The notes under the pieces: model-generated
The model's input: only the letters and a program-made list of their open reading frames with translations
Told to the model about the DNA's origin: nothing
Database searches by the model: none
DNA from: Candidatus Dojkabacteria bacterium
GTDB lineage: Bacteria > Patescibacteriota > Dojkabacteria > GCA-002793355
Assembly (NCBI GenBank): GCA_030583825.1
Contig: CP129477.1
Span: 247,252 to 311,251 of the forward strand
Reading direction: 5' to 3'
DNA: 64,000 nt
Shown: positions 1 through 64,000 of the stretch, one piece after another
Layout of the letters: the number at the start of each line of letters is the position of its first letter
How positions within the stretch are numbered: position 1 is the first letter of the stretch
Made by a program: the position numbers and the translations under genes

Positions 1-1292
1 TGCTCTGCGACAACGTATGAGCCAACTCCAGATTTCAAAATTACCTGATACGCGGCATATCCACCATCCTGCGATGCAGCTTTTACAATATACATACCTA
101 ATCCAAGCTCATTCGCTGTATATGCATGTGCGCCACTTGATGGAGTTGCAGTATATGTACGGGCGACTTCTGCATCTTTTGTAAATAACCCCCAGTTAAC
201 CTGTCCTTCCTTTGCGTACTGTTCCATAATTCCTTGGATTCTGTCGCTACTTACCTTGTAAAATGTCATAACAATGCGTGACATTCCAGATGCCTCGACA
301 ACACTCACCTGGTTTTGATTCATATTCTGAACTTTTACAGGAAAATGTAGCTTTGGCCCTTGATACGCAACAGCTGTTCCGTCTGGGTTTTGAATATTTT
401 GAGCAACAGAAAAAGTTGATTCAGCTCCCTGCGATAATGTTTCGCCGCTTTCAGACGTTAACGACTGAGCAACTGTTACCGTGTATGTACCATTTGCCAT
501 TAACTGCTTTTCGGGGATAAATACAAACATTCCGTTCCTTTTTTCGATTTTTCCTGAAACGGAAGGAGCGATTGAAAACGCGGACTGAAACGCTTCGACA
601 GAAATATTGTCACGGTTTACCAACACTTCAATTGCTGTTGTAAATGGAGCAATGCTGCCTCCGGCAGGGGTAATACCTGTAACAGCAAACTTGGAACGTA
701 CCGGAATTACCCAAGATTGGCCAGATGCAAGATATGAGCCATCCTGAAATACAATACCCGGCTTTAACTCTAATTCATATACTGTTCCTTCCTGAAGATG
801 CTCTTTTGGTGTCACAATAATATTTTTCTTGTCCGGAGATAATTCAGTTGTAAGTTCAACTACCGGCGTTATCTTTACTGCAGACGCAATAAACCTTTCG
901 TTCATTTCTTTGCCTACCTGCAATGCAAACGATGGGACATTCGGATCAACGCCATACTCAGTAAACTGAATACCCTGCATTTGCACGGCTGCAACCTGTG
1001 GAGTCGCAATAAGGCGGATAACAGGAAGATACAAGTCAGGGCGAAACATCCATACACTAACAAGAAACACTGTCAGTAATGCAAACCCCGCTCCAAATAA
1101 TGCTGTAAGACGAAGGCGCATTGCTTTTGCCGTAGGAATTCGGAGCTTCTCTTTTGCTGCCTTTTTGGCAAACGCCGCATCAATACGGGATGAAACATCC
1201 TTTTTGGGAGGCATTTGCTTCTCAAGAAATGACGACAACGCATTGTAGTATTTCTCTTCTGTTACTTGTTCTTTCTTTTTAAACCAGTTCAT
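1..1292 (-). CDS. Membrane-anchored anti-sigma-factor-like protein with one TM helix and a long extracellular Ig-like/beta-rich region. It is partial, with its 3' end off the window.
   Basis: Manual translation of the minus strand from the ATG at 1292-1290 gives an uninterrupted frame to the window edge (MNWFKKKEQVTEEKYY...TM helix LRLTALFGAGFALLTVFLV...). It overlaps the stop of the upstream sigma gene by 14 nt. The ORF track omits it because it runs off the window. Confidence 0.45.
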   Translation of the reverse strand, partial: MNWFKKKEQVTEEKYYNALSSFLEKQMPPKKDVSSRIDAAFAKKAAKEKLRIPTAKAMRLRLTALFGAGFALLTVFLVSVWMFRPDLYLPVIRLIATPQVAAVQMQGIQFTEYGVDPNVPSFALQVGKEMNERFIASAVKITPVVELTTELSPDKKNIIVTPKEHLQEGTVYELELKPGIVFQDGSYLASGQSWVIPVRSKFAVTGITPAGGSIAPFTTAIEVLVNRDNISVEAFQSAFSIAPSVSGKIEKRNGMFVFIPEKQLMANGTYTVTVAQSLTSESGETLSQGAESTFSVAQNIQNPDGTAVAYQGPKLHFPVKVQNMNQNQVSVVEASGMSRIVMTFYKVSSDRIQGIMEQYAKEGQVNWGLFTKDAEVARTYTATPSSGAHAYTANELGLGMYIVKAASQDGGYAAYQVILKSGVGSYVVAE

Positions 1293-1878
1293 CACGTTTC
1301 TTCTTACTTTTTGGGTTATCTGCTTTATGTTTTTCTTTCTGCGACGATACAATAAATCCTAATTTATCAATTGACCGCTTGTATCGCATTTTGGCAGCCC
1401 CTTCAGCGATATCTAAAATAACGGCAATTTCAGCAAAAGGTAACTCTTGGAATATGCGTAATTCTATAATTTCGCGCTCAATTTGTTTTAAGTCGGCGAG
1501 CGCTTCATGAAGCTGACTGATTTGCTCATCTTTAATTTCGTTTTCGAGATAGTCTTTGATTTTGTCATCGGCGAAATCCACTTCGAATGATTCATCATCC
1601 GTTTTATCGGCATTTTTCTTTTCAATTTCAGACATTGTTTTGGATTTTTTGTAGTGAGCACTGCGAACATGGTCAATAATCAAGTTGTATGCAGTGCGGT
1701 ACGCCCAGGCTTGGGCATAATCTGCAACTTCTTTGCTTTCTTTCCACGCTTTGAACAATCGGAGAAATGCCTCACTGGTAATATCTTCTGCAACAGAGGC
1801 ATTACGGACTTTAAAATACACATATGTGTACAATTTCACTTTCAGTTTTTCGTACAGTTTTACAAACGGGGCATCCAT
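1279..1878 (-). CDS. ECF-type RNA polymerase sigma factor (sigma-70 family, regions 2 and 4)
   Basis: A 199-aa protein with a region-2-like segment (AYRTAYNLIIDHVRS) and a region-4 HTH (FAEIAVILDIAEGAAKMRYKRSIDKL). Gene order is sigma followed by an overlapping membrane partner. Confidence 0.8.
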   Translation of the reverse strand: MDAPFVKLYEKLKVKLYTYVYFKVRNASVAEDITSEAFLRLFKAWKESKEVADYAQAWAYRTAYNLIIDHVRSAHYKKSKTMSEIEKKNADKTDDESFEVDFADDKIKDYLENEIKDEQISQLHEALADLKQIEREIIELRIFQELPFAEIAVILDIAEGAAKMRYKRSIDKLGFIVSSQKEKHKADNPKSKKKRDELV

Positions 1879-1880
1879 AC

Positions 1881-2594
1881 CTATAAAATTTCTACTTGAA
1901 CTGCAGGGAGCTCTTCTGCCATTTTCTGCTTAAATACTTCTCCCATCTCCGGATCTCCAACAACAACTCCATAATGCACTGGAATGACAATTTGCGGCAA
2001 AATTGTTTTAGCAGCCGCAACAGCTTCGTCATCAGTCATTACATATGTTCCTGAAATTGGAAGAACTGCTACATCTACCATTCCTGTAAGCGCATCCATT
2101 TCCGGAATTTTATCAGTATCGCCGGCAATATAAATTGAGGCACCGGCGAATTCAATTAAAAAACCAACATATTCTTTCGACTTAGGATGATACGGATTTC
2201 CCTGTGGAGAGAGTTTATCAATATTGTACGCAGGCAGTGCCATAAATCTCACGAGTTCGCCATTGATTTCTACGGTATATTCTTCTAATGGAATAACCGA
2301 AACTAAATGCTCATCAGATTGCGTCAAAAATGTTTTGCTTTTATCCAAAATTGACGCAGGAAATACGTAGATTGTCTCTTTACGGGCAATAAATCCAACA
2401 TCTTTTGGTGAAAAATGATCAAAGTGATCATGAGTAAGAAAGATAGAATGCACAACTCCCAAATCTTTCATGATATCTGCCTCTATCATATACGGATCAA
2501 TCACAATCATTGTACCTGTCTCAGCATTTTTCAAAACTATCGTACTATGCTGAAGCTTTACTACTTCTAGTTTTTCGTACTGGAGTTTTAGCAT
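1881..2594 (-). CDS. MBL-fold metallo-hydrolase
   Basis: The HxHxDH motif (LTHDHFDHF) and overall beta-lactamase-fold pattern. It ends 3 nt before the sigma gene. Confidence 0.75.
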   Translation of the reverse strand: MLKLQYEKLEVVKLQHSTIVLKNAETGTMIVIDPYMIEADIMKDLGVVHSIFLTHDHFDHFSPKDVGFIARKETIYVFPASILDKSKTFLTQSDEHLVSVIPLEEYTVEINGELVRFMALPAYNIDKLSPQGNPYHPKSKEYVGFLIEFAGASIYIAGDTDKIPEMDALTGMVDVAVLPISGTYVMTDDEAVAAAKTILPQIVIPVHYGVVVGDPEMGEVFKQKMAEELPAVQVEIL

Positions 2595-3270
2595 CTACAA
2601 TTGCACTTGATTTAACCTCTTTTGCTTTCTCTTCTTGAGACTTCTGCATTTCCTGGGCAATAATAACATCTTGAATTGTCACCGTTCTAAAGAATTCATC
2701 GGGTTGAACGTATGTACCGTCGAATAGTCGTTCAAAATATCCTTGCGGTTGGAGTAATGGCATGTACGGAGCATAATCAACCGACGTTGAAACAATTTTC
2801 TGCGTATCTTTAAATGAATCTGCGAGCAAAATAACTCGTGTTGGGAAATTCAATCGCGTTGTAAAGTAAAGAACTGTTCTGCCATCGCGCTCTGCAACCC
2901 AAAAGTTAATAATATCATCCCAAAGGTACAACCTTCCGGCTGTTCTTATTCCTGCCTTTTCGATTGCATTATTAATCCGTGCCGCAGGAACTGTAAACAA
3001 AACATATAAAAGGAAAAATACTGCACCCGCTGTAATAGTGATAATCGGTTGTCCTACCCAAATAAAGTAGAGACCGATTAAAAGAACAAAAAGTGCGTAT
3101 GAGGATTTTTGTCCTCCGGAAAATGAGTATGAGAGACGATCGTCAGCTTCCCATTCAAATAACACTTCATTCACTTGAAACTTGCTCGGTATTTTTGCTT
3201 TCTCTTCTTCTATCGCTTTTTGAAATGTATTTGTAGAGACGGCGTTTTCTTCTGTATTGGACATAGCCAA
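2545..3270 (-). CDS. Membrane protein with a PH-like/DUF-type domain. Function unknown.
   Basis: Two hydrophobic helices (YALFVLLIGLYFIWV, AGAVFFLLYVLFTV) followed by a soluble region. The start overlaps the upstream ORF by about 100 nt. Confidence 0.4.
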   Translation of the reverse strand: MAMSNTEENAVSTNTFQKAIEEEKAKIPSKFQVNEVLFEWEADDRLSYSFSGGQKSSYALFVLLIGLYFIWVGQPIITITAGAVFFLLYVLFTVPAARINNAIEKAGIRTAGRLYLWDDIINFWVAERDGRTVLYFTTRLNFPTRVILLADSFKDTQKIVSTSVDYAPYMPLLQPQGYFERLFDGTYVQPDEFFRTVTIQDVIIAQEMQKSQEEKAKEVKSSAIVDAKTPVRKTRSSKASA

Positions 3271-3709
3271 CTATACCCCAAAAGGCAAGAAATGACAACA
3301 AAGCGAATAGAAAATGGATGATTTTGAAGACATGCAAAAGGAGCGTTACAAACAAATAAAAAACCAAAACCACATACATCGCCAAAATCACTTTGTCATT
3401 AATCTCAATCTCTTTGCGATGAATAAGTCTCCATGCGTTGTACAATACGGTTCCCAACAGTACTAAAAAACCACTGATACTGACAGTAAACAAGAGAACA
3501 AACATAAAAATATTTACAGTTTGAGGGGCACGTGATTCGCCTTGATACGGCAAAAATGATTCTGTTCCAAGAAGTGACCAAAGCACGAACCCTGAAACAA
3601 GAGAAATAAGGAGCATTCCACCAACCATGCCCCCCTTGTACACCTGTGCCTGTGTTATTGCAGACCTGAGAGGTAACTCAGAAGGTGTCTGGGGGACAGG
3701 ATCAGTCAT
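3167..3709 (-). CDS. Polytopic membrane protein of unknown function
   Basis: A 180-aa protein with four predicted TM helices and a basic C-terminal tail. Confidence 0.4.
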   Translation of the reverse strand: MTDPVPQTPSELPLRSAITQAQVYKGGMVGGMLLISLVSGFVLWSLLGTESFLPYQGESRAPQTVNIFMFVLLFTVSISGFLVLLGTVLYNAWRLIHRKEIEINDKVILAMYVVLVFYLFVTLLLHVFKIIHFLFALLSFLAFWGIVGYVQYRRKRRLYKYISKSDRRRESKNTEQVSSE

Positions 3710-3714
3710 AGAGA

Positions 3715-4743
3715 TTACTGTGCGAGATATTCTTCAATAATCGTCTGGAATGCTGAAAATGGATATGCACCACCAATGAATTTTCCTTTTACAGTACCGT
3801 CACTCTGGAGTTTTCCAATAACAAATCCTGGTGTTCCAATGCCACCCATTCCGTTTGCCTGCAACCATGCTGCAAGATTCCCCTGCAATTCAGTTACATC
3901 CTGCACGTCTTCTGCAACGACATTTTGTGTTTCTTTATTCTGAGCACATGAGTTTACTCGTCCGACATCAACTCCTGCTTGAGCAATAATTGAGTTCATA
4001 ACGGTAACATCGAAATCAAGACCGCTTGCTCCAGATTTCTGAAGCTTATCAAGCTGTGCAAATACTTGGTCATGGAAAATCTTATACGCAGAAAATCCTC
4101 CAATTTGGCGAACACATTCTGCACGAAGTGCTGTTTCTGTCGCTGCTGGCTCGTGAATAGACAATGGAAGGTTTTTATACACAAATGCGACCTGACCGTT
4201 ATTAATGTAGTTTGTCTGGATTGATTCATATGTTGCCGTTTCGGTCTTTTGGCCAGTCTGTACGTTAATTCCTGTAGCAAACTGTCGGCAGAATACACAC
4301 ATAAAGTCTGTTAATTCAACGATAACGACTTTTGCTTTATTTAAATCTCCCAATACAGCGCGATCTCGAACACGAATAACTGTTTCAGGAAATTGCTCTC
4401 CCGCCAATGCAGGATCTACAGTTCCGGTTCCTACTGCAGTACCTGTTTTTGCTCCCTGTGCTTTTAAGCCAAAGTACAATCCTCCACCGATACCGACGGC
4501 AAGAATCACTGCTGCAACAATAATTGCAACGGGTGTTGTTAAGGCAATTTGTGGAACTTTGATTGTAATATAGTCACCACCTGCTTTTGCCGACTTTGTA
4601 GTCGAAGAAACTGATTCTGCTGAGGCTTCTACAGCTTTTCGCTTTACAGCGGATGTTTCAGTGGCGTTTTTCTTGCTCACTGCGGAATTTTCTGATTCTT
4701 TCACTGACGGAATTGTAAAGTTATATTTTTTGTACTGTACCAA
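3715..4743 (-). CDS. DsbA-like thiol:disulfide oxidoreductase with an N-terminal membrane anchor
   Basis: A thioredoxin-fold CxxC motif (FMCVFCRQF) and one TM helix near residue 70. Confidence 0.7.
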   Translation of the reverse strand: MVQYKKYNFTIPSVKESENSAVSKKNATETSAVKRKAVEASAESVSSTTKSAKAGGDYITIKVPQIALTTPVAIIVAAVILAVGIGGGLYFGLKAQGAKTGTAVGTGTVDPALAGEQFPETVIRVRDRAVLGDLNKAKVVIVELTDFMCVFCRQFATGINVQTGQKTETATYESIQTNYINNGQVAFVYKNLPLSIHEPAATETALRAECVRQIGGFSAYKIFHDQVFAQLDKLQKSGASGLDFDVTVMNSIIAQAGVDVGRVNSCAQNKETQNVVAEDVQDVTELQGNLAAWLQANGMGGIGTPGFVIGKLQSDGTVKGKFIGGAYPFSAFQTIIEEYLAQ

Positions 4744-4850
4744 TCGGAGAGAGTTTTTGTCAAGGAAATATAAGAGTTTGCGCCATTTGTTTGACCTGCG
4801 AGACTAAATATAAAACATTGAATACGAGTGCGTGGACAGTAGTTACCTTA

Positions 4851-4861
4851 TGGGATATAAT
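4851..4861 (+). promoter_or_regulatory. Candidate promoter -10 region (TGGGATATAAT) for the ncRNA candidate
   Basis: TATAAT at 4856-4861, with a putative transcription start about 6-7 nt downstream at the first base of the closing stem. Confidence 0.35.
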
Positions 4862-4866
4862 TTACT

Positions 4867-5059
4867 AGACTCTATAGATTTGCTCTTTCTTTTAATAAGA
4901 AGAGATTACGGTGGCTTTTACTCAGCGACCAGACAAGACGAAAAAAGAATCCAATGCTCTAAGCAAAGATGGCCCTTCCCCCAAACCATCTTCCCCCGGA
5001 TTTCTTTATCGTTGTTTATGTCTGTTGCCGCGCCCACCTCATTTCTATAGAGTCTTTTT
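4867..5059 (+). ncRNA. Candidate structured non-coding RNA of about 193 nt, class unknown. Possibly a 6S-like rod architecture or a C-rich SD-targeting sRNA.
   Basis: A perfect 12-bp terminal inverted repeat, AGACTCTATAGA (4867-4878) and TCTATAGAGTCT (5044-5055), is followed directly by TTTTT. Internal stems are GGTGG/CCACC and AGATGG/CCATCT. The motif CTTCCCCC is duplicated. The element has its own -10 box and lies in a 530-bp gene-free interval. Confidence 0.4.
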
Positions 5060-5194
5060 CCCCTTTATTTTCTTTCTCGAGAAAGAGAAAAATGTAACAG
5101 TTACGCGAGTTTAGTAGCTATTTATTAATGAGTTTTGAAGAGCAAGATCCTTTATTTTTAGCCTGGACAGATACCTCAAGCTATAGGTCAAAAG

Positions 5195-5203
5195 TGGTAT
5201 AAT
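5195..5203 (+). promoter_or_regulatory. Extended -10 promoter TGGTATAAT
   Basis: A TGnTATAAT match, with a consensus SD (GGAGG at 5263-5267) seven nt before the ATG at 5275. Confidence 0.45.
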
Positions 5204-5274
5204 ACACTTAACCTGCAAGGGAGGTTGCACTAAAGGATACGCGGGAAATCCTATAAAAGAAAGGAGGTGATTAA

Positions 5275-5565
5275 ATGACCGACATGAGTGGAGTTGAGCT
5301 GTATCGCAGGAACGGACTCAATAACGTAGAAAACAACTTCAACGTTGACGAAATCTACGAAGCCGCAGTCCAGTCGCGTGAGCCAGATGTTCTTTCTATA
5401 TGGCAAAAGCCTAAAGAAACTGGTCATGGAACTGACACAATTCTCGCTCTCACACCTCTTCTCCATCTACCTGCGAAGCTGAAAGAGCTTTACGCTGCCT
5501 GCGGAAAGCCGCTATATGTTATCGCAGTCGATTCGGAAGAGTTCCCGCCCAACACGTATCCTTAA
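5275..5565 (+). CDS. Hypothetical small protein (96 aa)
   Basis: The best SD in the window (AAAGGAGGTGATTAAATG) and its own extended -10 promoter. No recognisable domain. Confidence 0.5.
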   Translation: MTDMSGVELYRRNGLNNVENNFNVDEIYEAAVQSREPDVLSIWQKPKETGHGTDTILALTPLLHLPAKLKELYAACGKPLYVIAVDSEEFPPNTYP

Positions 5566-5765
5566 ACGATCCCCCTTGCAGGCCTCTTCCCTATTTACCG
5601 TCACTCCTAAACAACCTCCAACTCATTGTGTTTTCTTTTGTTATACGCTACAATACTATTGTTATTATTGTGAAAGCAATATAACACTCGCAGGCAAAGA
5701 TCTGTGCAACTCAAGTTGTATCAGCGCTAGCTAGAGGGTTCTATTTATATTTTGTTCGGTTTGTT

Positions 5766-6023
5766 ATGAATAAATTGTTCGTGGGAAGCTTGCCTTTCCG
5801 AATGACCGATGAAGAGTTACACCAGCTCTTCGCTCAAGTAGGTCCAGTCGTATCTGCAAAAATCATCATTGATCGTGCAACCGGTCGCTCAAAAGGCTTC
5901 GGTTTTGTCGAAATGGAAAATGAATCAGACGTTGCGAAAGCAATTGAACAGCTTAATGGATCAGAAGTTGATGGAAGAACTATCGTTGTAAACGAAGCTC
6001 GACCAGAAGCACCAAGAAGATAA
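5766..6023 (+). CDS. RNA-binding protein with a single RRM domain
   Basis: RNP-2 (LFVGSL) and RNP-1 (KGFGFVEM) motifs. An 85-aa glycine-free short form. Confidence 0.85.
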   Translation: MNKLFVGSLPFRMTDEELHQLFAQVGPVVSAKIIIDRATGRSKGFGFVEMENESDVAKAIEQLNGSEVDGRTIVVNEARPEAPRR

Positions 6024-6044
6024 TCATTTTTTGATTTTTCAAAG

Positions 6045-6079
6045 CAGGCATGTTCTTTCGGGGGCGTGCCTGTTTTTTT
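6045..6079 (+). terminator. Rho-independent terminator downstream of the RRM gene
   Basis: Stem CAGGCATG/CGTGCCTG followed by TTTTTTT. Confidence 0.6.
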
Positions 6080-6166
6080 ATTTCCACACTCTCGGCCAAT
6101 ACACCCATAACGCACAATACCAATCGCAATAAGCAATAATCTGAATTACTAAAACATTGAGAATAG

Positions 6167-6823
6167 TTATGCGTGACCGTTCATTTTGTTCTCAAGGAAC
6201 ATGTTGATCAGGTTTTTGAAAAGGTTCTTTCGATTCAAATACTGGTCAAAAATGATAAAGTCAATATCAGCATTTTGGGCAAACTCTGAATCAACTTCAG
6301 AATCTCCAAAGTAAATAAACTCTTCTTTGGAAGAACCGGACTTCTCTATTAGATCCAGTAAACACTTAGGGTTTGGCTTTTTGTATCCTTCGTCAATGCA
6401 CGAAATTACTGTATCAAAGTATCCAAGAATACCGTTTGCTTCAAGGATCGGGATCATTAATTCTTTGTAACGGTTTGTACAGATATGTAGTTGCTTGCCA
6501 TTTGACTTTAGAAATTCGAAGATATTCACAACTCCTTCGAAAATTTTCATTTTATCAATATTTTCTTTTTGGATTTGCTTGTCTAAGTCTAACAGCTTTT
6601 GTACGTCAAGATCGCGATTAATTTCTTTTAGCGTGGTGCGATACAGGTCTTCAATGATCATTCCGCGGATAGAATCATGAATTTTCACAATGAGGTCAAA
6701 GTTTACATCAGGTGCAAGTTGCGTAATTGCTCGGGCCATAGTTTCGCCACAGAACTGGCGTCCATCCACGAGAGTGTCATCGAGATCGAAGACAAAGTGT
6801 TGTTTAAAAGTTTGTTTTTCCAT
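6167..6823 (-). CDS. HAD-superfamily hydrolase
   Basis: The N-terminal DxD motif (FDLDDTLVDG) and conserved downstream motifs (K...GDSEVD). Confidence 0.7.
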   Translation of the reverse strand: MEKQTFKQHFVFDLDDTLVDGRQFCGETMARAITQLAPDVNFDLIVKIHDSIRGMIIEDLYRTTLKEINRDLDVQKLLDLDKQIQKENIDKMKIFEGVVNIFEFLKSNGKQLHICTNRYKELMIPILEANGILGYFDTVISCIDEGYKKPNPKCLLDLIEKSGSSKEEFIYFGDSEVDSEFAQNADIDFIIFDQYLNRKNLFKNLINMFLENKMNGHA

Positions 6824-6943
6824 ACCGCGCTAATTATACCACTTGTAGAATTGCCATTGGTAGGCGATGTTTGAATCGGCTAACTTATCTCTATTCAGAG
6901 AAAATGATACGCACAGGAAACAGTACCGGAACAACCTGAAGTA

Positions 6944-6952
6944 TGGTAAAAT
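6944..6952 (+). promoter_or_regulatory. Extended -10 promoter TGGTAAAAT for the tRNA-His gene
   Basis: A TGn(-10) element 9 nt upstream of the tRNA 5' end. Confidence 0.4.
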
Positions 6953-6960
6953 TCGGATGT

Positions 6961-7033
6961 GGTGGCTGTAGCTCAGGGGTAGAGCACCTGTCTGTGGAAC
7001 AGGATGTCGTGGGTTCGAAACCCATCAGCCACC
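6961..7033 (+). tRNA. tRNA-His (anticodon GTG) with a genome-encoded G-1
   Basis: Cloverleaf folded by hand. Acceptor GTGGCTG/CAGCCAC, with an extra 5' G pairing discriminator C73. D stem GCTC/GAGC. Anticodon stem CCTGT/ACAGG with loop CTGTGGA (U33, anticodon GUG). T arm GTGGG-TTCGAAA-CCCAT. CCA is not fully encoded. Confidence 0.85.
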
Positions 7034-7386
7034 CATTTTGGGATTTTTAGACAACAAAATTGTCATTTCTTCTTTACTGGTCGGTATTTTCTGAGGTTCT
7101 AAGGTTTGTATAGCCTTCTCAAATTTAGGTTTTGCTTTCTTAATTATTTCAAGCGGTTTATCAACTTCTATTTGAATTTGTAAATCCTTAATAACAATAT
7201 TTGCTCCAAGTTGTAACAGTATCTCATTCTTAATAGGTAAATCTCCCTTTTCAAATCTGTCTTTAGCTTCTTTTGCAAACTTAAATGACTTCTTAGCTTT
7301 CTCAGTCCATTCTGAATCGTCAGCTTCTTACTAACTTTATCCAATTTGTCTTTTTGTTGTTCAGCTTTAACCTTCTTAACACTCAT
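7025..7386 (-). pseudogene. Frameshifted small gene relic. A Lys/Glu-rich helical protein of about 125 aa if one frameshift is repaired.
   Basis: The ATG frame (MSVKKVKAEQQKDKLDKVSKKL) continues in another frame (ADDSEWTEKAKKSFKFAKEAKDRFEKGDLPIKNEILLQLGANIVIKDLQIQIEVDKPLEIIKK...) that has no start of its own. The stop codon lies inside the tRNA-His 3' end. Confidence 0.35.
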
Positions 7387-7411
7387 ATTTATACTTATAT
7401 ATTTTTTACAA

Positions 7412-10400
7412 TTATTGTGATTTTTCTATAATTGCTATCTCCTCGGGTGTTAGTTCATAAATCTTATAAACTCTTTGGTCAATTTGCTTACCTAAATTAC
7501 TAATTTGACTCTGTAAATTCCTCAATTCATTCTGTTTTGACTTAAACCAATTGAAAAGTTCTTCTGTCTTATCAAGTGTCATTTTTATTTTCTTTTGTTC
7601 TATAATCTCAACCAATTCATTCCAACCCATATCAATCAATTCACCTTTGATGGAAAACTTCCCATCAAAATGTAAATAGTTATTAAGAAACGATAATGAT
7701 TGAATATTTAACCCCTCATACAGCTCAATAGCTTTTTCTATTTGTTTATAAAGTAATGCTAAGTCTTGCTGTATATCTTTTGTAGGAATATTTATAGGTA
7801 TCTTTGAAAGGTTAACACTTTTGACCTCTGGGAAGACTCTTCCTTTTTCAGGAACTAAAAATCTATAAACAAAACCTATCAAGGTTGAATTTAATATTGT
7901 GGCTAATGATTCTAGGCTGATGCCTTCAGTTTTTAGGGTTAAATTATAAACATTGTTTAAGTTTAATCTACCTTGTACATCTACGGCACAAATAATCCTA
8001 TCCGCTGTTTGTCTAATTACTATCTTTTTCTGAGAGAAATCAAGGGAATTTCTCGGTTCAGCAAGCCATTCACCATAAGCAAGCCATCTACTGGAATCAG
8101 ATATGAAAAACTGCTTAATATCTCCGCCAATTATATACTTTTGGTAAGAGTCATCTTTTTTATCAATCCCATCGTAAATTCTCTTTCTTACAATGTCCTC
8201 ATCTTGAGCTGGTTTACCTTTTCCTTTCTGGTAGGGTTTTATTCCTACTGTTGGCTTTGCGACTTCATCTAATCTAACTGCTTTTGAAAAAATTTTATCA
8301 ATTATCTTTATTGAATTTTCATCATAGTCTAGATTAAACCCATTTGATATATTTTTCCTCCATGTATCCGAATTAGCTATACTTCTTTCTTGATTTATAA
8401 ATGATTCTAATTGTTTAATACTTCTAGTCTGTATTTCATAATGTTTTATAACTGATGACTTTTGACATACAAGAATTGATGTTTCTGCTGTTACTTCTTG
8501 AAATGCTTGATATTTTAGTAACTCAACTATAATAAGCTTGTTTTCAAGTAGAAGTTGTCGGATTTTTTCAAAATAGTGCATTGCAAGCCATGTTGAGGGA
8601 ACTATGAAACCAATGTATCCATTCTCCTTCACTAACATTAGTGACTTCTCAATGAATGCTATGTATGTTTCAAATTGATACTCTGTATGTTTATAATTCT
8701 CAGATATATACTTCTTCTCATTTGGTTTTAATTCAGCTCCCCATGGAGGGTTTCCAATAATTACATCAAACCCGCCGTCCTGCATAATATCCTTAAATTC
8801 AGCATTCCAGTTGAAAGCCTTGTTACCAGCAATTTCAGGGTCATCAATTAGTGAGTTACCACACTTAATATTCTTATCTAAATTCTGCAAAGGCTCACTG
8901 CTTCTAGCTGTCTTTAACCATAGTGCTAACTTAGTTATTTCAACACTTTCTTGATTCAGGTCAACACCGTATAGATTATTCAAAAGAATAGATTTATTGT
9001 TTTCAGCAGGGTTATAGTCAAAGAGGGTTTGTGACTCTCCTTTTGCCTGTTTCTCCGCAATTAAAGCGTCATACCTTGCTTTATACTCGTTTCTAAGAAA
9101 TGAATGGGCTTGATTTAAGAAAGCACCGCTACCACAAGCAGGGTCAAGTATCTTAATTGTGCTTAATTTGTCAGGGTATTCTTCTAAATATTTGCCTACA
9201 GTATTTTCTACAATGTATCGGGTTATGTATTCAGGAGTGTAGAATATCCCATCCTTTTTTCTTCTACCTTTCTTTTCAACTGATTTATCTACAGTTCCAA
9301 TAACAACTTTATCTCCTGATTCTGTAAGCAAGTTCCCACCTTGTTCAAGCTCAAGATGGATATTCTCTTTAATAGTCTCTAAATCGCTAATACTTTGCTC
9401 AAAAATATGACCTAAAATGTTTACATTCAAATCGGTTTCAAAGTCATACTCTGCAAGGTGCATTAAATGACTCCAAAAATCATCTTTAATTGATAGATTA
9501 TCCAGTAAATCATCAAAGGCAAATAACCCTCCATTGTAAGCATTTATAGGCGGTTTAACTCTGTTGTTTCCTTTATCAATTGCAATGAATAAACCCTTAA
9601 ATTCAGTCCATACTCTTTCGTCACTTGGAGAAAGTGAATTGATGGCTCTATCGTAGGTATTCTTAACGATATTTAGGGGGAGTAACGAGCTTGTATCTTC
9701 ACAAAACAAAGTGAATATAAATCTATCAAGTAACTTCTGGGTTTTCTCAAGTAATAATACTTTGTTTACAGTTGGGTTGTTTTGAGATAAATGATTAAGC
9801 AATCCCAAACGAACCTCTTTATATTCAGAATAGAACTTTTTAGTGATGTCTTGTTCTGCCTCAGTCGTGTCTTTGGCTAAAACATCAATAATGCTTTCCT
9901 TCTCTTTAGATATAAGGTTTTCTTGTGAGAGTAGGAAATAAAATCTTTTTAGTTCGTTTTCTTGAATTAAATCAATAACATCAAATTTTTCATAATACTC
10001 TTGAGTTTTATGCTTGTTATAAAGTCTAATCTCTTTGAAATTTGAAACTATAATCCAATTACAACCATCGTATTTAGTAGCGTATAAATAAGCCTGTTCA
10101 ATTGGTGTTAGCTTCTCAGAACCTCTATTTTGCCTTTTATCAAGCTGAGTTTTTGCATCTTTTAACTCAATTACCGCTTTAGTTAATTTTGTTTCTTTAC
10201 TAAACCAACCTAAGCTACCATCAGGCTCTTTACTATCGTTTTCAATTCTAGGGTGCTGTATGAGGGTCCATTCTTCATTCCCTGTGGTTACATCGCTATA
10301 ACCTAAAATAGCCTCAAAAAAGGTGCTTAAAAACTTCCCTTGCACACTTTTTTCCTTTGTCTTTTCAAGGTCACTATCTTTAAGGGCTTTTTGCCAACCT

Positions 10401-10495
10401 TCAAGAAGTTTCTTTGCAATTTCTAGCCTTTCAGCGTTAGGAAACTCAAAAGAGTGCATCTTTTGCTGTAGTAGCTTTTTGTTTATTAAATTCAT
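7412..10495 (-). CDS. Type IIG restriction-modification enzyme (MmeI/Eco57I-like): a fused PD-(D/E)xK endonuclease, gamma-class N6-adenine methyltransferase and target-recognition domain.
   Basis: The N-terminal nuclease motif EPDGSLGW...IELKDAK. MTase motif I (ILDPACGSGAFL) and motif IV (IIGNPPWG). A C-terminal TaqI-like specificity region. 1027 aa. Confidence 0.75.
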   Translation of the reverse strand: MNLINKKLLQQKMHSFEFPNAERLEIAKKLLEGWQKALKDSDLEKTKEKSVQGKFLSTFFEAILGYSDVTTGNEEWTLIQHPRIENDSKEPDGSLGWFSKETKLTKAVIELKDAKTQLDKRQNRGSEKLTPIEQAYLYATKYDGCNWIIVSNFKEIRLYNKHKTQEYYEKFDVIDLIQENELKRFYFLLSQENLISKEKESIIDVLAKDTTEAEQDITKKFYSEYKEVRLGLLNHLSQNNPTVNKVLLLEKTQKLLDRFIFTLFCEDTSSLLPLNIVKNTYDRAINSLSPSDERVWTEFKGLFIAIDKGNNRVKPPINAYNGGLFAFDDLLDNLSIKDDFWSHLMHLAEYDFETDLNVNILGHIFEQSISDLETIKENIHLELEQGGNLLTESGDKVVIGTVDKSVEKKGRRKKDGIFYTPEYITRYIVENTVGKYLEEYPDKLSTIKILDPACGSGAFLNQAHSFLRNEYKARYDALIAEKQAKGESQTLFDYNPAENNKSILLNNLYGVDLNQESVEITKLALWLKTARSSEPLQNLDKNIKCGNSLIDDPEIAGNKAFNWNAEFKDIMQDGGFDVIIGNPPWGAELKPNEKKYISENYKHTEYQFETYIAFIEKSLMLVKENGYIGFIVPSTWLAMHYFEKIRQLLLENKLIIVELLKYQAFQEVTAETSILVCQKSSVIKHYEIQTRSIKQLESFINQERSIANSDTWRKNISNGFNLDYDENSIKIIDKIFSKAVRLDEVAKPTVGIKPYQKGKGKPAQDEDIVRKRIYDGIDKKDDSYQKYIIGGDIKQFFISDSSRWLAYGEWLAEPRNSLDFSQKKIVIRQTADRIICAVDVQGRLNLNNVYNLTLKTEGISLESLATILNSTLIGFVYRFLVPEKGRVFPEVKSVNLSKIPINIPTKDIQQDLALLYKQIEKAIELYEGLNIQSLSFLNNYLHFDGKFSIKGELIDMGWNELVEIIEQKKIKMTLDKTEELFNWFKSKQNELRNLQSQISNLGKQIDQRVYKIYELTPEEIAIIEKSQ

Positions 10496-10517
10496 GTTCT
10501 AATCCTTATATTTATTG

Positions 10518-12269
10518 TTAAATACTCTCAAAGTAATTCCTTATACTTTGTGATAATAGCTTTTTTCTTTGAGTTAAAAATTCTGAATAGTTTAACTCGT
10601 AAAACTTATACGGTAGGGCATGATTCTTTAATACAGTTTCTAAATCAGTCCTACTGTATTGTTCAAATTCCTTAAAGTAATCCATTGGTGAGTTATCAGA
10701 AATTACAATGTTTGTTTTGTAGTCAAGATAAAGATAGTTCGCTACTTGATTCTGTTCTGTCTGTTCAACAATACCGATACCATTCAAATAATTCTTTGGG
10801 AATATATGGTGTTTATCCAAGCGAGCTTTCTTAACTGTAATTACAGGGTCAAACAGGTCTGATATTTTCTTAGTAGAAAATAGTAGGTCGACATTATTTC
10901 TAATCTGTGAAGCTATAAATACCAGCCATTGAGGATTCTTTGAATAAGATGATGTCAGCAATGCAGGCATCGTAATTTCCCAAAAGTCATTTGTTATTTC
11001 TGATTGTATTCTGCTATCCAATAGAGAAATAAACTCATCACCATTTTTTGCGTTTCTAATTAAAGCTAAATCGCTTTCAAAGTAGCTTTCTGATGAACCT
11101 GAATATCTTGATTTTAATGCTGACATTAAAAACCATCTTGAAACTATTCTTTCAAGCTTATGAAATTCAATATTAAACCTGTATTTGCCAATTAAGTAGA
11201 AGGCGTAAGAATAGAAGAAATTTGTTCTTGAGGTAATTAAATCACTATGCTTAAACCCTAACGACTGAATAAGATTTATATAATCGTGCCAAGTAGTATT
11301 ATCAAGTCCATTGGAGACATACTCTTCAAGCTCATTAAATCGCTTTTGTTTTAGTTCTTCAATAAATTCTCTTGTTTCAAAATCTCTACCTCGTAGAAGC
11401 GAGTAAACATCGCTCATTCTACCTCTGTTAAAACCATATCCAACTATAGCTCTAAGTATTTCTCCTGGTTTAACATCAATGAGATGATTAAATGATGAGT
11501 ACTGTAAACCCTGAGAATTTGGATTATTGCTTTGCATTGAGAAGTCCTCAATCTTCTTGCGTCCACTTTCCCAAAATACAGATAATAGGGTCAAAACAAA
11601 ATCAGATTGTTTTAGTACAACTCCTTTGCTGTTCACCCGAACAAAGATACTAGCAACCGTTTCTTCATCAACATTTTCTGCTATCTCTAAAATCGTAAAA
11701 TCATAAGACAGAATTGACCTTAAATGTGTAATGTTTTGAGAGATTATTTCTTCTTGTTCTTGTGTAGTGTCCTTATTAGCTTTTAACCTTTGAATAAACT
11801 CATTTATAAAGCGATACTCGCTAAAATCATTTTGAAACAAAAGGCTAATATCTGTAATGTATTCAACATCTCTATCAGTTGCGACATTGGAAACTTCAAA
11901 CTTCTCTAATAATGGATTAAAAGCTATTTTAATACGCTTTTCTTTATAATTTGCATCAATAATCGGAATCCCTTTTATTGTGGCAAATAGAGCGGTAAGT
12001 CTTTGTTGACCATCAATAATCAAGCTTTTTGCGTTACTTTCCTTTTTATCAGTGCCAATATCTTTTCTGTTATTGTCATTCACGTTCTCCCAAAAGAGAA
12101 GATAACCAACGGGATAACCTCTATAGATTGAGTCAAACAAATCTCTAACCTTGGTTGTATCCCACACGAAAGGACGTTGAATATCAGGTAAGGCTATCTT
12201 ACCGTGGTCAATATCGTTTATCAGTGTTTGAATCGGATATTGCGTAGTCTTAAAAATTGTTTTACTCAT
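10518..12269 (-). CDS. GmrSD-family type IV (modification-dependent) restriction endonuclease-like protein with DUF262 and DUF1524 domains
   Basis: DUF262 motifs (IQRPFVWD, IIDGQQRLTALF) and the DUF1524 His-Me finger (DKHHIFPKNYL). It lies 22 bp upstream of the type IIG gene on the same strand. Confidence 0.75.
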   Translation of the reverse strand: MSKTIFKTTQYPIQTLINDIDHGKIALPDIQRPFVWDTTKVRDLFDSIYRGYPVGYLLFWENVNDNNRKDIGTDKKESNAKSLIIDGQQRLTALFATIKGIPIIDANYKEKRIKIAFNPLLEKFEVSNVATDRDVEYITDISLLFQNDFSEYRFINEFIQRLKANKDTTQEQEEIISQNITHLRSILSYDFTILEIAENVDEETVASIFVRVNSKGVVLKQSDFVLTLLSVFWESGRKKIEDFSMQSNNPNSQGLQYSSFNHLIDVKPGEILRAIVGYGFNRGRMSDVYSLLRGRDFETREFIEELKQKRFNELEEYVSNGLDNTTWHDYINLIQSLGFKHSDLITSRTNFFYSYAFYLIGKYRFNIEFHKLERIVSRWFLMSALKSRYSGSSESYFESDLALIRNAKNGDEFISLLDSRIQSEITNDFWEITMPALLTSSYSKNPQWLVFIASQIRNNVDLLFSTKKISDLFDPVITVKKARLDKHHIFPKNYLNGIGIVEQTEQNQVANYLYLDYKTNIVISDNSPMDYFKEFEQYSRTDLETVLKNHALPYKFYELNYSEFLTQRKKLLSQSIRNYFESI

Positions 12270-12303
12270 AGTGTCTTATACTTATTTTGGTTCTAATTAG
12301 TTA

Positions 12304-12477
12304 CTATACCTTTGATTTTTCAATCAAAGCTTCAATATCTGATTTTTTAATCATATATTTTTTCCCAACTCTAAAGGCTTTAAGCTTTCCCTGTTTAATC
12401 CAACGGTAAATAGTCATATAAACGACTTTCAGCATTTCCGCCACTTCCTCAATTGTGTAGTATTTTTCTTCTTCCAT
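12304..12477 (-). CDS. Excisionase/AlpA-family helix-turn-helix DNA-binding protein (57 aa). Not in the ORF track.
   Basis: Manual translation gives MEEEKYYTIEEVAEMLKVVYMTIYRWIKQGKLKAFRVGKKYMIKKSDIEALIEKSKV. The pattern is the classic Xis/MerR-superfamily HTH. It lies 34 bp upstream of the DUF262 gene on the same strand. Confidence 0.65.
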   Translation of the reverse strand: MEEEKYYTIEEVAEMLKVVYMTIYRWIKQGKLKAFRVGKKYMIKKSDIEALIEKSKV

Positions 12478-12562
12478 TATTTATATTGTTTTGATTTGTT
12501 TAACATTATTTTACTTTTCAAGTATAATTCATTGTAAATAAAAATTAAAGATAAGTATAAAT

Positions 12563-13369
12563 ATGAGAAAAATATCTGAATTTATAACTAGTCCACTGGT
12601 GTTCAAAATCCTCATTGTATTAGTAATTATCCTAGCAGTAATAGCCTCTATATTCATTTATGAAAATCCAATTCATCCCTTAACTAGTCTGCTCAATTCA
12701 AACTATTTTGTCGCTTTAGTAACTGGTATTGCTGGAGCTGTAGCATTTTTAATATATTTTAAGCAGAAAGCTGACACTAAGCGTGATGCGGCTAAAACTA
12801 TCCTTGCTGAAATTACTAATTCAGAAAAAACAATCCAAGAAGTTAAGAATATTAAGAAGTTCTCAGGATATATGAATTTAGACCCTGACCCTTTGAAGTT
12901 TTACTTAGGCAATTTTAGCTGGAATCAGTATAAGTACCTTTTTATTGGAGATTTTGATTCGTACGAGTGGGAAAAGATAAACCAATATTTCTCACAGTGT
13001 GGTACTTTCAATGAAGCCATCAAAAATATTGCTAATTTATTGCCACAAAACATTGAATATAGGATGCAATTTCTTCAACAAGAACTAGCCAAAATAGCAA
13101 GTGAACAAGCAGATGAGGTAGCAAAACTTGAGAAACCTGATGGCAAAAATGATAAAACAAGACAAGAAAAAATCAAAGAGATAAGTGAAAAGTATGAGCA
13201 AAAGGGTAAGGATTTTGTTTTTGGATATATAGAAGCAGAAAAGACATCTCTAAAGTATGTGTATACACCTGCCAATGCATATGAACCATTGAATAGGGAA
13301 CTTGATAAAATTGATACTGAAATTAGTAAATCAAGTATTGGGAAAAAACTAGTTAAATTAGCTCGCTAG
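12563..13369 (+). CDS. Membrane protein with two N-terminal TM helices and a C-terminal coiled-coil domain. Unknown function.
   Basis: TM1 near residues 12-33 and TM2 near 49-67, followed by a charged helical region (QFLQQELAKIASEQADEVAKLEK...). It is transcribed divergently from the HTH-GmrSD-IIG operon and has its own TATAAT box. Confidence 0.5.
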   Translation: MRKISEFITSPLVFKILIVLVIILAVIASIFIYENPIHPLTSLLNSNYFVALVTGIAGAVAFLIYFKQKADTKRDAAKTILAEITNSEKTIQEVKNIKKFSGYMNLDPDPLKFYLGNFSWNQYKYLFIGDFDSYEWEKINQYFSQCGTFNEAIKNIANLLPQNIEYRMQFLQQELAKIASEQADEVAKLEKPDGKNDKTRQEKIKEISEKYEQKGKDFVFGYIEAEKTSLKYVYTPANAYEPLNRELDKIDTEISKSSIGKKLVKLAR

Positions 13370-13425
13370 ATTAAGGTAGTGGGTCATCATTGCGTTTCTA
13401 ATTTCACGCCACAATCCACCCCAAT

Positions 13426-13804
13426 TTAGTCTTTCTGCCGATTGAATATACTATCAAAGGGTTTCATTAGGGAATATTGGAGCATTCCATCTCTCAAAAA
13501 GAGGTTCTGACGTGTCAGTTTTATAATCTCTCTTTTTTCATCATGTTCAGAACCTAGAAAAAGCTCATACGAACGTGAAGCGAGCTCTAATAGCGTAGAT
13601 GCCGTTATATAATAGTCTTCATCTGCTTGCTCTAAGCGAGAAAGCTTATCTCTAAAATCCTGTTGTTCTGCTCTATATTTTTTATTAAATTTGTCATATT
13701 CTTCCTGAGTAATCCCCTATAAAACGTGCAAGTTCATGCCCACTGGCTTCAGTTTTTTCAACTATATAATCAAGAATTTTTCCAGATGTCTTTTCAATAG
13801 CCAT
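13426..13804 (-). pseudogene. Frameshifted gene relic. It encodes an HTH-like N-terminus plus a coiled-coil domain, about 125 aa if repaired.
   Basis: Frame 1 reads MAIEKTSGKILDYIVEKTEASGHELARFIGDYSGRI*. The continuation in another frame reads TQEEYDKFNKKYRAEQQDFRDKLSRLEQADEDYYITASTLLELASRSYELFLGSEHDEKREIIKLTRQNLFLRDGMLQYSLMKPFD. A single indel is implied. Confidence 0.35.
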
Positions 13805-13963
13805 AAGTAATTGTAGCAAATAAAGTTCCTAGTTAATTAGGAACCATACGGTGAATTCATTTTTTATTAAGATAGTATTAGTTCTTTGCATTTCTTAAAA
13901 ATTTTATTTAATATTCTTAACACATACAAAAAATAATTAACCTCAAACGCATTACTTCATTAA

Positions 13964-14308
13964 ATGAAAGACTACTCAAAATATCTGAATAATAAATCTC
14001 CAGACGTTGCTTATATTTTGAATGAGCTTTTTGTAATTCTTGATAAGATTACAGCTAAAGACTACGAAGTAGAGGAAAAGCAAACCTCGCTGCATATCGT
14101 AAAAAGCTCTGCTTTTCTCGGTGTTCATTTTCTCAAAGACAAACTACGATTAAATATAGTGCTTAACCACGTAGCTACCTCGGATAAATTGCATAAATCT
14201 GAGCAGGTCTCTAAAAACCGATTTCATAACGAAATTGACTTGAGAACAGTCAAAGATTTATCTGATATAGAGATGCTCATTAAAGAAGCATATTTTCTAA
14301 AGACTTAG
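13964..14308 (+). CDS. Hypothetical protein (114 aa). Faint resemblance to a DUF5655-type small domain.
   Basis: ORF with normal composition. The family assignment is from memory only and weak. Confidence 0.4.
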   Translation: MKDYSKYLNNKSPDVAYILNELFVILDKITAKDYEVEEKQTSLHIVKSSAFLGVHFLKDKLRLNIVLNHVATSDKLHKSEQVSKNRFHNEIDLRTVKDLSDIEMLIKEAYFLKT

Positions 14309-14399
14309 ACAGATGTTTTCAAGTTTATTCATGTTTATTTTTAGCTCTATTCTTCGGTTCAGGAACTGGTCTAATAAGTGACCCCATACAAAGATTTCA

Positions 14400-15959
14400 T
14401 CACTTTTCAACAACCCTCACAACCTCAAACACTGCCTGATCTCCCTGCATCACCACCTCTTCTTCAGAATACGTATAACCGTACTTTTCTAACGACCTCA
14501 AAACCCTCATCGCAGTAGAATTAGGGTTTGCCCGTGAGGCACTATGAAAAACAAAAACCATTCCCTCTTCGGTCAAATAATGCGCTTGAATATACGCATC
14601 AAACTCCTCATCGGAAAGATGATCAATTGTCCAGAATTCTTCGGAATATTTATGCGGCGTATAGTCAAAAATAATTAATTGATTATATATTCCCCAATCG
14701 AGGACATTAACTCGCTCGGACGAAGACTTAGTAAATGTGGCAAGCGTATCTATTGCCGGAGCCCAAATAAAGAGTTTCGGATTATTAAAATGATACAGCG
14801 TAGAAGCAGAGAGTACGCTCCACACTATCCCCAGTGAAACCAAGCTTAGCACTACTCCTTGCCAGGATATCTTCATCACGCGTACAAAAAGTAAAGAAAG
14901 GGAAAAATTCCAGAATACCAAAAGCTGTGCCGTATGCCACGTCGCTATTGCCTGCGTCGTGATAATAATTTGGGCAAACACAAGCAGTAATATCAACCCC
15001 ACAGAAAATAAAATGCCGGGATGCTTTATATGCTGCATCACACGTCGAAGATTGAGCTTTTCATTTTGGCGAAGCAGTATACTAAAAAGCGGTGCAAGAA
15101 GGATTCCTAAAATAAGCACATCTACCCAGAATGGAATATCGAGAAAATGAAACCGTATAAAGCCTGTTCCCGTAATCGTCGTAATGGCATTTTGCACTTT
15201 TAAACCAATCGTTGATACGACAGCAGCAAGCGAATATGTGTTTGAAACATGAAATTTGAGAGATACAAATATAAACAGAAGGTATGGCATAGAGAAGGAG
15301 ACAAAAAACGCGCCAAGTTGACCAAATTTCTTCTCTTTTAAAAAGCTAAGAAAGTTTCTCCAACTCGAAAGGAATATCACTGCAACAAAAGCATTTGCAA
15401 TCCAAATAAAGTTTAGCTTGTTATATGTACCGATCGCCAAAAAGATTGGAAGCACGAGCAGATACATCAACTTTTGCGTTTTTGTATACAGAATAAATAG
15501 TCCAAGAACAATTTGGGTGATAACAAATTCAATAACGCTTGGGCCAATATCTAAGCGACTCTGAAATATGATCGCAGGGTTCAATAGTGACAGGAACAGA
15601 TATACAAATGCGCTCTGCTTGTCATATTGCCTATAGAGAAACCAAGAGAATACCACAACGGAGCTTACTGCCAGTATAACCATTGGAATTCTAATAGTCT
15701 CGTAGCTCACTCCCAGCAAAAAGAATATCGGCATATAGAGCAAGGATTTTAATCCACCGATATATGCCATCAGAAAAAGTGTAATCCTTCCAATTTTGGA
15801 AGCTACAAAGCCGTCTAAGTAACCTCCTCGAGCTGCGTTAACAAATAAGACTTCGTCGTAATGAAAGCCTGGAGTTGAAATATTGAAAAGTGCAAAAAAG
15901 AGAAAAATAGCAACAATAATTAGCGGCATCAGCAGCCACACGGCAGGTTTAAACTTCAT
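14400..15959 (-). CDS. Polytopic membrane protein, probable GT-C fold glycosyltransferase (ArnT/PMT-like)
   Basis: At least 10 TM helices. An acidic first-loop motif (FHYDEVLFVNAARG) typical of GT-C enzymes. A C-terminal soluble domain. Confidence 0.45.
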   Translation of the reverse strand: MKFKPAVWLLMPLIIVAIFLFFALFNISTPGFHYDEVLFVNAARGGYLDGFVASKIGRITLFLMAYIGGLKSLLYMPIFFLLGVSYETIRIPMVILAVSSVVVFSWFLYRQYDKQSAFVYLFLSLLNPAIIFQSRLDIGPSVIEFVITQIVLGLFILYTKTQKLMYLLVLPIFLAIGTYNKLNFIWIANAFVAVIFLSSWRNFLSFLKEKKFGQLGAFFVSFSMPYLLFIFVSLKFHVSNTYSLAAVVSTIGLKVQNAITTITGTGFIRFHFLDIPFWVDVLILGILLAPLFSILLRQNEKLNLRRVMQHIKHPGILFSVGLILLLVFAQIIITTQAIATWHTAQLLVFWNFSLSLLFVRVMKISWQGVVLSLVSLGIVWSVLSASTLYHFNNPKLFIWAPAIDTLATFTKSSSERVNVLDWGIYNQLIIFDYTPHKYSEEFWTIDHLSDEEFDAYIQAHYLTEEGMVFVFHSASRANPNSTAMRVLRSLEKYGYTYSEEEVVMQGDQAVFEVVRVVEK

Positions 15960-15965
15960 TACCTA

Positions 15966-17003
15966 TTATTCATTAAGTTGTTTTTGTATTTCTTGCACAG
16001 TCAGGGTAACAGCTTCTGGCGTCCAGTGAGTATCGTCAGTATGATATAAAAGAATATTCTCTCTCTGCTTTGTGAACAGCTCTACGGTATTGATTGATTT
16101 TACACCTTTTTGCTTGAGCACGTTATCTAGCCTATGCAAAAGTGTCGGTTGGGCTGAGAATGGTACTAAGTCAAAGTATATTGTTTCTTTGTTTGGTGTG
16201 GGAAGAAAAATGAAATCTATACCTTTTGATTCAAGTAAGTCGCGATAACCAACAATAATATCAGCCTGCTCGTTTATGAGTTCATCTGTATAATCTATGC
16301 GAGTACGTGGCCCAGTAAAGAAAAACATATCCTCTTCAATTGGAGATTGTGTTAATTCCGTGGGTTGGCTCATAACAAATTTGTGTAACTTTTTCTGCGC
16401 AGCATCTTTTGCGAGCCTATCTCCATACGTTAATACTTCTGAGAGAATGGGATAATTAGCAAGTAATTGAATATACTGAGACTGTTTATTTTCCGAAAGG
16501 GGCTTTAATGTTTCGATATTTCGCTCGACGATAGAAAAAACAACAACTTTTGGCTTTTTAATTAGTCCGTTATTAAGAACCAAAAAGAATTGATTGAGGT
16601 CTCCGCTAGCAATTTGGTACGTCGTTTTTCCCGTAAGTTTTTGTAATTGAGGTGCAATTGTATCCTCTTGAGTAAGCCCCGTGCCTGCAATAAAAGAGTC
16701 ACCGGAAATGACGATATCAATATTTTCAGGAACTGACTCATTACGAAATCCATACTTATCTGTTTGCCACACAACAGGCTTTGGAACAGAATAATCCGTA
16801 TTATTGGCAAGATCACCCCTTTCAATCATTTCTACGCGTTGATTTGGATAAAAGTACCCAATACTGGTTCTACTCTTAAATCTTGCAAGACTTTCCCATG
16901 TACGAAACGACCAAAAGTTAATGGGTAAAACGAGATTGAGAAAAACTGGCGCGAAAATAACCGGAATGAGGAAGATTATTACTTTTATCAGAAATTGCTT
17001 CAT
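15966..17003 (-). CDS. SGNH/GDSL-like hydrolase with an N-terminal TM anchor. A DltD/AlgJ/AlgX-like partner of the MBOAT protein.
   Basis: A GDS block (VISGDSFIAGTG). It is immediately downstream of the MBOAT gene, with a 3-nt gap. Confidence 0.45.
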   Translation of the reverse strand: MKQFLIKVIIFLIPVIFAPVFLNLVLPINFWSFRTWESLARFKSRTSIGYFYPNQRVEMIERGDLANNTDYSVPKPVVWQTDKYGFRNESVPENIDIVISGDSFIAGTGLTQEDTIAPQLQKLTGKTTYQIASGDLNQFFLVLNNGLIKKPKVVVFSIVERNIETLKPLSENKQSQYIQLLANYPILSEVLTYGDRLAKDAAQKKLHKFVMSQPTELTQSPIEEDMFFFTGPRTRIDYTDELINEQADIIVGYRDLLESKGIDFIFLPTPNKETIYFDLVPFSAQPTLLHRLDNVLKQKGVKSINTVELFTKQRENILLYHTDDTHWTPEAVTLTVQEIQKQLNE

Positions 17004-17006
17004 ACG

Positions 17007-18455
17007 CTAAAACTGAAAATATATAAATTGCTGAGCATTTCCCCAGAAAACAAAAATTAGTAAAAGAAGGAAATAATAAAATCCTATGCGGACAACTTTT
17101 GGCATTCGAAGCGGCAATTTCTCGATAGCATATTCCTGTTCACGGCCGATCCACTCAATAATAAAGAAGAATATTGTCACAATAAAGAGACTAACGGGCA
17201 ATATCTGCGGAATACTAAAGAAATTCGGGCGAAATATTCCTTGAATATATTCAAATGCTTTCGTAATACTTTCTGCTCTAAAAAATATCCATGCAAACAA
17301 TGTCAAAAGAAATGTTACTGTCATGTTGAGAACTTCTTTAGTCGAAGGGAACAATTTTCCTTGCGCAACAATTTCGGGATCTTCTTTGGTCTTCTTGAAG
17401 ATAATGAGTGGCACAATATATATTGCATTGAGCAATCCCCACACAACAAACGTCCAATTTGCGCCGTGCCACAATCCACTGAGCAAAAATACAATAAAAA
17501 TATTTATAACCTGCTTAGGGAGTGACACTCTATTTCCTCCAAGCGGAATATATACATAGTCCCGAAACCAGGAAGACAAAGAAATATGCCACCGGTTCCA
17601 AAACTCTGAGATATTTCGTGAGAAATATGGAAACGCAAAGTTTCGTCTCAGTTCAAAGCCAAAGAGCCTAGCGACACCGAGAGCAATATCTGTATACCCT
17701 GAAAAATCCCCATAAATCTGAAATGCAAATAAGAGCACTCCCAACATAAGCGTACTTCCGGAATAACCTGCGACATCGGCAAAAATCATATTTACGTATA
17801 TAGCGGCAGTATCGGCAATAACTACTTTCTTAAAAAGTCCCCACAAAATCTGACGCAGCCCATTTACTGCCTGTGAATATTCAAATACCCTTTTAGCCTG
17901 AAACTGTGGAAGCAAAGAGACAGCTCTTTCTATCGGGCCCGCCACAAGCTGTGGAAAGAAACTAATAAAAGCAGCAAATGATATCAAGTCTTTAGAAGGG
18001 CTCAGCTTCTTTTTATAAATATCAATCGTATAGCTCAAAGATTGGAAGGTGTAAAAGCTAATACCCACCGGAAGAATAATGTTAAGCGTTCGCGCTTCAA
18101 GCGGGTATCCCAAAAAAGTAAAAGCTGTGACAAAACTATCTATAAAGAAGTTAAAGTATTTAAAGAATCCCAGCAGAGAGAGATTTACTATGACCGACGC
18201 AGCAAGGAATAGCTTTCTTCTCGTAGGATCTTCCTGCTTATCAATGATATTGCCGATGAGATAATCCCATAAGGTGCTAAATCCGATCAGAAAAAGAAAT
18301 TTCCAGTCCCACCAGCCATAGAAAATATAACTGACGACAATCAGAAATACATTCTGCAATCTGAGGTTTCTTTGCATTACAAACCAATATAGGACAAAGA
18401 CAATGGGCAGAAAAATTGCAAACTCTACGGAATTAAACAACATAGTTTCTCGCAA
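17007..18455 (-). CDS. MBOAT-family membrane-bound O-acyltransferase (DltB/AlgI-like)
   Basis: A 482-aa multi-TM protein with the conserved His region (LSGLWHGANWTF) typical of AlgI/DltB. Confidence 0.8.
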   Translation of the reverse strand: MRETMLFNSVEFAIFLPIVFVLYWFVMQRNLRLQNVFLIVVSYIFYGWWDWKFLFLIGFSTLWDYLIGNIIDKQEDPTRRKLFLAASVIVNLSLLGFFKYFNFFIDSFVTAFTFLGYPLEARTLNIILPVGISFYTFQSLSYTIDIYKKKLSPSKDLISFAAFISFFPQLVAGPIERAVSLLPQFQAKRVFEYSQAVNGLRQILWGLFKKVVIADTAAIYVNMIFADVAGYSGSTLMLGVLLFAFQIYGDFSGYTDIALGVARLFGFELRRNFAFPYFSRNISEFWNRWHISLSSWFRDYVYIPLGGNRVSLPKQVINIFIVFLLSGLWHGANWTFVVWGLLNAIYIVPLIIFKKTKEDPEIVAQGKLFPSTKEVLNMTVTFLLTLFAWIFFRAESITKAFEYIQGIFRPNFFSIPQILPVSLFIVTIFFFIIEWIGREQEYAIEKLPLRMPKVVRIGFYYFLLLLIFVFWGNAQQFIYFQF

Positions 18456-18647
18456 GCAGACTCAAATAAACTCCTTGTCACGAGGGTGATAATATGACAA
18501 TACAAATGACAAGAACTCTTCTTTATGATGACCTTATAATAAGTCCCATAAGATACGGATAGTTATATCAGAAAGTTTATATGTGAACAAATACCCTGTG
18601 AGAACACAAAAGGAAGGGAGCTAAGTTTGCTCAGGTAAAAAGCCTAG

Positions 18648-18983
18648 TTAAATGTCTTCGCGGGCAGCTTTTATCATTTTGTTAAGTCTTTTTGAGTCAA
18701 TTACTTCATCATAAAGGTTAATTCCTCTTTTATCTGCTGCATTAAGAAGGGTTAACAATAGCTTAATTGACGCAAATTTCAAGCGTTTTACAGTTATGAA
18801 GTATCGAATAAGTTCTAGTCTAAATACATCTTTTCTTGAGAATAGCCTGCGTCCGGTTTTACTTCTTCTCGTTTCGATGAGTCCGACATTTTCGTAGTTA
18901 ATAAGCGTTTTTGGCTTGATATTGAGGAATTCTGCAACAAGCCCCGTAGGGTACCTTGCGCGATCGTCTAAATCTGTTTTCAT
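18648..18983 (-). CDS. MerR-family transcriptional regulator
   Basis: An N-terminal MerR HTH (YPTGLVAEFLNIKPKTLINYENVGLI...GRRLFSRKDVFRL). Confidence 0.7.
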   Translation of the reverse strand: MKTDLDDRARYPTGLVAEFLNIKPKTLINYENVGLIETRRSKTGRRLFSRKDVFRLELIRYFITVKRLKFASIKLLLTLLNAADKRGINLYDEVIDSKRLNKMIKAAREDI

Positions 18984-19146
18984 TTTGACTTATATATCAT
19001 GTAATTACCATATTATATCACAATTCAAAGACATGAAGTATTGACAAAACATGATTAGATGTATTATATTTGTAATACACTATATAAATTAATAGAAGAA
19101 AGATTATGAAAGATCGGCGTAAGTATCTAAGTTAAGACGCCTCATT

Positions 19147-19395
19147 ATGACATTATTTACTTCTCTTATTGTTGGATTTATTGCTGGGTGGCTAGCAGGC
19201 TTGATTTACAAAGGATCAGGCTTCGGACTAATAGGAAATATCCTTCTTGGACTTGTAGGATCTCTTATCGGAGGGTTCCTTGCAGGAATAGTTGGAATTG
19301 ACTCAGCAAACACAATAGGAACTATTCTCATTTCAACTGTTGGTGCTTTAGTTCTCCTAGGAATAGGAAACTTAGTAAATCCAGCAAGACAATAA
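19147..19395 (+). CDS. GlsB/YeaQ/YmgE-family stress-response membrane protein
   Basis: An 82-aa protein with a Gly-rich transglycosylase-associated pattern (GWLAGLI...GLVGSLIGGFLAG). Confidence 0.75.
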   Translation: MTLFTSLIVGFIAGWLAGLIYKGSGFGLIGNILLGLVGSLIGGFLAGIVGIDSANTIGTILISTVGALVLLGIGNLVNPARQ

Positions 19396-19460
19396 AATAC
19401 CCATGTAATGCGCTGTTAGAATCGAATTCGTACATCAAATAATTTATAACCCTTTTTACA

Positions 19461-19706
19461 ATGACGAACGAACTTATTAAAAAATTACAGGAATCTATAG
19501 ATAATTCCCAAAAGTGGCTAGATGATAGAAAGAAAGACATGAAAAATGCCGCTGAGAATAATACCAAAAAGGTTGAAGAAAAACTCGATGAGATGAAAAA
19601 ACTCATGGAGGAACTCAAAAAAAGCGGCGAAAATAACGCCGAAGGCTTTAGAGACAAAGTTGCAAACGCAATTGAAAATGTCTCGAAAAGTATAAGAGGC
19701 GAATAA
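19461..19706 (+). CDS. Small charged coiled-coil protein, possibly stress-associated
   Basis: An 81-aa Lys/Glu-rich helical ORF followed by an intrinsic terminator. Confidence 0.45.
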   Translation: MTNELIKKLQESIDNSQKWLDDRKKDMKNAAENNTKKVEEKLDEMKKLMEELKKSGENNAEGFRDKVANAIENVSKSIRGE

Positions 19707-19724
19707 CAGCCTTGTGTTAGTTTG

Positions 19725-19760
19725 GGAGGAGGTGTTGAAAAACGCCTCCTTCTTTTTTAT
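19725..19760 (+). terminator. Rho-independent terminator
   Basis: GGAGGAGG...CCTCCTTC stem followed by TTTTTT. Confidence 0.55.
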
Positions 19761-19793
19761 TCTTTGGTCGGGATTAATATGCTGCCCCCTAGT

Positions 19794-20330
19794 CTACGCA
19801 TCCGTTAGAGTACACTGCGTTCTATCAAAACAACATGGTCTTCTCTTGCCTTTTATCAGCATATCGCTCATTGTATGAATACGTCGCGCTCGAGTTTCAG
19901 GATTTTTCGTTGCGCCAATCCAGCGAATCCAATCCCACCGTGCCATTGGCGTAATATCTTTCCAAATTGTATTTACGTCAGCTTTTGCATCAAGCATTTT
20001 CGTTAAATCAACAGGAACTCTGGGCTCGGGCCATTCTTTTGAAGGCTCAATTTCCATAGAAACCGTGTCATCTGCACCTGCTTTTGCCCCATCGAGAATA
20101 CTCTTTTTTACCTGGAACCAGTGACTTCCACTGCTATCAGGTTCGACAACCGCATCAAACGCAAAGCCATTCATTGTGCCTTTTATCATGGTCATACCTC
20201 TCGAAGGTAGCTTTTCACTCGCACTCTTAGGTAAAACAAGAACTGTGGCAGAAATCGGTGCCGAGAGTGTGTTGATTTTCACGTTCTTATCGAGAGTTAA
20301 AAGTTTTGCTGTAAATTTGATTGCGGACAT
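19794..20330 (-). CDS. DUF1905/YdeI (OmpD-associated) family protein
   Basis: A 178-aa protein. The C-terminal motif (ARWDWIRWIGATKNPETRARRI) is typical of the YdeI family. Confidence 0.55.
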   Translation of the reverse strand: MSAIKFTAKLLTLDKNVKINTLSAPISATVLVLPKSASEKLPSRGMTMIKGTMNGFAFDAVVEPDSSGSHWFQVKKSILDGAKAGADDTVSMEIEPSKEWPEPRVPVDLTKMLDAKADVNTIWKDITPMARWDWIRWIGATKNPETRARRIHTMSDMLIKGKRRPCCFDRTQCTLTDA

Positions 20331-20479
20331 ATTCCTTGTACTAAGATTATCCTATACATTATTGTATCAAATTAACACAGTATGAGCTCGCCAAAATCGG
20401 AAAAATACTGTACAATCGTACTCATTTTGACTCCCCGTTCTTCACATATTATCCCTTACATAAATTAGTTGAGATTGTC

Positions 20480-22723
20480 ATGGCAGCAGATTTTATTGAA
20501 ATTGTTGGCGCACGCGAAAACAACCTTAGAAATGTAAACCTGAGTATTCCAAAGCGTAAGATTTCTATTTTTACAGGCGTTTCAGGCTCGGGAAAGTCAT
20601 CTATTGTGTTTGATACGATTGCTCAAGAAGCAGGAAGGCAGCTTAATGAAACATTCAGCAATATGGCACGATTATTTCTTCCGCGTTACAGTCAGCCCGA
20701 AGCAGATTCAATAGAAAACCTTTCTATGGTCATTTCTGTTGACCAAAAACGGCTTGGTGGAAATGCGCGCTCAACGCTGGGAACAATTTCAGACATCAAC
20801 TCATTGCTGAGACTGCTCTTTTCGCGATTTGCAGATCCTCATATTGGCTATGCAAACAGCTATTCTTTTAATGATCCTGCGGGAATGTGTATGGAGTGTC
20901 AGGGAATTGGAAAAATTATCACGCTCGACATAAACGCTGCTGTTGACCAGGAAAAATCTTTAAACGAAGGAGCAATTTTACTTCCAGGATATAAAATTGG
21001 CGGCTGGCCATGGAAAATGATCATTGGAACAGAATTTTTTGACGCAGACAAGAAAATTAAAGACTACTCTGAAGAAGAGCTTCACAAATTGATGTATGCA
21101 AAAGCTGAAAAGATTAAAACAAAGGCTTTGGATTTCAACATGACCTACGAAGGACTTGTTGAGCGTTTCATGCGTTCAAATCTGCGCGCAGAAAAAGATA
21201 CTGACAAAGAGAAAATGGAGAAATATACAATCATGGGGACATGTCCTGTATGTAAAGGAAAACGCTTAAATGAGACCACTCTTAACTCAAAGCTCAATGG
21301 CTATAGCATTCATGACCTTACCGAATTCCAGATTAACGAGTTAATTGCCATTTTGAAAGGTTTTAATGACGAAACTGCGCAGCCAATTGTGAACAGCATT
21401 ATCCAGCGATTACAAAATCTCGTAGATATTGGTTTGGAATATCTTTCTCTCAACAGAGAAACTTCAACGCTTTCGGGTGGAGAATCACAGCGAGTAAAAA
21501 TGGTAAAACATCTTTCCAGTAGCTTGTCAGACGTTTGCTATATTTTCGATGAGCCAAGTATCGGTCTTCACTCTCGCGATATTCACCGTTTAAACGAGCT
21601 TCTCGAAAAGTTGAGAGATAAAGGAAACACAGTCATTGTTGTTGAGCACGATCCAAACGTGATGAGAATCGCCGACGCAGTTTTCGATATCGGGCCAAAA
21701 GCAGGAACTCACGGAGGAGAAGTTGTATATTCAGGAACATTCGCAGGATTGAAGCAGGCAGAAACGCTGACAGGTCAGTGCCTGAGAGAAAAGTTTGCAC
21801 TAAAAAGTGATCCCCGCAAGAGTGATGAGTTTTTTGAAACAGAAAAAAGCTCCCTTCACAATTTAAAGAACGTCAGCTTGCGCATTCCAAAAGGAGTTTT
21901 TACTGTTGTCACAGGAGTCGCAGGTTCGGGAAAAAGTACTCTGGTAAACCATGTATTTGCAACACAGTTTCCGGACGTTATTCGTGTTGATCAAAGTGCT
22001 GTAAATGCAAACATCCGTTCAAATCCTGCAACATATGCGGGAATCATGGATGATATTCGAAAAGCATTTGCTTCAGAAAATAGCGTCAGCGCAGGACTTT
22101 TCAGCTACAACTCCGAAGGAGCCTGTGAAAAATGTAAAGGCATTGGCACAGTGGAAATTAACCTTTCGTTTATGGATAAGGCAGAAGTAACTTGCGATGT
22201 CTGCGGTGGAAAGCGATACAAGCAGGAAGTATTACACCATTTATACCGTGAGAAAAACATTATCGAGGTCATGGACATGACAATCGCAGACGCAGCAGAA
22301 TTCTTCGAGCAGAAGGAAATTGTCAGCAAGTTGCGAGACATGGTAGATGTTGGACTTCACTATATGACGTTAGGTCAGCCATTAAATACCCTTTCCGGTG
22401 GAGAATGTCAGCGATTAAAACTTGCAAAAGAGCTTCGCAAAAAGGGAAATATTTATATTCTCGACGAGCCAACAACAGGACTTCACATGTCTGACATTAA
22501 AAACATTCTTACAATTATTACCAAGCTTGTGGAATCTGGAAACACTGTTGTAACCATTGAACACAACATGGACATTATCAAAAATGCAGATTGGATCATT
22601 GATCTCGGCCCAGAGGGTGGTAATAAAGGTGGAGAAATCCTTTTTGAAGGCACTCCAACAGACTTGTTGAAAAATGAAAGATCTCTCACCGCAGAAGAAT
22701 TGAGAGAAAGTTTGGAAGGATAA
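20480..22723 (+). CDS. UvrA paralog (class II UvrA-like ABC ATPase that appears to lack the UvrB-binding domain)
   Basis: Two ABC ATPase modules with Walker A motifs (GVSGSGKSS, GVAGSGKST), UvrA zinc fingers (CMECQGIGK, CPVCKGKRL, CEKCKGIG, CDVCGGKRY) and two LSGGE signatures. Only 747 aa. Confidence 0.8.
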   Translation: MAADFIEIVGARENNLRNVNLSIPKRKISIFTGVSGSGKSSIVFDTIAQEAGRQLNETFSNMARLFLPRYSQPEADSIENLSMVISVDQKRLGGNARSTLGTISDINSLLRLLFSRFADPHIGYANSYSFNDPAGMCMECQGIGKIITLDINAAVDQEKSLNEGAILLPGYKIGGWPWKMIIGTEFFDADKKIKDYSEEELHKLMYAKAEKIKTKALDFNMTYEGLVERFMRSNLRAEKDTDKEKMEKYTIMGTCPVCKGKRLNETTLNSKLNGYSIHDLTEFQINELIAILKGFNDETAQPIVNSIIQRLQNLVDIGLEYLSLNRETSTLSGGESQRVKMVKHLSSSLSDVCYIFDEPSIGLHSRDIHRLNELLEKLRDKGNTVIVVEHDPNVMRIADAVFDIGPKAGTHGGEVVYSGTFAGLKQAETLTGQCLREKFALKSDPRKSDEFFETEKSSLHNLKNVSLRIPKGVFTVVTGVAGSGKSTLVNHVFATQFPDVIRVDQSAVNANIRSNPATYAGIMDDIRKAFASENSVSAGLFSYNSEGACEKCKGIGTVEINLSFMDKAEVTCDVCGGKRYKQEVLHHLYREKNIIEVMDMTIADAAEFFEQKEIVSKLRDMVDVGLHYMTLGQPLNTLSGGECQRLKLAKELRKKGNIYILDEPTTGLHMSDIKNILTIITKLVESGNTVVTIEHNMDIIKNADWIIDLGPEGGNKGGEILFEGTPTDLLKNERSLTAEELRESLEG

Positions 22724-22729
22724 TTCACA

Positions 22730-23371
22730 ATGACTTACACCATCACAGAAATTGTCCAGGCGAAGAAGAACTCAGAAAGGGTAAATATTTACTTAAATAA
22801 TGTATTTTGGATAGGTTTGAGTAAAAACGCTCTTCTCGAACTGCAGATTATTAAAGGTAAAGTTTTGTCCGATCTCGAAAAGGCAGAAATAGAAAGAACC
22901 TCACTAAACCAAAAGCTGATAGATAGGGCTCTTCGTTACCTGCAAATACGACCTCGTTCTATCGCAGAAATACGAGATTATCTTGTACTGAAAAAAGAAG
23001 TTCCGGAAGAAGATGCAGAAAATGTCATTACGTACTTACAGGAAAATGATCTTCTCTCGGATGAAAAGTTCGCACAGTGGTATGCTGAATACAAATTGCG
23101 ATCCGGCATTAACGGCGTAAATAAAATAACGGCTGAACTTCTAAAAAAGAGAGTTGACCGAAAAATTATTGCGAAAGTCATTGAAAAGCTCTCTGCAAAT
23201 AAAGAATTCCAGTCTGAGCAAAGAGAAAAAATCGAAAACTATGCAAAGCGAGTACTTCCTGGAATAAAGGCAAAAGACGCATATGAGCTCAAAGCAAAAC
23301 TGACGCAAAAATTGCTCGCAAGAGGATTCAAATATGATGAAATTAAAAAGATATTGCCGCAAATAGTATAA
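22730..23371 (+). CDS. recX: RecX-family regulatory protein
   Basis: Three RecX helical repeats (RALRYLQIRPRSIAEIRDYL...EKFAQWYAEYKLRSGINGVNKITAELLKKRV...). It lies 6 nt downstream of the uvrA-like gene. Confidence 0.65.
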   Translation: MTYTITEIVQAKKNSERVNIYLNNVFWIGLSKNALLELQIIKGKVLSDLEKAEIERTSLNQKLIDRALRYLQIRPRSIAEIRDYLVLKKEVPEEDAENVITYLQENDLLSDEKFAQWYAEYKLRSGINGVNKITAELLKKRVDRKIIAKVIEKLSANKEFQSEQREKIENYAKRVLPGIKAKDAYELKAKLTQKLLARGFKYDEIKKILPQIV

Positions 23372-23379
23372 TCACCAGC

Positions 23380-23769
23380 ATGATTACAGATAAAGATAGT
23401 ATCACAAAGTTACAATTTCGTTCTCACCTTCCACGATTTTATAAAGAGCATACATACCTTTTTGCCGTATTTGAACCACATGAGCAGAATTTATCAGCAA
23501 CAGATACTTGCAATATTCTGGCAAAAGAATATATGAATCTTGTTCTCGCAGAAAGAAGTAATGACATCAAATCTTTGGTATACCTCAGGTTTCGAGAGCT
23601 TGAATCTGAAGATAATGATTTTAAAAATGTTGAGCTTGCATTCAAACTAGAAAATGGAAAATTTCTCTGCGGGAAAGTAAAAATCTTCAAAAATACTTTC
23701 TGCTATTTTGAAGATAAGTCTTTATGGATGGATCTCCCGTCTCTTGATCTGAGTAATTTCGCTACGTAA
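23380..23769 (+). CDS. Hypothetical protein (129 aa)
   Basis: ORF with typical composition and no recognisable motif. Convergent with the LUD gene, with a hairpin between them. Confidence 0.4.
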   Translation: MITDKDSITKLQFRSHLPRFYKEHTYLFAVFEPHEQNLSATDTCNILAKEYMNLVLAERSNDIKSLVYLRFRELESEDNDFKNVELAFKLENGKFLCGKVKIFKNTFCYFEDKSLWMDLPSLDLSNFAT

Positions 23770-23832
23770 ATTCAAAACAAAAAGGAGAGATACTGGCGTA
23801 TCCCTCCTTCCGTAAGAAACTTCAGAAATCTT

Positions 23833-24453
23833 TTAGAATCCGAGCTTTTCTTTTACAATAATAACTGTAATTTTTCGTCCCATAAATGGATTCTCCTTAT
23901 GGAGAATTAATGTTTTTGCATGAGTTGTTCCCATTCCATAAACACCCTTCATCCGCTCATCTTCCAAAGGAATGACATGCTCTTCCAATCGCTTAAATGC
24001 CTCTGTAATATTTGCAGTAATTTTCTGTGCTCCTGCGACAATAATCACATTTGGCGAAGTAAATGCAAGATGAGGAAGCTGGCTTCCAGTGTTTGACGCA
24101 ATCATAATTTCACCATTCTCTGTAATAGAGTGCGCACTGCCTGTGTAAAAATCAGACACAACTGACTGACGACGAAGTAACGCCTGTTTTGCCTGATCCT
24201 GTTCTCCTAAAATAGCTTCATGAAGGTTATTCCATTTGTGACCGCCACCCTTTAAATACTCGATAAATCCGATTTCTTCGAGAGTAACTGATGCGCCATT
24301 CATGATAGAAACATCGTCTGGAATAAGCTCGATCATTTTTGACAATGCTTCTGCTTTGTTTTCCACGACAATTGGGTGAAATCCGTTCTCCTTTAATGCT
24401 GCAACTGTTTTATCAATTGAAGATTGAGGCGCTACGGCTGTATATTTGTCCAT
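23833..24453 (-). CDS. LUD-domain (LutC/YkgG-like) protein
   Basis: A 206-aa LUD/DUF162 pattern (ASVTLEEIGFIEYLKGGGH...VIIVAGAQKIT). Confidence 0.6.
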   Translation of the reverse strand: MDKYTAVAPQSSIDKTVAALKENGFHPIVVENKAEALSKMIELIPDDVSIMNGASVTLEEIGFIEYLKGGGHKWNNLHEAILGEQDQAKQALLRRQSVVSDFYTGSAHSITENGEIMIASNTGSQLPHLAFTSPNVIIVAGAQKITANITEAFKRLEEHVIPLEDERMKGVYGMGTTHAKTLILHKENPFMGRKITVIIVKEKLGF

Positions 24454-24515
24454 GATAAAATACTATAAATTATATTGAGGAAGAAAAGGTCTCTGGCTTT
24501 CAGAATAGAGAGATT

Positions 24516-24878
24516 TTGCCCTTCCACTACAAGAACTATAGTACTATAATAGTTATAGCAATGTCAAACACACTGGAAAATAAAAAACATTTATCTGAAG
24601 AGCTAAATAACGCTGCAAGGACAATTGCAGACGAGCATACAATCTGCATTATTGGTACATTACGTGATCATGGACTTCGCTTTAACGAATTGCAGCGTGC
24701 ATTAAACGATATCAATCCAACAACTCTTGCCGACAGACTAAAGAAACTCGAAGACAAAGGAATCGTAAAGCGCGAAGAAGTTGGCAAATTATCTGTTGTT
24801 TATTCACTCACTGAAAAAGGCGAGGCAATTCTGCCTATTATTAAAGAATTGGAAAAGTTTGCACAAAAGTTTCTCTAA
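24516..24878 (+). CDS. HxlR-family winged-helix transcriptional regulator
   Basis: An HxlR pattern (GLRFNELQRALNDINPTTLADRLKKLEDKGIVKRE). Confidence 0.7.
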   Translation: MPFHYKNYSTIIVIAMSNTLENKKHLSEELNNAARTIADEHTICIIGTLRDHGLRFNELQRALNDINPTTLADRLKKLEDKGIVKREEVGKLSVVYSLTEKGEAILPIIKELEKFAQKFL

Positions 24879-24899
24879 TCAAGCCACCATATTTAACAC

Positions 24900-25691
24900 T
24901 TACGTTGAAAGAAATCCTCCATCAACGGGAATAATTGCTCCTTGCACATAGCTTGCTAAATCGCTTGCGAGGAAAAGAGTTACTTTTGCGACATCATCAC
25001 CGTTTCCCCATTTGCCATTTGCAATTCTCTTTTGAAAATCCAAGCCGGTTGAAATAAGCTTCCAATTGAGAGAAAGGAGAGTTTTAATTTTCTTTTTATC
25101 AATGCCTTCTGTAACAATACCACCAGGAGTCAAAACGTTCGCGCGGAAACCTTTTGCTCCATATTCACGTGCAATACCTCGTGTAATTGCGATAACTCCA
25201 GCTTTGCTCGCACCGTATGGAATTAAATCTTTTGTAGATGGCAAAATTGCTTCAATAGACGATGTGTTTACAATAACTCCGCCTCGTTTATCTCTTCGTG
25301 CAATAAATTGCTGGCACATCCAAAACACTGAATCCATATTTACCTGAATGACATTGTTATAGAATTCTTCGTCAATCTCTTTGAACTCCTTCATAGGGTA
25401 GATTCCAGCATTATTTACCAGAACATCGGGAAGCTCTTCATCAGGAATACCCGCCCATAAAGCTTCAATGTCAGGTTTTTGAGAAAGATCCGCTTTGTAC
25501 GAAGAGATTCCACTTGCGCCGACAAATACTTCTGAAAGATCTTCCTCTGGAACAGAGCGATTAACAAGCATTAAATGCGCTCTGGCTTCTGCAAATCGAA
25601 GCGCTGTTGACTTACCAATACCAGAAGATGTACCGGTTATCATGACACGTTTTCCTTCAAAGGAAAGCATTTGTTGTAAAGGCAGTTTCAT
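24900..25691 (-). CDS. SDR-family short-chain dehydrogenase/reductase
   Basis: TGxxxGIG cofactor motif (ITGTSSGIGKS) and a YxxxK active-site region. Confidence 0.8.
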   Translation of the reverse strand: MKLPLQQMLSFEGKRVMITGTSSGIGKSTALRFAEARAHLMLVNRSVPEEDLSEVFVGASGISSYKADLSQKPDIEALWAGIPDEELPDVLVNNAGIYPMKEFKEIDEEFYNNVIQVNMDSVFWMCQQFIARRDKRGGVIVNTSSIEAILPSTKDLIPYGASKAGVIAITRGIAREYGAKGFRANVLTPGGIVTEGIDKKKIKTLLSLNWKLISTGLDFQKRIANGKWGNGDDVAKVTLFLASDLASYVQGAIIPVDGGFLST

Positions 25692-25718
25692 ACATCATTT
25701 AACTTCAAAGTTTATTTC

Positions 25719-26690
25719 TTATAACTCATTTAACTCATTCTTTCCGTTTGGAGCAAGCGAGACATACAATTCGTAATCACTGCCGACTAACCCGTGAATA
25801 AGGTTTTCGCTGGTTGCTGCTTTTCCAATATTACCGTATTTATCAATCATGATAATACCTCCAAGACCGTTTACTACTTTTTTGAGGTATGTCATTGCCT
25901 TTTTAGCTGCTGCAGGGGCTTTTGTGGTGCTATTTACTCCTATTGCTGCATAAAACGATACTACTGTTCTCAAAAACTGTTCTCCGTAACCCGTTGCAGA
26001 TACTCCGGCATATTGGTTATTTGCATAAATTCCAGCGCCAATAATTGGCGAGTCCCCTACTCTGCCTTTTAATTTATTTGCAATACCACCTGTTGAGGTT
26101 GCTGCTGCAATATTTCCATTCATATCAAAAGCGACTGCACCCACTGTTCCCATTTTCTTATTTTTCTTTACATCGCTAACGTCAAGCACAGTTTTCCCGG
26201 CTTTCTTTGCTTCTTCTGCCTGCTTGATTCTAAATTCTGTTTTGAAGTAATCGTTTTCGTAATACTTAAAACCGGCTGATTTGGCGAATTCTTCTGCCCC
26301 ATCACATGCAAGCATGACGTGTTCAGTTTTATCCATAACCTGACGTGCAACAGAAATTGGATTTTTATAGTGCTTTAAGCCAATGACTGATCCGGCTTTT
26401 AAATCAGAGCCGTTCATAATTGCTGAATCCATTTCGACTTCACCTTCAGTATTAATGACACTTCCCTTTCCGGCATTAAACACCTCGTTATTTTCAAGAA
26501 TGTTTACACACGCTTCAACGACATCAATACTTGAAGCTCCTGCTTTAAGCAATTTCTCTCCTGCTTCTAAACACTCGCGAATTCCATTTACGTATGCATC
26601 ATGGCGTTCCTGGGATAATCCGGTTATATTTCCGGCTCCGCCGTGGATAATAAGCGCGTATTTTCCTTGTTTCATAGTTAAGTGTATCAA
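25719..26690 (-). CDS. Isoaspartyl peptidase/L-asparaginase (Ntn hydrolase, plant-type asparaginase family)
   Basis: LIIHGGAGN N-terminus and the autoproteolytic GTVGAVAFD threonine site. Confidence 0.75.
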   Translation of the reverse strand: MIHLTMKQGKYALIIHGGAGNITGLSQERHDAYVNGIRECLEAGEKLLKAGASSIDVVEACVNILENNEVFNAGKGSVINTEGEVEMDSAIMNGSDLKAGSVIGLKHYKNPISVARQVMDKTEHVMLACDGAEEFAKSAGFKYYENDYFKTEFRIKQAEEAKKAGKTVLDVSDVKKNKKMGTVGAVAFDMNGNIAAATSTGGIANKLKGRVGDSPIIGAGIYANNQYAGVSATGYGEQFLRTVVSFYAAIGVNSTTKAPAAAKKAMTYLKKVVNGLGGIIMIDKYGNIGKAATSENLIHGLVGSDYELYVSLAPNGKNELNEL

Positions 26691-26762
26691 ATTACAAATT
26701 ATCTGAACATTACTCCACTCCCCGAGCCAAAGCTCGAGGAATGAAGAATATCTAAACGTTAC

Positions 26763-28238
26763 CTACGCGGCAATTCCATTAAGAATTTGCTCTATTTGTC
26801 TTTCTAACTCCTGACCGGGATCGTTAATAAAGACGAGATTAATAGAATCACCTGCATAACGGGGAGCTCGTGTAACAACGACTGCCGGACGGTTTGGATT
26901 CTCTCCATCATAAAAATACTGTCGCAATTGTTCCATATTTTCAATACCGGTCTCTGTCGGCTTGATGCTGTTATTTGAAACAACCGGAGTTCCTTCTGGA
27001 AGATGGTTGCGGACGACACGCAATGCAGAGTTTCCGTTTAATCGAGGATTTACTTCAATGAATGAAATATCTCCGCTCGCAAGCGCAATGACGTCTATGC
27101 CAATGTGACCGCGAACTCCATTTGCAGCTAACACACGAAAGACTTGCTCTAATTCTGCGCCGTGCTCTTCCAGAAATGCTGCTTCGTATTCAGGATCAAT
27201 AACATTACCAATGTGGTTGACCTTATTTTTGAAGCGCTGAATTGCTACCTGCAAAATATCAACAGTACCATCTTCGGAAATGGTTCCAATAATACATGGC
27301 GATTCAACATCACCATTTTTCATATTGATACCGACTTCACCTACCTGAACGTGAAAGTCCCACTCGGTAGATTCGTTAGCGCGTGCTTCTTGCATTTTGG
27401 TTACCCATTTTGTATATGCTTCTTCAACTTTTTCCATATCAGCAATCGGAACTCTTTCAACACCAAATCCCGCGGCAGAAACATCCTGTTTAAAGAAAAG
27501 CGCATCGCTTCCTGACTGCTGAGCCAATGCTACAAGCGCTTCGGGTGAAGGGTATCCTGTCTCCGGGTAATTTTCCTCATCGAAAAAGACTGTTACAGGC
27601 GTTCGAATACCTGCTTCCTGTAATGCACGAATAAATTCAGGCTTGTTATTAAAACGTGCAGCGGCTTTTGCAGCTTCGTGTTCTTTGCCAAGAGTACGGA
27701 CTGACGGAAACATTGGCGCAACTCTAACCGGGCCTGCTTCCGCAATTTCTGTAATTGCGTCATGCATGTTTGCAACAAATTGTACGTTGACTTGTTTTTC
27801 AACTCCTAACGCTCGCATACTATCCACAGATAATCCGAAGTTTCTACCAGCACGTTCCGTGTCTTCTTCGGTAAGCTTATCTTGAGGCATTTGTACTAAA
27901 ATCATAGAACCATCAGGCGCAAATGCCAACATTTGTGGGCCAGCATCGTATGCATCATATTGGCCGACCTTTTTGTCTTCCCAAATTGTCTGTGCGCCTT
28001 GATCGAGCGCTGCACTTGTGTTCGCGACGACGTATACTGGGCCTTCGTCGCCAAAGACGTGCATTGCCCCTATAATTTCCATTCCACCATTAACCAGTGG
28101 TATGGACTTTTGTTCAATCGAGCCTCCATCTATTTTTCTATCCGGCGGCTCTACCGGCACTGTTGTTTGTACCCCCATATTTTTACTAAAAAAATTATTT
28201 AAACAACATTTCCTGTATCGGTGTCCAGGATCCCTCAC
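26763..28238 (-). CDS. ATP-grasp domain protein, putative amide/peptide ligase. The true start is probably the internal Met at about 28178.
   Basis: A C-terminal ATP-grasp pattern (HIGIDVIALASGDISFIEVNPRLNGNS). The N-terminal 20 aa of the longest ORF is Cys/Arg-rich and atypical. Confidence 0.5.
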   Translation of the reverse strand: MRDPGHRYRKCCLNNFFSKNMGVQTTVPVEPPDRKIDGGSIEQKSIPLVNGGMEIIGAMHVFGDEGPVYVVANTSAALDQGAQTIWEDKKVGQYDAYDAGPQMLAFAPDGSMILVQMPQDKLTEEDTERAGRNFGLSVDSMRALGVEKQVNVQFVANMHDAITEIAEAGPVRVAPMFPSVRTLGKEHEAAKAAARFNNKPEFIRALQEAGIRTPVTVFFDEENYPETGYPSPEALVALAQQSGSDALFFKQDVSAAGFGVERVPIADMEKVEEAYTKWVTKMQEARANESTEWDFHVQVGEVGINMKNGDVESPCIIGTISEDGTVDILQVAIQRFKNKVNHIGNVIDPEYEAAFLEEHGAELEQVFRVLAANGVRGHIGIDVIALASGDISFIEVNPRLNGNSALRVVRNHLPEGTPVVSNNSIKPTETGIENMEQLRQYFYDGENPNRPAVVVTRAPRYAGDSINLVFINDPGQELERQIEQILNGIAA

Positions 28239-28373
28239 TTAATTAATGCGCGCATATTTACCGAATAAAGAGTTCTTTTGCTTTGACAAAAACTCTTCCT
28301 TCAGACGGTTTAATGTATGCCTGCAGTCTCGACTTTTAAGTCGAAAAAGCTTCAAAAAACCGTATATAACAAA

Positions 28374-28408
28374 GAAGCCTCCCTTTCGGGAGGCTTCTCT
28401 TTAATTTT
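28374..28408. terminator. Bidirectional intrinsic terminator hairpin
   Basis: GAAGCCTCCC-TTTC-GGGAGGCTTC perfect 10-bp stem with T-rich flanks. Confidence 0.5.
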
Positions 28409-28620
28409 ACGAGTCTATTATCTTAGAAAAACCTCCCAGCGACTGTTCCAAATCATAAGGGCAATAAGAAGGTGGAAAAATCGTGCGAAATAGGTTTGTC
28501 CAAAACAATAGTTAATCATAAAATTGGAGGTATTGTATTACGGGAATAATGATACGTCAATAGTTTTTTGATTTCTTCGCTACTTCCAAATACAAAAACG
28601 ACTCTAAAAACGGGCAAATA

Positions 28621-29922
28621 TTATTTGTCTTGCAAGTATCTCTTTGATAACCCGCTATACGATTTTGTGCGCATCATTGCCAAAGTGAGAATCAACCCTA
28701 CAAAGCCAGCAACGCTAAATACTAACGCTATACCTCGTGCAGGCCCAGTTCCATACCAGCTACCGATAAGCGATGCGCCAAACCCGGTGGTCATAAGAGG
28801 AATAAAAAAGAATTCGGTAAGAGGGCCGATAAAAAATGCAGTAAATGGAGATGCAATATTTTCGATACTTTGGGCAAAACCAAATACTCTTCCTTGGCGC
28901 TCAACCGGTACAACTTTTTGCAAAATTGTATGCTCTGCGGCTTCAATAAGTGGCATTAGAGAAAGCCAGATAAACATACCGATTATTACCAATAAAATTG
29001 AGGGCTGAATCGTAAAAAACATACTCACAATCCATAACACAATATTTCCAAGGAATAATGTACGAACAGGGTTCTTTCCAACTCCGCGGCGCGCAACAAT
29101 CATGCCTCCAAAGATAAACGAGAAGCTAAGTACTGCCCATAAAACGCTCCACACTTGCAAAGAAACAAGGGATAATCCATACGGATCCATTAATGGCATA
29201 AATATTCCCATTAAAAGGTTATTAAACGTATTAAAGAACATAAGTCCAATTAGCCCTGGAATACCTTTTAGTAACGCGATTGTTCCAGAAATATCGAGCG
29301 TATCTCTTTTCTCTTCTCCTTCAGCAATGGCAATATCTTTTTCGGGAATAGAAATTATGAGTAAATGAAAAAGCCCAATAACACTCAAAATCAGCGACGA
29401 AAGTAGTACCCAAAACATGCCGGCAAAGGCAAGAGTAAAACCGCTGGCAATATTCACAATTGAAAAAATGATGCCGTTAATTGTTCCATACATGCCATTT
29501 GCTTTATCACGATTCTCTTCCGGTACAAGCATTGTAATCAATGGAGGGAGTGCAAGTCCCCGTAAGTTTCCAGCAATAACCCCAAGCAACACAGTAATAA
29601 CGAAAAGCCATAACGGTGCACTGGCAATTGTAGTGAACGCTTCCTTCGGCGAAAATACATATACCAAAAAGCTAATACCGAAAAGTACAAATGTAATAAT
29701 CCCAGAAATCATCATAACTTTCTTTTTCTTGTTGTGATCCACTATCGAACCAAACCAAAATCCTGAAACTGCGGTAAAAATCATGTATGAGCCCGTCATT
29801 ATAGAGGTTGCAAGTACTGAGCTTGTTTGTAAATATACCCAATAAATAACAGCAAACCATACAAAACTTTGCGTTACCCCAACAAGCAGCACATTTCCCA
29901 TTAATTGGTAAAACGTTTTCAT
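28621..29922 (-). CDS. MFS transporter
   Basis: A 433-aa protein with 12 predicted TM helices and an MFS-like loop between TM2 and TM3. Confidence 0.65.
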   Translation of the reverse strand: MKTFYQLMGNVLLVGVTQSFVWFAVIYWVYLQTSSVLATSIMTGSYMIFTAVSGFWFGSIVDHNKKKKVMMISGIITFVLFGISFLVYVFSPKEAFTTIASAPLWLFVITVLLGVIAGNLRGLALPPLITMLVPEENRDKANGMYGTINGIIFSIVNIASGFTLAFAGMFWVLLSSLILSVIGLFHLLIISIPEKDIAIAEGEEKRDTLDISGTIALLKGIPGLIGLMFFNTFNNLLMGIFMPLMDPYGLSLVSLQVWSVLWAVLSFSFIFGGMIVARRGVGKNPVRTLFLGNIVLWIVSMFFTIQPSILLVIIGMFIWLSLMPLIEAAEHTILQKVVPVERQGRVFGFAQSIENIASPFTAFFIGPLTEFFFIPLMTTGFGASLIGSWYGTGPARGIALVFSVAGFVGLILTLAMMRTKSYSGLSKRYLQDK

Positions 29923-30011
29923 AATTGCAAGAAAATATTAAACACGCAGAATACTATTTTACCACACACTTTCAGTATTTATTCCGTCTAAAGAGAAGAA
30001 AAATAAATGTG

Positions 30012-31058
30012 TTACACCATCCAGCGCAGCCACTTTACACTCATAAGGATTTTTACAATTGCATAAGATATAGCAATTGTGGCTAATGTATACAGCGCAA
30101 TATCTACCACAACAAACGAGGTAAGAGAAAAGTTTGTCATTTTCATAATCGTATCAACAATTGCCGCATGAACAAGGTAAACTCCAAAGCTTGTGATTGC
30201 CAACTCATAGACAAGCTTATTTTTTGCAACAGATAATTTCTGCTGTGCAAGTGCGAATAAGCTCACTGTGGGCAATACAATCAGCGGGCTAAGAAAAGAT
30301 GAGAATGGAAATCTTCCTGGGTTAAACAGAGAAAAAGTATACAACGCTGTTGCGAGAACAAAACTACCGGCAATATATCCAACAAACGACCAAGATTTTG
30401 AAACTTTCTTATTCAGTAATACGTCTCCCAGAATAAGATACCCTATGAAATCAACCGGTTCCAAAAAGAACGGCAATCCCTGTCCCGTAATAATTCTTTT
30501 AGCATTGTGAAGTATGCCAAAAAGTAAAAACCCTATACCAAGCCACATCCATTGCCGAGGAGTTACTTTCCTTTTCAAATGACGAAGCAATGGGCCAAGA
30601 AAGAAAAGTCCCGGAAGCATATATAAATACCATAAATGGTAGTATGGAATTCCATTCGTAAGAATACTCCATACATTTTGGCCGGCTTCAACAATGCTAT
30701 TACTTTGCCATACGGAGCTCATTCGCCCGCTAAAAAACCAGTAAAAAATGAACCAAAATGCAATGGGAGGAAGAAATCGTTTAATCTTTCTTGCGTAAAA
30801 TTGGAGTGGCGTCTCATCAATATCTGTATTTAGCGAAAACATAACTGCCCCACTGAGCATTACAAACATTGGAACACAAAAACGTGAGAATGCGTCGTAT
30901 GTGAGCGCTGTTGCAAAGTTTATATCCGGTAATTTATCACCGAGAATAAATGGTGCTGCAGCATGAATAACAACCACAGCAGTCATCGCAAATACGCGGA
31001 GTAAATCAAGATTATGATTGCGCTTGTTGTACGTCTGAGTAGGGCTATCTGAAAGCAT
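30012..31058 (-). CDS. Acyltransferase family 3 (OafA/YrhL-like) membrane O-acyltransferase
   Basis: An N-terminal LDLLRVFAMTAVVVIHA motif and about 10 TM helices. Confidence 0.7.
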   Translation of the reverse strand: MLSDSPTQTYNKRNHNLDLLRVFAMTAVVVIHAAAPFILGDKLPDINFATALTYDAFSRFCVPMFVMLSGAVMFSLNTDIDETPLQFYARKIKRFLPPIAFWFIFYWFFSGRMSSVWQSNSIVEAGQNVWSILTNGIPYYHLWYLYMLPGLFFLGPLLRHLKRKVTPRQWMWLGIGFLLFGILHNAKRIITGQGLPFFLEPVDFIGYLILGDVLLNKKVSKSWSFVGYIAGSFVLATALYTFSLFNPGRFPFSSFLSPLIVLPTVSLFALAQQKLSVAKNKLVYELAITSFGVYLVHAAIVDTIMKMTNFSLTSFVVVDIALYTLATIAISYAIVKILMSVKWLRWMV

Positions 31059-31105
31059 TTATCATTATACACGACCCTACTGATATGAAAAGCACCTCTA
31101 CTCTT

Positions 31106-31624
31106 TTACGGGCCAAGTTGTAAAGATTCATTGGGCCGTATAAACGGATATTTCCGCTTTGTCCAAACATCCATACCTCCTTTTACATACACCGCATTAA
31201 TTCCATGGCCACGCAACACGCCTGCTGCGTATGATCCTCCATTGCTTAACCCGCAGTCAAAGACAACTACTTTCTTTGAACGGTATGGAGCTAAATGCAA
31301 GTTATCTGCACTTTCAATATCGGCAATGTGAACATGCTTAATGCCATTGATTCGAAATTTATCAAAATCACTCTGCTTGCGGACATCTATCGCAATGTGT
31401 TCGTTAGATTGGCCGATACCATCATTTAAAATACGCGAAGAGTTTCCACCAAATAATAATTGGAATGCTGCTTGTACAGAAATTGCTGAAGTTTGAGCCC
31501 TCATCTCAGGGGATACATTTGTTTCTATGCCTTTCTGCAGAAGCGCTCGCAAAAGCTCTGGATTCTGTATTTTTGGAAACAATGATTCGTCAAGCTCTTC
31601 GATATATTCATGAATATTCTGCAT
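31106..31624 (-). CDS. Rhodanese-domain protein (sulfurtransferase-like)
   Basis: A C-terminal rhodanese fold with an active-site Cys loop (VVFDCGLSNGGSYAAG). Confidence 0.65.
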   Translation of the reverse strand: MQNIHEYIEELDESLFPKIQNPELLRALLQKGIETNVSPEMRAQTSAISVQAAFQLLFGGNSSRILNDGIGQSNEHIAIDVRKQSDFDKFRINGIKHVHIADIESADNLHLAPYRSKKVVVFDCGLSNGGSYAAGVLRGHGINAVYVKGGMDVWTKRKYPFIRPNESLQLGP

Positions 31625-31730
31625 CTACAGCAAGCACATTCTTCTTTTCTGACTCCAGCATGTAAAGCACAAACAATGATGCAAGTGTGCTCTTTCCTGC
31701 ACCTCCTTTTCCAACAAACGCGATTTTCAC
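31608..31730 (-). pseudogene. 40-aa remnant of a ParA/MinD/CooC/ArsA-type P-loop ATPase, N-terminus only
   Basis: A GTG-initiated ORF reading VKIAFVGKGGAGKSTLASLFVLYMLESEKKNVLAVDAEYS*. The deviant Walker A (KGGAGKST) is present. The ORF terminates after 40 aa and overlaps the rhodanese start by 17 nt in another frame. Confidence 0.35.
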
Positions 31731-31815
31731 GATATATCTACCTAAATTTATTCTACCTCTTGCTTATTGCAAGTAATTTGCATTAAGACTATATCACAAT
31801 ATGCTATAATTGCAA

Positions 31816-32181
31816 ATGACTGGCATTAGTAAAAAAACAAGATTTAGTCCTAAGCGGCAAGCTGTAATGGATATTTTTGACAATGGAGGTGTCTATACAG
31901 CGCCCGAAATTGCGGAACTTCTTCCCGATATGGATTTAACAACTGTCTATCGAAACCTAAAACACCTCATTACTGCGGGGTACATAAAAGAACTCACCCT
32001 TTCAAACGGAGTCGCAAGCTACGAATCAGCATACGAAAACCACCAGCATGCGGTGTGTAAAAACTGTGGGAAAGTGTATCATTTACATATAGACGAGACT
32101 CAGCTAAAAAAGCTTATTCCTGACATAGATTTTGAAGTGGAAAATGTAGAGATTATTATTAAGGGCCACTGTAAAAACTAA
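31816..32181 (+). CDS. Fur-family metalloregulator (Fur/Zur/PerR-like)
   Basis: A wHTH followed by metal-binding motifs (HQHAVCKNCGKVYH...GHC). TATAAT sits 5 nt upstream of the ATG, suggesting a leaderless transcript. The ORF track starts at a TTG 6 nt earlier. Confidence 0.75.
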   Translation: MTGISKKTRFSPKRQAVMDIFDNGGVYTAPEIAELLPDMDLTTVYRNLKHLITAGYIKELTLSNGVASYESAYENHQHAVCKNCGKVYHLHIDETQLKKLIPDIDFEVENVEIIIKGHCKN

Positions 32182-32242
32182 TTATTGCCACAGTACTCTG
32201 GAGAAATTCCCTAACCCACCGATATTCACAAAAAGAAACGTT

Positions 32243-32815
32243 TTATAGCTTTCTATCAGAAAGCACAGAAGTATTATCTTTCAGAATATCTTCGTCGCTG
32301 ACAAATTCATCTTTATGCTTAATAAGCAGCCAGGTTGTATCGCCTTCTTTCTTGCTGAACCTGTTTTTTATTCTGACCAACACAAAAGAGCCGTTTAACT
32401 TTTTACCATGCAATTGGAATTTCAAGTCACCTTTTTCTAGTCCTTCGTGAAGCGCTTTTATGCTCTCTTCCATATTCTCGATACCATGTGCGTGGTATGT
32501 TCCAGTGTCCCAGACAATAACTTCCCCAGCTCCATAGTTTCCTTCGGGAATTGTGCCTTCAAAATCAATATAGTCTACAGGATGATCCTCAACCTGCATT
32601 GCGAGGCGCTTTACTTTTGGATCAAGAGACGGGCCTTTTGGAACTGCCCAACTGAGCAATACTCCATCAAGCTCAAGGCGAAAATCGTAATGCAACTGAC
32701 TTGCATTATGCTTCTGAACAACAAATCGCAGCGCTTTACCTGTTTCTACTACCTTTCCTTCAGGCTCTGATGTTTCGGCAAAGTTACGCTTTTCGTTGTA
32801 TATTGACAGTGTCAT
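32243..32815 (-). CDS. Standalone LigD-type 3'-phosphoesterase (PE) domain protein
   Basis: Conserved PE-domain blocks ([19 protein letters not shown]...SWAVPKGPS). Confidence 0.7.
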
Positions 32816-32855
32816 AATTGTTAGTTTTGTTAATGTAATGTTGTTGCTTCACCCT

Positions 32856-33347
32856 CTACACAGTAATCTTCTCTACTGACTTACTCTCCGTATCTAAAAT
32901 CATAAAGGTAGAGGTTCCTGTTGCGTATCCTTGAATTTCGCCCGGGTTAAGTAATAATGTATTTCCTACAGTTTCTTCACGATATTCGTGAGTATGGCCG
33001 TGGATACATACATCAAATTCTCCTGATTTTGCCGCAAGCTCCCCAATTCGCGGATAGTGATTCATAAAAATTTTCACACCGCCTAGTTCACCTTCAAAGA
33101 TATCATCGCAGAGTTCTATTTTTTCTGATGCGTCCATTTTGCGGGTCATATTTACTTGCTCCATTTCATTGTTTCCCCATACAAATTTGATTTGACCATC
33201 AAATTGCTCCAAAATCTTTATTCCTGGAGGAGCGATTAAGTCCCCTGCAAACAATAAGTATTCACATCCTTTTTCATTTGCGATAGCTATCGCCTGAGAA
33301 AGTTTTGTCCAGTTTTCGTGGCTATCTGACATGATTGCAATTTTCAT
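32856..33347 (-). CDS. Metallophosphoesterase (YfcE/MJ0936-like)
   Basis: MKIAIMSDSHEN followed by a GDLIAPPG motif series. The start is taken at the internal Met of the track ORF. Confidence 0.7.
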   Translation of the reverse strand: MKIAIMSDSHENWTKLSQAIAIANEKGCEYLLFAGDLIAPPGIKILEQFDGQIKFVWGNNEMEQVNMTRKMDASEKIELCDDIFEGELGGVKIFMNHYPRIGELAAKSGEFDVCIHGHTHEYREETVGNTLLLNPGEIQGYATGTSTFMILDTESKSVEKITV

Positions 33348-33463
33348 TTTAAAATCTTCAAAATTATGCACGACAGTTTCGAGAGAAATAAATAAACTGT
33401 CTGAGTAAATTATACTTCTTCCATACACATTCACACAAACGAGAGGTATGTTACTATAATACT

Positions 33464-34189
33464 ATGAAAAAGCCTTTATATATCTTTATGCATTTAGCAA
33501 AAACAGGAGGAACGACGTTTGTTGGGCATTTATACGAGCATATTGGATTTAATACGGGGTATTTCGATCAAGGCCCACACGGAAATCATTACCGCCAGCA
33601 CAATAGCTTACCCGAGATTCCTGACTTAAGTCAGGCTGAAAAAGACGGCATTTCTGTGATAGGAGGACATCTCGTTTATTGGGGAGTTCATGAACATTTC
33701 CCAAAGAGAGACATACGATATATTACGTTTATCCGTGAGCCGGTTAGCAGAGTTATTTCACATTACACATTTGACTCTTCAGGAAAAGATGTTAGTTTTG
33801 AAGAATGGTATAAGACATGGATTCCAAATCAAATGTGCGTATTCTATTTTGACCATTTAAAGGTAAACACTCCGGAAGATATTCTGAAACGCCTTGAATC
33901 ATTCTGGCATATTGCATTTACTTCTGAGCTAGATTACAGCCTTGAGTATATTCTCAAAGAAATGAATCTTCCATTGGGATATAAAAATCGTCGTGTTGCT
34001 GGAGAAAAAGAAAATAGTACAAAAGATCTTGGATATAGTATTTATCATCCAATCCGCGAAAAGTATATTCCAACCCAGGACGAGATAAAGCTCATTACTG
34101 AAGATCATCAGCAAGATATTTCTCTTTACGAGCATCTTAGAAAGTATGTTGTAAATGGCAAATATATTCCATCTGAACAAAATGAGTAA
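33464..34189 (+). CDS. Sulfotransferase-family protein
   Basis: A 5'-PSB-like motif (HLAKTGGTTF) and a 3'-PB-like motif (IREPVSRVISHY). TATAAT is 3 nt before the ATG, suggesting a leaderless transcript. Confidence 0.6.
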   Translation: MKKPLYIFMHLAKTGGTTFVGHLYEHIGFNTGYFDQGPHGNHYRQHNSLPEIPDLSQAEKDGISVIGGHLVYWGVHEHFPKRDIRYITFIREPVSRVISHYTFDSSGKDVSFEEWYKTWIPNQMCVFYFDHLKVNTPEDILKRLESFWHIAFTSELDYSLEYILKEMNLPLGYKNRRVAGEKENSTKDLGYSIYHPIREKYIPTQDEIKLITEDHQQDISLYEHLRKYVVNGKYIPSEQNE

Positions 34190-35474
34190 TTATTTATCCT
34201 GGATCAATAGTATCCGCGAAAAAACAGTAATGAATGTGACAAATATTCCATTTCGCGAATCGAAAGAATGGAAATTTGACGAAGAGAGTACTCGATTATT
34301 TAGACACCTAGGTGGTTTTTTCTCAATTATTGGAATAAAGGCTTACTATAGCGAATCTATACCAGTGGAAGTTGCACTTATTGATCAACCGGAAATCGGG
34401 ATTTTAGGGTTTATATTACGAGAGAAAAATAATCAGCCGGAAGTACTGTTTCAAGCAAAGTCTGAGCCAGGAAATGTAGGGATTTGTCAGCTTGCTCCAA
34501 CTGTTCAAGCAACAGAAAGTAATTATAAGCAGCTCCATAAAGGAAGTGCACAACCATATGTAGAATACTTTCTTAATCCTGTACAAACAAATATTCTTCA
34601 CAGCTCATTGCAAACTGAGCAAGGGTGGAAGTTTTGGAGAAAGCGAAACCTGAATACGATTATTAAAGGGGACGTTGAAGCGTTGGGTGGATATAAATGG
34701 ATTTCCTTAAAAGATGTTTCAAAGCTTCTTTCTCAACCACATTTGTTGAATAGTGATTCAAGATCAGTACTCTGCTCTCTTTTTCTGACTCACCCACAAT
34801 TTTTTACCGTTGATAAGCAATTTAAAGACTGTATAAACAAGTCAATTGAGGAGGTAAACGAAACTTCTCTTGAGTGGGTTATGAAACAACAACAAAAATT
34901 CAGCAATACTCATATTGTACCATTAAAGGAATTGCAGAATTGGATAATAACAGAAAGTGAGATCTCACAAAATGATTCTCAATTACATCGAATTATTCAG
35001 ATAAAAGTAGAAACAAATGCAAGGGAAATTTCTTCCTGGGATCAACCGATTATTGACACATACGAAGAAGAAGAAATAACACTTGTTGGAAAGATGAGAG
35101 ACGGACAGTTAGAGCTTTTGGTTCAATGCGTTTCTGAGCCAGGGCTATGGTTACAAAAAGGAATATCGGCGACATTTCATCAAAGTCCTGTAAAAACGCT
35201 TAACGATAATTCCACGTATATTAAGGAATGGCTTCATGCTGGAAAAGATCTTTGGGTACGGGAAAAAGTAGTCAAAAATTCTGAAGAAGGAGGGCGTTTT
35301 TATAAAGATGAAAATATTCACTCTCTTATTATTGTTGACGAACACTTTCCCGAGATTACACTGCCAGATAATTACATGTGGATGACACTTGGAGACATTC
35401 GAGCACTGTTAACAAAAGAATATATACTGACAAATGAGCTGAGAAGCGTCTTATGTCTTCTTTTTTCTGAGTAA
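34155..35474 (+). CDS. NDP-hexose 2,3-dehydratase family protein (EvaA/TylX3-like)
   Basis: Two tandem repeats with characteristic blocks (FQAKSEPGNVGICQLAPTVQATESN ... EQGWKFWRKRNLN). Confidence 0.7.
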   Translation: MANIFHLNKMSNYLSWINSIREKTVMNVTNIPFRESKEWKFDEESTRLFRHLGGFFSIIGIKAYYSESIPVEVALIDQPEIGILGFILREKNNQPEVLFQAKSEPGNVGICQLAPTVQATESNYKQLHKGSAQPYVEYFLNPVQTNILHSSLQTEQGWKFWRKRNLNTIIKGDVEALGGYKWISLKDVSKLLSQPHLLNSDSRSVLCSLFLTHPQFFTVDKQFKDCINKSIEEVNETSLEWVMKQQQKFSNTHIVPLKELQNWIITESEISQNDSQLHRIIQIKVETNAREISSWDQPIIDTYEEEEITLVGKMRDGQLELLVQCVSEPGLWLQKGISATFHQSPVKTLNDNSTYIKEWLHAGKDLWVREKVVKNSEEGGRFYKDENIHSLIIVDEHFPEITLPDNYMWMTLGDIRALLTKEYILTNELRSVLCLLFSE

Positions 35475-36908
35475 GAGAGTCGAAAGTTTCAAGAAATCAG
35501 AAAACCTTTTTCGTGGAATTTGTTTCGTTGCTTTCAGTGTAATAACAAGATGTTCAGGAACAAAATTCTTTTCACAAAGAGGGAAACTAAACGAGATTTG
35601 CCCACCTTCTTTTAAACATAATAATCGAGGAATATCATTCACAAAAACCACATCTATAGAATCATTCCAGTTGATTTTTTCCAACAAGGAAGATTGTTCT
35701 AAAAGCTTTATACTTTTGCCCTTCTTTCCTCGAAATACAACAGACTTTATGTTTACTGTGCCTATTATATTTGGAAAACTGACATGAATATCAGCATTAA
35801 CAGAGTTTGGAATAGTGAATTCTGCAACAGTAGATTTATCCCATTCGAAAAGGAGGTGCTCTGTTTTTTCATTTACAGTTACAGTGAGCTCCGGGTAATT
35901 GAAATTTACAATGCGGAGCTTATTGGAATATTTGTAAAATTCACCAAAAAGTTTTTGTCCAAAATACGCTTCAATCTCATTTTTTGTTTTGTCTGTATGA
36001 AGTAGTTTGTACATTCCATGAATGCCAAACTGTTGATGGGGTTGCCATAAATAATCAATACAGTATTTATAGAAATTGTATTCTTTTACAGGCTGTGGAG
36101 CTTGCTTATCTGTTATTTCAAATTGAGGAAATATTTCTGTGAGATCATCAATAACATCTGGAGAAACTACTCGTTGCAAGATTTGTGAAAATTCAAAGAT
36201 TACGCGATTCTGATTTCCCACAGTATTTGCACTCATATTTTTTGACCCTGACAACATTCGCATATTTGTAAGTGGTTCATCAATAATAAACATATTTTTC
36301 TGAAGTAGTAGCCTGATCCACATGTCAAAATCTGACATTAGCGCAAGTAATTGGTTATAACCTACATCTCCAATAAGATCTTTTCGATACATTGCGGAAG
36401 AATGAACAAAACTTCTGCCTCCTTCAATCATGTAGCGAAGCCACTCTATTCGTTCTCTATTTGTATGGTCGAGAGATTGATAGCTTTCATATTTTGGGTC
36501 AGATGCAGAAAGTTGCTCGCCAGCTTCATTAATATACTTTGTACGAGTAAATACTAATCCAATAGAATTGTCTTTTTCTAAAATTTCCACTTGTTTTTGA
36601 ATTTTCCCTAGCTCGAATTCATCATCCGAGTTAATAATTGCAATATACTTCCCTTTTGCGCGGTGAATCCAGTAGTTACGAATATGCTCACTTCTATTTT
36701 TCTCGAATGAAACAAATTGAATTCTTTTATCCTGAGCTGCATATCGTGAAATAATCTCAACGCTATTGTCAGGAGAAGCATCGTCTCCGATAAGAAATTC
36801 AATATTCTGGTACGTTTGATTCAGCACACTTTCAATAGCTTTGCCAACAAATTTTTCGTGGTTATATGATGCCATAATAACCGTTACAAGAGGCTCTTTC
36901 ATGCACAA
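35451..36908 (-). CDS. Family 2 glycosyltransferase with a C-terminal extension
   Basis: A GT2 N-terminus (VTVIMASYNHEKFVGKAIESVLNQTY...IGDDASPD). Confidence 0.75.
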   Translation of the reverse strand: MCMKEPLVTVIMASYNHEKFVGKAIESVLNQTYQNIEFLIGDDASPDNSVEIISRYAAQDKRIQFVSFEKNRSEHIRNYWIHRAKGKYIAIINSDDEFELGKIQKQVEILEKDNSIGLVFTRTKYINEAGEQLSASDPKYESYQSLDHTNRERIEWLRYMIEGGRSFVHSSAMYRKDLIGDVGYNQLLALMSDFDMWIRLLLQKNMFIIDEPLTNMRMLSGSKNMSANTVGNQNRVIFEFSQILQRVVSPDVIDDLTEIFPQFEITDKQAPQPVKEYNFYKYCIDYLWQPHQQFGIHGMYKLLHTDKTKNEIEAYFGQKLFGEFYKYSNKLRIVNFNYPELTVTVNEKTEHLLFEWDKSTVAEFTIPNSVNADIHVSFPNIIGTVNIKSVVFRGKKGKSIKLLEQSSLLEKINWNDSIDVVFVNDIPRLLCLKEGGQISFSFPLCEKNFVPEHLVITLKATKQIPRKRFSDFLKLSTLLLRKKKT

Positions 36909-36945
36909 GTATATCAGTATTACGCACTTTCTGTTATAGTTAAGA

Positions 36946-37890
36946 ATGTTTCAGAGGATAAAACGACTACAAAAGAAGGTTTCTTCTCTTCTTCGCCTGC
37001 CCGAAGAAATTGAGCAGTTAAAAACTGAAATTCGCTCCGATCAAAAACCTTTTGCACCAAACCAGGACAGAATTGCCGAATATATTCAGCGCCATGAAAA
37101 TGACAAACTAACAGCAAGAATTTGCCGCGAAATTGACTTCAAAATGGGCTGGTACAAACGCTGGTGCAAAGAAATCAAAATGGAGCCTCGACTTCATCGA
37201 AAGCAATGGGAATTCATGTTTATTTGTCAGGCACTTTTTGAACGAGGATTATTAGCTCCAGGTAAAAAAGGCTTAGGATTTGCAGTTGGCACAGAACCAT
37301 TACCTGCTCTTTTTACAAAATATGGATGCGAGATACTCGCAACCGATATCAATCCCGATGAGGGAGAAAAAAAAGGCTGGGCAAATGGAGAGCAACTCTG
37401 CTACGGAAAAGATAGCTTAAATACGCTTGGTATTTGTCCACCAGAAGAATTCGACAAACTCGTTTCTTACAGAGAAGTTAATATGAATCATATTCCTGAA
37501 GATTTAAAGGGATTTGATTTTACATGGTCTGCCTGCTCTTTTGAACATCTAGGTTCTATTGAAAAGGGCTTACAGTTTTTCAAAAACCAACTAAAAACAC
37601 TAAAACCTGGCGGTTGGGCAATTCATACTACCGAGTATAACTTAAGCTCAAATACCGACACTTTTGAAGATGAGAACGTGGTTTTATTCCGACAGCAGGA
37701 TATTCTGAAAGTCCTTAAAGAGCTTGAAAGTGAAGGTCATTACGTAGAAATTCCTGACTTTTCGATGGGATGGCTACCAACAGATTACCACGTTGATGTT
37801 CCTCCATTTGCAGAAGCTCCACATACTCGACTAAAATTATTCGACTATGTATCAACGTCTATTGCGTTAATCGTTCAGAAAAAATCATAA
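36946..37890 (+). CDS. Class I SAM-dependent methyltransferase
   Basis: A motif I-like GLGFAVGTEPLPALFTKYGCEILATD. Contains an A8 homopolymer at 37367-37374. Confidence 0.55.
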   Translation: MFQRIKRLQKKVSSLLRLPEEIEQLKTEIRSDQKPFAPNQDRIAEYIQRHENDKLTARICREIDFKMGWYKRWCKEIKMEPRLHRKQWEFMFICQALFERGLLAPGKKGLGFAVGTEPLPALFTKYGCEILATDINPDEGEKKGWANGEQLCYGKDSLNTLGICPPEEFDKLVSYREVNMNHIPEDLKGFDFTWSACSFEHLGSIEKGLQFFKNQLKTLKPGGWAIHTTEYNLSSNTDTFEDENVVLFRQQDILKVLKELESEGHYVEIPDFSMGWLPTDYHVDVPPFAEAPHTRLKLFDYVSTSIALIVQKKS

Positions 37891-37908
37891 TATTTTAGCC
37901 GTGCAACT

Positions 37909-38676
37909 GTGATTACGGGAAACTACTTTGAGCTCCTGCGAGAGTTCTTTATTACAGATTTCAAGCTGCGCTACAAGCACTCTTATTTGGGATTTCTTTG
38001 GGTTGTTTTAAAACCTCTTTCCTACTATGTCGTGCTGTTTGTTATCTGGACGTCTCTTTTAGGTAAAGGCGAAGATTTTGCATCGTATTTAATGCTTGGC
38101 ATTTTAACACTTACTTATTTTGTTGACGGCGTCATTTTCGGTATGCAGTCACTGTACAACAAGGCTCATATTATTTTGAAAGTAAACTTTCCACGTGAAG
38201 TTGTTGTCTTTAGTGCAATTGGGATTGCTGCAACAAACTTTTTTATAAACTTGGGTATTTATTTTCTTGCAAGAATTGTTTCTGGAAAACCTCTTATTTC
38301 TGAATTCTGGTATTGGGGATTATTGGCTATCATTCTTGAAACAATACTCCTACTTGGAATTTCATTTTTCACCAGTATAATTACAGTCACAATGCAGGAT
38401 ATCAAGCACTTGATAGAGCTTGTATTGCAATTAATTTTTTGGGCAACTCCCATCTTTTATTCACTTTCCAGCTTACCTGCATGGCTTGGGCAAACACTTA
38501 CAATTGTTAATCCTTTAGTCATTATTGTTTCATTATTACGTGCAGGACTTATTGGAGAAGCATTGACGATAAACCCATGGCATATTCTTGTATTCTCTGT
38601 AGGAGTTGTTGTCTTCACAGTACTTGGGTACATCTTTTTCAAAGCGAAATTACCTAAAATTGCAGAACGGTTTTAA
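37909..38676 (+). CDS. ABC-2 type polysaccharide/teichoic-acid export permease (Wzm/TagG-like)
   Basis: Six TM helices and an ABC-2 signature. The gene abuts the ATPase gene. Confidence 0.65.
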   Translation: MITGNYFELLREFFITDFKLRYKHSYLGFLWVVLKPLSYYVVLFVIWTSLLGKGEDFASYLMLGILTLTYFVDGVIFGMQSLYNKAHIILKVNFPREVVVFSAIGIAATNFFINLGIYFLARIVSGKPLISEFWYWGLLAIILETILLLGISFFTSIITVTMQDIKHLIELVLQLIFWATPIFYSLSSLPAWLGQTLTIVNPLVIIVSLLRAGLIGEALTINPWHILVFSVGVVVFTVLGYIFFKAKLPKIAERF

Positions 38677-39404
38677 TGAATGCAATTACCGTAGAGAATA
38701 TTTCAAAGAAATTTATTATCCCGCATAGAAAAAAGACCTCAATAGTCGAATGGATTACTCAATTATTTGCTAAAAAAGAAGTTGATACGCTTCATGTGCT
38801 TCAGGATGTTTCTTTCTCAATTGAAAAGGGAAAGACTGTTGGAATTATTGGAACAAATGGATCGGGTAAATCTACACTTTTAAAACTTCTTGCAGGAATT
38901 TATCTTCCTGACGAAGGAACAATCGAAAAAAATGGAAAAGTTGTTCCATTTTTGGAGCTTGGCGTTGGTTTTAACCCTGAACTTACCGGTCGAGAAAATA
39001 TATTTTTGAACGGTGCAATTCTTGGTATGCCACGAGCATATCTTACTGAGAAATTCGACAATATTGTTGCATTTGCAGAGCTTGAACGCTTTATTGATTT
39101 GCCAATTAAAAACTACTCTTCTGGGATGCAGGTACGACTCGCCTTTTCAATTGCATTTATGATCGAAGCCGATATTTACCTTCTCGACGAAGTATTCTCC
39201 GTGGGAGATCAAAAGTTTCAGGCAAAGAGCAAAAAGATTTTTGAGGATTTAAAAAGTAACGGCAAAACGTTACTACTGGTCTCTCACTCGCTGGACACGA
39301 TTCAAAATTACTGTGACCAGATTCTGTTTGTAAATAATGGGCGAGTTACTTTTTACTCAAATGTGAAAGACGGAATAGATGCGTATATTGCATCTTTGTC
39401 ATAA
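38676..39404 (+). CDS. ABC transporter ATP-binding protein (Wzt/TagH-like, short form)
   Basis: Walker A GTNGSGKST, LSGGQ-like SSGMQ signature, and Walker B. Confidence 0.8.
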   Translation: MNAITVENISKKFIIPHRKKTSIVEWITQLFAKKEVDTLHVLQDVSFSIEKGKTVGIIGTNGSGKSTLLKLLAGIYLPDEGTIEKNGKVVPFLELGVGFNPELTGRENIFLNGAILGMPRAYLTEKFDNIVAFAELERFIDLPIKNYSSGMQVRLAFSIAFMIEADIYLLDEVFSVGDQKFQAKSKKIFEDLKSNGKTLLLVSHSLDTIQNYCDQILFVNNGRVTFYSNVKDGIDAYIASLS

Positions 39405-39424
39405 ATCAGCCGTATAAAGAAAAG

Positions 39425-40747
39425 TTACTCAATCTCAGAAAATGCGCGTTGCAATTTCTGCTGCAAGACTGATTCTGTAAATAATGCGGATTGCTTTCTT
39501 CCTTTAATAATAAGCTCTTTTTGCAAAGATTCGTCCGTTATTACCTTGACCATAGCATCAGCAATTGCCGAGATTGAATATGGATTTGCAATAGGGACAA
39601 CCGCGTCTCCAGCGACTTCTTTTGTTGCCCCTACAAGACTTGTCGCAACAGGACAATCAAAGACAAATGCCTCAAGTACCGGAAGGCTAAACCCTTCGTA
39701 CAGTGTTGGGTTAATCAGCGCTGCTGCATTTTGCAGGAGTGAATATTTATCTTCTTCGCTTGCATAGCCTGTAAAAATAATATTGTTTCGAATTCGTCTT
39801 GGTGCGCTTCGCGCTTCATCTTTAATCGCTTTTGCGTGCGCAGTTTTATCATTGCCTAAAATAACGAGCTTCTTCCCTAATTTATCTGCGACTGAAACAT
39901 ATGCTTGAATAAGCCGATGAACATTTTTTCTTCGCTCAACCGATGACATGAATAATAAATATGAACCTTTTTCAAGATTAAACTTTGTGAGGGCGGAATC
40001 AAGTCCTTTAAATGATGCAAGTTCTTCTTCGTATGCAGATACCGCAGCTCCGACATTTACCACATGCGCGTCTTCTTTAATTTCCAAAATTTTCTTCTTG
40101 GAATCTTCAGAAATGGTAAGAATCATATTCGAATTCTTTGTTGCTGTATCAAGCCGCTGTGCAAGCTTTAGCAGCCACTTATTGCCGGCTGATTCTTCAC
40201 TGATTTCAAATGGAATAAGGTCGTAAATAATTTGCGCTACTTTAACATGTTTCATTTTGGGGAGCGCAATTGGATAACTAACGACGACGACGTCAGCGTC
40301 AACTTTTTGTGCAAGTTTTGAAACGAAGTATCCTCGCAAAAATCGGGGCATAACATTTACGAATTTGTAAAATCCGGGAATATTCACTGTCTCATCAATA
40401 TACTGCAATGTGGCAATTCCGGCTGTACTATTTTTTTCAATATGGGTCACCTGAGGACTCGCAAAAAGCCCTGAGAAAAAATCAATAAAGATGCTTAATC
40501 TGCCAGGATAAGTATACATTTCAGACAATAATGTTTTTGCATCGGCAAAATACTTATTCACGTATGTACGAGATACTTTTTTCTTTAGTTCACTTGAACT
40601 CACCTTTACCGAAAGCTGAGGATAGCTTGTAGTAACAGCTATAGAGTTCCCTGCAGTATGCAATGCTTTAATATATTGCTTGATAACAAACTGTACGCCT
40701 CGATACTTTGTGTCTTCAATTTCCGGCGTTATGAAGAGTACTTTCAT
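39425..40747 (-). CDS. GT4-family (GT-B) glycosyltransferase
   Basis: The C-terminal EGFSLPVLEAF motif typical of GT4. Confidence 0.7.
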   Translation of the reverse strand: MKVLFITPEIEDTKYRGVQFVIKQYIKALHTAGNSIAVTTSYPQLSVKVSSSELKKKVSRTYVNKYFADAKTLLSEMYTYPGRLSIFIDFFSGLFASPQVTHIEKNSTAGIATLQYIDETVNIPGFYKFVNVMPRFLRGYFVSKLAQKVDADVVVVSYPIALPKMKHVKVAQIIYDLIPFEISEESAGNKWLLKLAQRLDTATKNSNMILTISEDSKKKILEIKEDAHVVNVGAAVSAYEEELASFKGLDSALTKFNLEKGSYLLFMSSVERRKNVHRLIQAYVSVADKLGKKLVILGNDKTAHAKAIKDEARSAPRRIRNNIIFTGYASEEDKYSLLQNAAALINPTLYEGFSLPVLEAFVFDCPVATSLVGATKEVAGDAVVPIANPYSISAIADAMVKVITDESLQKELIIKGRKQSALFTESVLQQKLQRAFSEIE

Positions 40748-40870
40748 GACTTATTATATATGCCAAGCGGACATAGGGCAAACTTTTTCATATTGCTGTA
40801 GTAAACTTCACTTTACTAGACATGTCCTCTGCTTCGAATAAAATATGAACATAATTTAATTATTTTTACG

Positions 40871-41581
40871 ATGAAAGACTTGCACGAGATACAAAGAAAA
40901 ATTTTAATGAAGCTCTTGTTTGCGAAAGACCTCCGTTATTCCGATATGAAACCCGATGAAAGAATGGAAAACAGCCAATTTGATTTTCACCTCGATACCC
41001 TCATTGGGCAAGGATTTATCTCAAAAGAAAACGATAAATATGCGCTTACTACAAAGGGGAAAGAATTCGCAAATCGCCATGACTCTGACACAACAAAGCT
41101 AAAAGTTCAGGCAAAAATATCGGTCTGGATTGCTGCGTATCGCGATCACGAAGACAAAAGAGAATATCTTATTTACACTCGGTTAAAGAATCCCTTTTAT
41201 GGCGCACAAGGCTTTATTGCAGGAAAACTGGATTATGGAGAAAAAGTATTGGATGGAACAAAACGCGAACTTCTTGAAGAGGCAAACTTAAAAGGAGAAC
41301 CAGAGCTGGTTCACATTCGTCACTACATCAATAAAAACAAAGAGACTAACGAAGTTATTGAAGATAAGTTTTTCTTTCTTTGCGTCGTAAAAAACCCAAC
41401 AGGAGAAATTGTTTCCAGCAACGAAGGTTTATATGAATGGGTTTCAAAAGAGCAGTTCAAAGAAAAAGTTACAAATCACTTTGAAAACTTCGATTCATTT
41501 CTGCGAGATATAGACATAATAGAACAATTCGATGGACAGATAACATTTGATGAGCGAGTTGAGTACCCGGAAAAATTCTAA
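40871..41581 (+). CDS. NUDIX hydrolase with an N-terminal winged-helix-like domain
   Basis: Nudix box GKLDYGEKVLDGTKRELLEEANL. Confidence 0.65.
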   Translation: MKDLHEIQRKILMKLLFAKDLRYSDMKPDERMENSQFDFHLDTLIGQGFISKENDKYALTTKGKEFANRHDSDTTKLKVQAKISVWIAAYRDHEDKREYLIYTRLKNPFYGAQGFIAGKLDYGEKVLDGTKRELLEEANLKGEPELVHIRHYINKNKETNEVIEDKFFFLCVVKNPTGEIVSSNEGLYEWVSKEQFKEKVTNHFENFDSFLRDIDIIEQFDGQITFDERVEYPEKF

Positions 41582-41626
41582 GCTCGCCATTCTTATTGCT
41601 TTCTCTTTGAATACTTAGAACAAGCG

Positions 41627-42310
41627 TTAATTTTGGACAATAATATTCGCAGGCTCAGATGCTGTCAGTGTTGTTCTAATCACTTCATCAAAGGTCATGT
41701 CTTCTGGAAGCACATCACAGGAAACACTACTGATTCGGTATCGCATTCTTACTGAGCTAAGTACATTGGCCATTTTCTGGATATTTCTATCATTTTCTAA
41801 CTTTTCAACAGAGTTTGAAGTAATATTTCCTACAACAAGAAAGCGCGATCTTCTTGACGGGTCAACTCTTGTCATTAAAAGTTGCCCAAATGCCTGACCT
41901 GCAAATTTAATTGCACCAATAGCTCCCATTCTAGGGCGGTCAGCTTGTAAATCATCTTCAAGGTTTAAATTGATATATGCAATTGGTTCATCATCGCCAA
42001 TTTCAATATCATTATCTTTTAGCGGTTGGTTGTGCCGTCCAGCAACTGCGCCGGTCATATAGTCTGTATTTCCTTTAATTACTGCTGCGTCGTTTGCAAC
42101 TTCTGGAGAAAGACGAGTAACAATAACATGCTCAAAAGATTCGCCTGCAATGTCAATGGGACTTGGCATTTTGTAATAAAAACTTCTAAATGAGCCAACT
42201 TGATATGGCATTTCTACGGGAATTACTTCACCGTCCTGGATTTTTTCGTCTAGAAGTTTTTCAAAAGCCTCCTGACCATGAGGGTTTCTTTGTATTTTTA
42301 CATCAACCAT
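41627..42310 (-). CDS. Hypothetical protein (227 aa)
   Basis: An ORF with higher GC than its neighbours and no recognisable motif. Confidence 0.4.
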   Translation of the reverse strand: MVDVKIQRNPHGQEAFEKLLDEKIQDGEVIPVEMPYQVGSFRSFYYKMPSPIDIAGESFEHVIVTRLSPEVANDAAVIKGNTDYMTGAVAGRHNQPLKDNDIEIGDDEPIAYINLNLEDDLQADRPRMGAIGAIKFAGQAFGQLLMTRVDPSRRSRFLVVGNITSNSVEKLENDRNIQKMANVLSSVRMRYRISSVSCDVLPEDMTFDEVIRTTLTASEPANIIVQN

Positions 42311-42332
42311 AGGTATAAATAATGAATTTATA

Positions 42333-43382
42333 TTATGACCGCGCTAACACGATCCTTTTTACATCTTCACCAATTGGAATTGCTTCCGGGCCAACAACCA
42401 AATCATCGTGCCCAATACCATCAACGTGATAAACATTATCTGTCATCCATTGTTCTCCCATAATTACAGTGCTTGGCGCACCTGGAACAACGAGCTCATC
42501 CTCCCCTGCTAAATAAATATGTACCGGCACATCCAAGTACCGCGCCAACTTGCCGGCTTCGACAGAATATTTTCCTAGCATGACCTGACTCAGTGCTTGA
42601 GAAGACTCCGGAAAAAGCAAGTTTTCATCAACAAAACGCGTTACAAATTGAGGATCAGTTTTTTCTGTAAAGAAAATTTCCTGTACAGTCTGCGGCGTTG
42701 TTATAAATTTTTGCTTATTAAGCATTTTTCCTGTTTTTCCAAGAAACGAAGGATCACTCAAAATAGTTCTCCCTACTCCCCATATTCCGCCATTATAAGG
42801 AGGCCCGCCACCCAAAATAACAACATGCGCAAGGTTCGGGCATCGAATTGCATGAGTATCGCCGTTTTGCCGCGCAACTGCGTATGCTGTAACCATCATC
42901 TGGATAATCGTAGATGACATTGAGTGCCCTACAAGGGTTACTCTTCGAGGAACTTCTTCTCCGCGTTCATTTTCGATAAATGCGTACTGCTGCACTACTT
43001 GCATTGCATGATGAGCATACGCATCTACGCCAAAGTCATCCTGCTTTGAGCCTTCTTTTACACGATAATTTACACCAATACATTTGATATTTTTGTCTCG
43101 AAGCCCTTCCACAATTCCACCTTCAAATGCGAGTGCGCGGACATCGTGAAAAGACCCCGGTAATAGTACAACCAACTCTTCTTGGTCATTTCTTTCAGGG
43201 CTTTCGGAAAAATCAACAATTTCTAAATGCGCAGAATGAGTATTATTTTCTGGAATATTAGCGTAAGTATCGGAATTTAGCGCTTCATCTATAAATTTGT
43301 TATATGCTTTTGGGTTCGCTACGCGAACTTCTTCACCATTAAATAACCGCCCTTGGATCTCGACAGTACGTTCTGGAGACAT
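42333..43382 (-). CDS. Alpha/beta-hydrolase, PGAP1/DUF676-like putative esterase/lipase
   Basis: A nucleophile elbow (VTLVGHSMSS) and downstream Asp/His candidates. Confidence 0.55.
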   Translation of the reverse strand: MSPERTVEIQGRLFNGEEVRVANPKAYNKFIDEALNSDTYANIPENNTHSAHLEIVDFSESPERNDQEELVVLLPGSFHDVRALAFEGGIVEGLRDKNIKCIGVNYRVKEGSKQDDFGVDAYAHHAMQVVQQYAFIENERGEEVPRRVTLVGHSMSSTIIQMMVTAYAVARQNGDTHAIRCPNLAHVVILGGGPPYNGGIWGVGRTILSDPSFLGKTGKMLNKQKFITTPQTVQEIFFTEKTDPQFVTRFVDENLLFPESSQALSQVMLGKYSVEAGKLARYLDVPVHIYLAGEDELVVPGAPSTVIMGEQWMTDNVYHVDGIGHDDLVVGPEAIPIGEDVKRIVLARS

Positions 43383-43463
43383 ATAACTTCTTTTATATTA
43401 TGCTTAGACTAGTCTGCCACAAAATAAGAAACCTGTCACGCGAATGCCAATCATAACGGCATA

Positions 43464-44117
43464 TTACTGCTGAAGATAGAGATTGGTGAGGCGTTCTAGT
43501 ATTGTGTTTACTCCTCTGCTTGAGCCGGAAGCTTCGGAAACAATAGCAAGTACATCGTCGAGAGAAGCGTTCATTTGAATATTATATCCATGCGCTGAAT
43601 TCAATTCGCTAATAATACCCGAAAGAGACGACTCAGACGCGCTTCCAACAGGGCGAATATATTCCAGCCCTGGAAAGTTATCATCAAATGTTAAGACATC
43701 AATCATGGTTTCAACTTCACTATTGGGATCTCCTTGCTCTTCCGACATTTTGACTTTGCGGCCGAATTTCCAATTTCTTCCCTGTTGATGATAGTACAGT
43801 TCAAGCTCTCCCTGGTCGTTGAATCTAATAGCATTAGTCTTTCCAGCAATAGAATGCTCATCTTGCATAGGATTTTTAACAAGAAAAACACCTTCATCAG
43901 TTGCAATATATGCTGCGAGCGTTTGATTTTCTGCAGAATCTAAAAAGACGCCAAGGCACCGACCTTCGATGGCTGAATATTTAATACTTTCGCACTCGGA
44001 TTGACCATAATACGTTACAGTAGGACTTTTTAACGTGTTATATCCGGCCTCTGCATCAAAACAAATAGCACGCTTTTCATACCATTCGTGTGACTGTTCA
44101 AACAATTTCTCCCCCAT
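43464..44117 (-). CDS. Hypothetical protein (217 aa)
   Basis: ORF with no recognisable motif. Same strand as the two preceding unknown genes. Confidence 0.4.
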   Translation of the reverse strand: MGEKLFEQSHEWYEKRAICFDAEAGYNTLKSPTVTYYGQSECESIKYSAIEGRCLGVFLDSAENQTLAAYIATDEGVFLVKNPMQDEHSIAGKTNAIRFNDQGELELYYHQQGRNWKFGRKVKMSEEQGDPNSEVETMIDVLTFDDNFPGLEYIRPVGSASESSLSGIISELNSAHGYNIQMNASLDDVLAIVSEASGSSRGVNTILERLTNLYLQQ

Positions 44118-44412
44118 GAAACCAGCTATAAATTTAGCGTTTTGGATTCATAATTCTGTACGCGTATTATACCAAATTTATGACCAAAAGTAAACTTTAA
44201 GCTCCCAAGTTTTGGGGTGAAATGCCAGTAGTTCTAGTTGGCAATGATGGTGATCGTAAAATCGAGGGAATATGTACCGACGACTAATCCTCCCGGCAAG
44301 GTGATCATGGTAGTAATTGCTGATCTTGATAAAGCTCAACAGCGTTCTGTGCTCAGTAAACTTATCGCACCTGAGTAAACATGCTATAGACAAAAGTGAT
44401 AAACTACACAGG

Positions 44413-45369
44413 ATGACAAACAAAGCAATCATAGTAAAAAATCTTGTAAAGCGATATAAAAAAGCCACTGAAAATGCCGTTGACGACATAAGTTTCACAG
44501 TAAAAGAAGGTGAATTTTTTGCATTCTTAGGCCCAAACGGAGCAGGAAAAACAACAGCTATTTCGATTTTAACGACTACTCTATCAAAAACGTCTGGAGA
44601 AGTTACTGTCGCAGGGTTTGATATCGAAAAGCAAAACAACGAAGTACGCAAAAATATCGGTATTATCTTTCAAAATCCAAGCCTTGACCTTAACCTAACT
44701 GCTGAAGAAAATATTCGATTCCACGCCATTTTGTACAATTTGTATCCCTTTTTCCCAAGCTTTGCTCTTATGCCACAGTCGTACAAAGATAAAGTTATGG
44801 AACTTGCCGAGATTATCGGCATAAAGGATGACCTTAACAAGCCGGTAAAATCCTTTTCAGGAGGAATGAAAAGAAAACTCGAAATTGTCAGAAGCCTTAT
44901 TCATAACCCAAAAGTACTCTTTCTTGATGAGCCAACAACAGGGCTTGATCCCGCCAGCAGAAAGAATCTTTGGCAATACTTAAAACAGGTTCGCAAAGAT
45001 TTAGGTACAACTGTTTTCCTTACAACACACTACCTCGACGAAGCAGAAGGCGCGGATAAAGTGGTTATTATCAACAAAGGTAAAATTGTCGCCGAGGGAA
45101 CACCAAAGCAAATTAAAGAAGATCTTGTCGAAAAATATTTAAGAGTCGAGTCAAAAGATATGTCGTCTCTTGAAAAAGAATTACAGCAGCAAAAGCTTGA
45201 ATTTACTAAGGATGGAGATGGATTCCGAGTTCACATCACTCATGGTAGCGAAGAAATTCACCAAATACTCAAGAAAATTACTGCTGAGCTGTCAGACATA
45301 GACATTCACTTGCCTACCTTAGAAGAAGCATATCTCGAAATAATTCAAGGAAAACCGGAAAATGTTTAG
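44413..45369 (+). CDS. ABC transporter ATP-binding protein (ABC-2/DrrA-like)
   Basis: Walker A GPNGAGKTT, signature FSGGMKRKL, Walker B LFLDEPTTGLD. The start is taken at the internal Met. Confidence 0.8.
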   Translation: MTNKAIIVKNLVKRYKKATENAVDDISFTVKEGEFFAFLGPNGAGKTTAISILTTTLSKTSGEVTVAGFDIEKQNNEVRKNIGIIFQNPSLDLNLTAEENIRFHAILYNLYPFFPSFALMPQSYKDKVMELAEIIGIKDDLNKPVKSFSGGMKRKLEIVRSLIHNPKVLFLDEPTTGLDPASRKNLWQYLKQVRKDLGTTVFLTTHYLDEAEGADKVVIINKGKIVAEGTPKQIKEDLVEKYLRVESKDMSSLEKELQQQKLEFTKDGDGFRVHITHGSEEIHQILKKITAELSDIDIHLPTLEEAYLEIIQGKPENV

Positions 45370-46144
45370 CTTTTTTTCAGCAATCGCAACTATCGCCTAC
45401 CGTGATGTTTTAAAGCTGTTTCGTGATATTCCACGATTGATATTCAGCTTTATTTTTCCAATCTTGTTTGTCGGCGTGTTAGGAACAAGCATGCAGGCGA
45501 GTTTTGGGGCAGCTTCCGGTCAGGACTTACTTACATTCACTTTTCTTGGAGTTCTTGCGCAAACGTTATTCCAGTCAACGGCAGCAGGCATTATCTCTCT
45601 TATTGAAGACAGAGAAAACGACTATAGCCAGGAAATTTTTGTCTCTCCGACAAACCGCTATGCAATTCTTTTAGGAAAAATTGTTGGAGAATCCGCAGTA
45701 TCCTTCGTTCAGGTTGTCGGTGTCGTCGCATTTGGATTGCTTATTGGAGTAAATATTTCACTCGTACAGCTTCTCGTGTTAATCCCTGTTGGCATACTCA
45801 TTTGTCTGCTTGGAGGATCCTTCGGAATTCTCGTGCTTGCAAACTTGAACAACCAGCGCACAGCGAATCAAATATTTCCATTTTTGATATTTCCACAACT
45901 GTTCTTAGGCGGAGTTTTTGCTCCTGTCGGAATGCTTCCATTGCCACTATATCTACTTTCGAGAATTGCGCCATTAACTTACGCTGTTGATCTCGTTCGT
46001 GGAGTCTATTTTGCTACTGAGGGTGTCCAGTCCAGTCTGGTGTTACTTAATCCATGGACAAACCTCCTCGTGGTTATTGGCATGTTTCTTGTATTTTTGG
46101 TAATCGGGACGTACGTATTCGTAAGAAATGAAAAAAATAGGTAA
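45362..46144 (+). CDS. ABC-2 family transporter permease
   Basis: Six TM helices. It overlaps the ATPase stop. Confidence 0.65.
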   Translation: MFSFFSAIATIAYRDVLKLFRDIPRLIFSFIFPILFVGVLGTSMQASFGAASGQDLLTFTFLGVLAQTLFQSTAAGIISLIEDRENDYSQEIFVSPTNRYAILLGKIVGESAVSFVQVVGVVAFGLLIGVNISLVQLLVLIPVGILICLLGGSFGILVLANLNNQRTANQIFPFLIFPQLFLGGVFAPVGMLPLPLYLLSRIAPLTYAVDLVRGVYFATEGVQSSLVLLNPWTNLLVVIGMFLVFLVIGTYVFVRNEKNR

Positions 46145-46254
46145 GTTGGAATGAATCCATAAATTTTTTAGTGAACTCAAGCCCGTTTCTATATATAGAT
46201 TTTGTGTGAGATGTTAAGAAAAATTTATGTTTGAGTGACAATTGACCTATTTTT

Positions 46255-46263
46255 TGGTATAAT
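46255..46263 (+). promoter_or_regulatory. Extended -10 promoter TGGTATAAT
   Basis: The same TGGTATAAT element as at 5195. It is followed by a roughly 200-nt leader containing repeated GTGACAATTG motifs. Confidence 0.4.
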
Positions 46264-46479
46264 ACATTAATTTAGTATCAAAATTGATAGCACTTACACT
46301 CAAATACGGAGCAAAAGGAGTTTTTGCAATAAATGAATTTTCTTTTTGAAAGAGCATTCATCCCTTGTAAAAAATATCCTTCTCCATTTTTATACAGTGA
46401 CAATTGTTTTTTGTCGCCCATTTGAGTGAGTTTTGTACGTCAATTAAGAGCTAAAGCATATAACTTATTTTTATTATTT

Positions 46480-47223
46480 ATGTTTAAAGCACTCTTAATG
46501 GATCTTGATGACACACTCATCAAAAGCAGCCAGGTGTATGACCGCGCATTGGAATTTTCTGCCTATTTTCTTGCAGAGAAAAATAAGCTTCCTAAAGACG
46601 AATTCTTTGCAATCGTTCGTAAGAAAGATACACTTATCAGAAAGAACTTTCCTACCGTACATACTCGTCATAGCCGTATTCTTGTGTTTAGGCACGCATT
46701 GGACGAAATTAAAGCGAACTATTCTCTTTCTGACTTACCAGCAGCAGAAGACTTATACTGGACATTTTTTGACCAAAACGTCGAGGTATATCCGGGAGTT
46801 TACGAAGCCTTGGACAAAATCCGTATGGCTGGAATTCAGATTGGTATTATTTCTGACGGTGATCTTCGTGGACGTATTCGAAAGGTCGAAGCAAAAGGTC
46901 TCTTGCCGTATATTGACGAATTGTTTGCATCGGAAGAAACAATCTTCGAAAAGCCATTTTCTGCAATTTTCACATTAGCGTTGTCAAAGTTTGAAGTCAA
47001 AGCTCACGACGCGCTCATGATCGGAAATAACTATAAAAATGACATCCAAGGGGCACAGTTAGTTGGGATTAAAGCCGCGATCTATAACCCTCCGGCAGAT
47101 GGACATGTGGAAGGCCATGACGAAGCAATCATTGCAGATTACGAGTTTACACACTACAACGAATTGCCTGAAATTCTCGGCTTATACCCTGAAGCTTCAA
47201 AAACTACTAAAAAGAAAGCCTAG
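46480..47223 (+). CDS. HAD-superfamily hydrolase
   Basis: MFKALLMDLDDTLI N-terminus (DxD motif). The start is moved to the Met adjacent to the motif. Confidence 0.65.
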   Translation: MFKALLMDLDDTLIKSSQVYDRALEFSAYFLAEKNKLPKDEFFAIVRKKDTLIRKNFPTVHTRHSRILVFRHALDEIKANYSLSDLPAAEDLYWTFFDQNVEVYPGVYEALDKIRMAGIQIGIISDGDLRGRIRKVEAKGLLPYIDELFASEETIFEKPFSAIFTLALSKFEVKAHDALMIGNNYKNDIQGAQLVGIKAAIYNPPADGHVEGHDEAIIADYEFTHYNELPEILGLYPEASKTTKKKA

Positions 47224-47882
47224 TTTTTGATTTCAACGCCACCGAATACGATTGCTCCAGTAATTTTGATTGTTGCTACAGGCTTGTCCGGTACGACTGC
47301 TTTGTTTTCCCAGCCACCGAAAATAACGGTTCCATCACTGATAACTGCAACATCGTGAGGAATAAATACTTCTCCTCCACCAAAAAGACCGTCAAGGACG
47401 ATTTCTGCACCGTCTTCGACCTGAGCATTTCGCAAATCGAGAGTAAAGCCACCAAACATGTAGACAATCTTTCCACCTTTAAAATTTTTGCTGACGACTT
47501 TTTTGGACACTGCACCGAAAAACGCAGTTCCATCAATTACATCTTCAGAGGTTATATTTGATTCGTTTACTCGTCCCGGAAACTTTGGTTTGAATAAGAT
47601 CATTCCTCCAACACCGATAAGCACTAACGGCCATAACAATCCAAAAGCGTTAATGCTAAACAAGCTGGATACAAGAAATACTGCTCCAAATCCAAGCATA
47701 ATTATACCCATTGCAGTGCTCTTTCGTGCAAGCATGTACAATCCTACCGCGAGAATAATGACCGGCCAAAAACGAACTGGACTAAAGCCAATGCTGAATT
47801 GATCAAGTAAAAAGGAAAGTCCAAAAAATATGAGTAAAAAGCCTATCAACATTCGTCCCATCTGATTATTATTCATATACAA
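47220..47882 (-). CDS. LiaF/YvqF-like membrane protein (DUF2154 C-terminal domain)
   Basis: N-terminal TM helices followed by a beta-rich GG-repeat C-terminus (LDGLFGGGEVFIPHDVAVISDGTVIFGG...FGGVEIKN). Confidence 0.45.
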   Translation of the reverse strand: MYMNNNQMGRMLIGFLLIFFGLSFLLDQFSIGFSPVRFWPVIILAVGLYMLARKSTAMGIIMLGFGAVFLVSSLFSINAFGLLWPLVLIGVGGMILFKPKFPGRVNESNITSEDVIDGTAFFGAVSKKVVSKNFKGGKIVYMFGGFTLDLRNAQVEDGAEIVLDGLFGGGEVFIPHDVAVISDGTVIFGGWENKAVVPDKPVATIKITGAIVFGGVEIKN

Positions 47883-47940
47883 GTTTAGATTTAATTAAGC
47901 TTACTTCAATAATACCCGGAAATTGTGAAAAAGCCAATTC

Positions 47941-48423
47941 TCAAACGAGAGTTTCCGTTAATCGGAGCCGCCTTTGCGGCGCATTTGATTCACCTTCAGA
48001 TTGATACTTTTGTGGAATTACTTCTTCTTTGGTACCATCATCGCCTTTAAGAGCATTCCATAGCCGTTTTGCACCAGCAATAACTGCCCTGCCGGTAAGT
48101 TCTACAGTATCAACCGTGATTGCTGCGGCAGTAAGTCCAGTCATCATTGCAACAAGAGCTAACCGACGGACACTCGAGGGATGATCAACATATACTTTTT
48201 CTCCCGCGATACCTCTGGCGATTTGTGAACCAGCACTGCCAATTGCTTCAACAAGCGCAGGAGCGACATCACGCGTATTTCCAAAAATACGGTATTCATC
48301 AGTACTCCCGGAGTTTTCAGCCTGTTGAGAAGGTTGTGTCGTTACTGCAGTAGCCTCGGTTGTATCCGCAATAGGAGACAGTGAATCACTTGAAAAAATA
48401 TCGTCGTCGTATTCGCTTTCCAT
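47941..48423 (-). CDS. Hypothetical protein (160 aa)
   Basis: A higher-GC ORF with an acidic N-terminus. Confidence 0.4.
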   Translation of the reverse strand: MESEYDDDIFSSDSLSPIADTTEATAVTTQPSQQAENSGSTDEYRIFGNTRDVAPALVEAIGSAGSQIARGIAGEKVYVDHPSSVRRLALVAMMTGLTAAAITVDTVELTGRAVIAGAKRLWNALKGDDGTKEEVIPQKYQSEGESNAPQRRLRLTETLV

Positions 48424-48460
48424 GATTCATTATATGAACCCCGGAAGGTTGTGTCAAAAA

Positions 48461-48760
48461 CTATCGTACGCTGCGATAAATCTTGCTTGCAAACTTTTCT
48501 GCTTTTCGTCCTGCCTGAAGTGCTGAGAAAATCCCTCGTACGATAATTCCAACTGCAACAACAAGTATTGCAAGGAGAAAACCGTTAAAAGAGTCATCAT
48601 CTGTGTGAAGTCCAAGCATTTCGCTCATTCCAAAAAATGCGATAGTTCCACTTACAAGAATAACGGCAGCAACCAATGAGCCGATCAGATTGCGTGTTTG
48701 AGCGTGACGATATTTATTTTCCAGATACATTGCGTACTGAATAGCTTTTTCTCTGTCCAT
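48461..48760 (-). CDS. Small membrane protein with 2 TM helices
   Basis: A 99-aa protein with two hydrophobic helices. Confidence 0.4.
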   Translation of the reverse strand: MDREKAIQYAMYLENKYRHAQTRNLIGSLVAAVILVSGTIAFFGMSEMLGLHTDDDSFNGFLLAILVVAVGIIVRGIFSALQAGRKAEKFASKIYRSVR

Positions 48761-48857
48761 GAAACAGAAGCTAAAGTTAGATATGTTCTAATTATACCCT
48801 AAAAAAGAAGTTTATGAGACATTCAACCTTATAGACATTTGCAACTAGAGGAAGTCC

Positions 48858-50390
48858 CTACTTTTTTCGCAGGGAAAGTTTTCTCCTATAGAAAGCTTGA
48901 AGTTCTTCGCTAGGCCCGTTTTGGGGAGGATTCTCATTATTTTGTCTAAAATCACCCCGGATTAATGCAACTAAATCATCGTCTTCGCGCGGAAACCACC
49001 ATGTAAGCGTTCCTCCCCAATCATCAGGCACAAAATGTGGAGGTTTTACAACATCTTTACGGATTTTCACTCTTAATCCAAGTTCTCTTTCAGCTTCGGC
49101 AATTGCGCGACGACTCCATCCTTCATTTACAAAAATATACCCTTCTTCTGCTTGTAATCTATGCCAATGCGTAGGAAATCCCCTCTCTATTGCATGTGCT
49201 TCAGCTTCGCGCACTCTTTGTTCATGCATTGCGGACTGCTCTTCGAATGTTCTTCTTGCATACTCTGAAAGCACAAATTGCTTCAATCGCTGACGAAAAG
49301 GAAATCCTGTAGCATTTTCAACGCTGACGCTTCGAGGATAAATTGTAACAAGTGACGTATGCAATTGTATCTCGCGAAAGAGATCTCTTTGCAGCTGCAT
49401 TCTTTCAAATTTTGTTTTATACCCTCCGGCTTGCACAAGATGGTTTTGCTTTTGTTTAGACGATGGCCGTTCAATACGTCGTTTCCATTCAAGCACTACA
49501 GCATTCACTATGGCACGACCGTTTTCTTCATAAAATGCGCCCTCAATTGAGCTTGCTGATTCCAACAGAGATAAAACATCCACACCTTGCGCGTAGTCAA
49601 TAATTGCATGTACCATATCTACCCGCCGTTGCACTTGTTCTTGTCGTTCATACTCATCTTCTGAAAGTGAGCCCTGCAACAATACTCCCAATACATCAAC
49701 ACGGGCGGCGCCAACAGACGCGCTTACTTCGTTATCATTTGTTGTTGCGATATGGCCAAATTCCGTAGAAGGCATACTTGCGGGGCCAAGATATAAAATA
49801 TGGTCATTTTCCCGTAAGAACATCATAAACTGCCCCAATGTTAGGCAAATATTAAAAGGTGTTGCGTCCGCAACTTGAAATGTAGAGCGCGCATCAGCGT
49901 AGTCTCGACAATCCTGAAAATATCCACGAAGTGTATGAATTGCGTGCTGCGAAGACATTCGACGAACTTCCTGGCCCAATTCTGTAGAGACACTGGATGC
50001 AAGTGAAGCCACTACAATACCGACATCGCGGTTGATCTGACGCTCGTTACGGCCGGAAACGCTGTACATATCCAAAATATCAACAGCCAGTAACATTTCT
50101 TCGGGTGACACATGTGACAATCCTCCCTGCATTGCGAGTTTTTCTCGCGACGGCATGGATAAATAATCTACAATGGTTTGTTCCAATACTTCGCCATGCG
50201 AGCCATACACTTTATGCATAAACTGCTCATTAACTACGGGACTTTCGCAAAGCCTAGACGCAGCGGCATTAACTTCAACAAGTTGAGATGTCTCCTTTTC
50301 AGGAGTTTCTATGTCTTCAAAAATTTGAGGGTTGGGGTCAAATTGCACTACATCCTGAAAATTAACTGGAATATGAGTGCTCCTCCCCAT
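48858..50390 (-). CDS. Hypothetical protein (510 aa)
   Basis: A long higher-GC ORF, Arg/Glu-rich, with no recognisable motif. Confidence 0.45.
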   Translation of the reverse strand: MGRSTHIPVNFQDVVQFDPNPQIFEDIETPEKETSQLVEVNAAASRLCESPVVNEQFMHKVYGSHGEVLEQTIVDYLSMPSREKLAMQGGLSHVSPEEMLLAVDILDMYSVSGRNERQINRDVGIVVASLASSVSTELGQEVRRMSSQHAIHTLRGYFQDCRDYADARSTFQVADATPFNICLTLGQFMMFLRENDHILYLGPASMPSTEFGHIATTNDNEVSASVGAARVDVLGVLLQGSLSEDEYERQEQVQRRVDMVHAIIDYAQGVDVLSLLESASSIEGAFYEENGRAIVNAVVLEWKRRIERPSSKQKQNHLVQAGGYKTKFERMQLQRDLFREIQLHTSLVTIYPRSVSVENATGFPFRQRLKQFVLSEYARRTFEEQSAMHEQRVREAEAHAIERGFPTHWHRLQAEEGYIFVNEGWSRRAIAEAERELGLRVKIRKDVVKPPHFVPDDWGGTLTWWFPREDDDLVALIRGDFRQNNENPPQNGPSEELQAFYRRKLSLRKK

Positions 50391-50501
50391 TCAACATATA
50401 GTATGAATTTACTTTCTAATCTACTACGGATTGTAGTACTCTGTCAATATTCTGACGTAAGAGGATATCTAAGAAAGTACCTCAAAAAGAAATAGTGATT
50501 A

Positions 50502-52082
50502 TTAATTTAACGTTTTTTCCATCCACTCTTTGGCGGCATTAACCTCTTCCTGAGTTACTTCGTGGCCACCATCATGTTGAAAGTACGTAACATTTGCGTG
50601 AGCATTTGCAAATACTTCTTTTAATTTTCCTACTTCTTCAGGAGAAGTTGTTTGGTCTTTTGCTCCGGAAGTAACAAGAATCTGCGTATCTTCCAGTGAT
50701 AATTCGGAATCTATTGAAGAGAGTACGAGCATTGGGTGCATAAGTACCGCATATTTTACTTTGTCAGGATGCAGCAACATATACGATAGAATAAAGTTTG
50801 CACCATTCGAAAAGCCGATAAATACTGTATTCTCAGAAGAGATATTCTGATCTGCTAAAAATGTATCTAATTTTTCAACTTCTGATGTAATATTTTCTAT
50901 ATCAAACGAGCCATCATCATTGCGAATAAAGAATCTGTTCATACCGTGCTGAATGATATTTCCGCGAATGCTTAAAACACTTGCCGTTGGGTATACCTGA
51001 TGGACAAATGGCAAAAGATCATATTCATCGCCACCAGTGCCGTGAAAAAGAGCAAGAGTGTATTTTGACTTTTCTTCAGGGATTGATAAATATTGAAAAA
51101 GCTCGCTTTTTTGAGGCTGTTTGGTTTTTATCTCGTTGGAAGAGTCAGAACTTTCACCTGTGTACAATTCAGGTAGTTGCGTTTCAATAAATTGACGTAA
51201 CTTTTCATACTTTGGAGGAAGTTTTAACGATTCTCCTAAGTGGGCGAGTTCTTCATCAGCCGTAAAGCCAGGATCATCTGTAGCGATTTCGAATAATATG
51301 CCACTCGGTTCGGCAAAATAAATAGATGAGAAGTAAAATCGGTCAATAAGAGGTGTCGGCATGTAATTTTCTGCATTAAGTTTCTCTCGTAGTGCTTCCT
51401 GCTCTTTTTTCGCAGGAACACGAAACGCAATATGATGGTTAGTTCCCGCGGCAACTTTGCCACGTGGCCATTCTTTCATTTGGAAAATATCCAGAAACTT
51501 CGCAGATTCTGCTTGTTTATTTATAAAACGCGTGTGAAATTCTTCGGTACTTACCTTCTCGTAACCTAAAAGCTCAAGCGTTGGAATTGTTTTTTCGGCA
51601 TCATCTACGCATAGTTCGGCACCATAAAATCCTCGAATTGCGTATTCTTCTGAGATATCTTTATACTTCCATGGCTTGATTTTGTCATTTTCGTTTGTAC
51701 TCACCAGCTCAAGCTGCAATCCGTCAGGGTCGTAAAAGGTCAATACACTATTTCCGAGCTTTTTTTTGATTTCTGTATGGCGAGTATTCGTTTGAATAAA
51801 GCGAGATATCCAAAATCCGAGCGATTCAAGAGGAACAGCAAAATAGATTGTACTTATCTGTCCTGGGCCACGAGTTCCGGTGCCAATATTTTCAAAAGGA
51901 AAAAACGTGAGTGCAGTTCCCGGCTCACCTGATTCATTACCAAAGTAAAGATGATAGACATTAGGAGCATCAAAATTTACAGTCTTTTTAATAAAGCGAA
52001 GGCCAAGAATTTTTGTATAGAAATCATAGGTTTTCTGTGCGTTTGAGCTGAGTGCGGTAATGTGGTGAATGCCAAATGTCAT
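50502..52082 (-). CDS. Fusion protein: VOC/glyoxalase-type ring-cleaving dioxygenase-like domains plus a C-terminal alpha/beta-hydrolase (carboxylesterase-like)
   Basis: VOC N-terminus (GIHHITALSSNAQKTYDFYTKILGL). C-terminal serine-hydrolase elbow (VFIGFSNGANF) and a HDGGH region. Confidence 0.6.
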   Translation of the reverse strand: MTFGIHHITALSSNAQKTYDFYTKILGLRFIKKTVNFDAPNVYHLYFGNESGEPGTALTFFPFENIGTGTRGPGQISTIYFAVPLESLGFWISRFIQTNTRHTEIKKKLGNSVLTFYDPDGLQLELVSTNENDKIKPWKYKDISEEYAIRGFYGAELCVDDAEKTIPTLELLGYEKVSTEEFHTRFINKQAESAKFLDIFQMKEWPRGKVAAGTNHHIAFRVPAKKEQEALREKLNAENYMPTPLIDRFYFSSIYFAEPSGILFEIATDDPGFTADEELAHLGESLKLPPKYEKLRQFIETQLPELYTGESSDSSNEIKTKQPQKSELFQYLSIPEEKSKYTLALFHGTGGDEYDLLPFVHQVYPTASVLSIRGNIIQHGMNRFFIRNDDGSFDIENITSEVEKLDTFLADQNISSENTVFIGFSNGANFILSYMLLHPDKVKYAVLMHPMLVLSSIDSELSLEDTQILVTSGAKDQTTSPEEVGKLKEVFANAHANVTYFQHDGGHEVTQEEVNAAKEWMEKTLN

Positions 52083-52173
52083 GAAATATTATACATTGGT
52101 GTTGAAATTTAATAAAAATGTTGCGCCCTGTAAGGAAAGTGTTGAAAAGAATGATTCCTTACAGGGTTTGTAG

Positions 52174-52620
52174 TCAGGGTTTCGGGCGAAAGTGATCTCT
52201 CACAAGTTGATTCCAGTCGGGACGTTCATCACCAACAATGGCGAAAGTGACATGAGACCGGTGGGTCAGAACAGTGACTTCATCACCGTAGTCTAAAAAG
52301 AGTTCACGCAATTCAGCTTCAGTTGGATCTTTCATAACTATTCCATCACAGGAGAGGATTTCTCCGTGAGTGAGAAAAGTTTGAGAGTCGTACAAAAATT
52401 GCGCGCCGATCGCGTTACCGCGTTCCAATTCTTCGATGACATGGCACTCTGTACAGAGCGCACGTCCATTAGCAGGGTTGTTATCCTCTGCCTTCTGGTG
52501 GAGTTCAGGCCAGTGAGCAGCCTGCAGGTTCCATCCCTGAGAACGAGACTTCCCACATGTTTGGCATGTGAACTGATCCCGTTTCAGGATGCGCTTTTTC
52601 GCATCATACGTGAAAGCCAA
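52174..52620 (-). CDS. HNH endonuclease domain protein with a C-terminal domain of unknown function
   Basis: HNH motif (CQTCGKS...AHW...NGRALCTECH). Confidence 0.6.
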   Translation of the reverse strand: MAFTYDAKKRILKRDQFTCQTCGKSRSQGWNLQAAHWPELHQKAEDNNPANGRALCTECHVIEELERGNAIGAQFLYDSQTFLTHGEILSCDGIVMKDPTEAELRELFLDYGDEVTVLTHRSHVTFAIVGDERPDWNQLVRDHFRPKP

Positions 52621-52778
52621 AATCGGCTCCTTTCCTTGTTAAAATACCTGACAATTCAATACATAATTATACCAAAAACTATAGGTCTTGTCCACTGCTA
52701 AAATTTGTAAATGTACCACAGAACCGGGCATTCTGATACAACACGATTTTTTCACGAATACAGTCGTATAGTTTTAGT

Positions 52779-53456
52779 ATGAGTAATTATATTTTGGAGC
52801 TACAGAAGGTATCAAAAGACTACAAAAACGGTGGACATACGACTACCGCAGTCAAAGATATCACGTATCATCTGCCCGCAGGCGAGAGCCTTGCTGTTAT
52901 CGGCCCGTCCGGAAGTGGAAAATCTACACTTCTTAACCTTATTGGCGGACTTGACGTCCCTACAAGGGGGAAAGTTATTATCAACGAGCAGGATATTTCC
53001 AAGCTGAATGATAAAGCACTGTCCCAATTTAGAAACAAAACCATTGGATTTGTGTTTCAGTTCTTTAACCTGCAGGATTACCTTCACGCGTACGAAAATG
53101 TCATGATTCCTATGCTTTTTTCTGGAATCTCACACGTTCAGGCGAAAGAAAAAGCTCACGAACTACTAAAAAGTGTCGGATTGGAAAAACGTGCAAATTA
53201 TTACCCAAAACAGCTTTCCGGCGGAGAGATGCAACGCGTTGCGATTGCACGAAGCCTCGCAAATGATCCAAAAATTCTTCTCGCAGATGAACCTACCGCA
53301 AATTTGGACAAAAAAAGTGCCGAAATGATACTCGAAACTTTCGACACAATCTCAAAGCGAGGAGTAAGTTTGATCGTTATCACTCATGACAATAATGTCA
53401 GTAAAAACTTTAAAAATATCCTTCACATCAGCAATGGTGAATTAGTTAAAGAATAA
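52779..53456 (+). CDS. ABC transporter ATP-binding protein (MacB/LolD/FtsE-like)
   Basis: Walker A GPSGSGKST, signature LSGGEMQRVAIARSL, Walker B LLADEPT. Confidence 0.85.
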   Translation: MSNYILELQKVSKDYKNGGHTTTAVKDITYHLPAGESLAVIGPSGSGKSTLLNLIGGLDVPTRGKVIINEQDISKLNDKALSQFRNKTIGFVFQFFNLQDYLHAYENVMIPMLFSGISHVQAKEKAHELLKSVGLEKRANYYPKQLSGGEMQRVAIARSLANDPKILLADEPTANLDKKSAEMILETFDTISKRGVSLIVITHDNNVSKNFKNILHISNGELVKE

Positions 53457-53461
53457 TAATT

Positions 53462-55411
53462 ATGAATATATTTCAAGCACAAAGCCTTGGATTGAAGAAA
53501 ATCCGCTTTAATAAAGGAAAGTCTCTCTTTGTTATTTTGCCCGTTGCGATACTGTTTGCGATTATTGTGATCGCGTCAAGTGAAGCGCAAAATATTATAA
53601 ATGTTGCTCATAACAACATTTTTAGCCCGATTCAGGGACAAAATGAAGTATTGGAAATAACAAAGAATACGATGCAAATGCCGGGCCTTCAAGATCTTTC
53701 CGATAGCGAAAGTACCGGATTTACTGAAGATGACATTAAAAATATTTCCGCAATCGAAAATGTTGAAAAAGCGAGCCTAATATCCCAATTGCCGATTTCT
53801 CGCATAAAGACTTCAAGCCTTTTTGATAACAAAAAAGTAACAATTAGTGCATTAGCTGGTCTTGATCCTGAGTATGCGAAGCTATATACAGACAAAAGCT
53901 TTGAATATCTCGAAGGTCAGCCAATTCCGATTGTTCTTAATGCGAACGATTTTTACGAAATATACGAAGACTGGCAAGGCCAGACCGAAATTGCGATAAA
54001 CTTTACGCGTGGTGGAGCTAACTCTGAAGCAAGTTCGCAAAGTCCAATTAAAAATCGGGCAATTTCTTACTCTCGTGACGAACTTATCGGGAAAATTATC
54101 ACAATTGAGTTTGGAGGTCTTGCAGACTTACCGACATACACTCAAGAACCATCTAGTACCGGATTTACGTTCAAATTAAAGTCCGCAGAAACGTTGGTTG
54201 CAGAAGAAGAATCCAGAAAAACTGCTATATCGAAATACTGGGAGTATGACAAAATTTCAAAACCACTCTCGTACGAGTTTGTCGTAGTAGGAATTTCCGA
54301 GGGAAGCGACAAAACAATGGCCTATGTTCCTTCTTCTTTCGCAAATAGTCTCATGACAACATATGTTTCAAACGAAATGACTGCACGTAACGGTACAACA
54401 ATGCCTAGCGAAGAATATAACGCAACTTACACGGGATTAGTATATGACGGCGTCACTTTAGGCAGTGACAGCGCGAGCCAAATATTTGCAGGAATTAGAA
54501 ATCAGGTTACAGGACAAGTTCGTAACCAGTTCGCAGAAGTTAATCGGCAAATTGATAGCCAGAACCGTCAAATATCGCGAGCCAACTCACAGAATGCGCA
54601 AGGTGGACAGTTTCAAGCGGCACCAGGGCAGGGAGGAATGCAGCCTATTCGAATTCAAAGAATTTCAGGTATTGGCAATTTGGATCCAGGAGCAATAAGT
54701 ATTACATTTCCAGGAGCAGCAACATCCTACGAAATTCCTGGATTAGTATTTCAGAAAGATAGAACCGCAGGCGGCCTTACTGGTGAATATCGAGACTTCA
54801 ATCTTGAAGAGGAAATTCCTTTAACAAGTAATAAAGTTATTGTGAAAATGAGCAGTGTTACCGCACGTGAGCAGGTTGTTTCAGCACTAAACGATACAGG
54901 CTATACGTATCAGGACTTTAGTATGTACAAAGAGTTTTCAACGTTGGAATCTTACCTTCACCTTGTTCTCAATATTGCATCAGGTATTTTTATGGTCATT
55001 ACGGCGCTCTTTGTGCTTATCAATATGGCAAAGTTTGTATCTGAAAGCAAAAAAGAAATTGGTATCTTTCGTGCGATCGGAGCGAGCAAAATGGACATTC
55101 GCGTCATATTTATTTTGCAGTCACTGCTCTACATCGCACTTTCACTGGTATTAGGAGGTATTCTTGGAGGAATTGGCATACTCGCATTAAGCAATATTAT
55201 GGTCAGCTCCTCTCAAATGTTTATTACAAATACATTAGGAAGCTCAATTACACTTGCACAGACCATATCTGCAGCACAATTTCTGAGCTTGAATTTGCAG
55301 ATGGTTACAATGTATTCAGCGGCTTTGCTGGCAGTGACATTGTTTATATCGCTGATTCCGGCAGAACAAGCAGCAAAAGTCAGCCCAGTTGAGGCAATTA
55401 GAAACAGTTAA
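53462..55411 (+). CDS. FtsX/MacB-like ABC transporter permease with a large extracytoplasmic domain
   Basis: An N-terminal TM helix, a roughly 450-aa extracytoplasmic region and a C-terminal FtsX-type 3-TM bundle. Confidence 0.7.
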   Translation: MNIFQAQSLGLKKIRFNKGKSLFVILPVAILFAIIVIASSEAQNIINVAHNNIFSPIQGQNEVLEITKNTMQMPGLQDLSDSESTGFTEDDIKNISAIENVEKASLISQLPISRIKTSSLFDNKKVTISALAGLDPEYAKLYTDKSFEYLEGQPIPIVLNANDFYEIYEDWQGQTEIAINFTRGGANSEASSQSPIKNRAISYSRDELIGKIITIEFGGLADLPTYTQEPSSTGFTFKLKSAETLVAEEESRKTAISKYWEYDKISKPLSYEFVVVGISEGSDKTMAYVPSSFANSLMTTYVSNEMTARNGTTMPSEEYNATYTGLVYDGVTLGSDSASQIFAGIRNQVTGQVRNQFAEVNRQIDSQNRQISRANSQNAQGGQFQAAPGQGGMQPIRIQRISGIGNLDPGAISITFPGAATSYEIPGLVFQKDRTAGGLTGEYRDFNLEEEIPLTSNKVIVKMSSVTAREQVVSALNDTGYTYQDFSMYKEFSTLESYLHLVLNIASGIFMVITALFVLINMAKFVSESKKEIGIFRAIGASKMDIRVIFILQSLLYIALSLVLGGILGGIGILALSNIMVSSSQMFITNTLGSSITLAQTISAAQFLSLNLQMVTMYSAALLAVTLFISLIPAEQAAKVSPVEAIRNS

Positions 55412-55545
55412 CACTAAGAAACTATCGTAATTCTTACTGCCGTGGAATATATTTAATCTAACCAAGAGGACTGCTTCTTTTTGCAACACGCAGCATAGGG
55501 ACAATGCGGGCAGATCTTGCAGAAGCAGCAGTTCATATATAACAG

Positions 55546-55570
55546 AAAGGGGCGCTTTCGCGCCCCTTTT
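55546..55570. terminator. Bidirectional rho-independent terminator
   Basis: AAAGGGGCGC-TTTC-GCGCCCCTTTT perfect hairpin with a T-run. Confidence 0.65.
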
Positions 55571-55712
55571 CTATTTTGGTACCTAGAGAACCTGACTTAG
55601 AGATTGGAACAACGCTCATATCTGCGCCGTCCGGCCTTGCAACACAATAGCAAATCGTTGCTATTGGTTGCTACGGTTCCGTAAAACTCATTGAAGAATA
55701 AAACAGGGAGTT

Positions 55713-56735
55713 TTACTCACCTAGTTCTTCTTCAAGCAAGCCAGAAGCATCGGTCAATTGCTCAATACCTGAATGTGTTAACTTGTTAGCTAAACATCCT
55801 GAGTATGACAAGCTATCTAAATATGCGGAGGTTTCTTTCAACTGCCATAACGATCGGTATACAACACCGGCAAGTTTGATTGTTCCGGACATTTTTCGTG
55901 ACTTGAACTCAATTTTTGACTCAACTCGTGATTCTGGGCCACCTTTTTTGAAGACCATCGAAATCTGAACATTTTTGCCATCACTGACTGAGCGAACTCT
56001 TTCGGCATTAATGGTAATTTCGTATTCTTCCATTCTTCCTTGAATATATTCTGCGAGAGGAACTCTTTCGAGAACTTTATATTGTCCACCAACGTATCGG
56101 GACAATTCTGCAAAATACTTTCCATTTGGTCTCTGGAACAAAATAACAGCCAAGTTACCTTCTGAAGAATCAGATGACACTAAACGCATTCGGACACCTG
56201 TAATAGTACGGATATCTCGATCTTTTTTATACTTTGGATCAAGCTTTGTTGGAGAGGTGAATGATCGTGTAATAGTTGCTTTCATTGAAAATGGGCCAAC
56301 AAATTCACCTGCTGCATACACTCCAGGCATTTTTGAAAGAATGACTCTCTTTCCATTGTTTGACAATGTATCACCATCTTTAATCATACGAAGTTGGCTA
56401 TTAGCAATTTCGTAACGACCGAAACGTCGAGTAATAAAGTTGCTATCGAGAGTTGCGGTATCGAATGATGTACTTGCGCTGACAGCGTTACAGTTTGGAG
56501 CAATTGTTGATCCACTTGCGAAGATTGAATCGTCTTCTTCCAATACTTCCTCTGCAACGAGGATATTCTCTTCTGGATCGGCAAACACTTCTTCTTCATC
56601 CTGATTCTGTGTTGCGACAAGCTCAGGCTGAGATGTTTTCGCGATGTAAAAGCCGGTTGCACCTGCTGCAGCAATTCCTACTACAAAAAGAGCAAACAAG
56701 GCAATCGCAAAGATTACTCGTTTGGACATAAACAT
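55713..56735 (-). CDS. Secreted or membrane-anchored hypothetical protein (340 aa)
   Basis: An N-terminal signal-anchor (VIFAIALFALFVVGIAAAG) followed by an acidic linker. Confidence 0.45.
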   Translation of the reverse strand: MFMSKRVIFAIALFALFVVGIAAAGATGFYIAKTSQPELVATQNQDEEEVFADPEENILVAEEVLEEDDSIFASGSTIAPNCNAVSASTSFDTATLDSNFITRRFGRYEIANSQLRMIKDGDTLSNNGKRVILSKMPGVYAAGEFVGPFSMKATITRSFTSPTKLDPKYKKDRDIRTITGVRMRLVSSDSSEGNLAVILFQRPNGKYFAELSRYVGGQYKVLERVPLAEYIQGRMEEYEITINAERVRSVSDGKNVQISMVFKKGGPESRVESKIEFKSRKMSGTIKLAGVVYRSLWQLKETSAYLDSLSYSGCLANKLTHSGIEQLTDASGLLEEELGE

Positions 56736-56872
56736 TAGATAATATTAATTAGTTGACCCCAATAATATTGAGGTACTTAATCTATACTATGTACAGGAAA
56801 ATGAGCTATTGGGCAAGGCCACCCCAAAATTGCACATAAGAAAATGTGAAAATATTCATTTATACGTAACCA

Positions 56873-58558
56873 CTATCTCGCGGAGTTGATGGCAGTTTCA
56901 GTTGCTTTCAAGTCTAATACGTATGTCCACCAGTTTCGTTTGACGTTCATGCTTTTCCCACTAAGAGATCTCAATGTTGTTTCGCCTGCCCCATTTGGAA
57001 GAGAGCTTAAGAAATATTCCTGCCATCCATTATCGGTACAACCCCATGCAGTACATGAAATACGTTCCGTTCTATTTGTATAGTTGGGAAAATTCTTCCA
57101 ATCTCCACATGCGCTGTTATACTCCACTCTATCGGAATATCCGTAGTTTGCTTTTGTATTGCCAGGATAATGAGTGTTTCCACAAGTTGGCATTGCGAAG
57201 TTTACTGCTTTGTTAAGGTACGTTGCTCCATACCACTCCATTCGAGCGAATCGTGAAAAGTGTCTTTCTTTGTCTGCACTACTCCAACTATTGGTTAGTG
57301 TTTGAAGAGTACTCTCTGCATGGTGAGAAAAGTGATGTAAAAATGAATAATACGGCTGTGTGTAGTTTCCAATAATAACGATGTAAGGTTTTTGACAGGT
57401 TGGATCAATATAAGTATTTGCACCTACGACTTGAGAAGGAGATAAATAAAAGAATTCCTGTCCTGTTTGGAAGCGAAACGTGTATAACCAAATCATATCG
57501 GCATTATGTTGGTTTGCGATTGAGCAGAGGCGATTGGTTCTAAAGTATTCTGCGTAATCAATTGAATTCATATATGTGGTGCATTCCTGAGTCAGTGCTG
57601 GAGTTAACGTCCTTGCATTTGCACATTCCAACGCTTTCTCAAACGTCATTGTGTTACCTCGTGTATTAGGAAGTGTCGTAAAATCGGTTGTTCCTACATG
57701 CGAAAATTTTACTGAACCACCGGTAAATTTGTTAAATTTATTAACGTAATAGTTAGCAATCTGAGAATCGAACTCGCGCCAGCTTTTCGCACCAAAAGTT
57801 GTGTAGTTGTTCATCGTCTGTTTAAACGATGTGGTTTCGGTGGATGGGTTTAATGATACAAACAATACTCTCTTTTCCAAAACGTTTTGTGGCACAGGTG
57901 TAGTTGTCGGAATCGGTGTCCAGCTTGGTGCGGGAGGCGCTTGTGTTGGTGCAATTGTGGCTGTTGGAGTTGGCATTGGAGTCGCAGCATTCGCGCTTGT
58001 TCCACATACCCATACGCACTGCTCAATTTTCTTAAATACCGGTTGCCCTGCAGACATACATGCTGAACCCGTGTTGTAGCAGGTACTATAGTTATTTCCT
58101 GGATTTTTTAAGCTTTGTACTCCACATGACTCACCTCTTTCAGATAATCCAAAACATTGACCTGTACCATTATTACTACAGTTGGCCTGTTCATTTATTC
58201 TTTTGTACGATTGTGCGCCTGCACATGCAGTTTGATGATAAATATACGACACACTTGATGTCATTTGACCTCCCGGGCCTCCACACGCCTGTTTTGTGGT
58301 TGGAGATACCCAACATGATCCTGTTGCACTTATACCACCTGATGCGAACTGAGTTTCAACAGAGGCTTCTTCAGCCATAAAGTATTCTACGTCTTCTTCG
58401 CGCATATCATCGCGATATGCTAAGTATCCATCTTCACGGGATGCGTTGAAAAAACCGCTAATAAGCATTAAAGCAACAAGAGAAAACGTCATTATGCCGG
58501 CAGCGGCGAGAATTGTGGTGAAAACTTTCTTCATGTCTGTAAATTGGTTCTCACGCAT
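56873..58558 (-). CDS. Membrane-anchored, cysteine-rich secreted protein with a Pro/Thr-rich linker. Unknown function.
   Basis: An N-terminal TM helix, a roughly 130-aa Cys-rich module, a PT linker (PMPTPTATIAPTQAPPAPSWTPIPTTTPVP), then a roughly 350-aa C-terminal domain with further Cys pairs. Confidence 0.45.
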   Translation of the reverse strand: MRENQFTDMKKVFTTILAAAGIMTFSLVALMLISGFFNASREDGYLAYRDDMREEDVEYFMAEEASVETQFASGGISATGSCWVSPTTKQACGGPGGQMTSSVSYIYHQTACAGAQSYKRINEQANCSNNGTGQCFGLSERGESCGVQSLKNPGNNYSTCYNTGSACMSAGQPVFKKIEQCVWVCGTSANAATPMPTPTATIAPTQAPPAPSWTPIPTTTPVPQNVLEKRVLFVSLNPSTETTSFKQTMNNYTTFGAKSWREFDSQIANYYVNKFNKFTGGSVKFSHVGTTDFTTLPNTRGNTMTFEKALECANARTLTPALTQECTTYMNSIDYAEYFRTNRLCSIANQHNADMIWLYTFRFQTGQEFFYLSPSQVVGANTYIDPTCQKPYIVIIGNYTQPYYSFLHHFSHHAESTLQTLTNSWSSADKERHFSRFARMEWYGATYLNKAVNFAMPTCGNTHYPGNTKANYGYSDRVEYNSACGDWKNFPNYTNRTERISCTAWGCTDNGWQEYFLSSLPNGAGETTLRSLSGKSMNVKRNWWTYVLDLKATETAINSAR

Positions 58559-58659
58559 ACGACAACTCTTAAACTTAAGCTATGCCAAGTATACCGCGTA
58601 TGGACAAACCTGCAAATATCACAGACTTTTGCCCGTTCTTATTTTTGCTACAATGAAAT

Positions 58660-59064
58660 ATGAAAATTCTTGAAAAACGTTCACAACTTTGGATATATGC
58701 TGCCGTTTTGATGTCTATCCTCCTCTTTTTCTCTATTGTAGGAAGTCGAATATTGCTTGAACAGCAGCTTTTACTCCGACAAATACTCGCGTTTTTATGT
58801 ATTGCGCTGATTCCCGGATTATTTGCGCTGTTAGGATACTTTGGCGCTAGATTTTTCTCTTTACTGGCGATTATTGGGAATGTTTTAGGATGTGGATATA
58901 TGCTTTTTATCGTATTTATGACAAAAGATGGTGGCTGGGCTGACCTTACAAGCTTCGCGGGATACTTCGTGATCTTTGGATTCTTTACTGTAATCGGCCT
59001 CGTTGTAGAAACTATTTACTTTGGAATAAAAAGACTACGACGGTTTGGACGAAAAAGAAAGTAA
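58660..59064 (+). CDS. Small membrane protein with 4 TM helices
   Basis: A 134-aa hydrophobic ORF. Confidence 0.4.
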   Translation: MKILEKRSQLWIYAAVLMSILLFFSIVGSRILLEQQLLLRQILAFLCIALIPGLFALLGYFGARFFSLLAIIGNVLGCGYMLFIVFMTKDGGWADLTSFAGYFVIFGFFTVIGLVVETIYFGIKRLRRFGRKRK

Positions 59065-59180
59065 TGTAGATTCACGTGCAGAAGTGTTGTACGGGATGTT
59101 TCAAAAAATGTGACAAGCGGAGGAAGTATATGTGTTTGATGTGTATTGTAAATACTCCCCCCGTGTCTGTTAGTTATTGG

Positions 59181-59681
59181 TCAATTGTCTTCCTTGCGTT
59201 GTTTAGCGATTCGTGCGCGTCGTTCAATTTCTTCTTCGACTTTCGCCCAGAAAAGTTCTTCAGCCTCAGTTGCCTGCGTGGATTTACGGATAAATACATC
59301 TGCGCTATTGATATAGTAGACTTTTTTGATGTTTCCGCGTGCCAGCAGTTCCTCTGTATCTCCCATCGTAGAAGACAAGAGCGCGACTTCTCTTTGGTCT
59401 GTAACCATGATTACAGCACGAGTATTCTCAGGCATTCCATTACGAATACGTTCAACATCTTCGGGGACGAACACACACGCAGATGTGATGGACAGCAAAA
59501 CAACCGCACCCTGCGCCGCCATAGTATCGAAAACGAGCTTCAAATTCTCATAAGTCAATTCAACCGCGTCTAGCGTTGCTTTGACCCCAACAGAAGCGGC
59601 TTCTGATTCCTCTGGCAGAACAATCTCTAACGTTCCACCACCAATATTGTGTACTATCGAATCTGCAAACGCCTTTTTCAC
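59181..59681 (-). CDS. Hypothetical protein (166 aa)
   Basis: Protein-like composition. The overlapping plus-strand ORF (59076-59573) is Cys-rich low-complexity and judged spurious. Confidence 0.35.
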   Translation of the reverse strand: MKKAFADSIVHNIGGGTLEIVLPEESEAASVGVKATLDAVELTYENLKLVFDTMAAQGAVVLLSITSACVFVPEDVERIRNGMPENTRAVIMVTDQREVALLSSTMGDTEELLARGNIKKVYYINSADVFIRKSTQATEAEELFWAKVEEEIERRARIAKQRKEDN

Positions 59682-59805
59682 GAACTACTCCTCAATGTGC
59701 TAAAACTAACGGACTCTGAATTATATAGGATATGCCTAAAAACCTCAAGAATTTACAACTATTGCGACAGCTTATAGTAAGACTCCGTGGTATAATACTA
59801 TAAGT

Positions 59806-60486
59806 ATGGATAGAGAATATGAGCTACAAGTCGGAGATATTCCTGTCGCAGTAGAAAGAGCCGAACCCCAGGCGCTTGCACCAGAAGTTCAAGATCCTGC
59901 AATACAGTGGATTACCGAAAAAACGAAGATAGCACTTGGAGATGCTGGCGAATTTATTGACCGTATGGAATTTGCAGACGCGGTCGTATTACCAGACAAA
60001 TCAGGCTTTAATATTCCTCCCGCAATTGTCTACTATAAGCATTTAGATAGATATCTTTGCATGACATTTAGCAATATAAACGTTACAGAAGAAGAGATGA
60101 ACTCTCCACTTGCGTCATTACTACGAGTTAATATGCAATTTATGAGCGAAGAAGCGTACCATAAAGACAAAACGCGCAGAGATGCAATTCTTAGAGGAGA
60201 AATATCCGCACAAGAAAGTGTCGCAACTGCTGATACCTCTTGGTCAACAGAGCTCGTAGATAGTATAGAGACTATGCGATTTGCAAAGGATATGGTTCAT
60301 TTTATGGGCAAAATGCATCCAAGTATTTTAGTATGTGTCACACCGTCCGACGAAAGAAGGCATAGAGTATATAGAGCAGCATTAGACCGTACGGTAGAGC
60401 CCCGCCGACGAGCAATGGCAATGGAGAAAGGATTACCGTATACACCAATTTCAATGCCTCCTATAGCAAAAGAAACAGCGGCATAG
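59806..60486 (+). CDS. Hypothetical protein (226 aa)
   Basis: Higher-GC ORF with no motif. Confidence 0.4.
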   Translation: MDREYELQVGDIPVAVERAEPQALAPEVQDPAIQWITEKTKIALGDAGEFIDRMEFADAVVLPDKSGFNIPPAIVYYKHLDRYLCMTFSNINVTEEEMNSPLASLLRVNMQFMSEEAYHKDKTRRDAILRGEISAQESVATADTSWSTELVDSIETMRFAKDMVHFMGKMHPSILVCVTPSDERRHRVYRAALDRTVEPRRRAMAMEKGLPYTPISMPPIAKETAA

Positions 60487-60521
60487 CCCATTACTGCCAA
60501 CAAAGTGTGCTACTATAACGC

Positions 60522-61100
60522 ATGGCAAAACAAAAACAACATAAAGAACAAATTTCGTTTCCCAAAGATCTAAACAGTAACGACATTCTCATCGCAGAGT
60601 ATCAATATGCCGCACAAAGTGCGTTCCAGGCAAATGAAGATCGCGTCAAAGTGTTTAATTTTGTATTTGCAAACATTCTTACATTGGGAGCATCGTTTAT
60701 TGCGCCGTTTCTCAATATTTCATTTGATTCAAAACTATTCGGCTATTTATTCATCGCACTGGCAGCAATCGGGTTTCTTTCAATCATTCAGCTAGTAAAA
60801 CTTCGCCGCGCGTGGAGAGAAAGCGTAAAAGCAATGAACAAAGTAAAAGAATATTATATTCAGGCGAATCCTCAACTAGAAAGTGCATTTAAGTGGCGTG
60901 CTCAGACGATTCCAACAGCCGCAAAGGTATTCTCGATGTCATTTTTAATGGCATTCATGCTCATGATTCTTAACACACTTGCAATTATTACGGCGATTAC
61001 ACTACTAACACCGCCATCAAGAATGCTTTATCACCTTGTGATTGCAGGATTTCTTATCATCACTCAATTTATTGTTTGGGTATTTGCGTCACGCGACTAA
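60522..61100 (+). CDS. Membrane protein with 4 TM helices. Unknown function.
   Basis: A 192-aa hydrophobic ORF. Confidence 0.4.
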   Translation: MAKQKQHKEQISFPKDLNSNDILIAEYQYAAQSAFQANEDRVKVFNFVFANILTLGASFIAPFLNISFDSKLFGYLFIALAAIGFLSIIQLVKLRRAWRESVKAMNKVKEYYIQANPQLESAFKWRAQTIPTAAKVFSMSFLMAFMLMILNTLAIITAITLLTPPSRMLYHLVIAGFLIITQFIVWVFASRD

Positions 61101-61149
61101 TTAATACCTCTATAATTCCGTTGAGAATGAATAAACTAAGACACGAGTT

Positions 61150-61917
61150 ATGACAATTCCGCTCGGGGAGTTCACTGTTACCTCACCTGCCCTGATAGTT
61201 TCTGACCCATACTACGACTATCCACTCGATAAAGAGTTTCTTCTCTATCTTAACAACGTCAAACCCGGCGATTGGAAAGTATACACGTCGAGATATACTA
61301 TTCAAAACAAGCGCGACATAAATATTTCTCTTACCGCAATTCATGTAGAAAAGGTATTAAGCAATACTTCAAACTTGAAATGGGAAACATTGCCTCAAAA
61401 GGTCTCGTCAGAAGCAGAAAGAATCGGATTTTTCGACGCCGTACGCTTTAAAGGTGGAAGTGATACCTCTTGGTATGAAAAGTGCTGCAATATTACCGAT
61501 GATGCCTACGATGGAGCCTCTGTAATGCCAGGAGGAGCAATTTCTTCCGGTGGATTCGGCAAAGGTTTATATAACGTAGAGGTTTGCAAAGATAACAACG
61601 ATAATATCGTATGTGTACGTGTTATATTTTACACACCGAACGAAACCGAAATTGCAGAACCATTGAGCAAAGCGCAAAAATTAGTTGTAGCGAAAGATTT
61701 GCTGAAGCGAAATCCCTGGCCAGCTGCATTGAGGTTTAAAGAAATTCACGAGTATGAATTTGCTGAAAAGGCAATTACAAAAACTATTCAAAAAGCCGAC
61801 ACCGACGATCCGTTACTCATAAATTACTATACATTTCGTGCGACAATTTATGACAAACTTGGTAAAACCGACTTGGCAATTGAAGATAGGCGAAGTGTAC
61901 AAAAGCTCCGAGAATAG
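61150..61917 (+). CDS. Hypothetical protein, possibly DUF4241-like
   Basis: The N-terminal LIVSDPYY motif is reminiscent of DUF4241. Recalled from memory only. Confidence 0.35.
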   Translation: MTIPLGEFTVTSPALIVSDPYYDYPLDKEFLLYLNNVKPGDWKVYTSRYTIQNKRDINISLTAIHVEKVLSNTSNLKWETLPQKVSSEAERIGFFDAVRFKGGSDTSWYEKCCNITDDAYDGASVMPGGAISSGGFGKGLYNVEVCKDNNDNIVCVRVIFYTPNETEIAEPLSKAQKLVVAKDLLKRNPWPAALRFKEIHEYEFAEKAITKTIQKADTDDPLLINYYTFRATIYDKLGKTDLAIEDRRSVQKLRE

Positions 61918-61958
61918 GTTTATCGTTAAAACTCCCATTATGCTTTATAATAACTGTA

Positions 61959-62588
61959 GTGGAAAAGAAAGACTTTAAAAAGATATACAAAGAACTCTAC
62001 ACTGCGAGTATCACCCCAAAGCTCGTGACTGTTCCTCCTCTGCAATTTATCTCCATAACAGGTGAAGGTAATCCTAATACTTCTAAAATGTTCGCAGATG
62101 CAGTAACAACTCTCTTTCCTGTAGCATATACACTCAAATTCATGATTAAAAAAGGAGAAACACCTTTATCGCCCGCTGATTACAATGTGATGCCTTTGGA
62201 AGCACAATGGTGGGCAGACAACATGGAAGATTTTATTTCTCGCAACAAAGATACATGGAAATGGAAAGTGCAGCTTTTTATGCCTGATTTTGTTACAGAA
62301 GAAATTCTCGCATTGGCTATAGAAAAAGTACGAAAAAAGAAAAGCTTAGCGATGTTGGATTCTTTAAAACTTGAAACAATTTCGGAAGGAACATCTGCAC
62401 AAATTATGCACTTTGGGTCTTACGATACCGAAATGCCGACAATACAAGCACTTCATTCTTTCATTAAAGCAAACGGAGGAAAATTATCTGGTTTACATAG
62501 AGAAATTTATCTCAACGACTTTCGAAAAGTCGCCCCAGAAAAGTTAAAAACGATCATTCGGCAGCCATATATAAATTTAAGTACTTAG
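61959..62588 (+). CDS. GyrI-like small-molecule-binding domain protein
   Basis: A 209-aa protein matching the GyrI-like/effector-binding pattern (ISITGEGNP...AQIMHFGSYD). Confidence 0.55.
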   Translation: MEKKDFKKIYKELYTASITPKLVTVPPLQFISITGEGNPNTSKMFADAVTTLFPVAYTLKFMIKKGETPLSPADYNVMPLEAQWWADNMEDFISRNKDTWKWKVQLFMPDFVTEEILALAIEKVRKKKSLAMLDSLKLETISEGTSAQIMHFGSYDTEMPTIQALHSFIKANGGKLSGLHREIYLNDFRKVAPEKLKTIIRQPYINLST

Positions 62589-62592
62589 TTTT

Positions 62593-63015
62593 ATGGAAAA
62601 ATTTTCAACTCCACAAAAATATATAGATTCGTTGACTCCTGAGCAAAAAGAAGTGATTCAGTTTCTTCACGACAAAATAGCTGCGATGTTTCCGCAATTT
62701 ACGCCATACATGTATGAAACGGTCTTTTGGGGAGGTTCTGAACAACATATTATCTGCTACGGAAAGATGACATATAAAAACTCCGCGGGCAAAGAGGCCG
62801 AGTGGTTTCAAATTGGACTTACTCAACAGAAAAATTATGTAAGCGTTTACCTTACTGCAGTAGAAGACCGCCAATATGTCGCAGAAAAGTATAAGGACAC
62901 GCTCGGAAAAGTAAGTGTTGGGAAAAGCTGTATTCGTTTTAGAAAGCTCGAAAATGTAAACCTCGATGCGCTTTTTGCTCTTATGAAAAAAGCCGTAGCT
63001 CTTGCTCCGAAGTAG
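62593..63015 (+). CDS. DUF1801 (YdhG-like) domain protein
   Basis: A 140-aa protein with a DUF1801-like pattern. Confidence 0.5.
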   Translation: MEKFSTPQKYIDSLTPEQKEVIQFLHDKIAAMFPQFTPYMYETVFWGGSEQHIICYGKMTYKNSAGKEAEWFQIGLTQQKNYVSVYLTAVEDRQYVAEKYKDTLGKVSVGKSCIRFRKLENVNLDALFALMKKAVALAPK

Positions 63016-63129
63016 TAGTTACTTCGCTATTCCCTCATTATTGCTGCTGTACAACAATAGTTCACGTTGACAGAAATCTTTGCTTATAGGATAGTACCCA
63101 TACTAAATTCTTGGTGTATCAGCAGGGGG

Positions 63130-64000
63130 ATGACACAACATCAGGCATTGCCTTATCCAAATGGCCATAAAAGCGAAACTGAGCTAACTGCCAGCACGAC
63201 AATTATTTACGAAAGAGCACAAAATGCGCTCAGTAATCTTCCTACCTATTTGCAACCCCTCGAAATTGCTCCCGCACAAGAATTTGAAGCACTTGCCCCT
63301 GTTATAGCGGAGCTCACAGAATATCACGAGGCAAATTTCGACAGGCTCGAGGCAGAAACTCCAGAGGCACAACATCCCATCAAAAGAAGAAAAAACAAGC
63401 AAGAAGTATACGAGATTCGAGATGTGTATCCTGAAAACGGAGAAACCATCCGCTATAAAAATATCCGCCCGATGGAGAATTCTCACGTACTGAATCTTGC
63501 ATACTCAATTCTTGAAAATGGCCAGCATAGCGAATGTTTAGCGGATCTCGTAGATGATGGGCAAACTGTACGTGTTCTTGCAGGACAGCATCGGTATATG
63601 GCAGTATGGGCCATAAATCAGGCGCGTGCAGAGCTTGGCATGACTCCCTACCCGCTTTCGGTAAAGGTTACACCTCACGAAATGGATGAAAAGGATATTT
63701 TACTCATTCAGGTGCAGGAAAATTTGCAGCATAAAATGCAGTCACACGAAAAAGCCCGTGCAATCATTGATATGTGGCGGGACTATTGCGCGTATTGCGA
63801 TTCTCAGGGAACAAAACCGACCCAAAAAGACTTTATTTCTTTTACAGCTCGTGGATTAGGAACGCGCGAAGTTGCCGCAGCTTTGCAATTTGGAGAACTC
63901 GATGCGCGTGTACAGGCGCTTGTGATTCATGGAGCGCTTGTTTACACCCATTCATTGGTTATTGGTCAATTGGATCAAGACATATTCAAAGATAAAGATT
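63130..64000 (+). CDS. ParB/Sulfiredoxin-fold (ParB N-terminal domain) protein. Partial, continues beyond the window.
   Basis: Manual translation from the ATG at 63130 gives a ParB-like nuclease motif region (IRYKNIRPMENSHVLNLAYSILENGQHSECLADLVDDGQTVRVLAGQHRYMAVWAIN). No stop occurs before the window end. Confidence 0.5.
   Translation, partial: MTQHQALPYPNGHKSETELTASTTIIYERAQNALSNLPTYLQPLEIAPAQEFEALAPVIAELTEYHEANFDRLEAETPEAQHPIKRRKNKQEVYEIRDVYPENGETIRYKNIRPMENSHVLNLAYSILENGQHSECLADLVDDGQTVRVLAGQHRYMAVWAINQARAELGMTPYPLSVKVTPHEMDEKDILLIQVQENLQHKMQSHEKARAIIDMWRDYCAYCDSQGTKPTQKDFISFTARGLGTREVAAALQFGELDARVQALVIHGALVYTHSLVIGQLDQDIFKDKD

Follow-up and report, generated by a model that had tools for sequence, protein, structure and literature searches.

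What occupies the 531 bp without genes (4744-5274) that lie between a DsbA-like gene (3715-4743, minus strand) and a 96-aa ORF in the genome of a Candidatus Dojkabacteria bacterium? The window that we analysed comprises 64 kb, ~6% of the small genome (1.09 Mb, ~39% GC) of this member of the CPR, and in compact CPR genomes a gap of this size is out of the ordinary. An earlier note, made from the letters of the window, had proposed that a gene-free interval of ~530 bp holds a discrete, promoter-led and highly structured non-coding segment of ~190 nt. The measured length of the gap agrees with that description, and the segment itself is supported by a promoter with 11 of the 12 consensus bases and by a folding z-score of -6.2. 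We consider it probable that the segment is a real, discrete non-coding RNA, and we put at about even the chance that positions 4867-5059 of the plus strand constitute a stand-alone, lineage-specific small RNA gene of this organism. At present the candidate is a well-formed orphan prediction from a single sequence, for which the reading as a structured non-coding RNA is plausible.

The candidate is not an assembly artefact, because its sequence is identical in independent assemblies. Short contigs assembled from five other sequencing runs (L001-L005) carry the neighbouring 96-aa gene; three of them (L001, L002 and L005) span the candidate and agree with it throughout, L004 begins inside it, and L003 begins downstream. 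The organism is present in the Logan runs DRR859381, DRR859399-401 and SRR29109021/23. With a GC content of 0.43, the segment stands out from either flank (0.37).

The TATAAT box reported in the earlier note is present, and together with a TGGACA hexamer at a spacing of 17 bp it forms a putative sigma-70 promoter that deviates from the consensus at a single position (TGGACA-17-TATAAT, 4833-4861; 11/12). The window contains eight such sites, compared with 2.1 in simulated sequences. The identical hexamers with identical spacing recur at 52694-52666 on the minus strand, ahead of an SD-led HNH-like gene, and other near-consensus sites also precede real genes, one of them a 12/12 site located five bases before the ATG at 48423. 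The predicted transcription start of the candidate coincides with the first base of its closing stem, P1. The coordinates of the promoter, of the elements of the predicted fold and of the neighbouring ORF are collected in the table.

Table. Features of the candidate RNA locus, in coordinates of the window
Feature	Position	Strand	Description
-35 hexamer TGGACA	4833..4838	+	Putative promoter of the candidate RNA
-10 hexamer TATAAT	4856..4861	+	Predicted transcription start at A4867/G4868
Candidate small RNA	4867..5059	+	~189-193 nt, with predicted ends and fold
P1, 5' arm AGACUCUAUAGA	4867..4878	+	12-bp closing stem
P2, local hairpin	4883..4904	+	8 bp, loop UUAAU; in the 5' strand between P1 and P3
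P3, 5' arm GGUGG	4910..4914	+	Pairs with CCACC at 5034-5038
Asymmetric internal loop, 5' side	4915..4924	+	10 nt opposite ~5 nt at 5029-5033
P4 (16 bp) and P5 (9 bp), 5' strands	4925..4952	+	Partners at 5012-5028 and 4998-5007
P6, small apical hairpin	4955..4965	+	UGCU-CUA-AGCA
P7, apical hairpin	4966..4992	+	7 bp; 13-nt loop CCCUUCCCCCAAA (4973-4985) with the first C-rich motif
Single-stranded CCCCC	4993..4997	+	Last part of the second CUUCCCCC (4990-4997), within the apical junction and followed by the return strand of P5
P1, 3' arm UCUAUAGAGUCU	5044..5055	+	12-bp closing stem
U-run	5056..5059	+	Directly after P1; inferred 3' end
AU-rich imperfect palindrome around TTTCTCGAGAAA	5065..5092	+	14 bp; no U-run on either strand
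Orphan 96-aa ORF	5275..5565	+	Own extended -10 TGGTATAAT (5196-5204), strong SD

The predicted fold is closed by the perfect 12-bp inverted repeat that the earlier note had pointed out (AGACTCTATAGA and its complement TCTATAGAGTCT). The two arms are the sole matches to AGACTCTATAGA in the window, even with one mismatch allowed. The T-run described after the 3' copy is found as TTTT, and the second palindrome said to follow it is located at 5073-5084. In the predicted structure P1, the local hairpin P2 and a long arm meet in a three-way junction, and the arm contains all three internal pairings that had been proposed (GGTGG/CCACC, AGATGG/CCATCT and GAATCC/GGATT), each of which recurs in the minimum-free-energy (MFE) fold. 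The 5' side of the asymmetric internal loop exposes UUUUACU (p>0.7 for the unpaired state). The overall shape is branched, with a forked apex formed by P6 and P7, and not a plain rod. Near the apex the repeated motif noted before is borne out: the octamer CTTCCCCC occurs at 4975 and 4990, both copies are predicted to be unpaired with p>0.9, and no further copy exists on either strand of the 64 kb. Nearly all pairing probabilities are close to 0 or 1, which indicates a well-defined ensemble.

Taken singly, the 12-bp repeat is no more than expected by chance, with four perfect 12-bp inverted repeats separated by up to 300 bp in the window versus 3.0±2.5 in Markov simulations. The combination of features does exceed chance. 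The 193 nt of the plus strand fold with an MFE of -57.8 kcal/mol (z=-6.2; none of 200 shuffled sequences equalled it), and the interior without the repeat still reaches z=-3.7 (0/200) with its helices unchanged. A sliding scan gave the candidate a composition-corrected MFE residual of approximately -4.4 SD, which places it with the few 190-nt segments of the window that are structured most strongly; the comparison is slightly in its favour, because its exact ends were used for scoring whereas the other segments lay on a 30-nt grid. The more extreme folding spots that we inspected, at 28239-28620 and 55412-55712, owe their signal to ordinary GC-rich terminators.

The same figures bear on the possibility that the repeat acts at the level of DNA, with its arms as operator half-sites (each arm makes up 12 positions of the 16-bp palindrome AGACTCTATAGAGTCT), as the borders of an invertible segment, or as the 12-bp terminal inverted repeats of a decayed MITE. 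We regard such an element as quite unlikely. It would be in keeping with a perfect repeat that encloses 165 bp between divergent genes and has one of its arms at the predicted +1, and the 177 bp from the start of one arm to the start of the other correspond by our arithmetic to ~17 helical turns. However, the repeat is at chance level, and neither an operator nor an inverton nor a MITE explains the long-range pairing inside it, which is not a matter of chance. Between the arms there is no promoter-like site on either strand; the flanks, TTACT and TTTTC, form no target-site duplication; and no recombinase or transposase is found among the neighbours. Moreover, the 64 kb contain a single copy of the element and the related loci none, its orientation is identical in the four sequences that cover it (the window and contigs L001, L002 and L005), and the boundaries of the indel that distinguishes the window from its closest relative (4832-5509; see below) do not coincide with those of the repeat.

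If the segment is transcribed into RNA, the strand has to be assigned. A good fold is predicted for the minus strand too (-66.4 kcal/mol, z=-5.4; interior z=-2.75), so that the assignment depends on the promoter and the U-run, from which we infer the plus strand; neither a promoter-like site nor a U-run was found on the minus strand. The z-score of the plus strand is better both for the whole segment and for the interior, and its fold contains three G-U pairs, compared with eight on the minus strand. The predicted 3' end is the weakest point of the candidate. P1 followed by four or five U residues does not resemble a canonical intrinsic terminator, because P1 closes a 'loop' of 165 nt, and a terminator scan made no call at P1 and the U-run. 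The genuine terminators of this genome are GC-rich hairpins with GAAA loops. The transcript may therefore be longer than the segment delimited here.

A protein product appears unlikely. The two overlapping ORFs of 72 and 67 aa in the interval, which the earlier note had already dismissed, have no Pfam match and are uncalled in L001, L002 and L005; for the 72-aa ORF a relative was sought among 5.8 billion proteins and none was found. The position of the promoter relative to possible start codons is also informative. A TATAAT-like box ends 4-10 nt before the start codon in ~30 of the 65 long ORFs of the window, and an SD-like tetramer of any kind precedes ~19 of the 65. Based on these counts leaderless mRNAs are the apparent rule, and the Dojkabacteria genome appears to rely on them largely. 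Downstream of the -10 box of the candidate there is no ATG, GTG or TTG within 4-10 nt, and the first start codon is a TTG at 4880. Unlike many leaderless genes, the candidate thus has no start codon at the distance concerned, which argues against coding. Elsewhere in the window, perfect or near-perfect TATAAT boxes end 5-9 nt before the first start codon of many genes, for example at 23380(+), 31816(+), 40747(-), 48423(-), 52082(-), 31058(-), 6823(-), 59806(+) and 61959(+).

We then compared the candidate with known RNA families. Rfam was searched with the whole window at the gathering score and with segments of 601 nt and 201 nt at E≤10, and no family matches the candidate. This includes the models for which the earlier note had proposed a scan (6S, SRP, RsaE and others), as well as 6S-Flavo, Ms1 and 6C, none of which was found at E≤10. 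ARAGORN detects no likeness to a tRNA or tmRNA in the candidate; its sole call in the window is tRNA-His at 6962-7034. Two further systems were considered and rejected. Retron msr-msd RNAs carry terminal inverted repeats (a1/a2), a short 5' hairpin and then a long 3' hairpin. The candidate resembles them in its 12-bp a1/a2-like terminal repeats, its short 5' hairpin and its long 3' hairpin, but no reverse transcriptase follows downstream, and no RT domain occurs in the ORFs of at least 110 aa between 1 and 17 kb. A type III toxin-antitoxin RNA was rejected for the absence of tandem repeats.

Homologues were sought with several probes. R1, a covariance model made from this one sequence, matched only itself in the window and the loci of relatives, and found nothing in 21 kb of the closest relative with the filters off. 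The translated RNA region, used as a multi-seed probe, has no relative in JGI metagenomes, GTDB genomes or viral contigs; a pattern of the closing-stem arms has no match in viral contigs, and blastn found none among phages and plasmids. A pattern based on the loop motif matched 55 loci in JGI metagenomes, all of which the covariance model exposed as chance matches. The collections searched thus contain no homologue from which covariation or purifying selection could be read.

Five relatives of the DsbA-like neighbour, with 41-66% identity, were compared at this locus, and the candidate RNA is absent from all five. In the relatives at 41-49% identity the upstream regions are unrelated. The closest available relative, the JGI contig L006, encodes a DsbA-like protein that is 66% identical and keeps the order of genes (DsbA-like protein, RRM protein, tRNA), with a spacing of just 295 bp between the first two. 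In the window, the 96-aa orphan and then the RRM gene (5766-6023) follow the candidate. Alignment of the two loci shows that homology ends at ~4831 and resumes at ~5510, with window positions 4832-5509 facing positions 3706-4000 of L006. Owing to this indel of ~680 bp, L006 has neither the promoter nor the RNA, and ~80% of the 96-aa ORF, counted from its 5' end, is missing there as well. The 3' end of this ORF survives in L006 as non-coding DNA (LCVIAVDLE* versus LYVIAVDSEE in the window), and its high GC content (0.48) continues into the part that is shared with L006. A deletion in L006 is therefore more parsimonious than an insertion in the window. Because the closest relative lacks the RNA, the RNA would be dispensable at that evolutionary distance.

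These observations also suit a non-functional origin, in which a recent or decaying stretch, fortuitously self-complementary, lies beside a fortuitous or orphaned promoter and is under no selection. The candidate is a singleton with no relative in the collections searched, it was deleted without replacement in the nearest relative, and the neighbouring ORF is likewise an orphan. Nevertheless, we judge this origin unlikely, as several independent features would have to come together: an 11/12 promoter aligned with the start of P1, a U-run, the z-score of -6.2 and a duplicated octamer that is predicted to be unpaired. In addition, a gap of 531 bp is unusual for a compact CPR genome.

The 96-aa ORF deserves separate consideration, since the RNA could serve it. 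Its GC content of 0.48 lies ~2.7 SD above the mean of the ORFs in the window (0.395±0.032). PHROG, PADLOC and NCBIfam gave no match and no viral relative was found; by these searches the ORF is a true orphan. A supposed relative, P0008, was rejected as a repeat artefact, and a single-sequence AlphaFold model is unusable (pLDDT 44.7). The RNA might be a cis-acting leader or a dedicated regulator of this ORF, either through transcription from 4861 that runs past the weak U-run or through pairing of CUUUCUUUUA (4885-4894) with UAAAAGAAAG (5254-5263). In the version with a released RNA, the pairing would abut the SD and control one of the few SD-dependent genes of a largely leaderless genome. In favour of such a role, the RNA and most of the ORF were lost jointly in L006. 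The 5' arm of P2 (4885-4894) is perfectly complementary over 10 nt to 5254-5263, a length reached by 1.3% of random 66-nt windows of the genome; a second match, of 12 nt at 92%, connects 4879-4890 with 5080-5091; and P1 with its U-run falls short of a canonical terminator. However, the ORF has its own extended -10 and a leader of ~70 nt, the complementary tract is locked in P2 with an unpaired probability of ~0, co-folding of the RNA with the 5' UTR yields no net gain of energy, and purine-rich tracts near ribosome binding sites produce such matches easily. A role confined to the 96-aa gene is in our estimation rather improbable.

The comparison with L006 also brought out features further downstream. 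The promoter of the RRM gene, TTGTGT-17-TACAAT (-10 at ~5651-5656), is conserved. A stretch of 79 nt (5667-5745) located between this promoter and the RRM start codon is missing in L006, so that the 5' leader of the RRM mRNA would be much longer in the window. Upstream of the RRM promoter, a C-rich non-coding block at 5566-5640 (CCCCCTTGCAGG...TCTTCCCTATTT...CCTCC) is ~70% conserved with L006.

The architecture of the candidate had been likened to that of 6S RNA. A 6S-like RNA would bind the housekeeping RNA polymerase holoenzyme in the guise of an open promoter, and synthesis of a product RNA (pRNA) on the 5' strand of the internal loop would then release it. The candidate shares with 6S RNA (SsrS, RF00013) a length of ~190 nt, paired ends and a long irregular helix that is interrupted by an asymmetric loop, the 5' side of which (UUUUACUCAG) is predicted to be single-stranded. 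The literature that we searched holds nothing on 6S RNA in the CPR, so that a divergent one is conceivable; Dojkabacteria and noncoding RNA appear in it together only in an incidental mention. On the other hand, RF00013 and all 6S-like models of Rfam remain unmatched, even at E≤10 on 201 nt. The internal loop is formed by only 10 nt versus 5 nt, P2 is inserted in the region of the closing stem, and the apex is forked where a single terminal loop is expected. In related genomes, genes for 6S RNA are strongly syntenic (PMC8414754), but no such RNA occurs in the closest relative at the syntenic site or within ±10 kb. With the unmatched models, a branched fold that agrees only loosely with the canonical 6S architecture (PMC8414754) and the absence from the syntenic locus, the 6S-like claim is not supported, and we consider a 6S RNA at this position very unlikely.

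The duplicated, exposed CUUCCCCC is, as far as the predicted fold goes, the sole functional handle of the candidate, and recalls the C-rich seeds of RsaE/RoxS and 6C. In these RNAs C-rich loops serve as seeds for the binding of mRNAs: the motifs of RsaE (PMC6158497), RoxS (PMC5419742) and 6C (PMC6486639) bind G-rich or SD regions of mRNAs independently of Hfq (PMC6158497, PMC5419742, PMC6486639). RsaE/RoxS of Firmicutes and 6C/B11 of Actinobacteria are stand-alone units that extend from a promoter to a U-run, as does the predicted transcript of the candidate. They present two or more C-runs in loops or single-stranded linkers, and the candidate likewise presents the loop CCCUUCCCCCAAA and CCCCC (p>0.9). 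The differences are pronounced as well. The candidate matches neither RF01820 nor RF01066 at E≤10, is approximately twice as long, and has paired ends and a closed, branched shape, whereas RsaE/RoxS and 6C consist of two or three consecutive hairpins that end in a terminator. Its host seems to be largely leaderless and would thus offer few SD targets, unlike the setting of RsaE/RoxS and 6C. No target was found either in a scan of the 64 kb or by co-folding with the 5' UTR of the 96-aa ORF. Of the earlier suggestion of a C-rich anti-SD small RNA, the part that concerns the motifs is supported, since they are predicted to be single-stranded (p>0.9).

We hypothesize that the stand-alone RNA gene would work as follows. 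The sigma-70 promoter would start the transcript at the first base of P1, and the transcript would fold into a closed structure with P1, a three-way junction containing P2, the irregular arm P3-P5 and the forked apex of P6 and P7, with the U-run coming right after the last paired base. The RNA would be made and would be stable because its ends are paired. Two copies of CUUCCCCC would be displayed single-stranded, the first in the 13-nt loop of P7 and the second in the apical junction, and could act in trans by pairing with G-rich or SD-like stretches of mRNAs, in the manner of RsaE/RoxS and 6C; alternatively, the motifs could bind a protein. A target of the GGGGGAAG type near a start codon is not present in the 64 kb (~6% of the genome), and with so few SD-led genes in this genome, the scope for an anti-SD mechanism would be limited. 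We regard the C-rich seed mechanism specifically as possible but rather unlikely, which is a weaker claim than that for the RNA itself.

We speculate further that the candidate could be the founding member of an undescribed class of structured RNAs and the first recognisable regulatory RNA of a Dojkabacteria lineage, either a branched functional analogue of 6S RNA that escapes the Rfam model, or a protein sponge or riboregulator that works through its pair of C-rich motifs; this is a long shot. The regulatory RNAs of the CPR are essentially uncharted. If verified, the candidate would indicate that riboregulation persists in extremely reduced genomes of the episymbiotic type, even where mRNAs appear mostly leaderless, and it would provide a concrete molecule to study.

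The window contains several other stretches of interest. On the minus strand at 28368-28560, a TTGACG-17-TACAAT promoter-like site (28560-28532) is followed by ~155 nt and then by a strong GAAA-loop terminator (~28397-28368). This unit may include a hydrophobic ORF of 33 aa that starts 12 nt after the -10 box, and it has a sub-threshold match to Phe_leader (38.7 bits versus a gathering score of 55), for which the terminator is probably responsible. Also on the minus strand, ~300 bp without genes at 55412-55712 fold strongly and contain a GC-rich GAAA-loop terminator, with a sub-threshold match to PrrB/RsmZ (27.8 bits versus a gathering score of 44). The region 6962-12269 begins with the tRNA-His gene (6962-7034) and continues into a defence island with a GC content of 0.32-0.33, which encodes an MmeI/Eco57I-type restriction-modification enzyme (7412-10495) and a GmrSD-type endonuclease (10518-12269). 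Finally, on the plus strand at 46235-46425, an 11/12 promoter (GTGACA-17-TATAAT) precedes ~155 nt of AT-rich, strongly folding sequence ahead of an ORF at 46426, and GTGACAATTG is repeated in this stretch at ~46236 and ~46398.

Follow-up and report, generated by a model that had tools for sequence, protein, structure and literature searches.

A low-GC island at tRNA-His with a BrxU-like gene and an MmeI-like type IIG gene behind a small HTH leader

GmrSD-like type IV enzymes are already published constituents of methylation-based defence, as seen for BrxU in BREX, for TgvAB with type I restriction-modification (R-M) and for HEC-05/06. In TgvAB of Vibrio cholerae VPI-2 and in RloF of Campylobacter, the GmrSD-like genes are nested in a type I R-M operon, and they have been proposed to act against modified phages and to complement R-M in this way (PMC11411939). 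The HEC-05/06 survey gives as a general rule that GmrSD-like genes lie within methylation-based systems and are oriented in the same direction as these. Furthermore, BrxU and HEC-05 have been reported to be independent of their host systems (PMC11411939; bioRxiv 10.1101/2024.01.29.577857; PMC12707154).

Here we describe a locus of this type within a window of 64,000 nucleotides, by which we mean the whole stretch of DNA that was analysed. A sequence-only reading had held that co-transcription of a type IV-like enzyme with a modifying R-M enzyme was not described; in view of the precedents above, the pairing is well supported yet not new. The best explanation, to which we give a probability of about 0.7, is an island formed by stacked integrations at tRNA-His, whose operon encodes a type IV and a type IIG nuclease that are independent and complementary.

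The operon and the changing partners of its DUF262 gene

The operon consists of three minus-strand genes separated by 34 and 22 bp, as predicted and confirmed by the ORF coordinates, and no terminator was found between the three genes. The operon and its divergent neighbour comprise the following features:

12304..12477, minus strand: HTH_17 (excisionase/MerR-like) protein, 57 aa, first gene of the operon (Pfam HTH_17 2.5e-19)
10518..12269, minus strand: BrxU-like GmrSD-family protein, 583 aa (Pfam GmrSD_N/DUF262 4.6e-32)
7412..10495, minus strand: MmeI-like type IIG enzyme, 1027 aa (Pfam and PADLOC)
12478..12562, no strand: AT-rich divergent intergenic region of 85 bp, separating the HTH gene from the 268-aa gene
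12563..13369, plus strand: divergent 268-aa protein (ORF translation)

Among close relatives, defined as DUF262 proteins at 72-94% amino-acid identity, the DUF262 gene precedes a type I system or a type IIG one of the MmeI-like or ISP-like kind, and a small HTH leader is present in five of nine. It stands before an MmeI-like type IIG gene in locus L081, before an ISP-like type IIG gene and a Fic gene in L086 (at the same tRNA-His and stump as in the window), before type I R-M in L087 and L083 and beside C5 methyltransferases in L082, while in L088 it stands alone, with no directly adjacent methyltransferase gene. An R-M system lies directly downstream and co-oriented in five of the seven close relatives that could be resolved. 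Type I R-M genes occur within 8 kb in 32 of 80 distant orthologue loci (~40%), and other distant loci contain type III, ISP or DISARM-like genes. The HTH-DUF262-IIG triad, suggested earlier as a coupled module, is not a conserved, fixed unit: the DUF262 sequence is kept while the type of R-M partner changes, and it is the HTH-DUF262 leader module that recurs before interchangeable R-M systems.

Because the DUF262 sequence is constant and the R-M partner variable, co-location and co-regulation are favoured over mechanistic coupling. A coupled system, in which the DUF262 protein requires, senses or controls methylation by the type IIG enzyme, for example as its effector or licensing factor, would amount to a new kind of defence, and the tight spacing of the operon without an internal terminator, the co-oriented R-M genes directly downstream in most resolved close relatives, the recurrence of methyltransferase-containing systems near distant orthologues and the recurrence of the leader HTH in versions from the candidate phyla radiation (CPR) are all compatible with it. 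We nevertheless regard it as unlikely, since the partner varies freely between MmeI-like type IIG, ISP-like type IIG, type I, type III and DISARM-like systems, and since the DUF262 protein, at 40-47% identity across phyla while its partner changes, shows no co-evolution with that partner. The solitary gene of L088, the absence of a type I component within 8 kb in over half of these 80 distant loci and the reported protection by BrxU/HEC-05 and HEC-06 alone (bioRxiv 10.1101/2024.01.29.577857) point in the same direction.

In the preferred reading, the two nucleases would most likely act independently, with each covering the gaps of the other. Judged by its family, the type IIG enzyme would stop unmodified DNA: it would mark its own recognition site by adenine methylation, and foreign DNA that lacks this methylation would be cleaved at a fixed distance from the site. 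The ParB-like DUF262 domain of the BrxU-like enzyme, again judged by its family, would use NTP to gate the C-terminal His-Me nuclease, and this type IV enzyme would cut DNA with modified cytosines, thereby stopping phages that evade the type IIG enzyme through cytosine hypermodification. The m6A mark of the host would be no substrate for it. Expression would most likely be controlled by the HTH_17 protein through binding to the 85-bp upstream region, and the linkage of the genes would stem from shared regulation and shared mobility.

The leader protein and the two enzymes

The 57-aa leader, previously proposed to be an excisionase-family HTH, bears out this assignment at the level of family, with 62.5 bits to TIGR01764 'excise' in addition to HTH_17; MAD1 reaches 44 bits, under its cutoff of 80. 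To take it as the excisionase (recombination directionality factor) of the element, a leftover of the mobile backbone and not an operon regulator, is a reading to which the name of TIGR01764 and matches to PHROG excisionase families (about 1e-9 to 1e-12) lend some weight, but which we consider quite unlikely. In L085, L086 and L087, an HTH_17 orthologue directly precedes the DUF262 gene, and the distance stays at 2-34 bp despite differing recombinases, with a serine recombinase stump in the window and L086 and a tyrosine integrase about 9 kb off in L087. In L081, the start codon of the DUF262 gene is precisely where DNA homology ends, and in place of HTH_17 there is an XRE-type HTH, as is likewise the case in L007 and L015. 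Moreover, HTH_17 domains are likewise found at the head of MADS operons, and the N-terminal part of the type II methyltransferase models in PADLOC matches them. The HTH_17 protein is the likely transcriptional controller of the operon.

The 85-bp divergent region presumably contains both promoters. A promoter scan identified a promoter-like plus-strand site at 12500-12528 (score 11/12), no minus-strand site in this region passed the scan, and neither a conserved operator for the HTH protein nor a C-box-like operator was found. The divergent 268-aa protein has two hydrophobic N-terminal segments, in agreement with its description as a 2-TM protein, and a charged helical C-terminal part, as read from the translation. 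Family searches with it returned sub-threshold matches only, and tblastn gave no match in any of the fetched loci, so that it is not conserved beside the module.

In the DUF262 protein, a helical linker joins an N-terminal DUF262 NTPase-type domain (motifs DGQQR and RDLFDS) to a His-Me finger at the C-terminus (HHIFP..NQ.AN..N). A profile search retrieved BrxU (7p9k) at 1.1e-17. As a DUF262/DUF1524 nuclease, which is how it had been described, the protein is confirmed in its first half by Pfam, whereas DUF1524 (GmrSD_C) stays under the Pfam threshold (E 0.025) and the nuclease assignment is backed instead by motif and fold. That the protein is no nuclease, and instead regulates the downstream R-M genes by NTP-dependent DNA binding in the manner of DndB or ParB, could be read from the detection of the N-terminal DUF262 domain alone at Pfam threshold, from the GmrSD_C score of 14.9 bits, where the cutoff is 23, and from ParB/KorB/Noc folds among the weak Foldseek matches of the AF2 model (pLDDT 82.8), yet this is very unlikely: none of the residues H487, H488, N507, N511 and N520 varies among 14 homologues (44-100% identity), PADLOC gives HEC-05 at 3.4e-40 together with a full-length HEC-05 model match over residues 12-578, and the best Foldseek match is BrxU over the full length (E 1.6e-13), followed by the C-terminal nuclease domain of SspE. 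The invariant HH..N..N motif and the BrxU fold similarity of the model support a C-terminal nuclease domain.

The 1027-aa protein was expected to be an MmeI-like type IIG endonuclease-methyltransferase, and both its Pfam domains (MmeI_N 34.8, MmeI_Mtase 56.7, Eco57I 142.8, N6_Mtase 81 and TaqI_C 66.6 bits) and PADLOC REase_MTase_IIG (1.9e-106) agree; MmeI_hel, at 25.4, lies slightly below its cutoff of 27. From the N-terminus, its predicted layout is an MmeI-like nuclease followed by a helical spacer, then an N6-adenine methyltransferase of the gamma class and a target-recognition domain of TaqI type, with a coiled coil at the C-terminus. The methyltransferase motifs DPACGSGAF and NPPW (motifs I and IV), whose possible degeneration had been raised, are intact in the translation. 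No PDB sequence match was found for residues 1-373, the N-terminal third. The enzyme is 69% identical to its L081 orthologue overall, and just 30-64% in the recognition region.

The tRNA-His site and its integration history

The island begins at a tRNA-His gene identified by ARAGORN and Rfam (tRNA, 67.2 bits), and its edges are marked by frame-broken ORFs, as seen in the translations:

6962..7034, plus strand: tRNA-His (GTG), the integration target; the left recombinase stump runs into its 3' end in antisense orientation
7031..7386, minus strand: left relic, the stump (~119 codons) that remains of the 3' part of a large serine recombinase gene, its frame broken; it enters the tRNA-His 3' end
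13409..13423, plus strand: putative tRNA-His 3'-end vestige, ~15 nt (CCACAATCCACCCCA), at the displaced junction of the younger and older elements
13429..13819, minus strand: right relic, likewise a 3' stump with a broken frame, from another large serine recombinase gene (translations and homology)
13964..14308, plus strand: DUF5655 gene, 114 aa (Pfam DUF5655 5.1e-09), inside the low-GC tract

The lower GC content that had been estimated by eye is real, with 32.1% at 7035-14350 (7.3 kb) against 39.6% in the rest of the window, which is 5.4 sd under same-size windows outside the island (n=423, minimum 36.6%, mean 39.4, sd 1.3). An element junction does lie near 13430, where the segment had been thought to end; this position is the border of two stacked elements and not the end of the low-GC tract, which extends to ~14350 and includes the DUF5655 gene (33.3% GC), probably cargo of the older element.

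Both frameshifted relics noticed earlier proved to be stumps of serine recombinase genes. The left relic gave 369 matches in an exhaustive HMMER search; the full-length ones (540-664 aa), which bear Resolvase, Recombinase and Zn_ribbon_recom domains, align at their residues ~435-560. With the C-terminus of the L015 recombinase it shares 29% identity over 73 aa, and L086 matches the window DNA at 77.5% identity over 6980-7201. The right relic is 27% identical to the left one over 81 aa and 72% identical to an L085 ORF (3340-3660), and its 16 database homologues are all of 90-161 aa, some with an upstream 'EKAYDDKLDGSITQDEY' segment and some with antisense-tRNA tails at the end. In L093 and L094, a homologous stump continues directly into an intact tRNA-His at the position of the vestige, and the window and L085 retain just the first ~15-17 nt of the tRNA-His 3' end before diverging. 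The vestige is short and its similarity to the window's own tRNA-His is not significant alone; its probable identity is based on positional homology with L093 and L094. The intact analogue L007 comprises tRNA-Ser, a 576-aa serine recombinase, an XRE HTH, the DUF262 gene and HsdM/S/R; L015 resembles this layout, and in both the intact recombinase gene overlaps the tRNA gene antisense.

The original proposal of an integrative element that decayed at the tRNA-His 3' end but retained its defence cargo is thus well supported, and more strongly than in the sequence-only reading, by the stumps, the vestige and the analogue L007. The proposal that no integrase is present holds for an intact one, as no recombinase catalytic domain remains in the window, but not for the two relics. 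The recombinase stumps and the vestige beside the right one indicate successive integrations; at least two elements with large serine recombinases would have entered the tRNA-His 3' end to form the island, the younger of which (~7021-13423) would carry the operon. Since both recombinase genes are reduced to C-terminal stumps, the island now appears fixed in place, and since L085 and L086 have the same stumps, it may be old in the lineage and not recently acquired. The comparison of this locus between relatives revealed other cargo at the same tRNA-His in L086 and L093, but no empty tRNA-His site in related genomes.

That the tract is native, slowly evolving AT-rich chromosome without insertion, with genes adjacent by chance, is hardly credible, for although no empty site was found, the att-like repeat alone is not significant and the flanking stumps shared with L085 and L086 would fit a lineage-inherited locus, the GC deviation, the two stumps with the vestige, the differing cargo in L086 and L093 and the 92-94% identity of the cargo to relatives on other contigs, against 69% between a flanking core gene and its nearest relative, speak against it.

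Comparison with described systems

tRNA targets are more usual for tyrosine integrases. The stumps share homology with the C-terminal end of proteins that combine Resolvase, Recombinase and Zn_ribbon domains, as in tRNA-targeting elements with large serine recombinases (Ccr/XisF-like), from which the window differs in having no catalytic domain and no significant long direct repeat. The displaced tRNA 3' fragment between the two stacked elements resembles tandem accretion at tRNA hotspots.

Like R-M controller (C) proteins and MAD1 of MADS, the leader is a small HTH gene heading a restriction-enzyme operon, and L081, L007 and L015 bear a classical XRE-type HTH at this position; the window protein, however, is HTH_17 and not HTH_3, no C-box-like operator was found for it, and it is only weakly similar to MAD1, with MAD1 and MAD2 scores far under the NCBIfam cutoffs. 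The type IIG enzyme shares with the MmeI family the MmeI_N nuclease, the helical spacer, the MmeI_Mtase/Eco57I gamma-class core and a recognition region that diverges fast between close orthologues, but its recognition domain matches TaqI_C and not the MmeI TRD/C-terminal models.

As in TgvAB and RloF, ~40% of the orthologue loci have an hsdM-hsdS-DUF262-hsdR order or type I genes within 8 kb. The window differs in its type IIG partner and in its one fused protein, whereas TgvAB needs two (DUF262-only and DUF262-DUF1524). The HEC-05 models of PADLOC are the best defence-database matches of the DUF262 protein. The HEC-05/06 survey looked at multi-gene host systems, and its available part makes no mention of a GmrSD-like gene that, with a small HTH, leads a single-gene type IIG host like that of the window.

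The closest counterpart is BrxU of the pEFER BREX locus (PDB 7P9K), the best match of the DUF262 protein by sequence profile and by fold. Identity in the structural alignment is 17%, and the partner is a six-gene BREX system as opposed to a single-polypeptide type IIG enzyme; the leader in the window is a 57-aa HTH_17 protein, and the regulator of the pEFER locus is a WYL-type BrxR. Nevertheless, the two proteins are of near-equal size (583 vs 587 aa) and have the same domain order, with DGQQR, R(D)LFDS and a C-terminal (D/K)H-x-x-P His-Me motif, and both genes are co-oriented within a methyltransferase-based defence locus.

The tRNA-His island and its recombinase scars

The single tRNA of the window is a tRNA-His(GTG) at 6962-7034 on the + strand (ARAGORN; Rfam agrees, at 67 bits). 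Directly past it the GC content drops from ~40% to 30-34% and remains low until ~14350, amounting to 32.1% for 7035-14350 as against 39.6% for the remaining window. The lowest value among 423 windows of the same size outside the island is 36.6% (mean 39.4, sd 1.3), and third-position GC is 26-35% in island genes vs 32-40% in neighbouring genes. The sequence-only reading had described a low-GC tract with three tightly spaced genes on one strand, a divergent ORF and broken ORFs at the edges, a description that the GC scan and the ORF list prove correct. The layout runs from tRNA-His through the left recombinase stump, the operon (type IIG, DUF262 and HTH genes) with the 268-aa gene, a vestige of a tRNA 3' end, the right stump and a DUF5655 gene into the core chromosome; within the operon, 34 bp separate the HTH_17 and DUF262 genes and 22 bp the DUF262 and type IIG genes.

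Features of the island
7031-7386: left relic, frame-broken ORF at the island edge
7412-10495, minus strand: type IIG gene, 1027 aa (ORF list)
10518-12269, minus strand: DUF262 gene, 583 aa (ORF list)
12304-12477, minus strand: HTH_17 gene, 57 aa (ORF list)
12563-13369, + strand: divergent ORF, 268 aa (ORF list)
13429-13819: right relic, frame-broken ORF at the island edge

The 268-aa protein is a two-TM, coiled-coil protein which, like the DUF5655 gene (13964-14308), lies inside the low-GC tract; homologues of these two proteins are absent from all fetched loci, and no function is assignable to them. In an Rfam scan of 6800-14500 at E ≤ 1 the tRNA was the sole match, and in a promoter/terminator scan promoter-like sites were rarer than in shuffles, with none on the operon strand. 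A perfect 17-nt inverted repeat (ATAAGTATAAATATGAG) lies at 7382-7398 and 12551-12567, either side of the operon, and takes in two start codons, one belonging to the left stump ORF and the other to the 268-aa gene. It was considered as a cassette boundary and rejected, as repeats of at least 17 nt occur in 8.5% of Markov shuffles and this one is probably due to chance.

Neither relic is matched by Pfam, NCBIfam or PHROGs, and both were identified only via an exhaustive search and their database homologues. The in-frame 97-aa part of the left relic has 369 matches in an exhaustive HMMER search, of which the full-length ones are proteins of 540-664 aa, aligned at their extreme C-terminus and carrying Resolvase, Recombinase and Zn_ribbon_recom domains. 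Since only C-terminal stumps are left of proteins whose full-length homologues carry these three domains, the element has decayed. The left relic reads into tRNA-His antisense, like the intact large serine recombinases of two loci from other genomes, L007 and L015. A recombinase ORF of 576 aa encloses a tRNA-Ser in L007, and one of 538 aa has a tRNA-Gln within its 3' end in L015, both tRNAs being read antisense (L007: ORF 7426-9156, tRNA-Ser 7569-7659; L015: ORF 4356-5972, tRNA-Gln 4362-4434). These ORFs traverse the whole tRNA gene and the tRNA sequence therefore encodes the C-terminal tail of the recombinase, which implies that in both loci the gene's 3' end holds the attachment site.

The right relic shares 27% identity with the left one over 81 aa. 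Its 16 database homologues (P0241-P0256, compared with window 13429-13716) are all 90-161 aa long, and there is no full-length recombinase among them. Some carry an upstream 'EKAYDDKLDGSITQDEY' segment, which we take to be typical of large serine recombinases, and some finish in antisense-tRNA tails, e.g. 'WGGRQDLNPQPPVPQTGAL'. Several have their start no more than a few residues away from one common position, 'ITQ(D/E)EY', which in one of them, P0251, is the point where the N-terminus of a DPPY methyltransferase is fused in frame to the stump; the shared start may reflect either a breakpoint that recurs or the joint effect of decay and gene calling.

In two further loci, L093 and L094, the homologues of the right stump overlap an intact tRNA-His, of which the window and L085, a locus with a close relative of the DUF262 gene, keep only the first ~15-17 nt before the sequences diverge (multiple alignment). 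The stretch kept in the window (13409-13423, CCACAATCCACCCCA) is positionally homologous to the tRNA-His of L093 and L094. The 3' end of the window's own tRNA-His aligns to the right edge with a score of 25 (shuffles 17.3 ± 3.3, maximum 33), which is not significant alone, and the vestige is therefore identified through its positional homology to L093 and L094. The layout thus points to two integrations, one after the other, into a single tRNA, and each element would later have lost the catalytic part of its recombinase. With stumps and vestige, the earlier proposal of a decayed integrative element inserted at tRNA-His is borne out as to decay and site, and what had been called small gene relics are now recognized as recombinase remains.

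An intact analogue is found in L007, where the tRNA-Ser and serine recombinase are followed by a 189-aa gene, an XRE HTH, DUF262, HsdM, HsdS and HsdR. The same junction of tRNA-His and left stump recurs in L086 at 77.5% DNA identity with other cargo, which speaks against the possibility that relatives simply carry the same genes at this tRNA. In L093 (5880-8255 and 9001-9411, with tRNA-His at 9328-9402), a recombinase stump and the tRNA-His have an HpaII-type endonuclease, Vsr and a C5 methyltransferase as neighbours. To judge from L086 and L093, tRNA-His appears to be a site where defence cargo has landed repeatedly in this group, a serine-recombinase hotspot at which elements stack and then lose their integrases. 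In line with a mobile cargo, its relatives reach 92-94% amino acid identity, against 69% for the best match to the flanking HAD gene. An empty tRNA-His site was sought with this HAD gene: a metagenome scan gave two loci, neither of them syntenic, and the contigs from the protein search that found the 69% relative were not syntenic either, so that no unoccupied site came to light from which to draw the limits of the insertion. The HAD protein of the window (6167-6823, 218 aa) is without the N-terminal XRE-type HTH domain carried by most of the ~290-aa HAD homologues in Dojkabacteria, Shapirobacteria and WWE3.

Two predicted nucleases in one operon

The 1027-aa protein is matched in Pfam by MmeI_N (34.8 bits, cutoff 27) and by the methyltransferase models Eco57I (142.8 bits), N6_Mtase (81 bits) and MmeI_Mtase (56.7 bits), with MmeI_hel sub-threshold, and the PADLOC type IIG models match it at 1.9e-106. 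The MmeI-like type IIG call made at the outset is supported by these matches. Motif I (DPACGSGAF) and motif IV (GNPPWG, containing NPPW) are intact in the translation, contrary to a concern that the methyltransferase motifs might be degenerate. Candidate nuclease residues read from the sequence, D92...E110-x-K112, are identical in the orthologue of L081, and a PDB sequence search with the N-terminal 373 aa gave no match at E ≤ 10. The recognition module is a different one, because Pfam finds no MmeI_TRD or MmeI_C match and TaqI_C instead (66.6 bits over the recognition region); the enzyme is thus judged to be MmeI-like in its nuclease and methyltransferase parts and TaqI-type in its recognition domain. 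Assignment as BREX PglX or MADS MAD2 was rejected (PglX 107 vs an NCBIfam cutoff of 500, MAD2 56 vs 720), and the ORF list holds no other BREX or MADS genes within the island.

When the type IIG orthologues of the window (7412-10495) and L081 (5656-8682) are compared, their nuclease and methyltransferase parts are for the most part 80-98% identical, but in the recognition region (residues ~650-950) identity falls to 30-64%. A switch in specificity is thereby suggested, and both enzymes are candidates for new recognition specificities.

The 583-aa protein belongs to a very large family (7959 proteins at E ≤ 1e-10 among 8000 candidates). The sequence-only reading had assigned it both DUF262 and DUF1524: the former holds (Pfam GmrSD_N/DUF262, 112 bits, cutoff 33), while the Pfam model of the latter, GmrSD_C, stays below its cutoff (14.9 bits, cutoff 23, E 0.025), yet the residues of the His-Me motif, H487-H488-x-F-P491 ... 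N507-Q-x-A-N511 ... N520, are invariant across 14 aligned homologues, which share 44-100% identity and represent several bacterial phyla. Also invariant there are D86-G-Q-Q-R90 and R42-D-L-F-D-S47, of which R-L-F-D-S is described as the BrxU-type nucleotide-binding motif (bioRxiv 10.1101/2024.01.29.577857). The best PADLOC matches are HEC-05 models (PDLC04151 at 3.4e-40; PDLC04150 spanning 12-578 of 583 residues), and the family profile matches BrxU (7P9K) at 1.1e-17, with weak collinear segments in the middle and C-terminal parts. An AlphaFold (AF2) model (pLDDT 82.8, pTM 0.78) has BrxU 7p9k as its top Foldseek match over the full length (E 1.6e-13, probability 1.0), with a TM-score of only 0.36, and the C-terminal domain of SspE as its second. 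Because of the GmrSD_N domain, the invariant motifs, the HEC-05 models and the profile and Foldseek matches to BrxU, the protein is filed as a BrxU-like member of the GmrSD family, with modification-dependent cleavage as a prediction only.

In one locus, L082 (5223-8335), an 80%-identity orthologue faces, in convergent orientation, an MTaX1-HNH protein and two C5 DNA methyltransferases. BrxU cuts 5mC DNA, and if the DUF262 clade of the window did likewise, a self-targeting conflict would arise, so that this arrangement hints at a narrower substrate range for the clade. The contig of L088, where the orthologue of the 583-aa protein stands alone, also encodes (1478-3910) a further GmrSD_N-HNH protein, shorter at 387 aa, with an EcoRI-type methylase beside it.

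Changing partners and the small HTH leader

Nine loci encode close relatives of the DUF262 protein, at 72-94% identity. A small HTH leader is present in about 4-5 of them, and an R-M system follows directly downstream in the same orientation in five of the seven whose downstream sequence is resolved.

Close relatives of the DUF262 gene: identity, leader and neighbours
L085: 94%; HTH_17 leader; contig ends
L081: 92%; XRE-type leader; MmeI-like IIG follows
L001: 84%; no HTH leader; contig ends
L086: 82%; HTH_17 leader; N6_Mtase/Eco57I/Type_ISP_C enzyme, then Fic
L083, L084: 80%; no HTH leader; HsdM, DUF2321, HsdS, 211-aa gene, HsdR
L082: 80%; no HTH leader; the convergent C5 methyltransferases and MTaX1-HNH protein
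L087: 77%; HTH_17 leader; HsdR/HsdM/HsdS, tyrosine integrase ~9 kb downstream
L088: 72%; no HTH leader; no adjacent methyltransferase, defence-rich region

The triad of HTH, DUF262 and type IIG genes is not conserved as a fixed unit among these nine loci. The same HTH-DUF262 leader stands before at least three different R-M types, which is evidence of module swapping, and the reading of all three genes as one coupled module is disfavoured, as partners of varying type accompany a conserved DUF262 protein. A backbone of DUF5659, two small genes (~65 and ~157 aa) and a tyrosine integrase, common to L087 (10274-12039) and the 48-kb contig of the database protein P0010, trails two different DUF262-containing defence cargos, and points to a second, tyrosine-integrase element family that carries the DUF262 module.

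A more distant set comprises 80 bacterial and archaeal genome loci, whose orthologues have 39-47% identity, plus one at 84%. When the neighbouring genes were clustered, no families were larger than HsdR, HsdS and HsdM, the top three, and the usual gene order was hsdM-hsdS-DUF262-hsdR. Profile searches placed a type I component ≤8 kb away in 32 of the 80, and in 19 of the 39 that have at least 4 kb on both sides. Elsewhere in this set, the DUF262 gene lies between type III mod and res (L003) or adjoins a type ISP enzyme (L028), a DISARM-like DEAD/MZB helicase (L043) or an SNF2 helicase (L034).

The 57-aa protein matches HTH_17 (E 2.5e-19) and the 'excisionase family' model TIGR01764 (62.5 bits, cutoff 28.8), in keeping with its initial description as an excisionase-family HTH; its match to MAD1 of MADS is weak (44 bits, cutoff 80). 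While the TIGR01764 domain favours a role as excisionase or recombination directionality factor, the gene is linked to the DUF262 gene and not to one recombinase type. HTH_17 leaders were seen only in the Dojkabacteria-related clade, and XRE-type leaders occupy the HTH position in L081, L007 and L015. In L081, DNA identity to the window (81.6%) ends exactly at the DUF262 start codon, from which it follows that the HTH was swapped there. XRE leaders make up 3 of 24 small upstream ORFs in the distant-orthologue set, the two confirmed ones being the CPR loci L007 and L015. Because the HTH follows the DUF262 gene across serine- and tyrosine-recombinase elements, and an XRE HTH substitutes at the same position, it is most likely a transcriptional controller, and an excisionase is the less likely reading. 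An XRE-type (HTH_3) C protein with a C-box was rejected, the domain being HTH_17 and no conserved operator being found; four HTH_17 upstream regions compared by eye share no operator motif. A controller-like function of the HTH_17 protein is possible despite this lack of C-protein hallmarks.

Coupling and precedent

From knowledge of the two families, the type IIG enzyme would methylate adenine in its own site and cleave unmethylated DNA, and the DUF262 NTPase domain of the BrxU-like enzyme would gate its His-Me nuclease against DNA with modified cytosines. No clash between the two nucleases is expected, since the mark on host DNA, m6A, would not affect cytosine, and they would be complementary, in that one transcription unit pairs predicted enzymes for unmodified and for hypermodified DNA. 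A further step would be that the HTH and the BrxU-like gene form a conserved CPR 'leader' cassette, functionally wired to whichever R-M system follows, which we consider improbable, at about one chance in ten. In such a cassette, the HTH could time expression after transfer, with methylation preceding both nucleases, or alternatively the DUF262 NTPase could sense the methylation state of its partner. If true, the cassette would stand for a new class of R-M modules, with an accessory or controller role, and not for an independent type IV enzyme.

Three reports describe BrxU/HEC-05 homologues as acting independently of host systems, and GmrSD-like type IV genes embedded co-directionally in methylation-based defences as an established theme, with BrxU in BREX, TgvAB and RloF in type I R-M, HEC-05/06 in Hma and type I R-M, and the enteric immigration control region, which clusters type I and type IV systems, as examples (PMC11411939; bioRxiv 10.1101/2024.01.29.577857; PMC12707154). 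The claim that the arrangement is not a described canonical system thus has to be given up in its general form, as GmrSD-like genes within methylation-based defences are already published. Current concepts are unchanged, because each point made here extends published themes; one such point is how layered immunity at the DNA level is gained and retained in an ultra-small CPR genome (Dojkabacteria, ~1.09 Mb). Compared with BrxU/BREX, TgvAB/RloF and HEC-05/06, the partner in the window is specific in being a single-polypeptide type IIG enzyme; compared with the published GmrSD-like embeddings, the small HTH_17 leader, the CPR host and the serine-recombinase scars at tRNA-His are specific to it as well.

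What the first reader, a model, noticed from the sequence alone, without database searches (positions are those of the whole stretch)
10518..12269. DUF262/DUF1524 nuclease placed immediately upstream of a type IIG RM gene
GmrSD-family enzymes normally cut modified DNA. The downstream enzyme in the same operon makes m6A on host DNA. Either the DUF262 protein's specificity excludes the host mark, so the two complement each other against modified and unmodified phage, or the proteins interact functionally, as DUF262/DUF1524 does in SspE or BrxU-type contexts. The 22-bp gap and same strand argue for co-transcription.
Basis: partly seen in the sequence, partly recalled or inferred. Interest (0 to 1): 0.55.

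Follow-up and report, generated by a model that had tools for sequence, protein, structure and literature searches.

The report
BrxU-like nuclease gene before restriction enzyme
A gene for a BrxU/GmrSD-type nuclease, a kind that in studied cases cuts phage DNA carrying modified bases, sits just in front of a combined restriction-methylation enzyme on a small defence island of a Dojkabacteria genome; this is an ordinary, already described way of stacking two complementary anti-phage defences.

Summary
ORF 10518-12269 (-) encodes a 583-aa GmrSD-family protein with intact QR, RDLFDS, DGQQR and FxxxN motifs. It has a helical linker and a C-terminal His-Me finger (DKHHIFP...NQVAN...N). This protein's DUF1524 match is below Pfam's threshold. 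The call rests on 11 of 29 relatives matching, invariant motifs, and a full-length fold match to BrxU.

Twenty-two bases downstream, with no terminator, promoter or hairpin in the gap, lies an intact MmeI/Eco57I-type IIG enzyme (PD...ELK, NPPW). The cluster lies on a low-GC island beside tRNA-His.

The pairing is not fixed:
- Of 11 close relatives with readable context, 5 precede an Eco57I-family fused methylase, 3 join type I systems, 1 faces C5 methylases, and 2 have no adjacent RM.
- Two relatives of the IIG enzyme lack the nuclease gene.
- Among 80 species-level relatives the usual partner is type I RM, as published.
- Fusions to Mrr_N, AlbA_2 and RAMA domains fit a role in reading modified DNA.

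Best reading: an independent, co-regulated type IV-like nuclease that complements the m6A-based enzyme, as BrxU complements BREX. This is a new member of a known kind, of low interest.

The parts
12304..12477 (-). 57-aa HTH_17 (MerR/excisionase-type) DNA-binding protein. It is the first gene of the operon and the presumed regulator.
   Evidence: Pfam HTH_17 E 2.5e-19. It is 89% identical in L087 and 57% identical in L088, in both cases directly before the DUF262 ortholog. An HTH_17 gene also occupies this position in L093. L086 has an HTH_3 gene there instead.
10518..12269 (-). 583-aa GmrSD-family (BrxU/HEC-05-like) protein: DUF262 NTPase domain, helical linker, His-Me finger nuclease.
   Evidence: Pfam GmrSD_N E 4.6e-32. 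PADLOC HEC-05 E 3.4e-40, plus a full-length HEC-05 model at 2.6e-16. The PDB profile hit is BrxU 7P9K, E 1.9e-19. AF2 model has pLDDT 83 and pTM 0.78. Top Foldseek hit is BrxU, E 8.9e-14.
11589..12233 (-). DUF262 / ParB-Srx-like NTPase domain (residues 13-227). Motifs: Q31-R32, R42-D-L-F-D-S47, D86-G-Q-Q-R90 (nt 12000-12014), F209-x3-N213.
   Evidence: (invariant columns). ParB N-terminal domains appear among the fold matches.
10590..10829 (-). C-terminal His-Me finger (divergent DUF1524), about residues 481-560. Motifs: D484-K-H487-H488-I-F-P491 (nt 10797-10817), N507-Q508-x2-N511, N520.
   Evidence: GmrSD_C is below threshold here, E 0.031. 11 of 29 relatives hit it, best E 1.9e-7. Residues are invariant. 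Translation checked. A strand at 486-488 is followed by short helices in the model.
10496..10517 (-). 22-bp intergenic gap with an AAGGA ribosome-binding site for the IIG gene.
   Evidence: Sequence read. No promoter, terminator or hairpin. The equivalent gaps are 20 bp in L086, 21 bp in L096 and 1 bp in L093.
7412..10495 (-). 1027-aa single-chain type IIG restriction-modification enzyme. N-terminal PD-(D/E)XK nuclease (D92...E110-L-K112), helical spacer, gamma-class N6-adenine methyltransferase (DPACGSGAF; NPPW at nt 8741-8752), TaqI_C-type target recognition domain.
   Evidence: Pfam and PADLOC matches. Motifs are conserved in 4 homologs. NPPW is the only DNA-methylase motif found in the 64-kb window.
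6962..7034 (+). tRNA-His bordering the low-GC island (about 7035-14350). Context only, not part of the operon.
   Evidence: ARAGORN and Rfam. GC is 0.31-0.34 inside the island against about 0.39-0.42 outside.

Best explanation
The ORF encodes a single-chain GmrSD-family enzyme of the BrxU/HEC-05 type. It is the middle gene of a three-gene operon: HTH_17, then the DUF262-HNH nuclease, then the type IIG enzyme. The operon lies on a horizontally acquired low-GC island next to tRNA-His in a Candidatus Dojkabacteria genome.

Shown here: all catalytic motifs of the NTPase domain and the His-Me finger are intact and invariant across the family. The fold matches BrxU end to end. The downstream enzyme has intact nuclease and N6-adenine methylase motifs. 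The genes are packed 22 bp apart with no detectable terminator.

Inferred by homology with BrxU, GmrSD and TgvAB: nucleotide binding and hydrolysis in the DUF262 domain licenses the HNH domain to cut DNA whose bases carry phage-type modifications, most likely modified cytosines. Such DNA escapes the type IIG enzyme. The IIG enzyme in turn cuts unmodified DNA that lacks its m6A mark. The host's adenine methylation is not a substrate, so the two can coexist.

The two proteins act independently and are only co-regulated, probably by the small HTH protein. The nuclease (with its HTH in some relatives) behaves as a portable module that recombines in front of, or inside, adenine-methylating RM systems of many types.
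For: Identity:
- Pfam GmrSD_N E 4.6e-32.
- PADLOC HEC-05 E 3.4e-40, and a full-length HEC-05 model at 2.6e-16. HEC-05 is BrxU according to bioRxiv 10.1101/2024.01.29.577857.
- The only PDB sequence hit is BrxU, and BrxU is the top fold hit at probability 1.00 over the full length.
- QR, RDLFDS, DGQQR, FxxxN, HH-FP, NQ-AN and N are invariant in 29 homologs.
- GmrSD_C is detected in 11 of 29 relatives.

Modification reading: relatives carry N-terminal Mrr_N domains (4 of 8 N-terminally extended proteins scanned), and one has C-terminal AlbA_2, RAMA and DUF4268.

Independence and modularity:
- Orthologs at 66-94% identity sit before an MmeI_N/TaqI_C IIG enzyme (window, L086, L096), an ISP-like fused methylase (L093), a split Eco57I methylase (L094), and type I operons (L081, L088).
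- One sits behind a type I operon (L085), one faces two C5 methylases (L084), and two have no adjacent RM (L089, L095).
- IIG homologs L090 and L091 are about 85% identical over the N-terminal 600 aa and lack the nuclease.

Precedent:
- BrxU gives BREX-independent, complementary protection and cuts 5mC, 5hmC and glc-5hmC DNA but not unmodified DNA (PMC8565348).
- GmrSD-like genes are known to be embedded in type I RM, BREX and Hma systems.

Co-transcription: 22-bp gap, ribosome-binding site, no terminator or promoter hit.
Against: - No member of this roughly 585-aa subfamily has been tested. Identity to BrxU is only about 17% in the structural alignment.
- The acidic residue of BrxU's DHIYP motif is His here (HHIFP).
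- GmrSD relatives are functionally diverse. SspE responds to phosphorothioate status rather than to phage hypermodification.
- The conserved position inside type I operons, often with 4-bp gene overlaps, could reflect more than co-regulation.
- Mrr recognises both m6A and m5C DNA (my own knowledge of that family), so the Mrr_N fusions do not fix the target base.
- Co-transcription is inferred from sequence only, and sigma-70 scans may not suit CPR promoters.
- Only 64 kb of the genome was seen, so host cytosine methylases cannot be excluded.
Confidence: 0.6

Rival explanations
1. Functional coupling. The DUF262-HNH protein is an accessory or guard of the adenine-methylating RM enzyme. It might be held latent by the RM enzyme and released when a phage anti-restriction protein inhibits it, as PrrC is with EcoprrI. 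Alternatively it might read the RM system's own methylation status, as SspE does for phosphorothioation.
For: The family is strikingly tied to RM systems. 20 of 37 species-level loci with at least 5 kb on both flanks have type I components within 10 kb. 9 loci are strictly embedded, often with 4-bp overlaps to hsdS. Type III-like (L003), type ISP (L028) and DISARM-like (L043) partners also occur. 8 of 11 close relatives abut an RM system in the same orientation.
Against: Partners are swapped among near-identical nucleases and span unrelated RM architectures, which is hard to reconcile with a specific protein-protein interface. Two close relatives have no adjacent RM (L089, L095), and one sits by C5 methylases (L084). 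The IIG lineage works without it (L090, L091). BrxU/HEC-05 and HEC-06 defend on their own when cloned alone. The N-terminal extensions I suspected to be HsdS fusions carried Mrr_N (4 of 8) or no recognisable Pfam domain; none carried Methylase_S.
Confidence: 0.15
2. A GmrSD-fold enzyme with a different trigger. It is not a modification-dependent restriction enzyme. It could be a nucleotide-gated nuclease activated by some other infection cue (abortive infection), or an enzyme acting on non-cytosine modifications such as modified adenines or deazaguanines.
For: Identity to characterised members is low (17%). The HH variant replaces the DH motif. The DUF262/ParB-like fold serves many functions, seen in weak SspE, NsnA and DndB matches. 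An 80%-identical ortholog coexists with two adjacent C5 methylases (L084), so 5mC in those sequence contexts at least must be tolerated.
Against: All BrxU catalytic motifs, including RLFDS, are conserved. Fusions to Mrr_N, RAMA and AlbA_2 point to DNA-modification reading. Every tested single-chain DUF262-DUF1524 enzyme except SspE is modification-dependent.
Confidence: 0.15
3. Mere neighbours. The two genes lie together only because defence genes cluster on islands. They are transcribed and regulated separately, and their juxtaposition has no selective meaning.
For: The pairing is absent in 2 of 4 relatives of the IIG lineage examined (L090, L091; present in L086 and L096) and in 6 of 11 nuclease relatives. 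The intergenic bases are not conserved between the window and L086.
Against: Gaps of 22, 20, 21 and 1 bp in four loci, always same strand, with the nuclease always first. No terminator or hairpin. At least three independent junctions with Eco57I-family enzymes exist in one small clade. Published data put embedded defence genes co-oriented with their host system in 96.7% of cases.
Confidence: 0.1

Closest known systems
BrxU (= PADLOC HEC-05), the GmrSD-family type IV enzyme embedded in the BREX locus of E. fergusonii pEFER (PDB 7P9K/7P9M)
   Same: Nearly the same length (583 against 587 aa) and three-part architecture. It is the only PDB sequence hit (E 1.9e-19) and the best fold hit (E 8.9e-14). 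QR, RLFDS and DGQQR motifs are shared. It too sits in the same operon as an Eco57I/MmeI-related m6A methyltransferase (PglX).
   Different: About 17% identity. The nuclease motif is HHIFP instead of DHIYP. The partner is a self-contained type IIG enzyme rather than a six-gene BREX system. The nuclease gene leads the operon instead of being embedded. The host is a CPR bacterium. There are no functional data.
GmrSD (Eco94GmrSD / EcoCT GmrSD) and V. cholerae TgvAB
   Same: DUF262 plus DUF1524 His-Me finger type IV enzymes. TgvAB is embedded in a type I RM operon, as most relatives of the window protein are.
   Different: TgvAB needs two proteins. GmrSD lacks the RLFDS motif. The sequence relationship to the window protein is more distant than BrxU's: no PDB or PADLOC hit for them outranks HEC-05.
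RloF and other 'R-linked ORFs' in type I RM loci (Campylobacter jejuni)
   Same: A DUF262 protein located between hsdS and hsdR. That is the position taken by the species-level relatives of this protein.
   Different: In the window the partner is type IIG, not type I. RloF itself was not compared by sequence here.
SspE (phosphorothioate-sensing DUF262-HNH nicking enzyme)
   Same: Same domain classes. Weak PADLOC hit (3.9e-6) and weak fold match to the SspE C-terminal domain.
   Different: No sspABCD genes were seen among the neighbours examined (no dedicated search was made). Similarity is far weaker than to BrxU. SspE depends functionally on its partner modification system, which the partner swapping seen here argues against.
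MmeI-family type IIG/IIL restriction-modification enzymes (for the downstream gene)
   Same: MmeI_N PD-ExK nuclease, helical spacer, gamma N6A methylase with NPPW, C-terminal specificity domain. N-terminal 600 aa are conserved and the specificity domain is hypervariable among relatives.
   Different: The specificity domain is of the TaqI_C type rather than MmeI_TRD. The recognition sequence is unknown.

Membership tests
GmrSD family, BrxU/HEC-05 type | N-terminal DUF262 (ParB/Srx-like) domain with QR, DGQQR and FxxxN motifs, plus RLFDS in the BrxU type | tested here: met
   Pfam GmrSD_N E 4.6e-32. Q31 and R32, R42-DLFD-S47, D86-GQQ-R90, and F209 and N213 are invariant or nearly so in 29 homologs. 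DGQQR translated.
GmrSD family, BrxU/HEC-05 type | Alpha-helical linker between the two catalytic domains | tested here: met
   The AF2 model is all-helical from about 234 to 457, with pLDDT mostly 80-97. The alignment to BrxU spans the full length.
GmrSD family, BrxU/HEC-05 type | C-terminal DUF1524 His-Me finger nuclease with (D/E)H..P, N, N | tested here: met
   Met, but weakly. Pfam GmrSD_C is only E 0.031 and 14.6 bits, below the cut-off of 23, for this protein. 11 of 29 relatives hit it, best 1.9e-7. H487, H488, F490, P491, N507, Q508, N511 and N520 are invariant. The acidic residue before the catalytic His is His.
GmrSD family, BrxU/HEC-05 type | Overall fold and sequence similarity to a solved member | tested here: met
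   BrxU 7P9K: profile E 1.9e-19; Foldseek E 8.9e-14, probability 1.00, about 17% identity. TM is only 0.36, expected given the extended intertwined-dimer crystal form.
GmrSD family, BrxU/HEC-05 type | NTP-dependent cleavage of modified but not unmodified DNA, and phage defence | not testable with these tools
   Only indirect support: fusions of relatives to Mrr_N, AlbA_2 and RAMA, and literature on BrxU, HEC-06 and TgvAB.
Type IIG (MmeI/Eco57I-like) RM enzyme, for the downstream gene | Single chain with PD-(D/E)XK nuclease, gamma-class N6A methylase (motif I plus NPPW/Y) and a target recognition domain | tested here: met
   MmeI_N (34.8 bits), MmeI_Mtase, Eco57I (E 1.4e-41), N6_Mtase and TaqI_C. 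PADLOC REase_MTase_IIG E 1.9e-106; MmeI_hel scored 25.4 bits, just under its 27-bit cut-off. D92, E110, K112, DPACGSGAF and NPPW are conserved.
Obligate two-component system (nuclease plus IIG as one functional unit, in the SspE-SspABCD or TgvA-TgvB manner) | The two genes co-occur consistently across relatives | tested here: not met
   5 of 11 close nuclease relatives have an Eco57I-family partner, only 3 of them of the same lineage. 3 of 11 have type I partners and 3 of 11 have other or no RM. None of 80 species-level relatives has an adjacent MmeI-type enzyme. 2 of 4 relatives of the IIG lineage examined (L090, L091) lack the nuclease.
Operon (co-transcription of HTH, nuclease and IIG genes) | Same strand, short gaps, no internal terminator or promoter | tested here: inconclusive
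   Gaps are 34 and 22 bp. There are no consensus promoter, terminator or hairpin hits in the 22-bp gap. There is no transcript evidence, and the promoter model may not fit CPR bacteria.

The most novel reading that the evidence does not exclude
The nuclease (with its HTH_17 partner in four of the close relatives) is not a free-standing type IV enzyme. Instead it would be a portable front module whose activity is conditioned by the adenine-methylating RM enzyme it is spliced to. It might sense failure of that enzyme or phage anti-restriction, or read the enzyme's m6A pattern through a ParB-like clamp. This would explain why the family is found almost only next to NTP-dependent, adenine-methylating systems of types I, IIG, ISP and III, DISARM, BREX and Hma.
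Probability: 0.08. Interest if true: 0.6.

Novelty: new member of a known kind. Interest (0 to 1): 0.2.

Why it matters
If the best reading is right, this locus adds little new. It is one more case of layered defence, with a restriction enzyme for unmodified DNA and a type IV-like nuclease for modified DNA, already shown for BrxU with BREX and TgvAB with type I RM.

It has modest value in three respects. First, it extends that logic to single-chain type IIG enzymes and to the small genomes of CPR bacteria (Dojkabacteria, about 1.1-Mb contig), where each defence gene is costly. Second, it identifies a large, tightly conserved but untested roughly 585-aa BrxU-like subfamily. That subfamily has 484 cluster representatives at E up to 1e-30, an HH-type His-Me motif, and recurrent Mrr_N, AlbA_2 and RAMA fusions. 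Third, the close relatives give a clean natural experiment in partner swapping that could be used to test whether embedded nucleases are truly autonomous.

Tried and rejected
1. I looked for a specific, conserved DUF262-IIG pairing. tblastn of the window IIG enzyme against 80 species-level loci hit 5 loci and none was an adjacent MmeI-type enzyme. The apparently adjacent hit in L059 has no Pfam methylase domain and was a false lead.

2. I suspected that long relatives with 300-460-aa N-terminal extensions were HsdS-nuclease fusions, which would have been Rosetta-stone evidence for coupling to type I RM. Pfam found Mrr_N in 4 of the 8 and no domain in the other 4; none had Methylase_S.

3. I searched for an att-type direct repeat of the tRNA-His 3' end at the far border of the island. 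Only short AT-rich chance repeats turned up, and no integrase was noted among the island's ORFs.

4. I checked whether the 72-aa ORF at 7168-7386 is a remnant of the 341-355-aa gene that follows the IIG gene in L086, L090 and L091. There is no similarity.

5. I looked for hairpins or operators in the gap and in the promoter region. The only find was a 74%-complementary AT-rich repeat over the HTH stop codon. It is not conserved and was not pursued.

6. An Rfam scan of the island returned only the tRNA.

7. The metagenome scan with the IIG protein returned only 2 loci, so the reciprocal statistic is small.

Full report
**What is in the sequence**

The window has a low-GC stretch (0.31-0.34, against about 0.39-0.42 around it) from about 7,000 to 14,000. 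It begins right after a tRNA-His gene at 6962-7034. Three tightly packed genes lie on its minus strand:
- a 57-aa ORF at 12304-12477, which is an HTH_17 DNA-binding protein (E 2.5e-19);
- the reported ORF at 10518-12269 (583 aa);
- after a 22-bp gap (10496-10517) holding an AAGGA ribosome-binding site, a 1027-aa ORF at 7412-10495.

Consensus scans found no promoter-like or terminator-like site in the gap and no inverted repeat there. The HTH gene was missed.

**The nuclease**

Pfam assigns only GmrSD_N/DUF262 at threshold (residues 13-227, E 4.6e-32). The C-terminal GmrSD_C/DUF1524 match is below threshold for this protein: E 0.031, 14.6 bits against a cut-off of 23. It is nonetheless a real, divergent DUF1524:
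- In an alignment of 29 homologs, H487, H488, F490, P491, N507, Q508, N511 and N520 are invariant (DKHHIFP confirmed).
- 11 of the 29 members match PF07510 individually, best E 1.9e-7.
- The N-terminal QR, RDLFDS, DGQQR and FxxxN motifs are invariant or nearly so.

PADLOC's best models are HEC-05 (E 3.4e-40, and a second HEC-05 model aligned end to end at 2.6e-16). HEC-05 is BrxU according to Payne et al. (bioRxiv 10.1101/2024.01.29.577857). A family profile finds only BrxU in the PDB (7P9K, E 1.9e-19). An AlphaFold model (pLDDT 83, pTM 0.78) has BrxU as its top Foldseek match over the whole length (E 8.9e-14, probability 1.00, about 17% identity). Weak matches follow to the SspE C-terminal domain and to ParB N-terminal domains.

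The protein is therefore a BrxU-type GmrSD-family enzyme. It has one motif variant: HHIFP where BrxU has DHIYP.

**The partner**

The 1027-aa protein matches MmeI_N, MmeI_Mtase, Eco57I, N6_Mtase and TaqI_C at threshold and the MmeI helical spacer just below it (25.4 against 27 bits). It also matches PADLOC REase_MTase_IIG (E 1.9e-106). The PD...ELK nuclease motif (D92, E110, K112), motif I (DPACGSGAF) and NPPW are intact and conserved in four homologs. Among those homologs the first 600 residues are 79-90% identical in all but one block, while the specificity region falls to 20-64%. That is the usual picture of specificity swapping. NPPW here is the only DNA-methylase motif found in the 64-kb window.

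**Origin and family**

The identical protein is annotated in NCBI as a DUF262 protein of a Candidatus Dojkabacteria MAG, on a 1.09-Mb contig. The family is large and tightly conserved. Full-length relatives at 40-47% identity occur across bacterial phyla and methanogenic archaea. An exhaustive search of 1.84 billion cluster representatives gave 9,400 hits at E up to 0.001 and 484 at E up to 1e-30.

**Is the pairing conserved? Close relatives**

I read the neighbourhoods of 11 close relatives (66-94% identity; one further contig ends too early).

| Locus | Nuclease identity | Neighbourhood |
|---|---|---|
| L086 | 92% | 20 bp upstream of the same IIG lineage (69% identical) |
| L096 | 66% | 21 bp upstream of the same IIG lineage (53% over the first 680 aa, different specificity domain) |
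| L093 | 82% | 1 bp upstream of a different, type ISP-like fused methylase |
| L094 | 80% | Precedes a split Eco57I-type methylase |
| L081 | 80% | Leads a type I operon |
| L088 | 77% | Leads a type I operon |
| L085 | 71% | Trails a type I operon |
| L084 | 80% | Faces two C5 methylases and an HNH gene |
| L089 | 72% | No adjacent RM |
| L095 | 71% | No adjacent RM |
| L087 | 94% | Contig ends just after the gene |

Two homologs of the IIG lineage (L090 and L091, 59-61% overall, about 85% over the N-terminal 600 aa) have no DUF262 gene within 6 kb. The HTH_17 gene travels with the nuclease in the window, L087 (89% identical), L088 (57%) and L093, whatever follows. In L086 an HTH_3 gene takes its place.

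**Is the pairing conserved? Species-level relatives**

Among 80 species-level relatives (39-47% identity; one, L001, is a closer Dojkabacteria fragment at 84%), same-strand genes lay within 150 bp upstream in 40 loci and downstream in 40. The upstream one is HsdS in 13 of 40. The downstream one is HsdR-like in about 10 of 40.

Of the 37 loci with at least 5 kb on both sides, 20 have a type I component within 10 kb and 13 have two or more. Nine loci are strictly embedded. Other partners include:
- a type ISP enzyme (L028);
- a DISARM-like methylase plus helicase (L043);
- a type III-like pair (L003);
- a Meiothermus plasmid type I operon that also embeds DarTG-like and PARIS-like genes (L092).

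MmeI-type enzymes occur in only two of these loci, 3.6-4.4 kb away and not adjacent.

So the nuclease-IIG junction is recurrent within the Dojkabacteria-level clade: 5 of 11 relatives, about three independent junctions. It is not a family-wide or obligate pairing. The general rule is association with adenine-methylating RM systems, mostly type I. This was already reported by Machnicka et al. 2015 (PMC4619093) and Payne et al., and shown experimentally for TgvAB.

**Mechanism**

BrxU cuts DNA containing 5mC, 5hmC or glc-5hmC, but not unmodified DNA, in an NTP-dependent cycle. D474 and H475 of its HNH motif are essential. It protects independently of, and complementarily to, the m6A-writing BREX system in which it is embedded (PMC8565348; further substrates in PMC12409352 and PMC13390438).

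All corresponding motifs are intact here. Extra support for a modification-reading role comes from domain fusions in relatives: Mrr_N at the N-terminus in 4 of 8 extended proteins, and AlbA_2, RAMA and DUF4268 at the C-terminus of another.

I therefore favour, at about 0.6, an autonomous type IV-like nuclease that is co-expressed with the IIG enzyme, probably under the HTH protein. The IIG enzyme deals with unmodified DNA lacking its m6A mark, and the nuclease deals with phage DNA whose modified bases defeat the IIG enzyme. Host m6A is not a substrate.

The steps shown are motif integrity, fold, gene packing and partner swapping. The steps inferred are substrate specificity, independence and co-transcription.

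**Rivals**

- A guard or accessory role tied to the RM partner (0.15) is suggested by the very consistent embedding and the 4-bp overlaps. It is weakened by partner swapping, by RM-less relatives and by published autonomy of BrxU and HEC-06.
- A different trigger or substrate (0.15) remains possible given 17% identity to BrxU, the HH motif and coexistence with C5 methylases in L084.
- Pure neighbourhood without co-transcription (0.1) is unlikely given four loci with gaps of 1-22 bp and constant gene order.

**Verdict**

Interest is low (0.2). The main residual value is that this large BrxU-like subfamily is untested, and that its natural partner swapping offers a way to test the autonomy of embedded nucleases.

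Noticed in passing
window 12304-12477 (-): A 57-aa HTH_17 gene leads the operon and was not part of the finding. It stays with the nuclease gene in L087 (89% identical), L088 (57%) and L093, even though the downstream RM system differs. In L086 an unrelated HTH_3 gene replaces it. It may be a C-protein-like controller of the cassette.
   Followed up: partly
window 6962-7034 (+) and about 7035-14350: tRNA-His sits exactly at the edge of the low-GC (0.31-0.34) island that carries the operon. I found no integrase gene in the island and no att-like repeat of the tRNA end.
   Followed up: partly
window 7412-8700 (-), i.e. residues about 600-1027 of the IIG enzyme: The specificity half of the IIG enzyme is only 20-64% identical to homologs whose first 600 residues are 79-90% identical in all but one block. 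The GNPPW/GNPPY motif is followed by a variable insertion. This is consistent with frequent specificity-domain swapping in this lineage.
   Followed up: partly
window 12563-13369 (+) and 13964-14308 (+): A 268-aa protein with an N-terminal hydrophobic, probably membrane-spanning stretch and a coiled, charged C-terminus is transcribed divergently from the operon. It has no family match beyond a weak capH hit. A 114-aa DUF5655 protein also lies on the island. Their functions and any link to defence are unknown.
   Followed up: no
P0122, P0124, P0136, P0187 (N-terminal extensions); P0131 (C-terminal extension): Relatives of the nuclease are fused to Mrr_N winged-helix domains, or to AlbA_2 plus RAMA plus DUF4268. 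A common roughly 750-aa subfamily carries a C-terminal extension of about 165 aa, with AlbA_2 in P0085.
   Followed up: partly
L092 (Meiothermus taiwanensis plasmid pMtWR-220, 4977-15788): One type I RM operon embeds four extra modules between hsdM and hsdR: the DUF262 nuclease, hsdS, a DUF4433 plus macro-domain pair (DarTG-like), and an AAA ATPase plus DUF4276 pair (PARIS-like).
   Followed up: no
L084 3138-8335: An 80%-identical ortholog of the nuclease lies convergent with two C5 DNA methylases and an MTaX1/HNH_2 gene. This implies that the family tolerates at least some host 5mC.
   Followed up: no
L003 36-6675 and L043 3-11749: The nuclease gene is embedded in a type III-like pair (N6_N4_Mtase upstream, ResIII protein downstream). 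In another genome it follows a DISARM-like pair: a 1514-aa Eco57I-type methylase and an 1801-aa helicase with an MZB domain.
   Followed up: partly
window 12295-12344: An imperfect 23-nt inverted repeat (74% complementary, 4-nt loop) overlaps the stop codon of the HTH gene, between it and the nuclease gene. It is AT-rich and may be chance.
   Followed up: no

Follow-up and report, generated by a model that had tools for sequence, protein, structure and literature searches.

BldC of Streptomyces is the described protein whose structure most resembles that of the protein studied here. In actinomycetes it acts as a global developmental regulator encoded on the chromosome, it can activate and repress, and it is the founding member of the single-domain MerR-like winged-helix regulators. 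Like our protein, it belongs to the size range of about 60–70 aa and has neither a dimerisation nor an effector domain. BldC binds 9-bp direct repeats (AATTNNNNC), about one helical turn apart, as a head-to-tail dimer, and its residue Arg30 reads one G in each unit (PMC5859096).

The same Pfam/TIGRFAM family and the same fold are also represented by excisionases, or recombination directionality factors (RDFs), including Pukovnik Xis (4J2N) and RdfS of ICEMlSymR7A. These proteins are encoded on integrative elements with a site-specific recombinase, and they bind att regions with tyrosine integrases. RdfS binds attP and is also a repressor of its own promoter (PMC11963761). For large serine recombinases (LSRs), one study describes the characterised RDFs as integrase cofactors with no common structural theme, for which a similar mode of binding to the recombinase is predicted (PMC11795197), and the LSR region that serves as bait for finding RDFs is DBD2 (PMC12286644). 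In IS607-family serine transposases, an N-terminal MerR-like helix-turn-helix (HTH) is fused to the serine-recombinase catalytic domain.

Small HTH genes head restriction-modification (RM) operons as well. Controller (C) proteins of type II systems, such as C.PvuII and C.AhdI, have an Xre/HTH_3 fold, bind inverted-repeat C-boxes as symmetric dimers and co-evolve with RM. Meanwhile, MAD1 of the methylation-associated defence system (MADS) is a small HTH_17-like protein beside a DNA methyltransferase in a defence locus. In bacteria of the candidate phyla radiation (CPR/Patescibacteria), restriction-modification is regarded as a mainstay of defence, and to our knowledge their mobile elements are barely characterised.

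Here, we characterise a 57-aa HTH gene of a Candidatus Dojkabacteria bacterium, located in a window of 64,000 nucleotides, by which we mean the whole stretch of DNA that was analysed. The gene is a conserved promoter-proximal backbone gene of integrative elements that occur mainly in Patescibacteria/CPR. In our judgement the protein is an ordinary member of its family, and the more interesting part is the element family together with the candidate protein–repeat module. The positions of all features are collected in Table 1.

Table 1. Features of the tRNA-His island and its surroundings, in coordinates of the window.
Feature	Coordinates	Strand	Basis or remark
tRNA-His (GTG), integration site of the island	6962..7034	plus	ARAGORN
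LSR C-terminal remnant, ~97 codons, no start	7028..7321	minus	reads into the 3' end of tRNA-His
1027-aa MmeI/Eco57I-like type IIG RM enzyme, second cargo gene	7412..10495	minus	Pfam
583-aa GmrSD_N (DUF262) protein, first cargo gene	10518..12269	minus	Pfam PF03235, E 4.6e-32
57-aa HTH_17 / BldC-Xis-type winged-helix gene	12304..12477	minus (12477→12304)	ORF and translation
20-nt motif, two tandem 10-bp units, candidate operator	12498..12517	minus	40 nt upstream of the HTH ATG
Divergent sigma-70-like promoter of the 268-aa gene, TTAACA-17-TATAAT	12500..12528	plus	promoter scan, 11/12 matches
Predicted membrane protein (268 aa) in divergent orientation to the HTH gene	12563..13369	plus	ORF
Second LSR C-terminal remnant, frameshifted	13364..13728	minus	tblastn against the LSR of locus L009
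DUF5655 gene	13964..14308		Pfam

The open reading frame starts with ATG and comprises 57 codons followed by a stop, with the translation MEEEKYYTIEEVAEMLKVVYMTIYRWIKQGKLKAFRVGKKYMIKKSDIEALIEKSKV. An earlier note on this DNA had quoted the 53 N-terminal residues without error and had called the gene unannotated. This holds for the ORF track with its 60-aa cutoff, but not for NCBI, where an identical protein is already recorded as 'MAG: helix-turn-helix domain-containing protein [Candidatus Dojkabacteria bacterium]'. A protein search returned 54 homologues, and pattern scans located 55 HTH loci in genomes and 211 in metagenomes. The family alignment contains 16 invariant columns. Comparison with a 96%-identical relative revealed 15 synonymous differences and a single non-synonymous one (dN/dS 0.01), and other pairs of HTH genes gave dN/dS values of 0.03–0.08. 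These data show a genuine gene that is subject to strong purifying selection, although such selection, measured from locus to locus, does not prove that it is still needed in the Dojkabacteria genome.

An ORF of only 57 aa, located in an AT-rich island together with other pseudogenes, might be a chance reading frame, or a decaying pseudogene without a product. We consider this hardly conceivable for the HTH gene. Its homologues number in the hundreds and share the invariant columns, dN/dS stays at 0.01–0.08, the fold is predicted with confidence, and both domain models are matched far over their cut-offs.

The protein matches Pfam HTH_17 (PF12728) with 69.7 bits (E 2.5e-19; gathering score 27), residues 6–55 covering profile positions 1–50 of 51. 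It also matches NCBIfam TIGR01764 'excise' with 62.5 bits (cut-off 28.8) across profile positions 1–49 of 49. Both profiles thus agree with the proposed excisionase-family HTH, where the name of TIGR01764 ('excisionase family DNA-binding protein') belongs to a domain model, a match to which does not establish excisionase function. The AF2 model (pLDDT 92.6) shows the topology b1-a1-a2-b2-b3-a3, a winged-helix HTH fold without a coiled-coil or effector domain. In a Foldseek search of the PDB, the top matches are BldC structures (6AMA/6AMK; TM 0.79–0.82, rmsd 1.0–1.5 Å, 33–35% identity), followed by Pukovnik Xis with TM 0.72 and then RacA, and BldC is the sole match in a sequence-profile search of the PDB. 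Residue R25 (in YRW), which aligns to Arg30 of BldC, is invariant across the family. By family and predicted fold, the protein is a single-domain BldC/Xis-type winged-helix DNA-binding protein.

Membership in three more narrowly defined families was rejected. The BldC-subfamily model NF033787 (HTH_BldC) scores 27.3 bits against a cut-off of 77. The MAD1 model NF047737 is the second-best NCBIfam match of the protein (E 1.5e-11), but its 44.3 bits fall short of the cut-off (80); the RM enzyme reaches 56.3 bits against 720 for MAD2, and the other MADS genes are absent. The match to the IS607 family is weak (23.5 bits, cut-off 110). The likeness to IS607 lies in a MerR/HTH_17-type DNA-binding module alongside serine-recombinase chemistry, whereas in the present elements the 57-aa HTH protein is encoded separately and the recombinases are LSRs of about 500 aa.

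In the window, the GC content falls from about 0.40 to 0.31–0.33 between positions ~7000 and ~14300. This low GC, together with the tRNA-His gene at the edge, points to an island at a tRNA gene. The HTH gene is followed on the same strand, after a 34-nt gap, by the DUF262 gene and, after a further 22-nt gap, by the type IIG RM gene, in which Pfam recognises the domains MmeI_N, MmeI_hel, MmeI_Mtase, Eco57I, N6_Mtase and TaqI_C. Neither gap contains a terminator-like site, and the sole minus-strand terminator-like match downstream of the HTH gene (9141..9126) lies inside the RM coding sequence. The HTH gene therefore does stand at the head of the nuclease/RM genes, as had been proposed.

The earlier note had stated that no integrase remains. 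No intact recombinase ORF is present within the 64-kb window, but remnants of two LSRs are. The remnant next to tRNA-His lies directly downstream of the RM gene, out of frame with a 72-aa ORF at 7169..7387. A word-indexed search found no homologues of it. In blastp against the LSRs gathered in related loci, from which its identity as an LSR solely derives, it aligns with residues 483–575 of a 613-aa protein of locus L039 (E 3e-12, 32% identity), a Resolvase+Recombinase protein by Pfam. It also aligns colinearly with the LSR HMM, at the C-terminal tail of the model. The geometry of an LSR element at a tRNA gene is thus preserved in the window, with the LSR itself reduced to a non-functional stub.

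The second remnant corresponds to residues 414–503 (58% identity) and 505–530 (69% identity) of the LSR of locus L009, with a joint E of 5e-33, and its frame is broken at about 13441. Locus L009 has the order LSR, opposite-strand gene, HTH, one gene and the same type IIG RM, and is syntenic with the window. On the basis of this synteny, the second remnant is probably part of an older element located upstream in tandem. The two remnants agree with the earlier idea that the gene belongs to a mobile element with a decayed recombination module. Since both are serine recombinases, however, the partner is not the tyrosine integrase that the label 'Xis/AlpA' implied, and no gene of a tyrosine integrase/AlpA-type island was found. 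A displaced tRNA 3' fragment, sought as a marker of the left end in the window and in 11 related loci, gave nothing above chance, as expected with serine-recombinase integration. No empty tRNA-His site was found, all contigs with the flanking host proteins being 100% identical to the window.

To place the island among its relatives, we compared about 115 unique related loci in a context table that takes in 80 of the 211 metagenome loci. The lineages of the named loci are almost all CPR, including Curtiss-, Levy-, Woese-, Shapiro- and Roizmanbacteria, WWE3, Peribacteria, Saccharibacteria and Parcubacteria; 'uncultured Pseudomonadales' is among the other record titles. A recurrent architecture consists of genes for ~350 aa, 54–61 aa, a SpoVG-like protein of 97 aa and ~390 aa, followed by HTH, cargo and an LSR of ~500 aa. 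In these canonical elements, part of the tandem motif described below falls within the 3' end of the ~390-aa gene that lies upstream. The closest relatives (L005 and L009) display the minimal version HTH–cargo–LSR, and orthologous type IIG cargo lies behind the HTH gene in both.

The suggestion to look for an integrase in homologous islands proved fruitful. Of the 29 loci with at least 6 kb of downstream sequence, 24 have a same-strand LSR gene downstream, a count that takes in divergent LSRs confirmed by Pfam. These LSRs are about 500 aa long, with Recombinase and Zn-ribbon domains. In 23 loci the 3' end of the LSR overlaps an opposite-strand tRNA gene, which is tRNA-Asn in 17; tRNA-His, -Arg, -Ser, -Glu, -Lys and -Pro are also overlapped. 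The first cargo genes of 88 loci include N6_Mtase (20), N6_N4_Mtase (19), Tsp45I (6), EcoRI, HindIII and others, and ResIII (12) and Methylase_S (6) occur among the second cargo genes. In 52 loci the HTH gene and the gene after it share 4 nt, the stop of the one overlapping the start of the other. One locus (L033) has no cargo, and its HTH gene leads straight to the LSR and the tRNA.

A conserved block first became visible in an alignment of upstream regions from the closest relatives. Across the family this block is a 20-nt tandem repeat, in which the family consensus of the two 10-bp units is AATGTTAAAT and AATG(T/A)TAAAT. The units in the window are AAAGTAAAAT and AATGTTAAAC, the first of them degenerate, and this is the sole copy within the 64 kb. 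The tandem motif is found no more than 1 kb upstream of the HTH gene in 85 of 101 unique loci. In 71 loci its start is 21–41 nt from the ATG (mode 30 nt). The other 14 have it 394–884 nt upstream with one extra gene in between, and the motif remains at the head of the operon in these loci.

Over 89 loci, conservation is at least 87% at eighteen of the 20 motif positions, and neither G varies; part of this conservation could be due to the coding of the ~390-aa protein, yet the motif is kept in loci without that gene. The flanking TTG of the −35 element is 85–87% conserved, far below the motif positions. The exact 10-mer unit occurs 145 times upstream of HTH genes, whereas both strands of the other ~0.95 Mb contain it 30 times. 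An inverted-repeat operator, which the earlier note had suggested looking for in 12478–12562, did not appear. Across 12440..12600 no convincing one was found, the only candidates near the HTH gene being weak AT-rich pairs (the best 12 nt at 83%), and the tandem 10-bp direct repeat is located there instead.

We also considered a phage origin through the 20-mer in viral contigs, where it has 19 exact matches, none of which adjoins an HTH or LSR homologue. We attribute these matches to chance in AT-rich viral DNA, and they do not mark the element as a phage.

The repeat coincides with a promoter. Given a 17-nt spacer, the −10 element AATAAT corresponds to motif positions 8–13, and in locus L013 the promoter scan recognised TTGATT-17-AATAAT. 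In the window, the −10 AATAAT at 12505..12510 is overlapped by the tandem motif, the −35 is poor (AATGAA), and no minus-strand promoter upstream of the HTH gene was called by the scan.

Taken with the BldC structures, the repeat suggests how the protein may act. The likeness to BldC may extend to the DNA site, here a tandem 10-bp direct repeat at the HTH promoter with one invariant G per unit. The two systems differ in the unit, which is 10 bp (AATGNTAAAT) here and 9 bp in BldC, and in that the HTH gene belongs to a mobile element of CPR bacteria, whereas BldC is chromosomal. From the co-occurrence of gene and motif and from the analogy with BldC, we infer that the HTH protein binds the repeat. 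Alternatively, another factor may bind the repeat, or a promoter under unusual constraint may account for it.

On balance we favour the reading, as a probable though by no means secure one, that the HTH protein is a backbone regulator that binds the tandem repeat over its own −10/+1 and autoregulates the HTH–cargo–LSR operon. Two protomers would bind head-to-tail to the two 10-bp units, one invariant G each. Since the units overlap the −10/+1 of the gene's own promoter, binding would autoregulate, and most likely repress, the whole HTH–cargo–recombinase operon. Autorepression has a precedent in the HTH_17 protein RdfS (PMC11963761). Both the sign of the regulation and the co-transcription of the operon are presumed in this scheme. 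Expression would then burst on entry into a naive cell and stay low afterwards. In the window, where the element lies at tRNA-His and only a C-terminal stub of its recombinase is left, the remaining task of the HTH protein would be to control the operon of DUF262 and type IIG RM genes.

On the other hand, the protein might be the RDF (excisionase) of the element's LSR, and in the window a functionless fossil or a chance-retained copy; an RDF role is compatible with regulation. The excisionase-family fold is in line with this, and so is the tight co-inheritance with the LSR in 24 of 29 loci, where HTH identity follows that of the LSR. The cargo-free locus, in which HTH directly precedes LSR and tRNA, also fits, and HTH_17 RDFs are known, RdfS itself combining attP binding with autoregulation (PMC11963761). 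However, RdfS and Pukovnik Xis partner tyrosine integrases, whereas the partner of the HTH protein is an LSR, and in the study cited above the characterised LSR RDFs share no structural theme (PMC11795197).

The position of the site may tell against an RDF as well. The sole conserved candidate site lies at the promoter, 2–5 kb from the tRNA junction, and no second copy of the motif was found near the element ends. Furthermore, the HTH gene is intact and strongly selected in a lineage with a truncated LSR (the window and L005). An intact recombinase is lacking in the element of the window, while at the level of the family an LSR accompanies the HTH gene in 24 of 29 loci. We therefore regard the RDF reading as a rather unlikely alternative that still deserves attention. 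Such a role is possible in intact relatives, and in the window it is moot because the recombinase is dead.

Backbone and cargo can be told apart by comparing loci with similar HTH genes. Among pairs of loci with at least 90% HTH identity, the median identity is 0.93 for the LSR and 0.82 for the ~390-aa backbone protein, whereas the first cargo gene is unrelated in 44% of the pairs. In locus L074, a 96%-identical HTH gene with the same divergent membrane-protein gene beside it is followed by EcoRI R+M. Judged from these sequence comparisons, the HTH sequence is coupled to the element backbone and the LSR, not to the cargo. The earlier note had taken the protein for a likely regulator of the nuclease/RM genes. 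A regulatory role is indeed the best-supported one, but the protein is not tied to these particular genes, because its sequence follows backbone and LSR.

The same comparison bears on whether the HTH protein is a cargo-specific controller, analogous to a C protein, that evolved with this nuclease/RM pair and times its expression. The arrangement resembles that of C proteins in that a small HTH gene lies immediately upstream of RM genes, co-oriented and often translationally coupled. The majority of first cargo genes are methyltransferases or restriction enzymes, and the sub-threshold likeness to MAD1 (44 bits) is of the same kind. The proposed autoregulatory loop could also, in a C-protein-like manner, delay or limit restriction-enzyme expression after transfer.

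However, the HTH sequence does not follow the cargo type, near-identical HTH genes heading EcoRI R-M in one locus and DUF262 plus type IIG in the other, and elsewhere the gene stands before non-RM cargo or lacks cargo altogether. In addition, the fold is not Xre/HTH_3: Pfam gives no HTH_3 match, and neither a C-box-like nor any other convincing inverted repeat was found in 12440..12600. The scores for MAD1 and MAD2 stay below their cut-offs. Unlike C proteins, the HTH protein has a MerR-like winged-helix fold, is associated with a direct repeat and stays constant while the RM cargo is swapped. A controller evolved for this cargo is improbable to us, and we retain the backbone regulator.

In the window, the low-GC defence island at tRNA-His is explained as a domesticated element with decayed mobility genes. 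The HTH gene is a reliable marker of a compact element, made up of HTH, an RM cargo slot and a serine recombinase at a tRNA gene, and it seems that RM systems are carried and exchanged between CPR bacteria by such elements. In the literature on CPR, serine recombinase, RM or HTH_17 elements, within limited coverage, we found no account of this element family. If the protein–repeat pair works as a switch, it would be a minimal one, consisting of a 57-aa protein together with a site of 20 bp. Such a switch could explain transient expression of the RM cargo and recombinase on arrival, and would provide a handle for finding and dating such islands.

A wider proposal, which we put forward as a long shot, is that the HTH protein and its 20-bp tandem site form the universal control module of undescribed CPR-wide LSR/tRNA elements with an exchangeable RM slot. 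The protein and the site are more conserved than the recombinase, and for this reason a resident copy could act in trans. If so, its action on incoming or tandem elements could give immunity or cross-talk. In the same proposal, the HTH protein might double as a DNA-binding directionality factor of the LSR, a mode that is not established for LSR RDFs.

Finally, the repeat may also serve the gene on the other side. The 268-aa predicted membrane protein has no significant family match in Pfam or NCBIfam. The −35 element (TTAACA) of its promoter falls inside the repeat motif, and because of this the gene is probably controlled by the HTH protein too. In locus L074, a homologous 274-aa gene occupies the same position beside the 96%-identical HTH gene, and the divergent-promoter arrangement is kept there as TTAACA-18-TATAAT.

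In 23 related loci, each carrying a homologue of the HTH gene, an intact large serine recombinase (LSR) gene overlaps, at its 3′ end, a tRNA gene on the opposite strand. The overlapped gene encodes tRNA-Asn (GTT) in 17 of these loci, and tRNA-His, Arg, Ser, Glu, Lys or Pro in the others. Tyrosine integrases are the usual associates of tRNA targeting. We also notice that the single 10-bp unit AATGTTAAAC lies within six recombinase genes, at nt +423 to +429. It could simply result from peptide conservation or could be an additional putative binding unit.

The window itself retains two separate LSR pseudogenes, which belong to two different LSR subfamilies. Taken together, these remnants suggest that two decayed elements are arranged in tandem. 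In independent metagenome assemblies of the same genome, contigs stop or start at the HTH gene's 5′ end (window ~12452-12471). Position 12471 is the last in contig L173 and 12452 the first in L180, which comes from the same sample; the two overlap by 20 nt. A further contig, L176, breaks at the junction of tRNA and island (~7040). These breaks hint that the sequence is repeated, or the population heterogeneous, at both joints.

Coordinates of features in the window and in related loci (each in its own coordinates)
Feature	Location	Strand	Remark
LSR remnant	window 7028-7321	-	reads into tRNA-His
LSR remnant	window 13364-13728	-	frameshifted; upstream of divergent membrane-protein gene
Inverted repeat, 42 nt, imperfect	window 7382-7423 and 12526-12567		arms 74% complementary
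Predicted membrane protein, 268 aa	window 12563-13369	+	divergent from HTH
Predicted membrane protein, 274 aa	L074 228-1052		counterpart of the 268-aa protein
DUF5655 protein	window 13964-14308	+	far edge of island
DUF5655 protein, longer, 301 aa	L116 13653-14555		after RM cargo
Operon	window 15966-18983	-	directly outside island
LSR/tRNA overlap	L010 7959-9495		example
LSR/tRNA overlap	L020 13310-14845		example
LSR/tRNA overlap	L122 12070-13605		example
LSR/tRNA overlap	L042 14232-15790		example
Four-gene module	L013 5271-8017		example
Four-gene module	L010 1820-4517		example
AATGTTAAAC in recombinase gene	L034 12921		
AATGTTAAAC in recombinase gene	L054 13289		
AATGTTAAAC in recombinase gene	L083 1477		
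AATGTTAAAC in recombinase gene	L087 1393		
AATGTTAAAC in recombinase gene	L099 1793		
AATGTTAAAC in recombinase gene	L150 3706		

The HTH-DUF262-RM block is enclosed by the two arms of an inverted repeat, which share an identical core of 16 nt, TAAGTATAAATATGAG. This core terminates in the start codons of two reading frames, a 72-aa ORF beginning at 7387 (-) and the 268-aa gene beginning at 12563 (+), and a similar sequence, AAGTATAAG...ATGAG, lies ahead of the start of DUF262 at 12269. In L074, the locus with a 96%-identical HTH, the 16-nt core is not conserved. The repeat may have arisen by chance (rough expectation ~0.05) or may represent a duplicated initiation region.

Next to the HTH gene, a predicted membrane protein of 268-274 aa, matching no known family, is kept divergently in the two closest loci despite their differing cargo, and may be part of the left arm of the element. 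In canonical elements, a conserved module of four genes, possibly belonging to the mobile unit, is located upstream of HTH, encoding proteins of ~350 aa, 54-61 aa, 97 aa (SpoVG-like) and ~390 aa. Of the four, only the last has a match, a weak one to a phage replication protein (phrog_702, E 4e-4).

The DUF5655 gene at the island edge, together with the longer one behind the RM cargo of L116, hints that such proteins are recurrently associated with these elements. The operon beyond the island appears to have no connection with the HTH finding; its products are a MerR/HspR-like regulator of 111 aa, a 482-aa MBOAT/DltB-like O-acyltransferase, an AlgX-like SGNH protein of 345 aa and a protein of 519 aa that has no family assignment.
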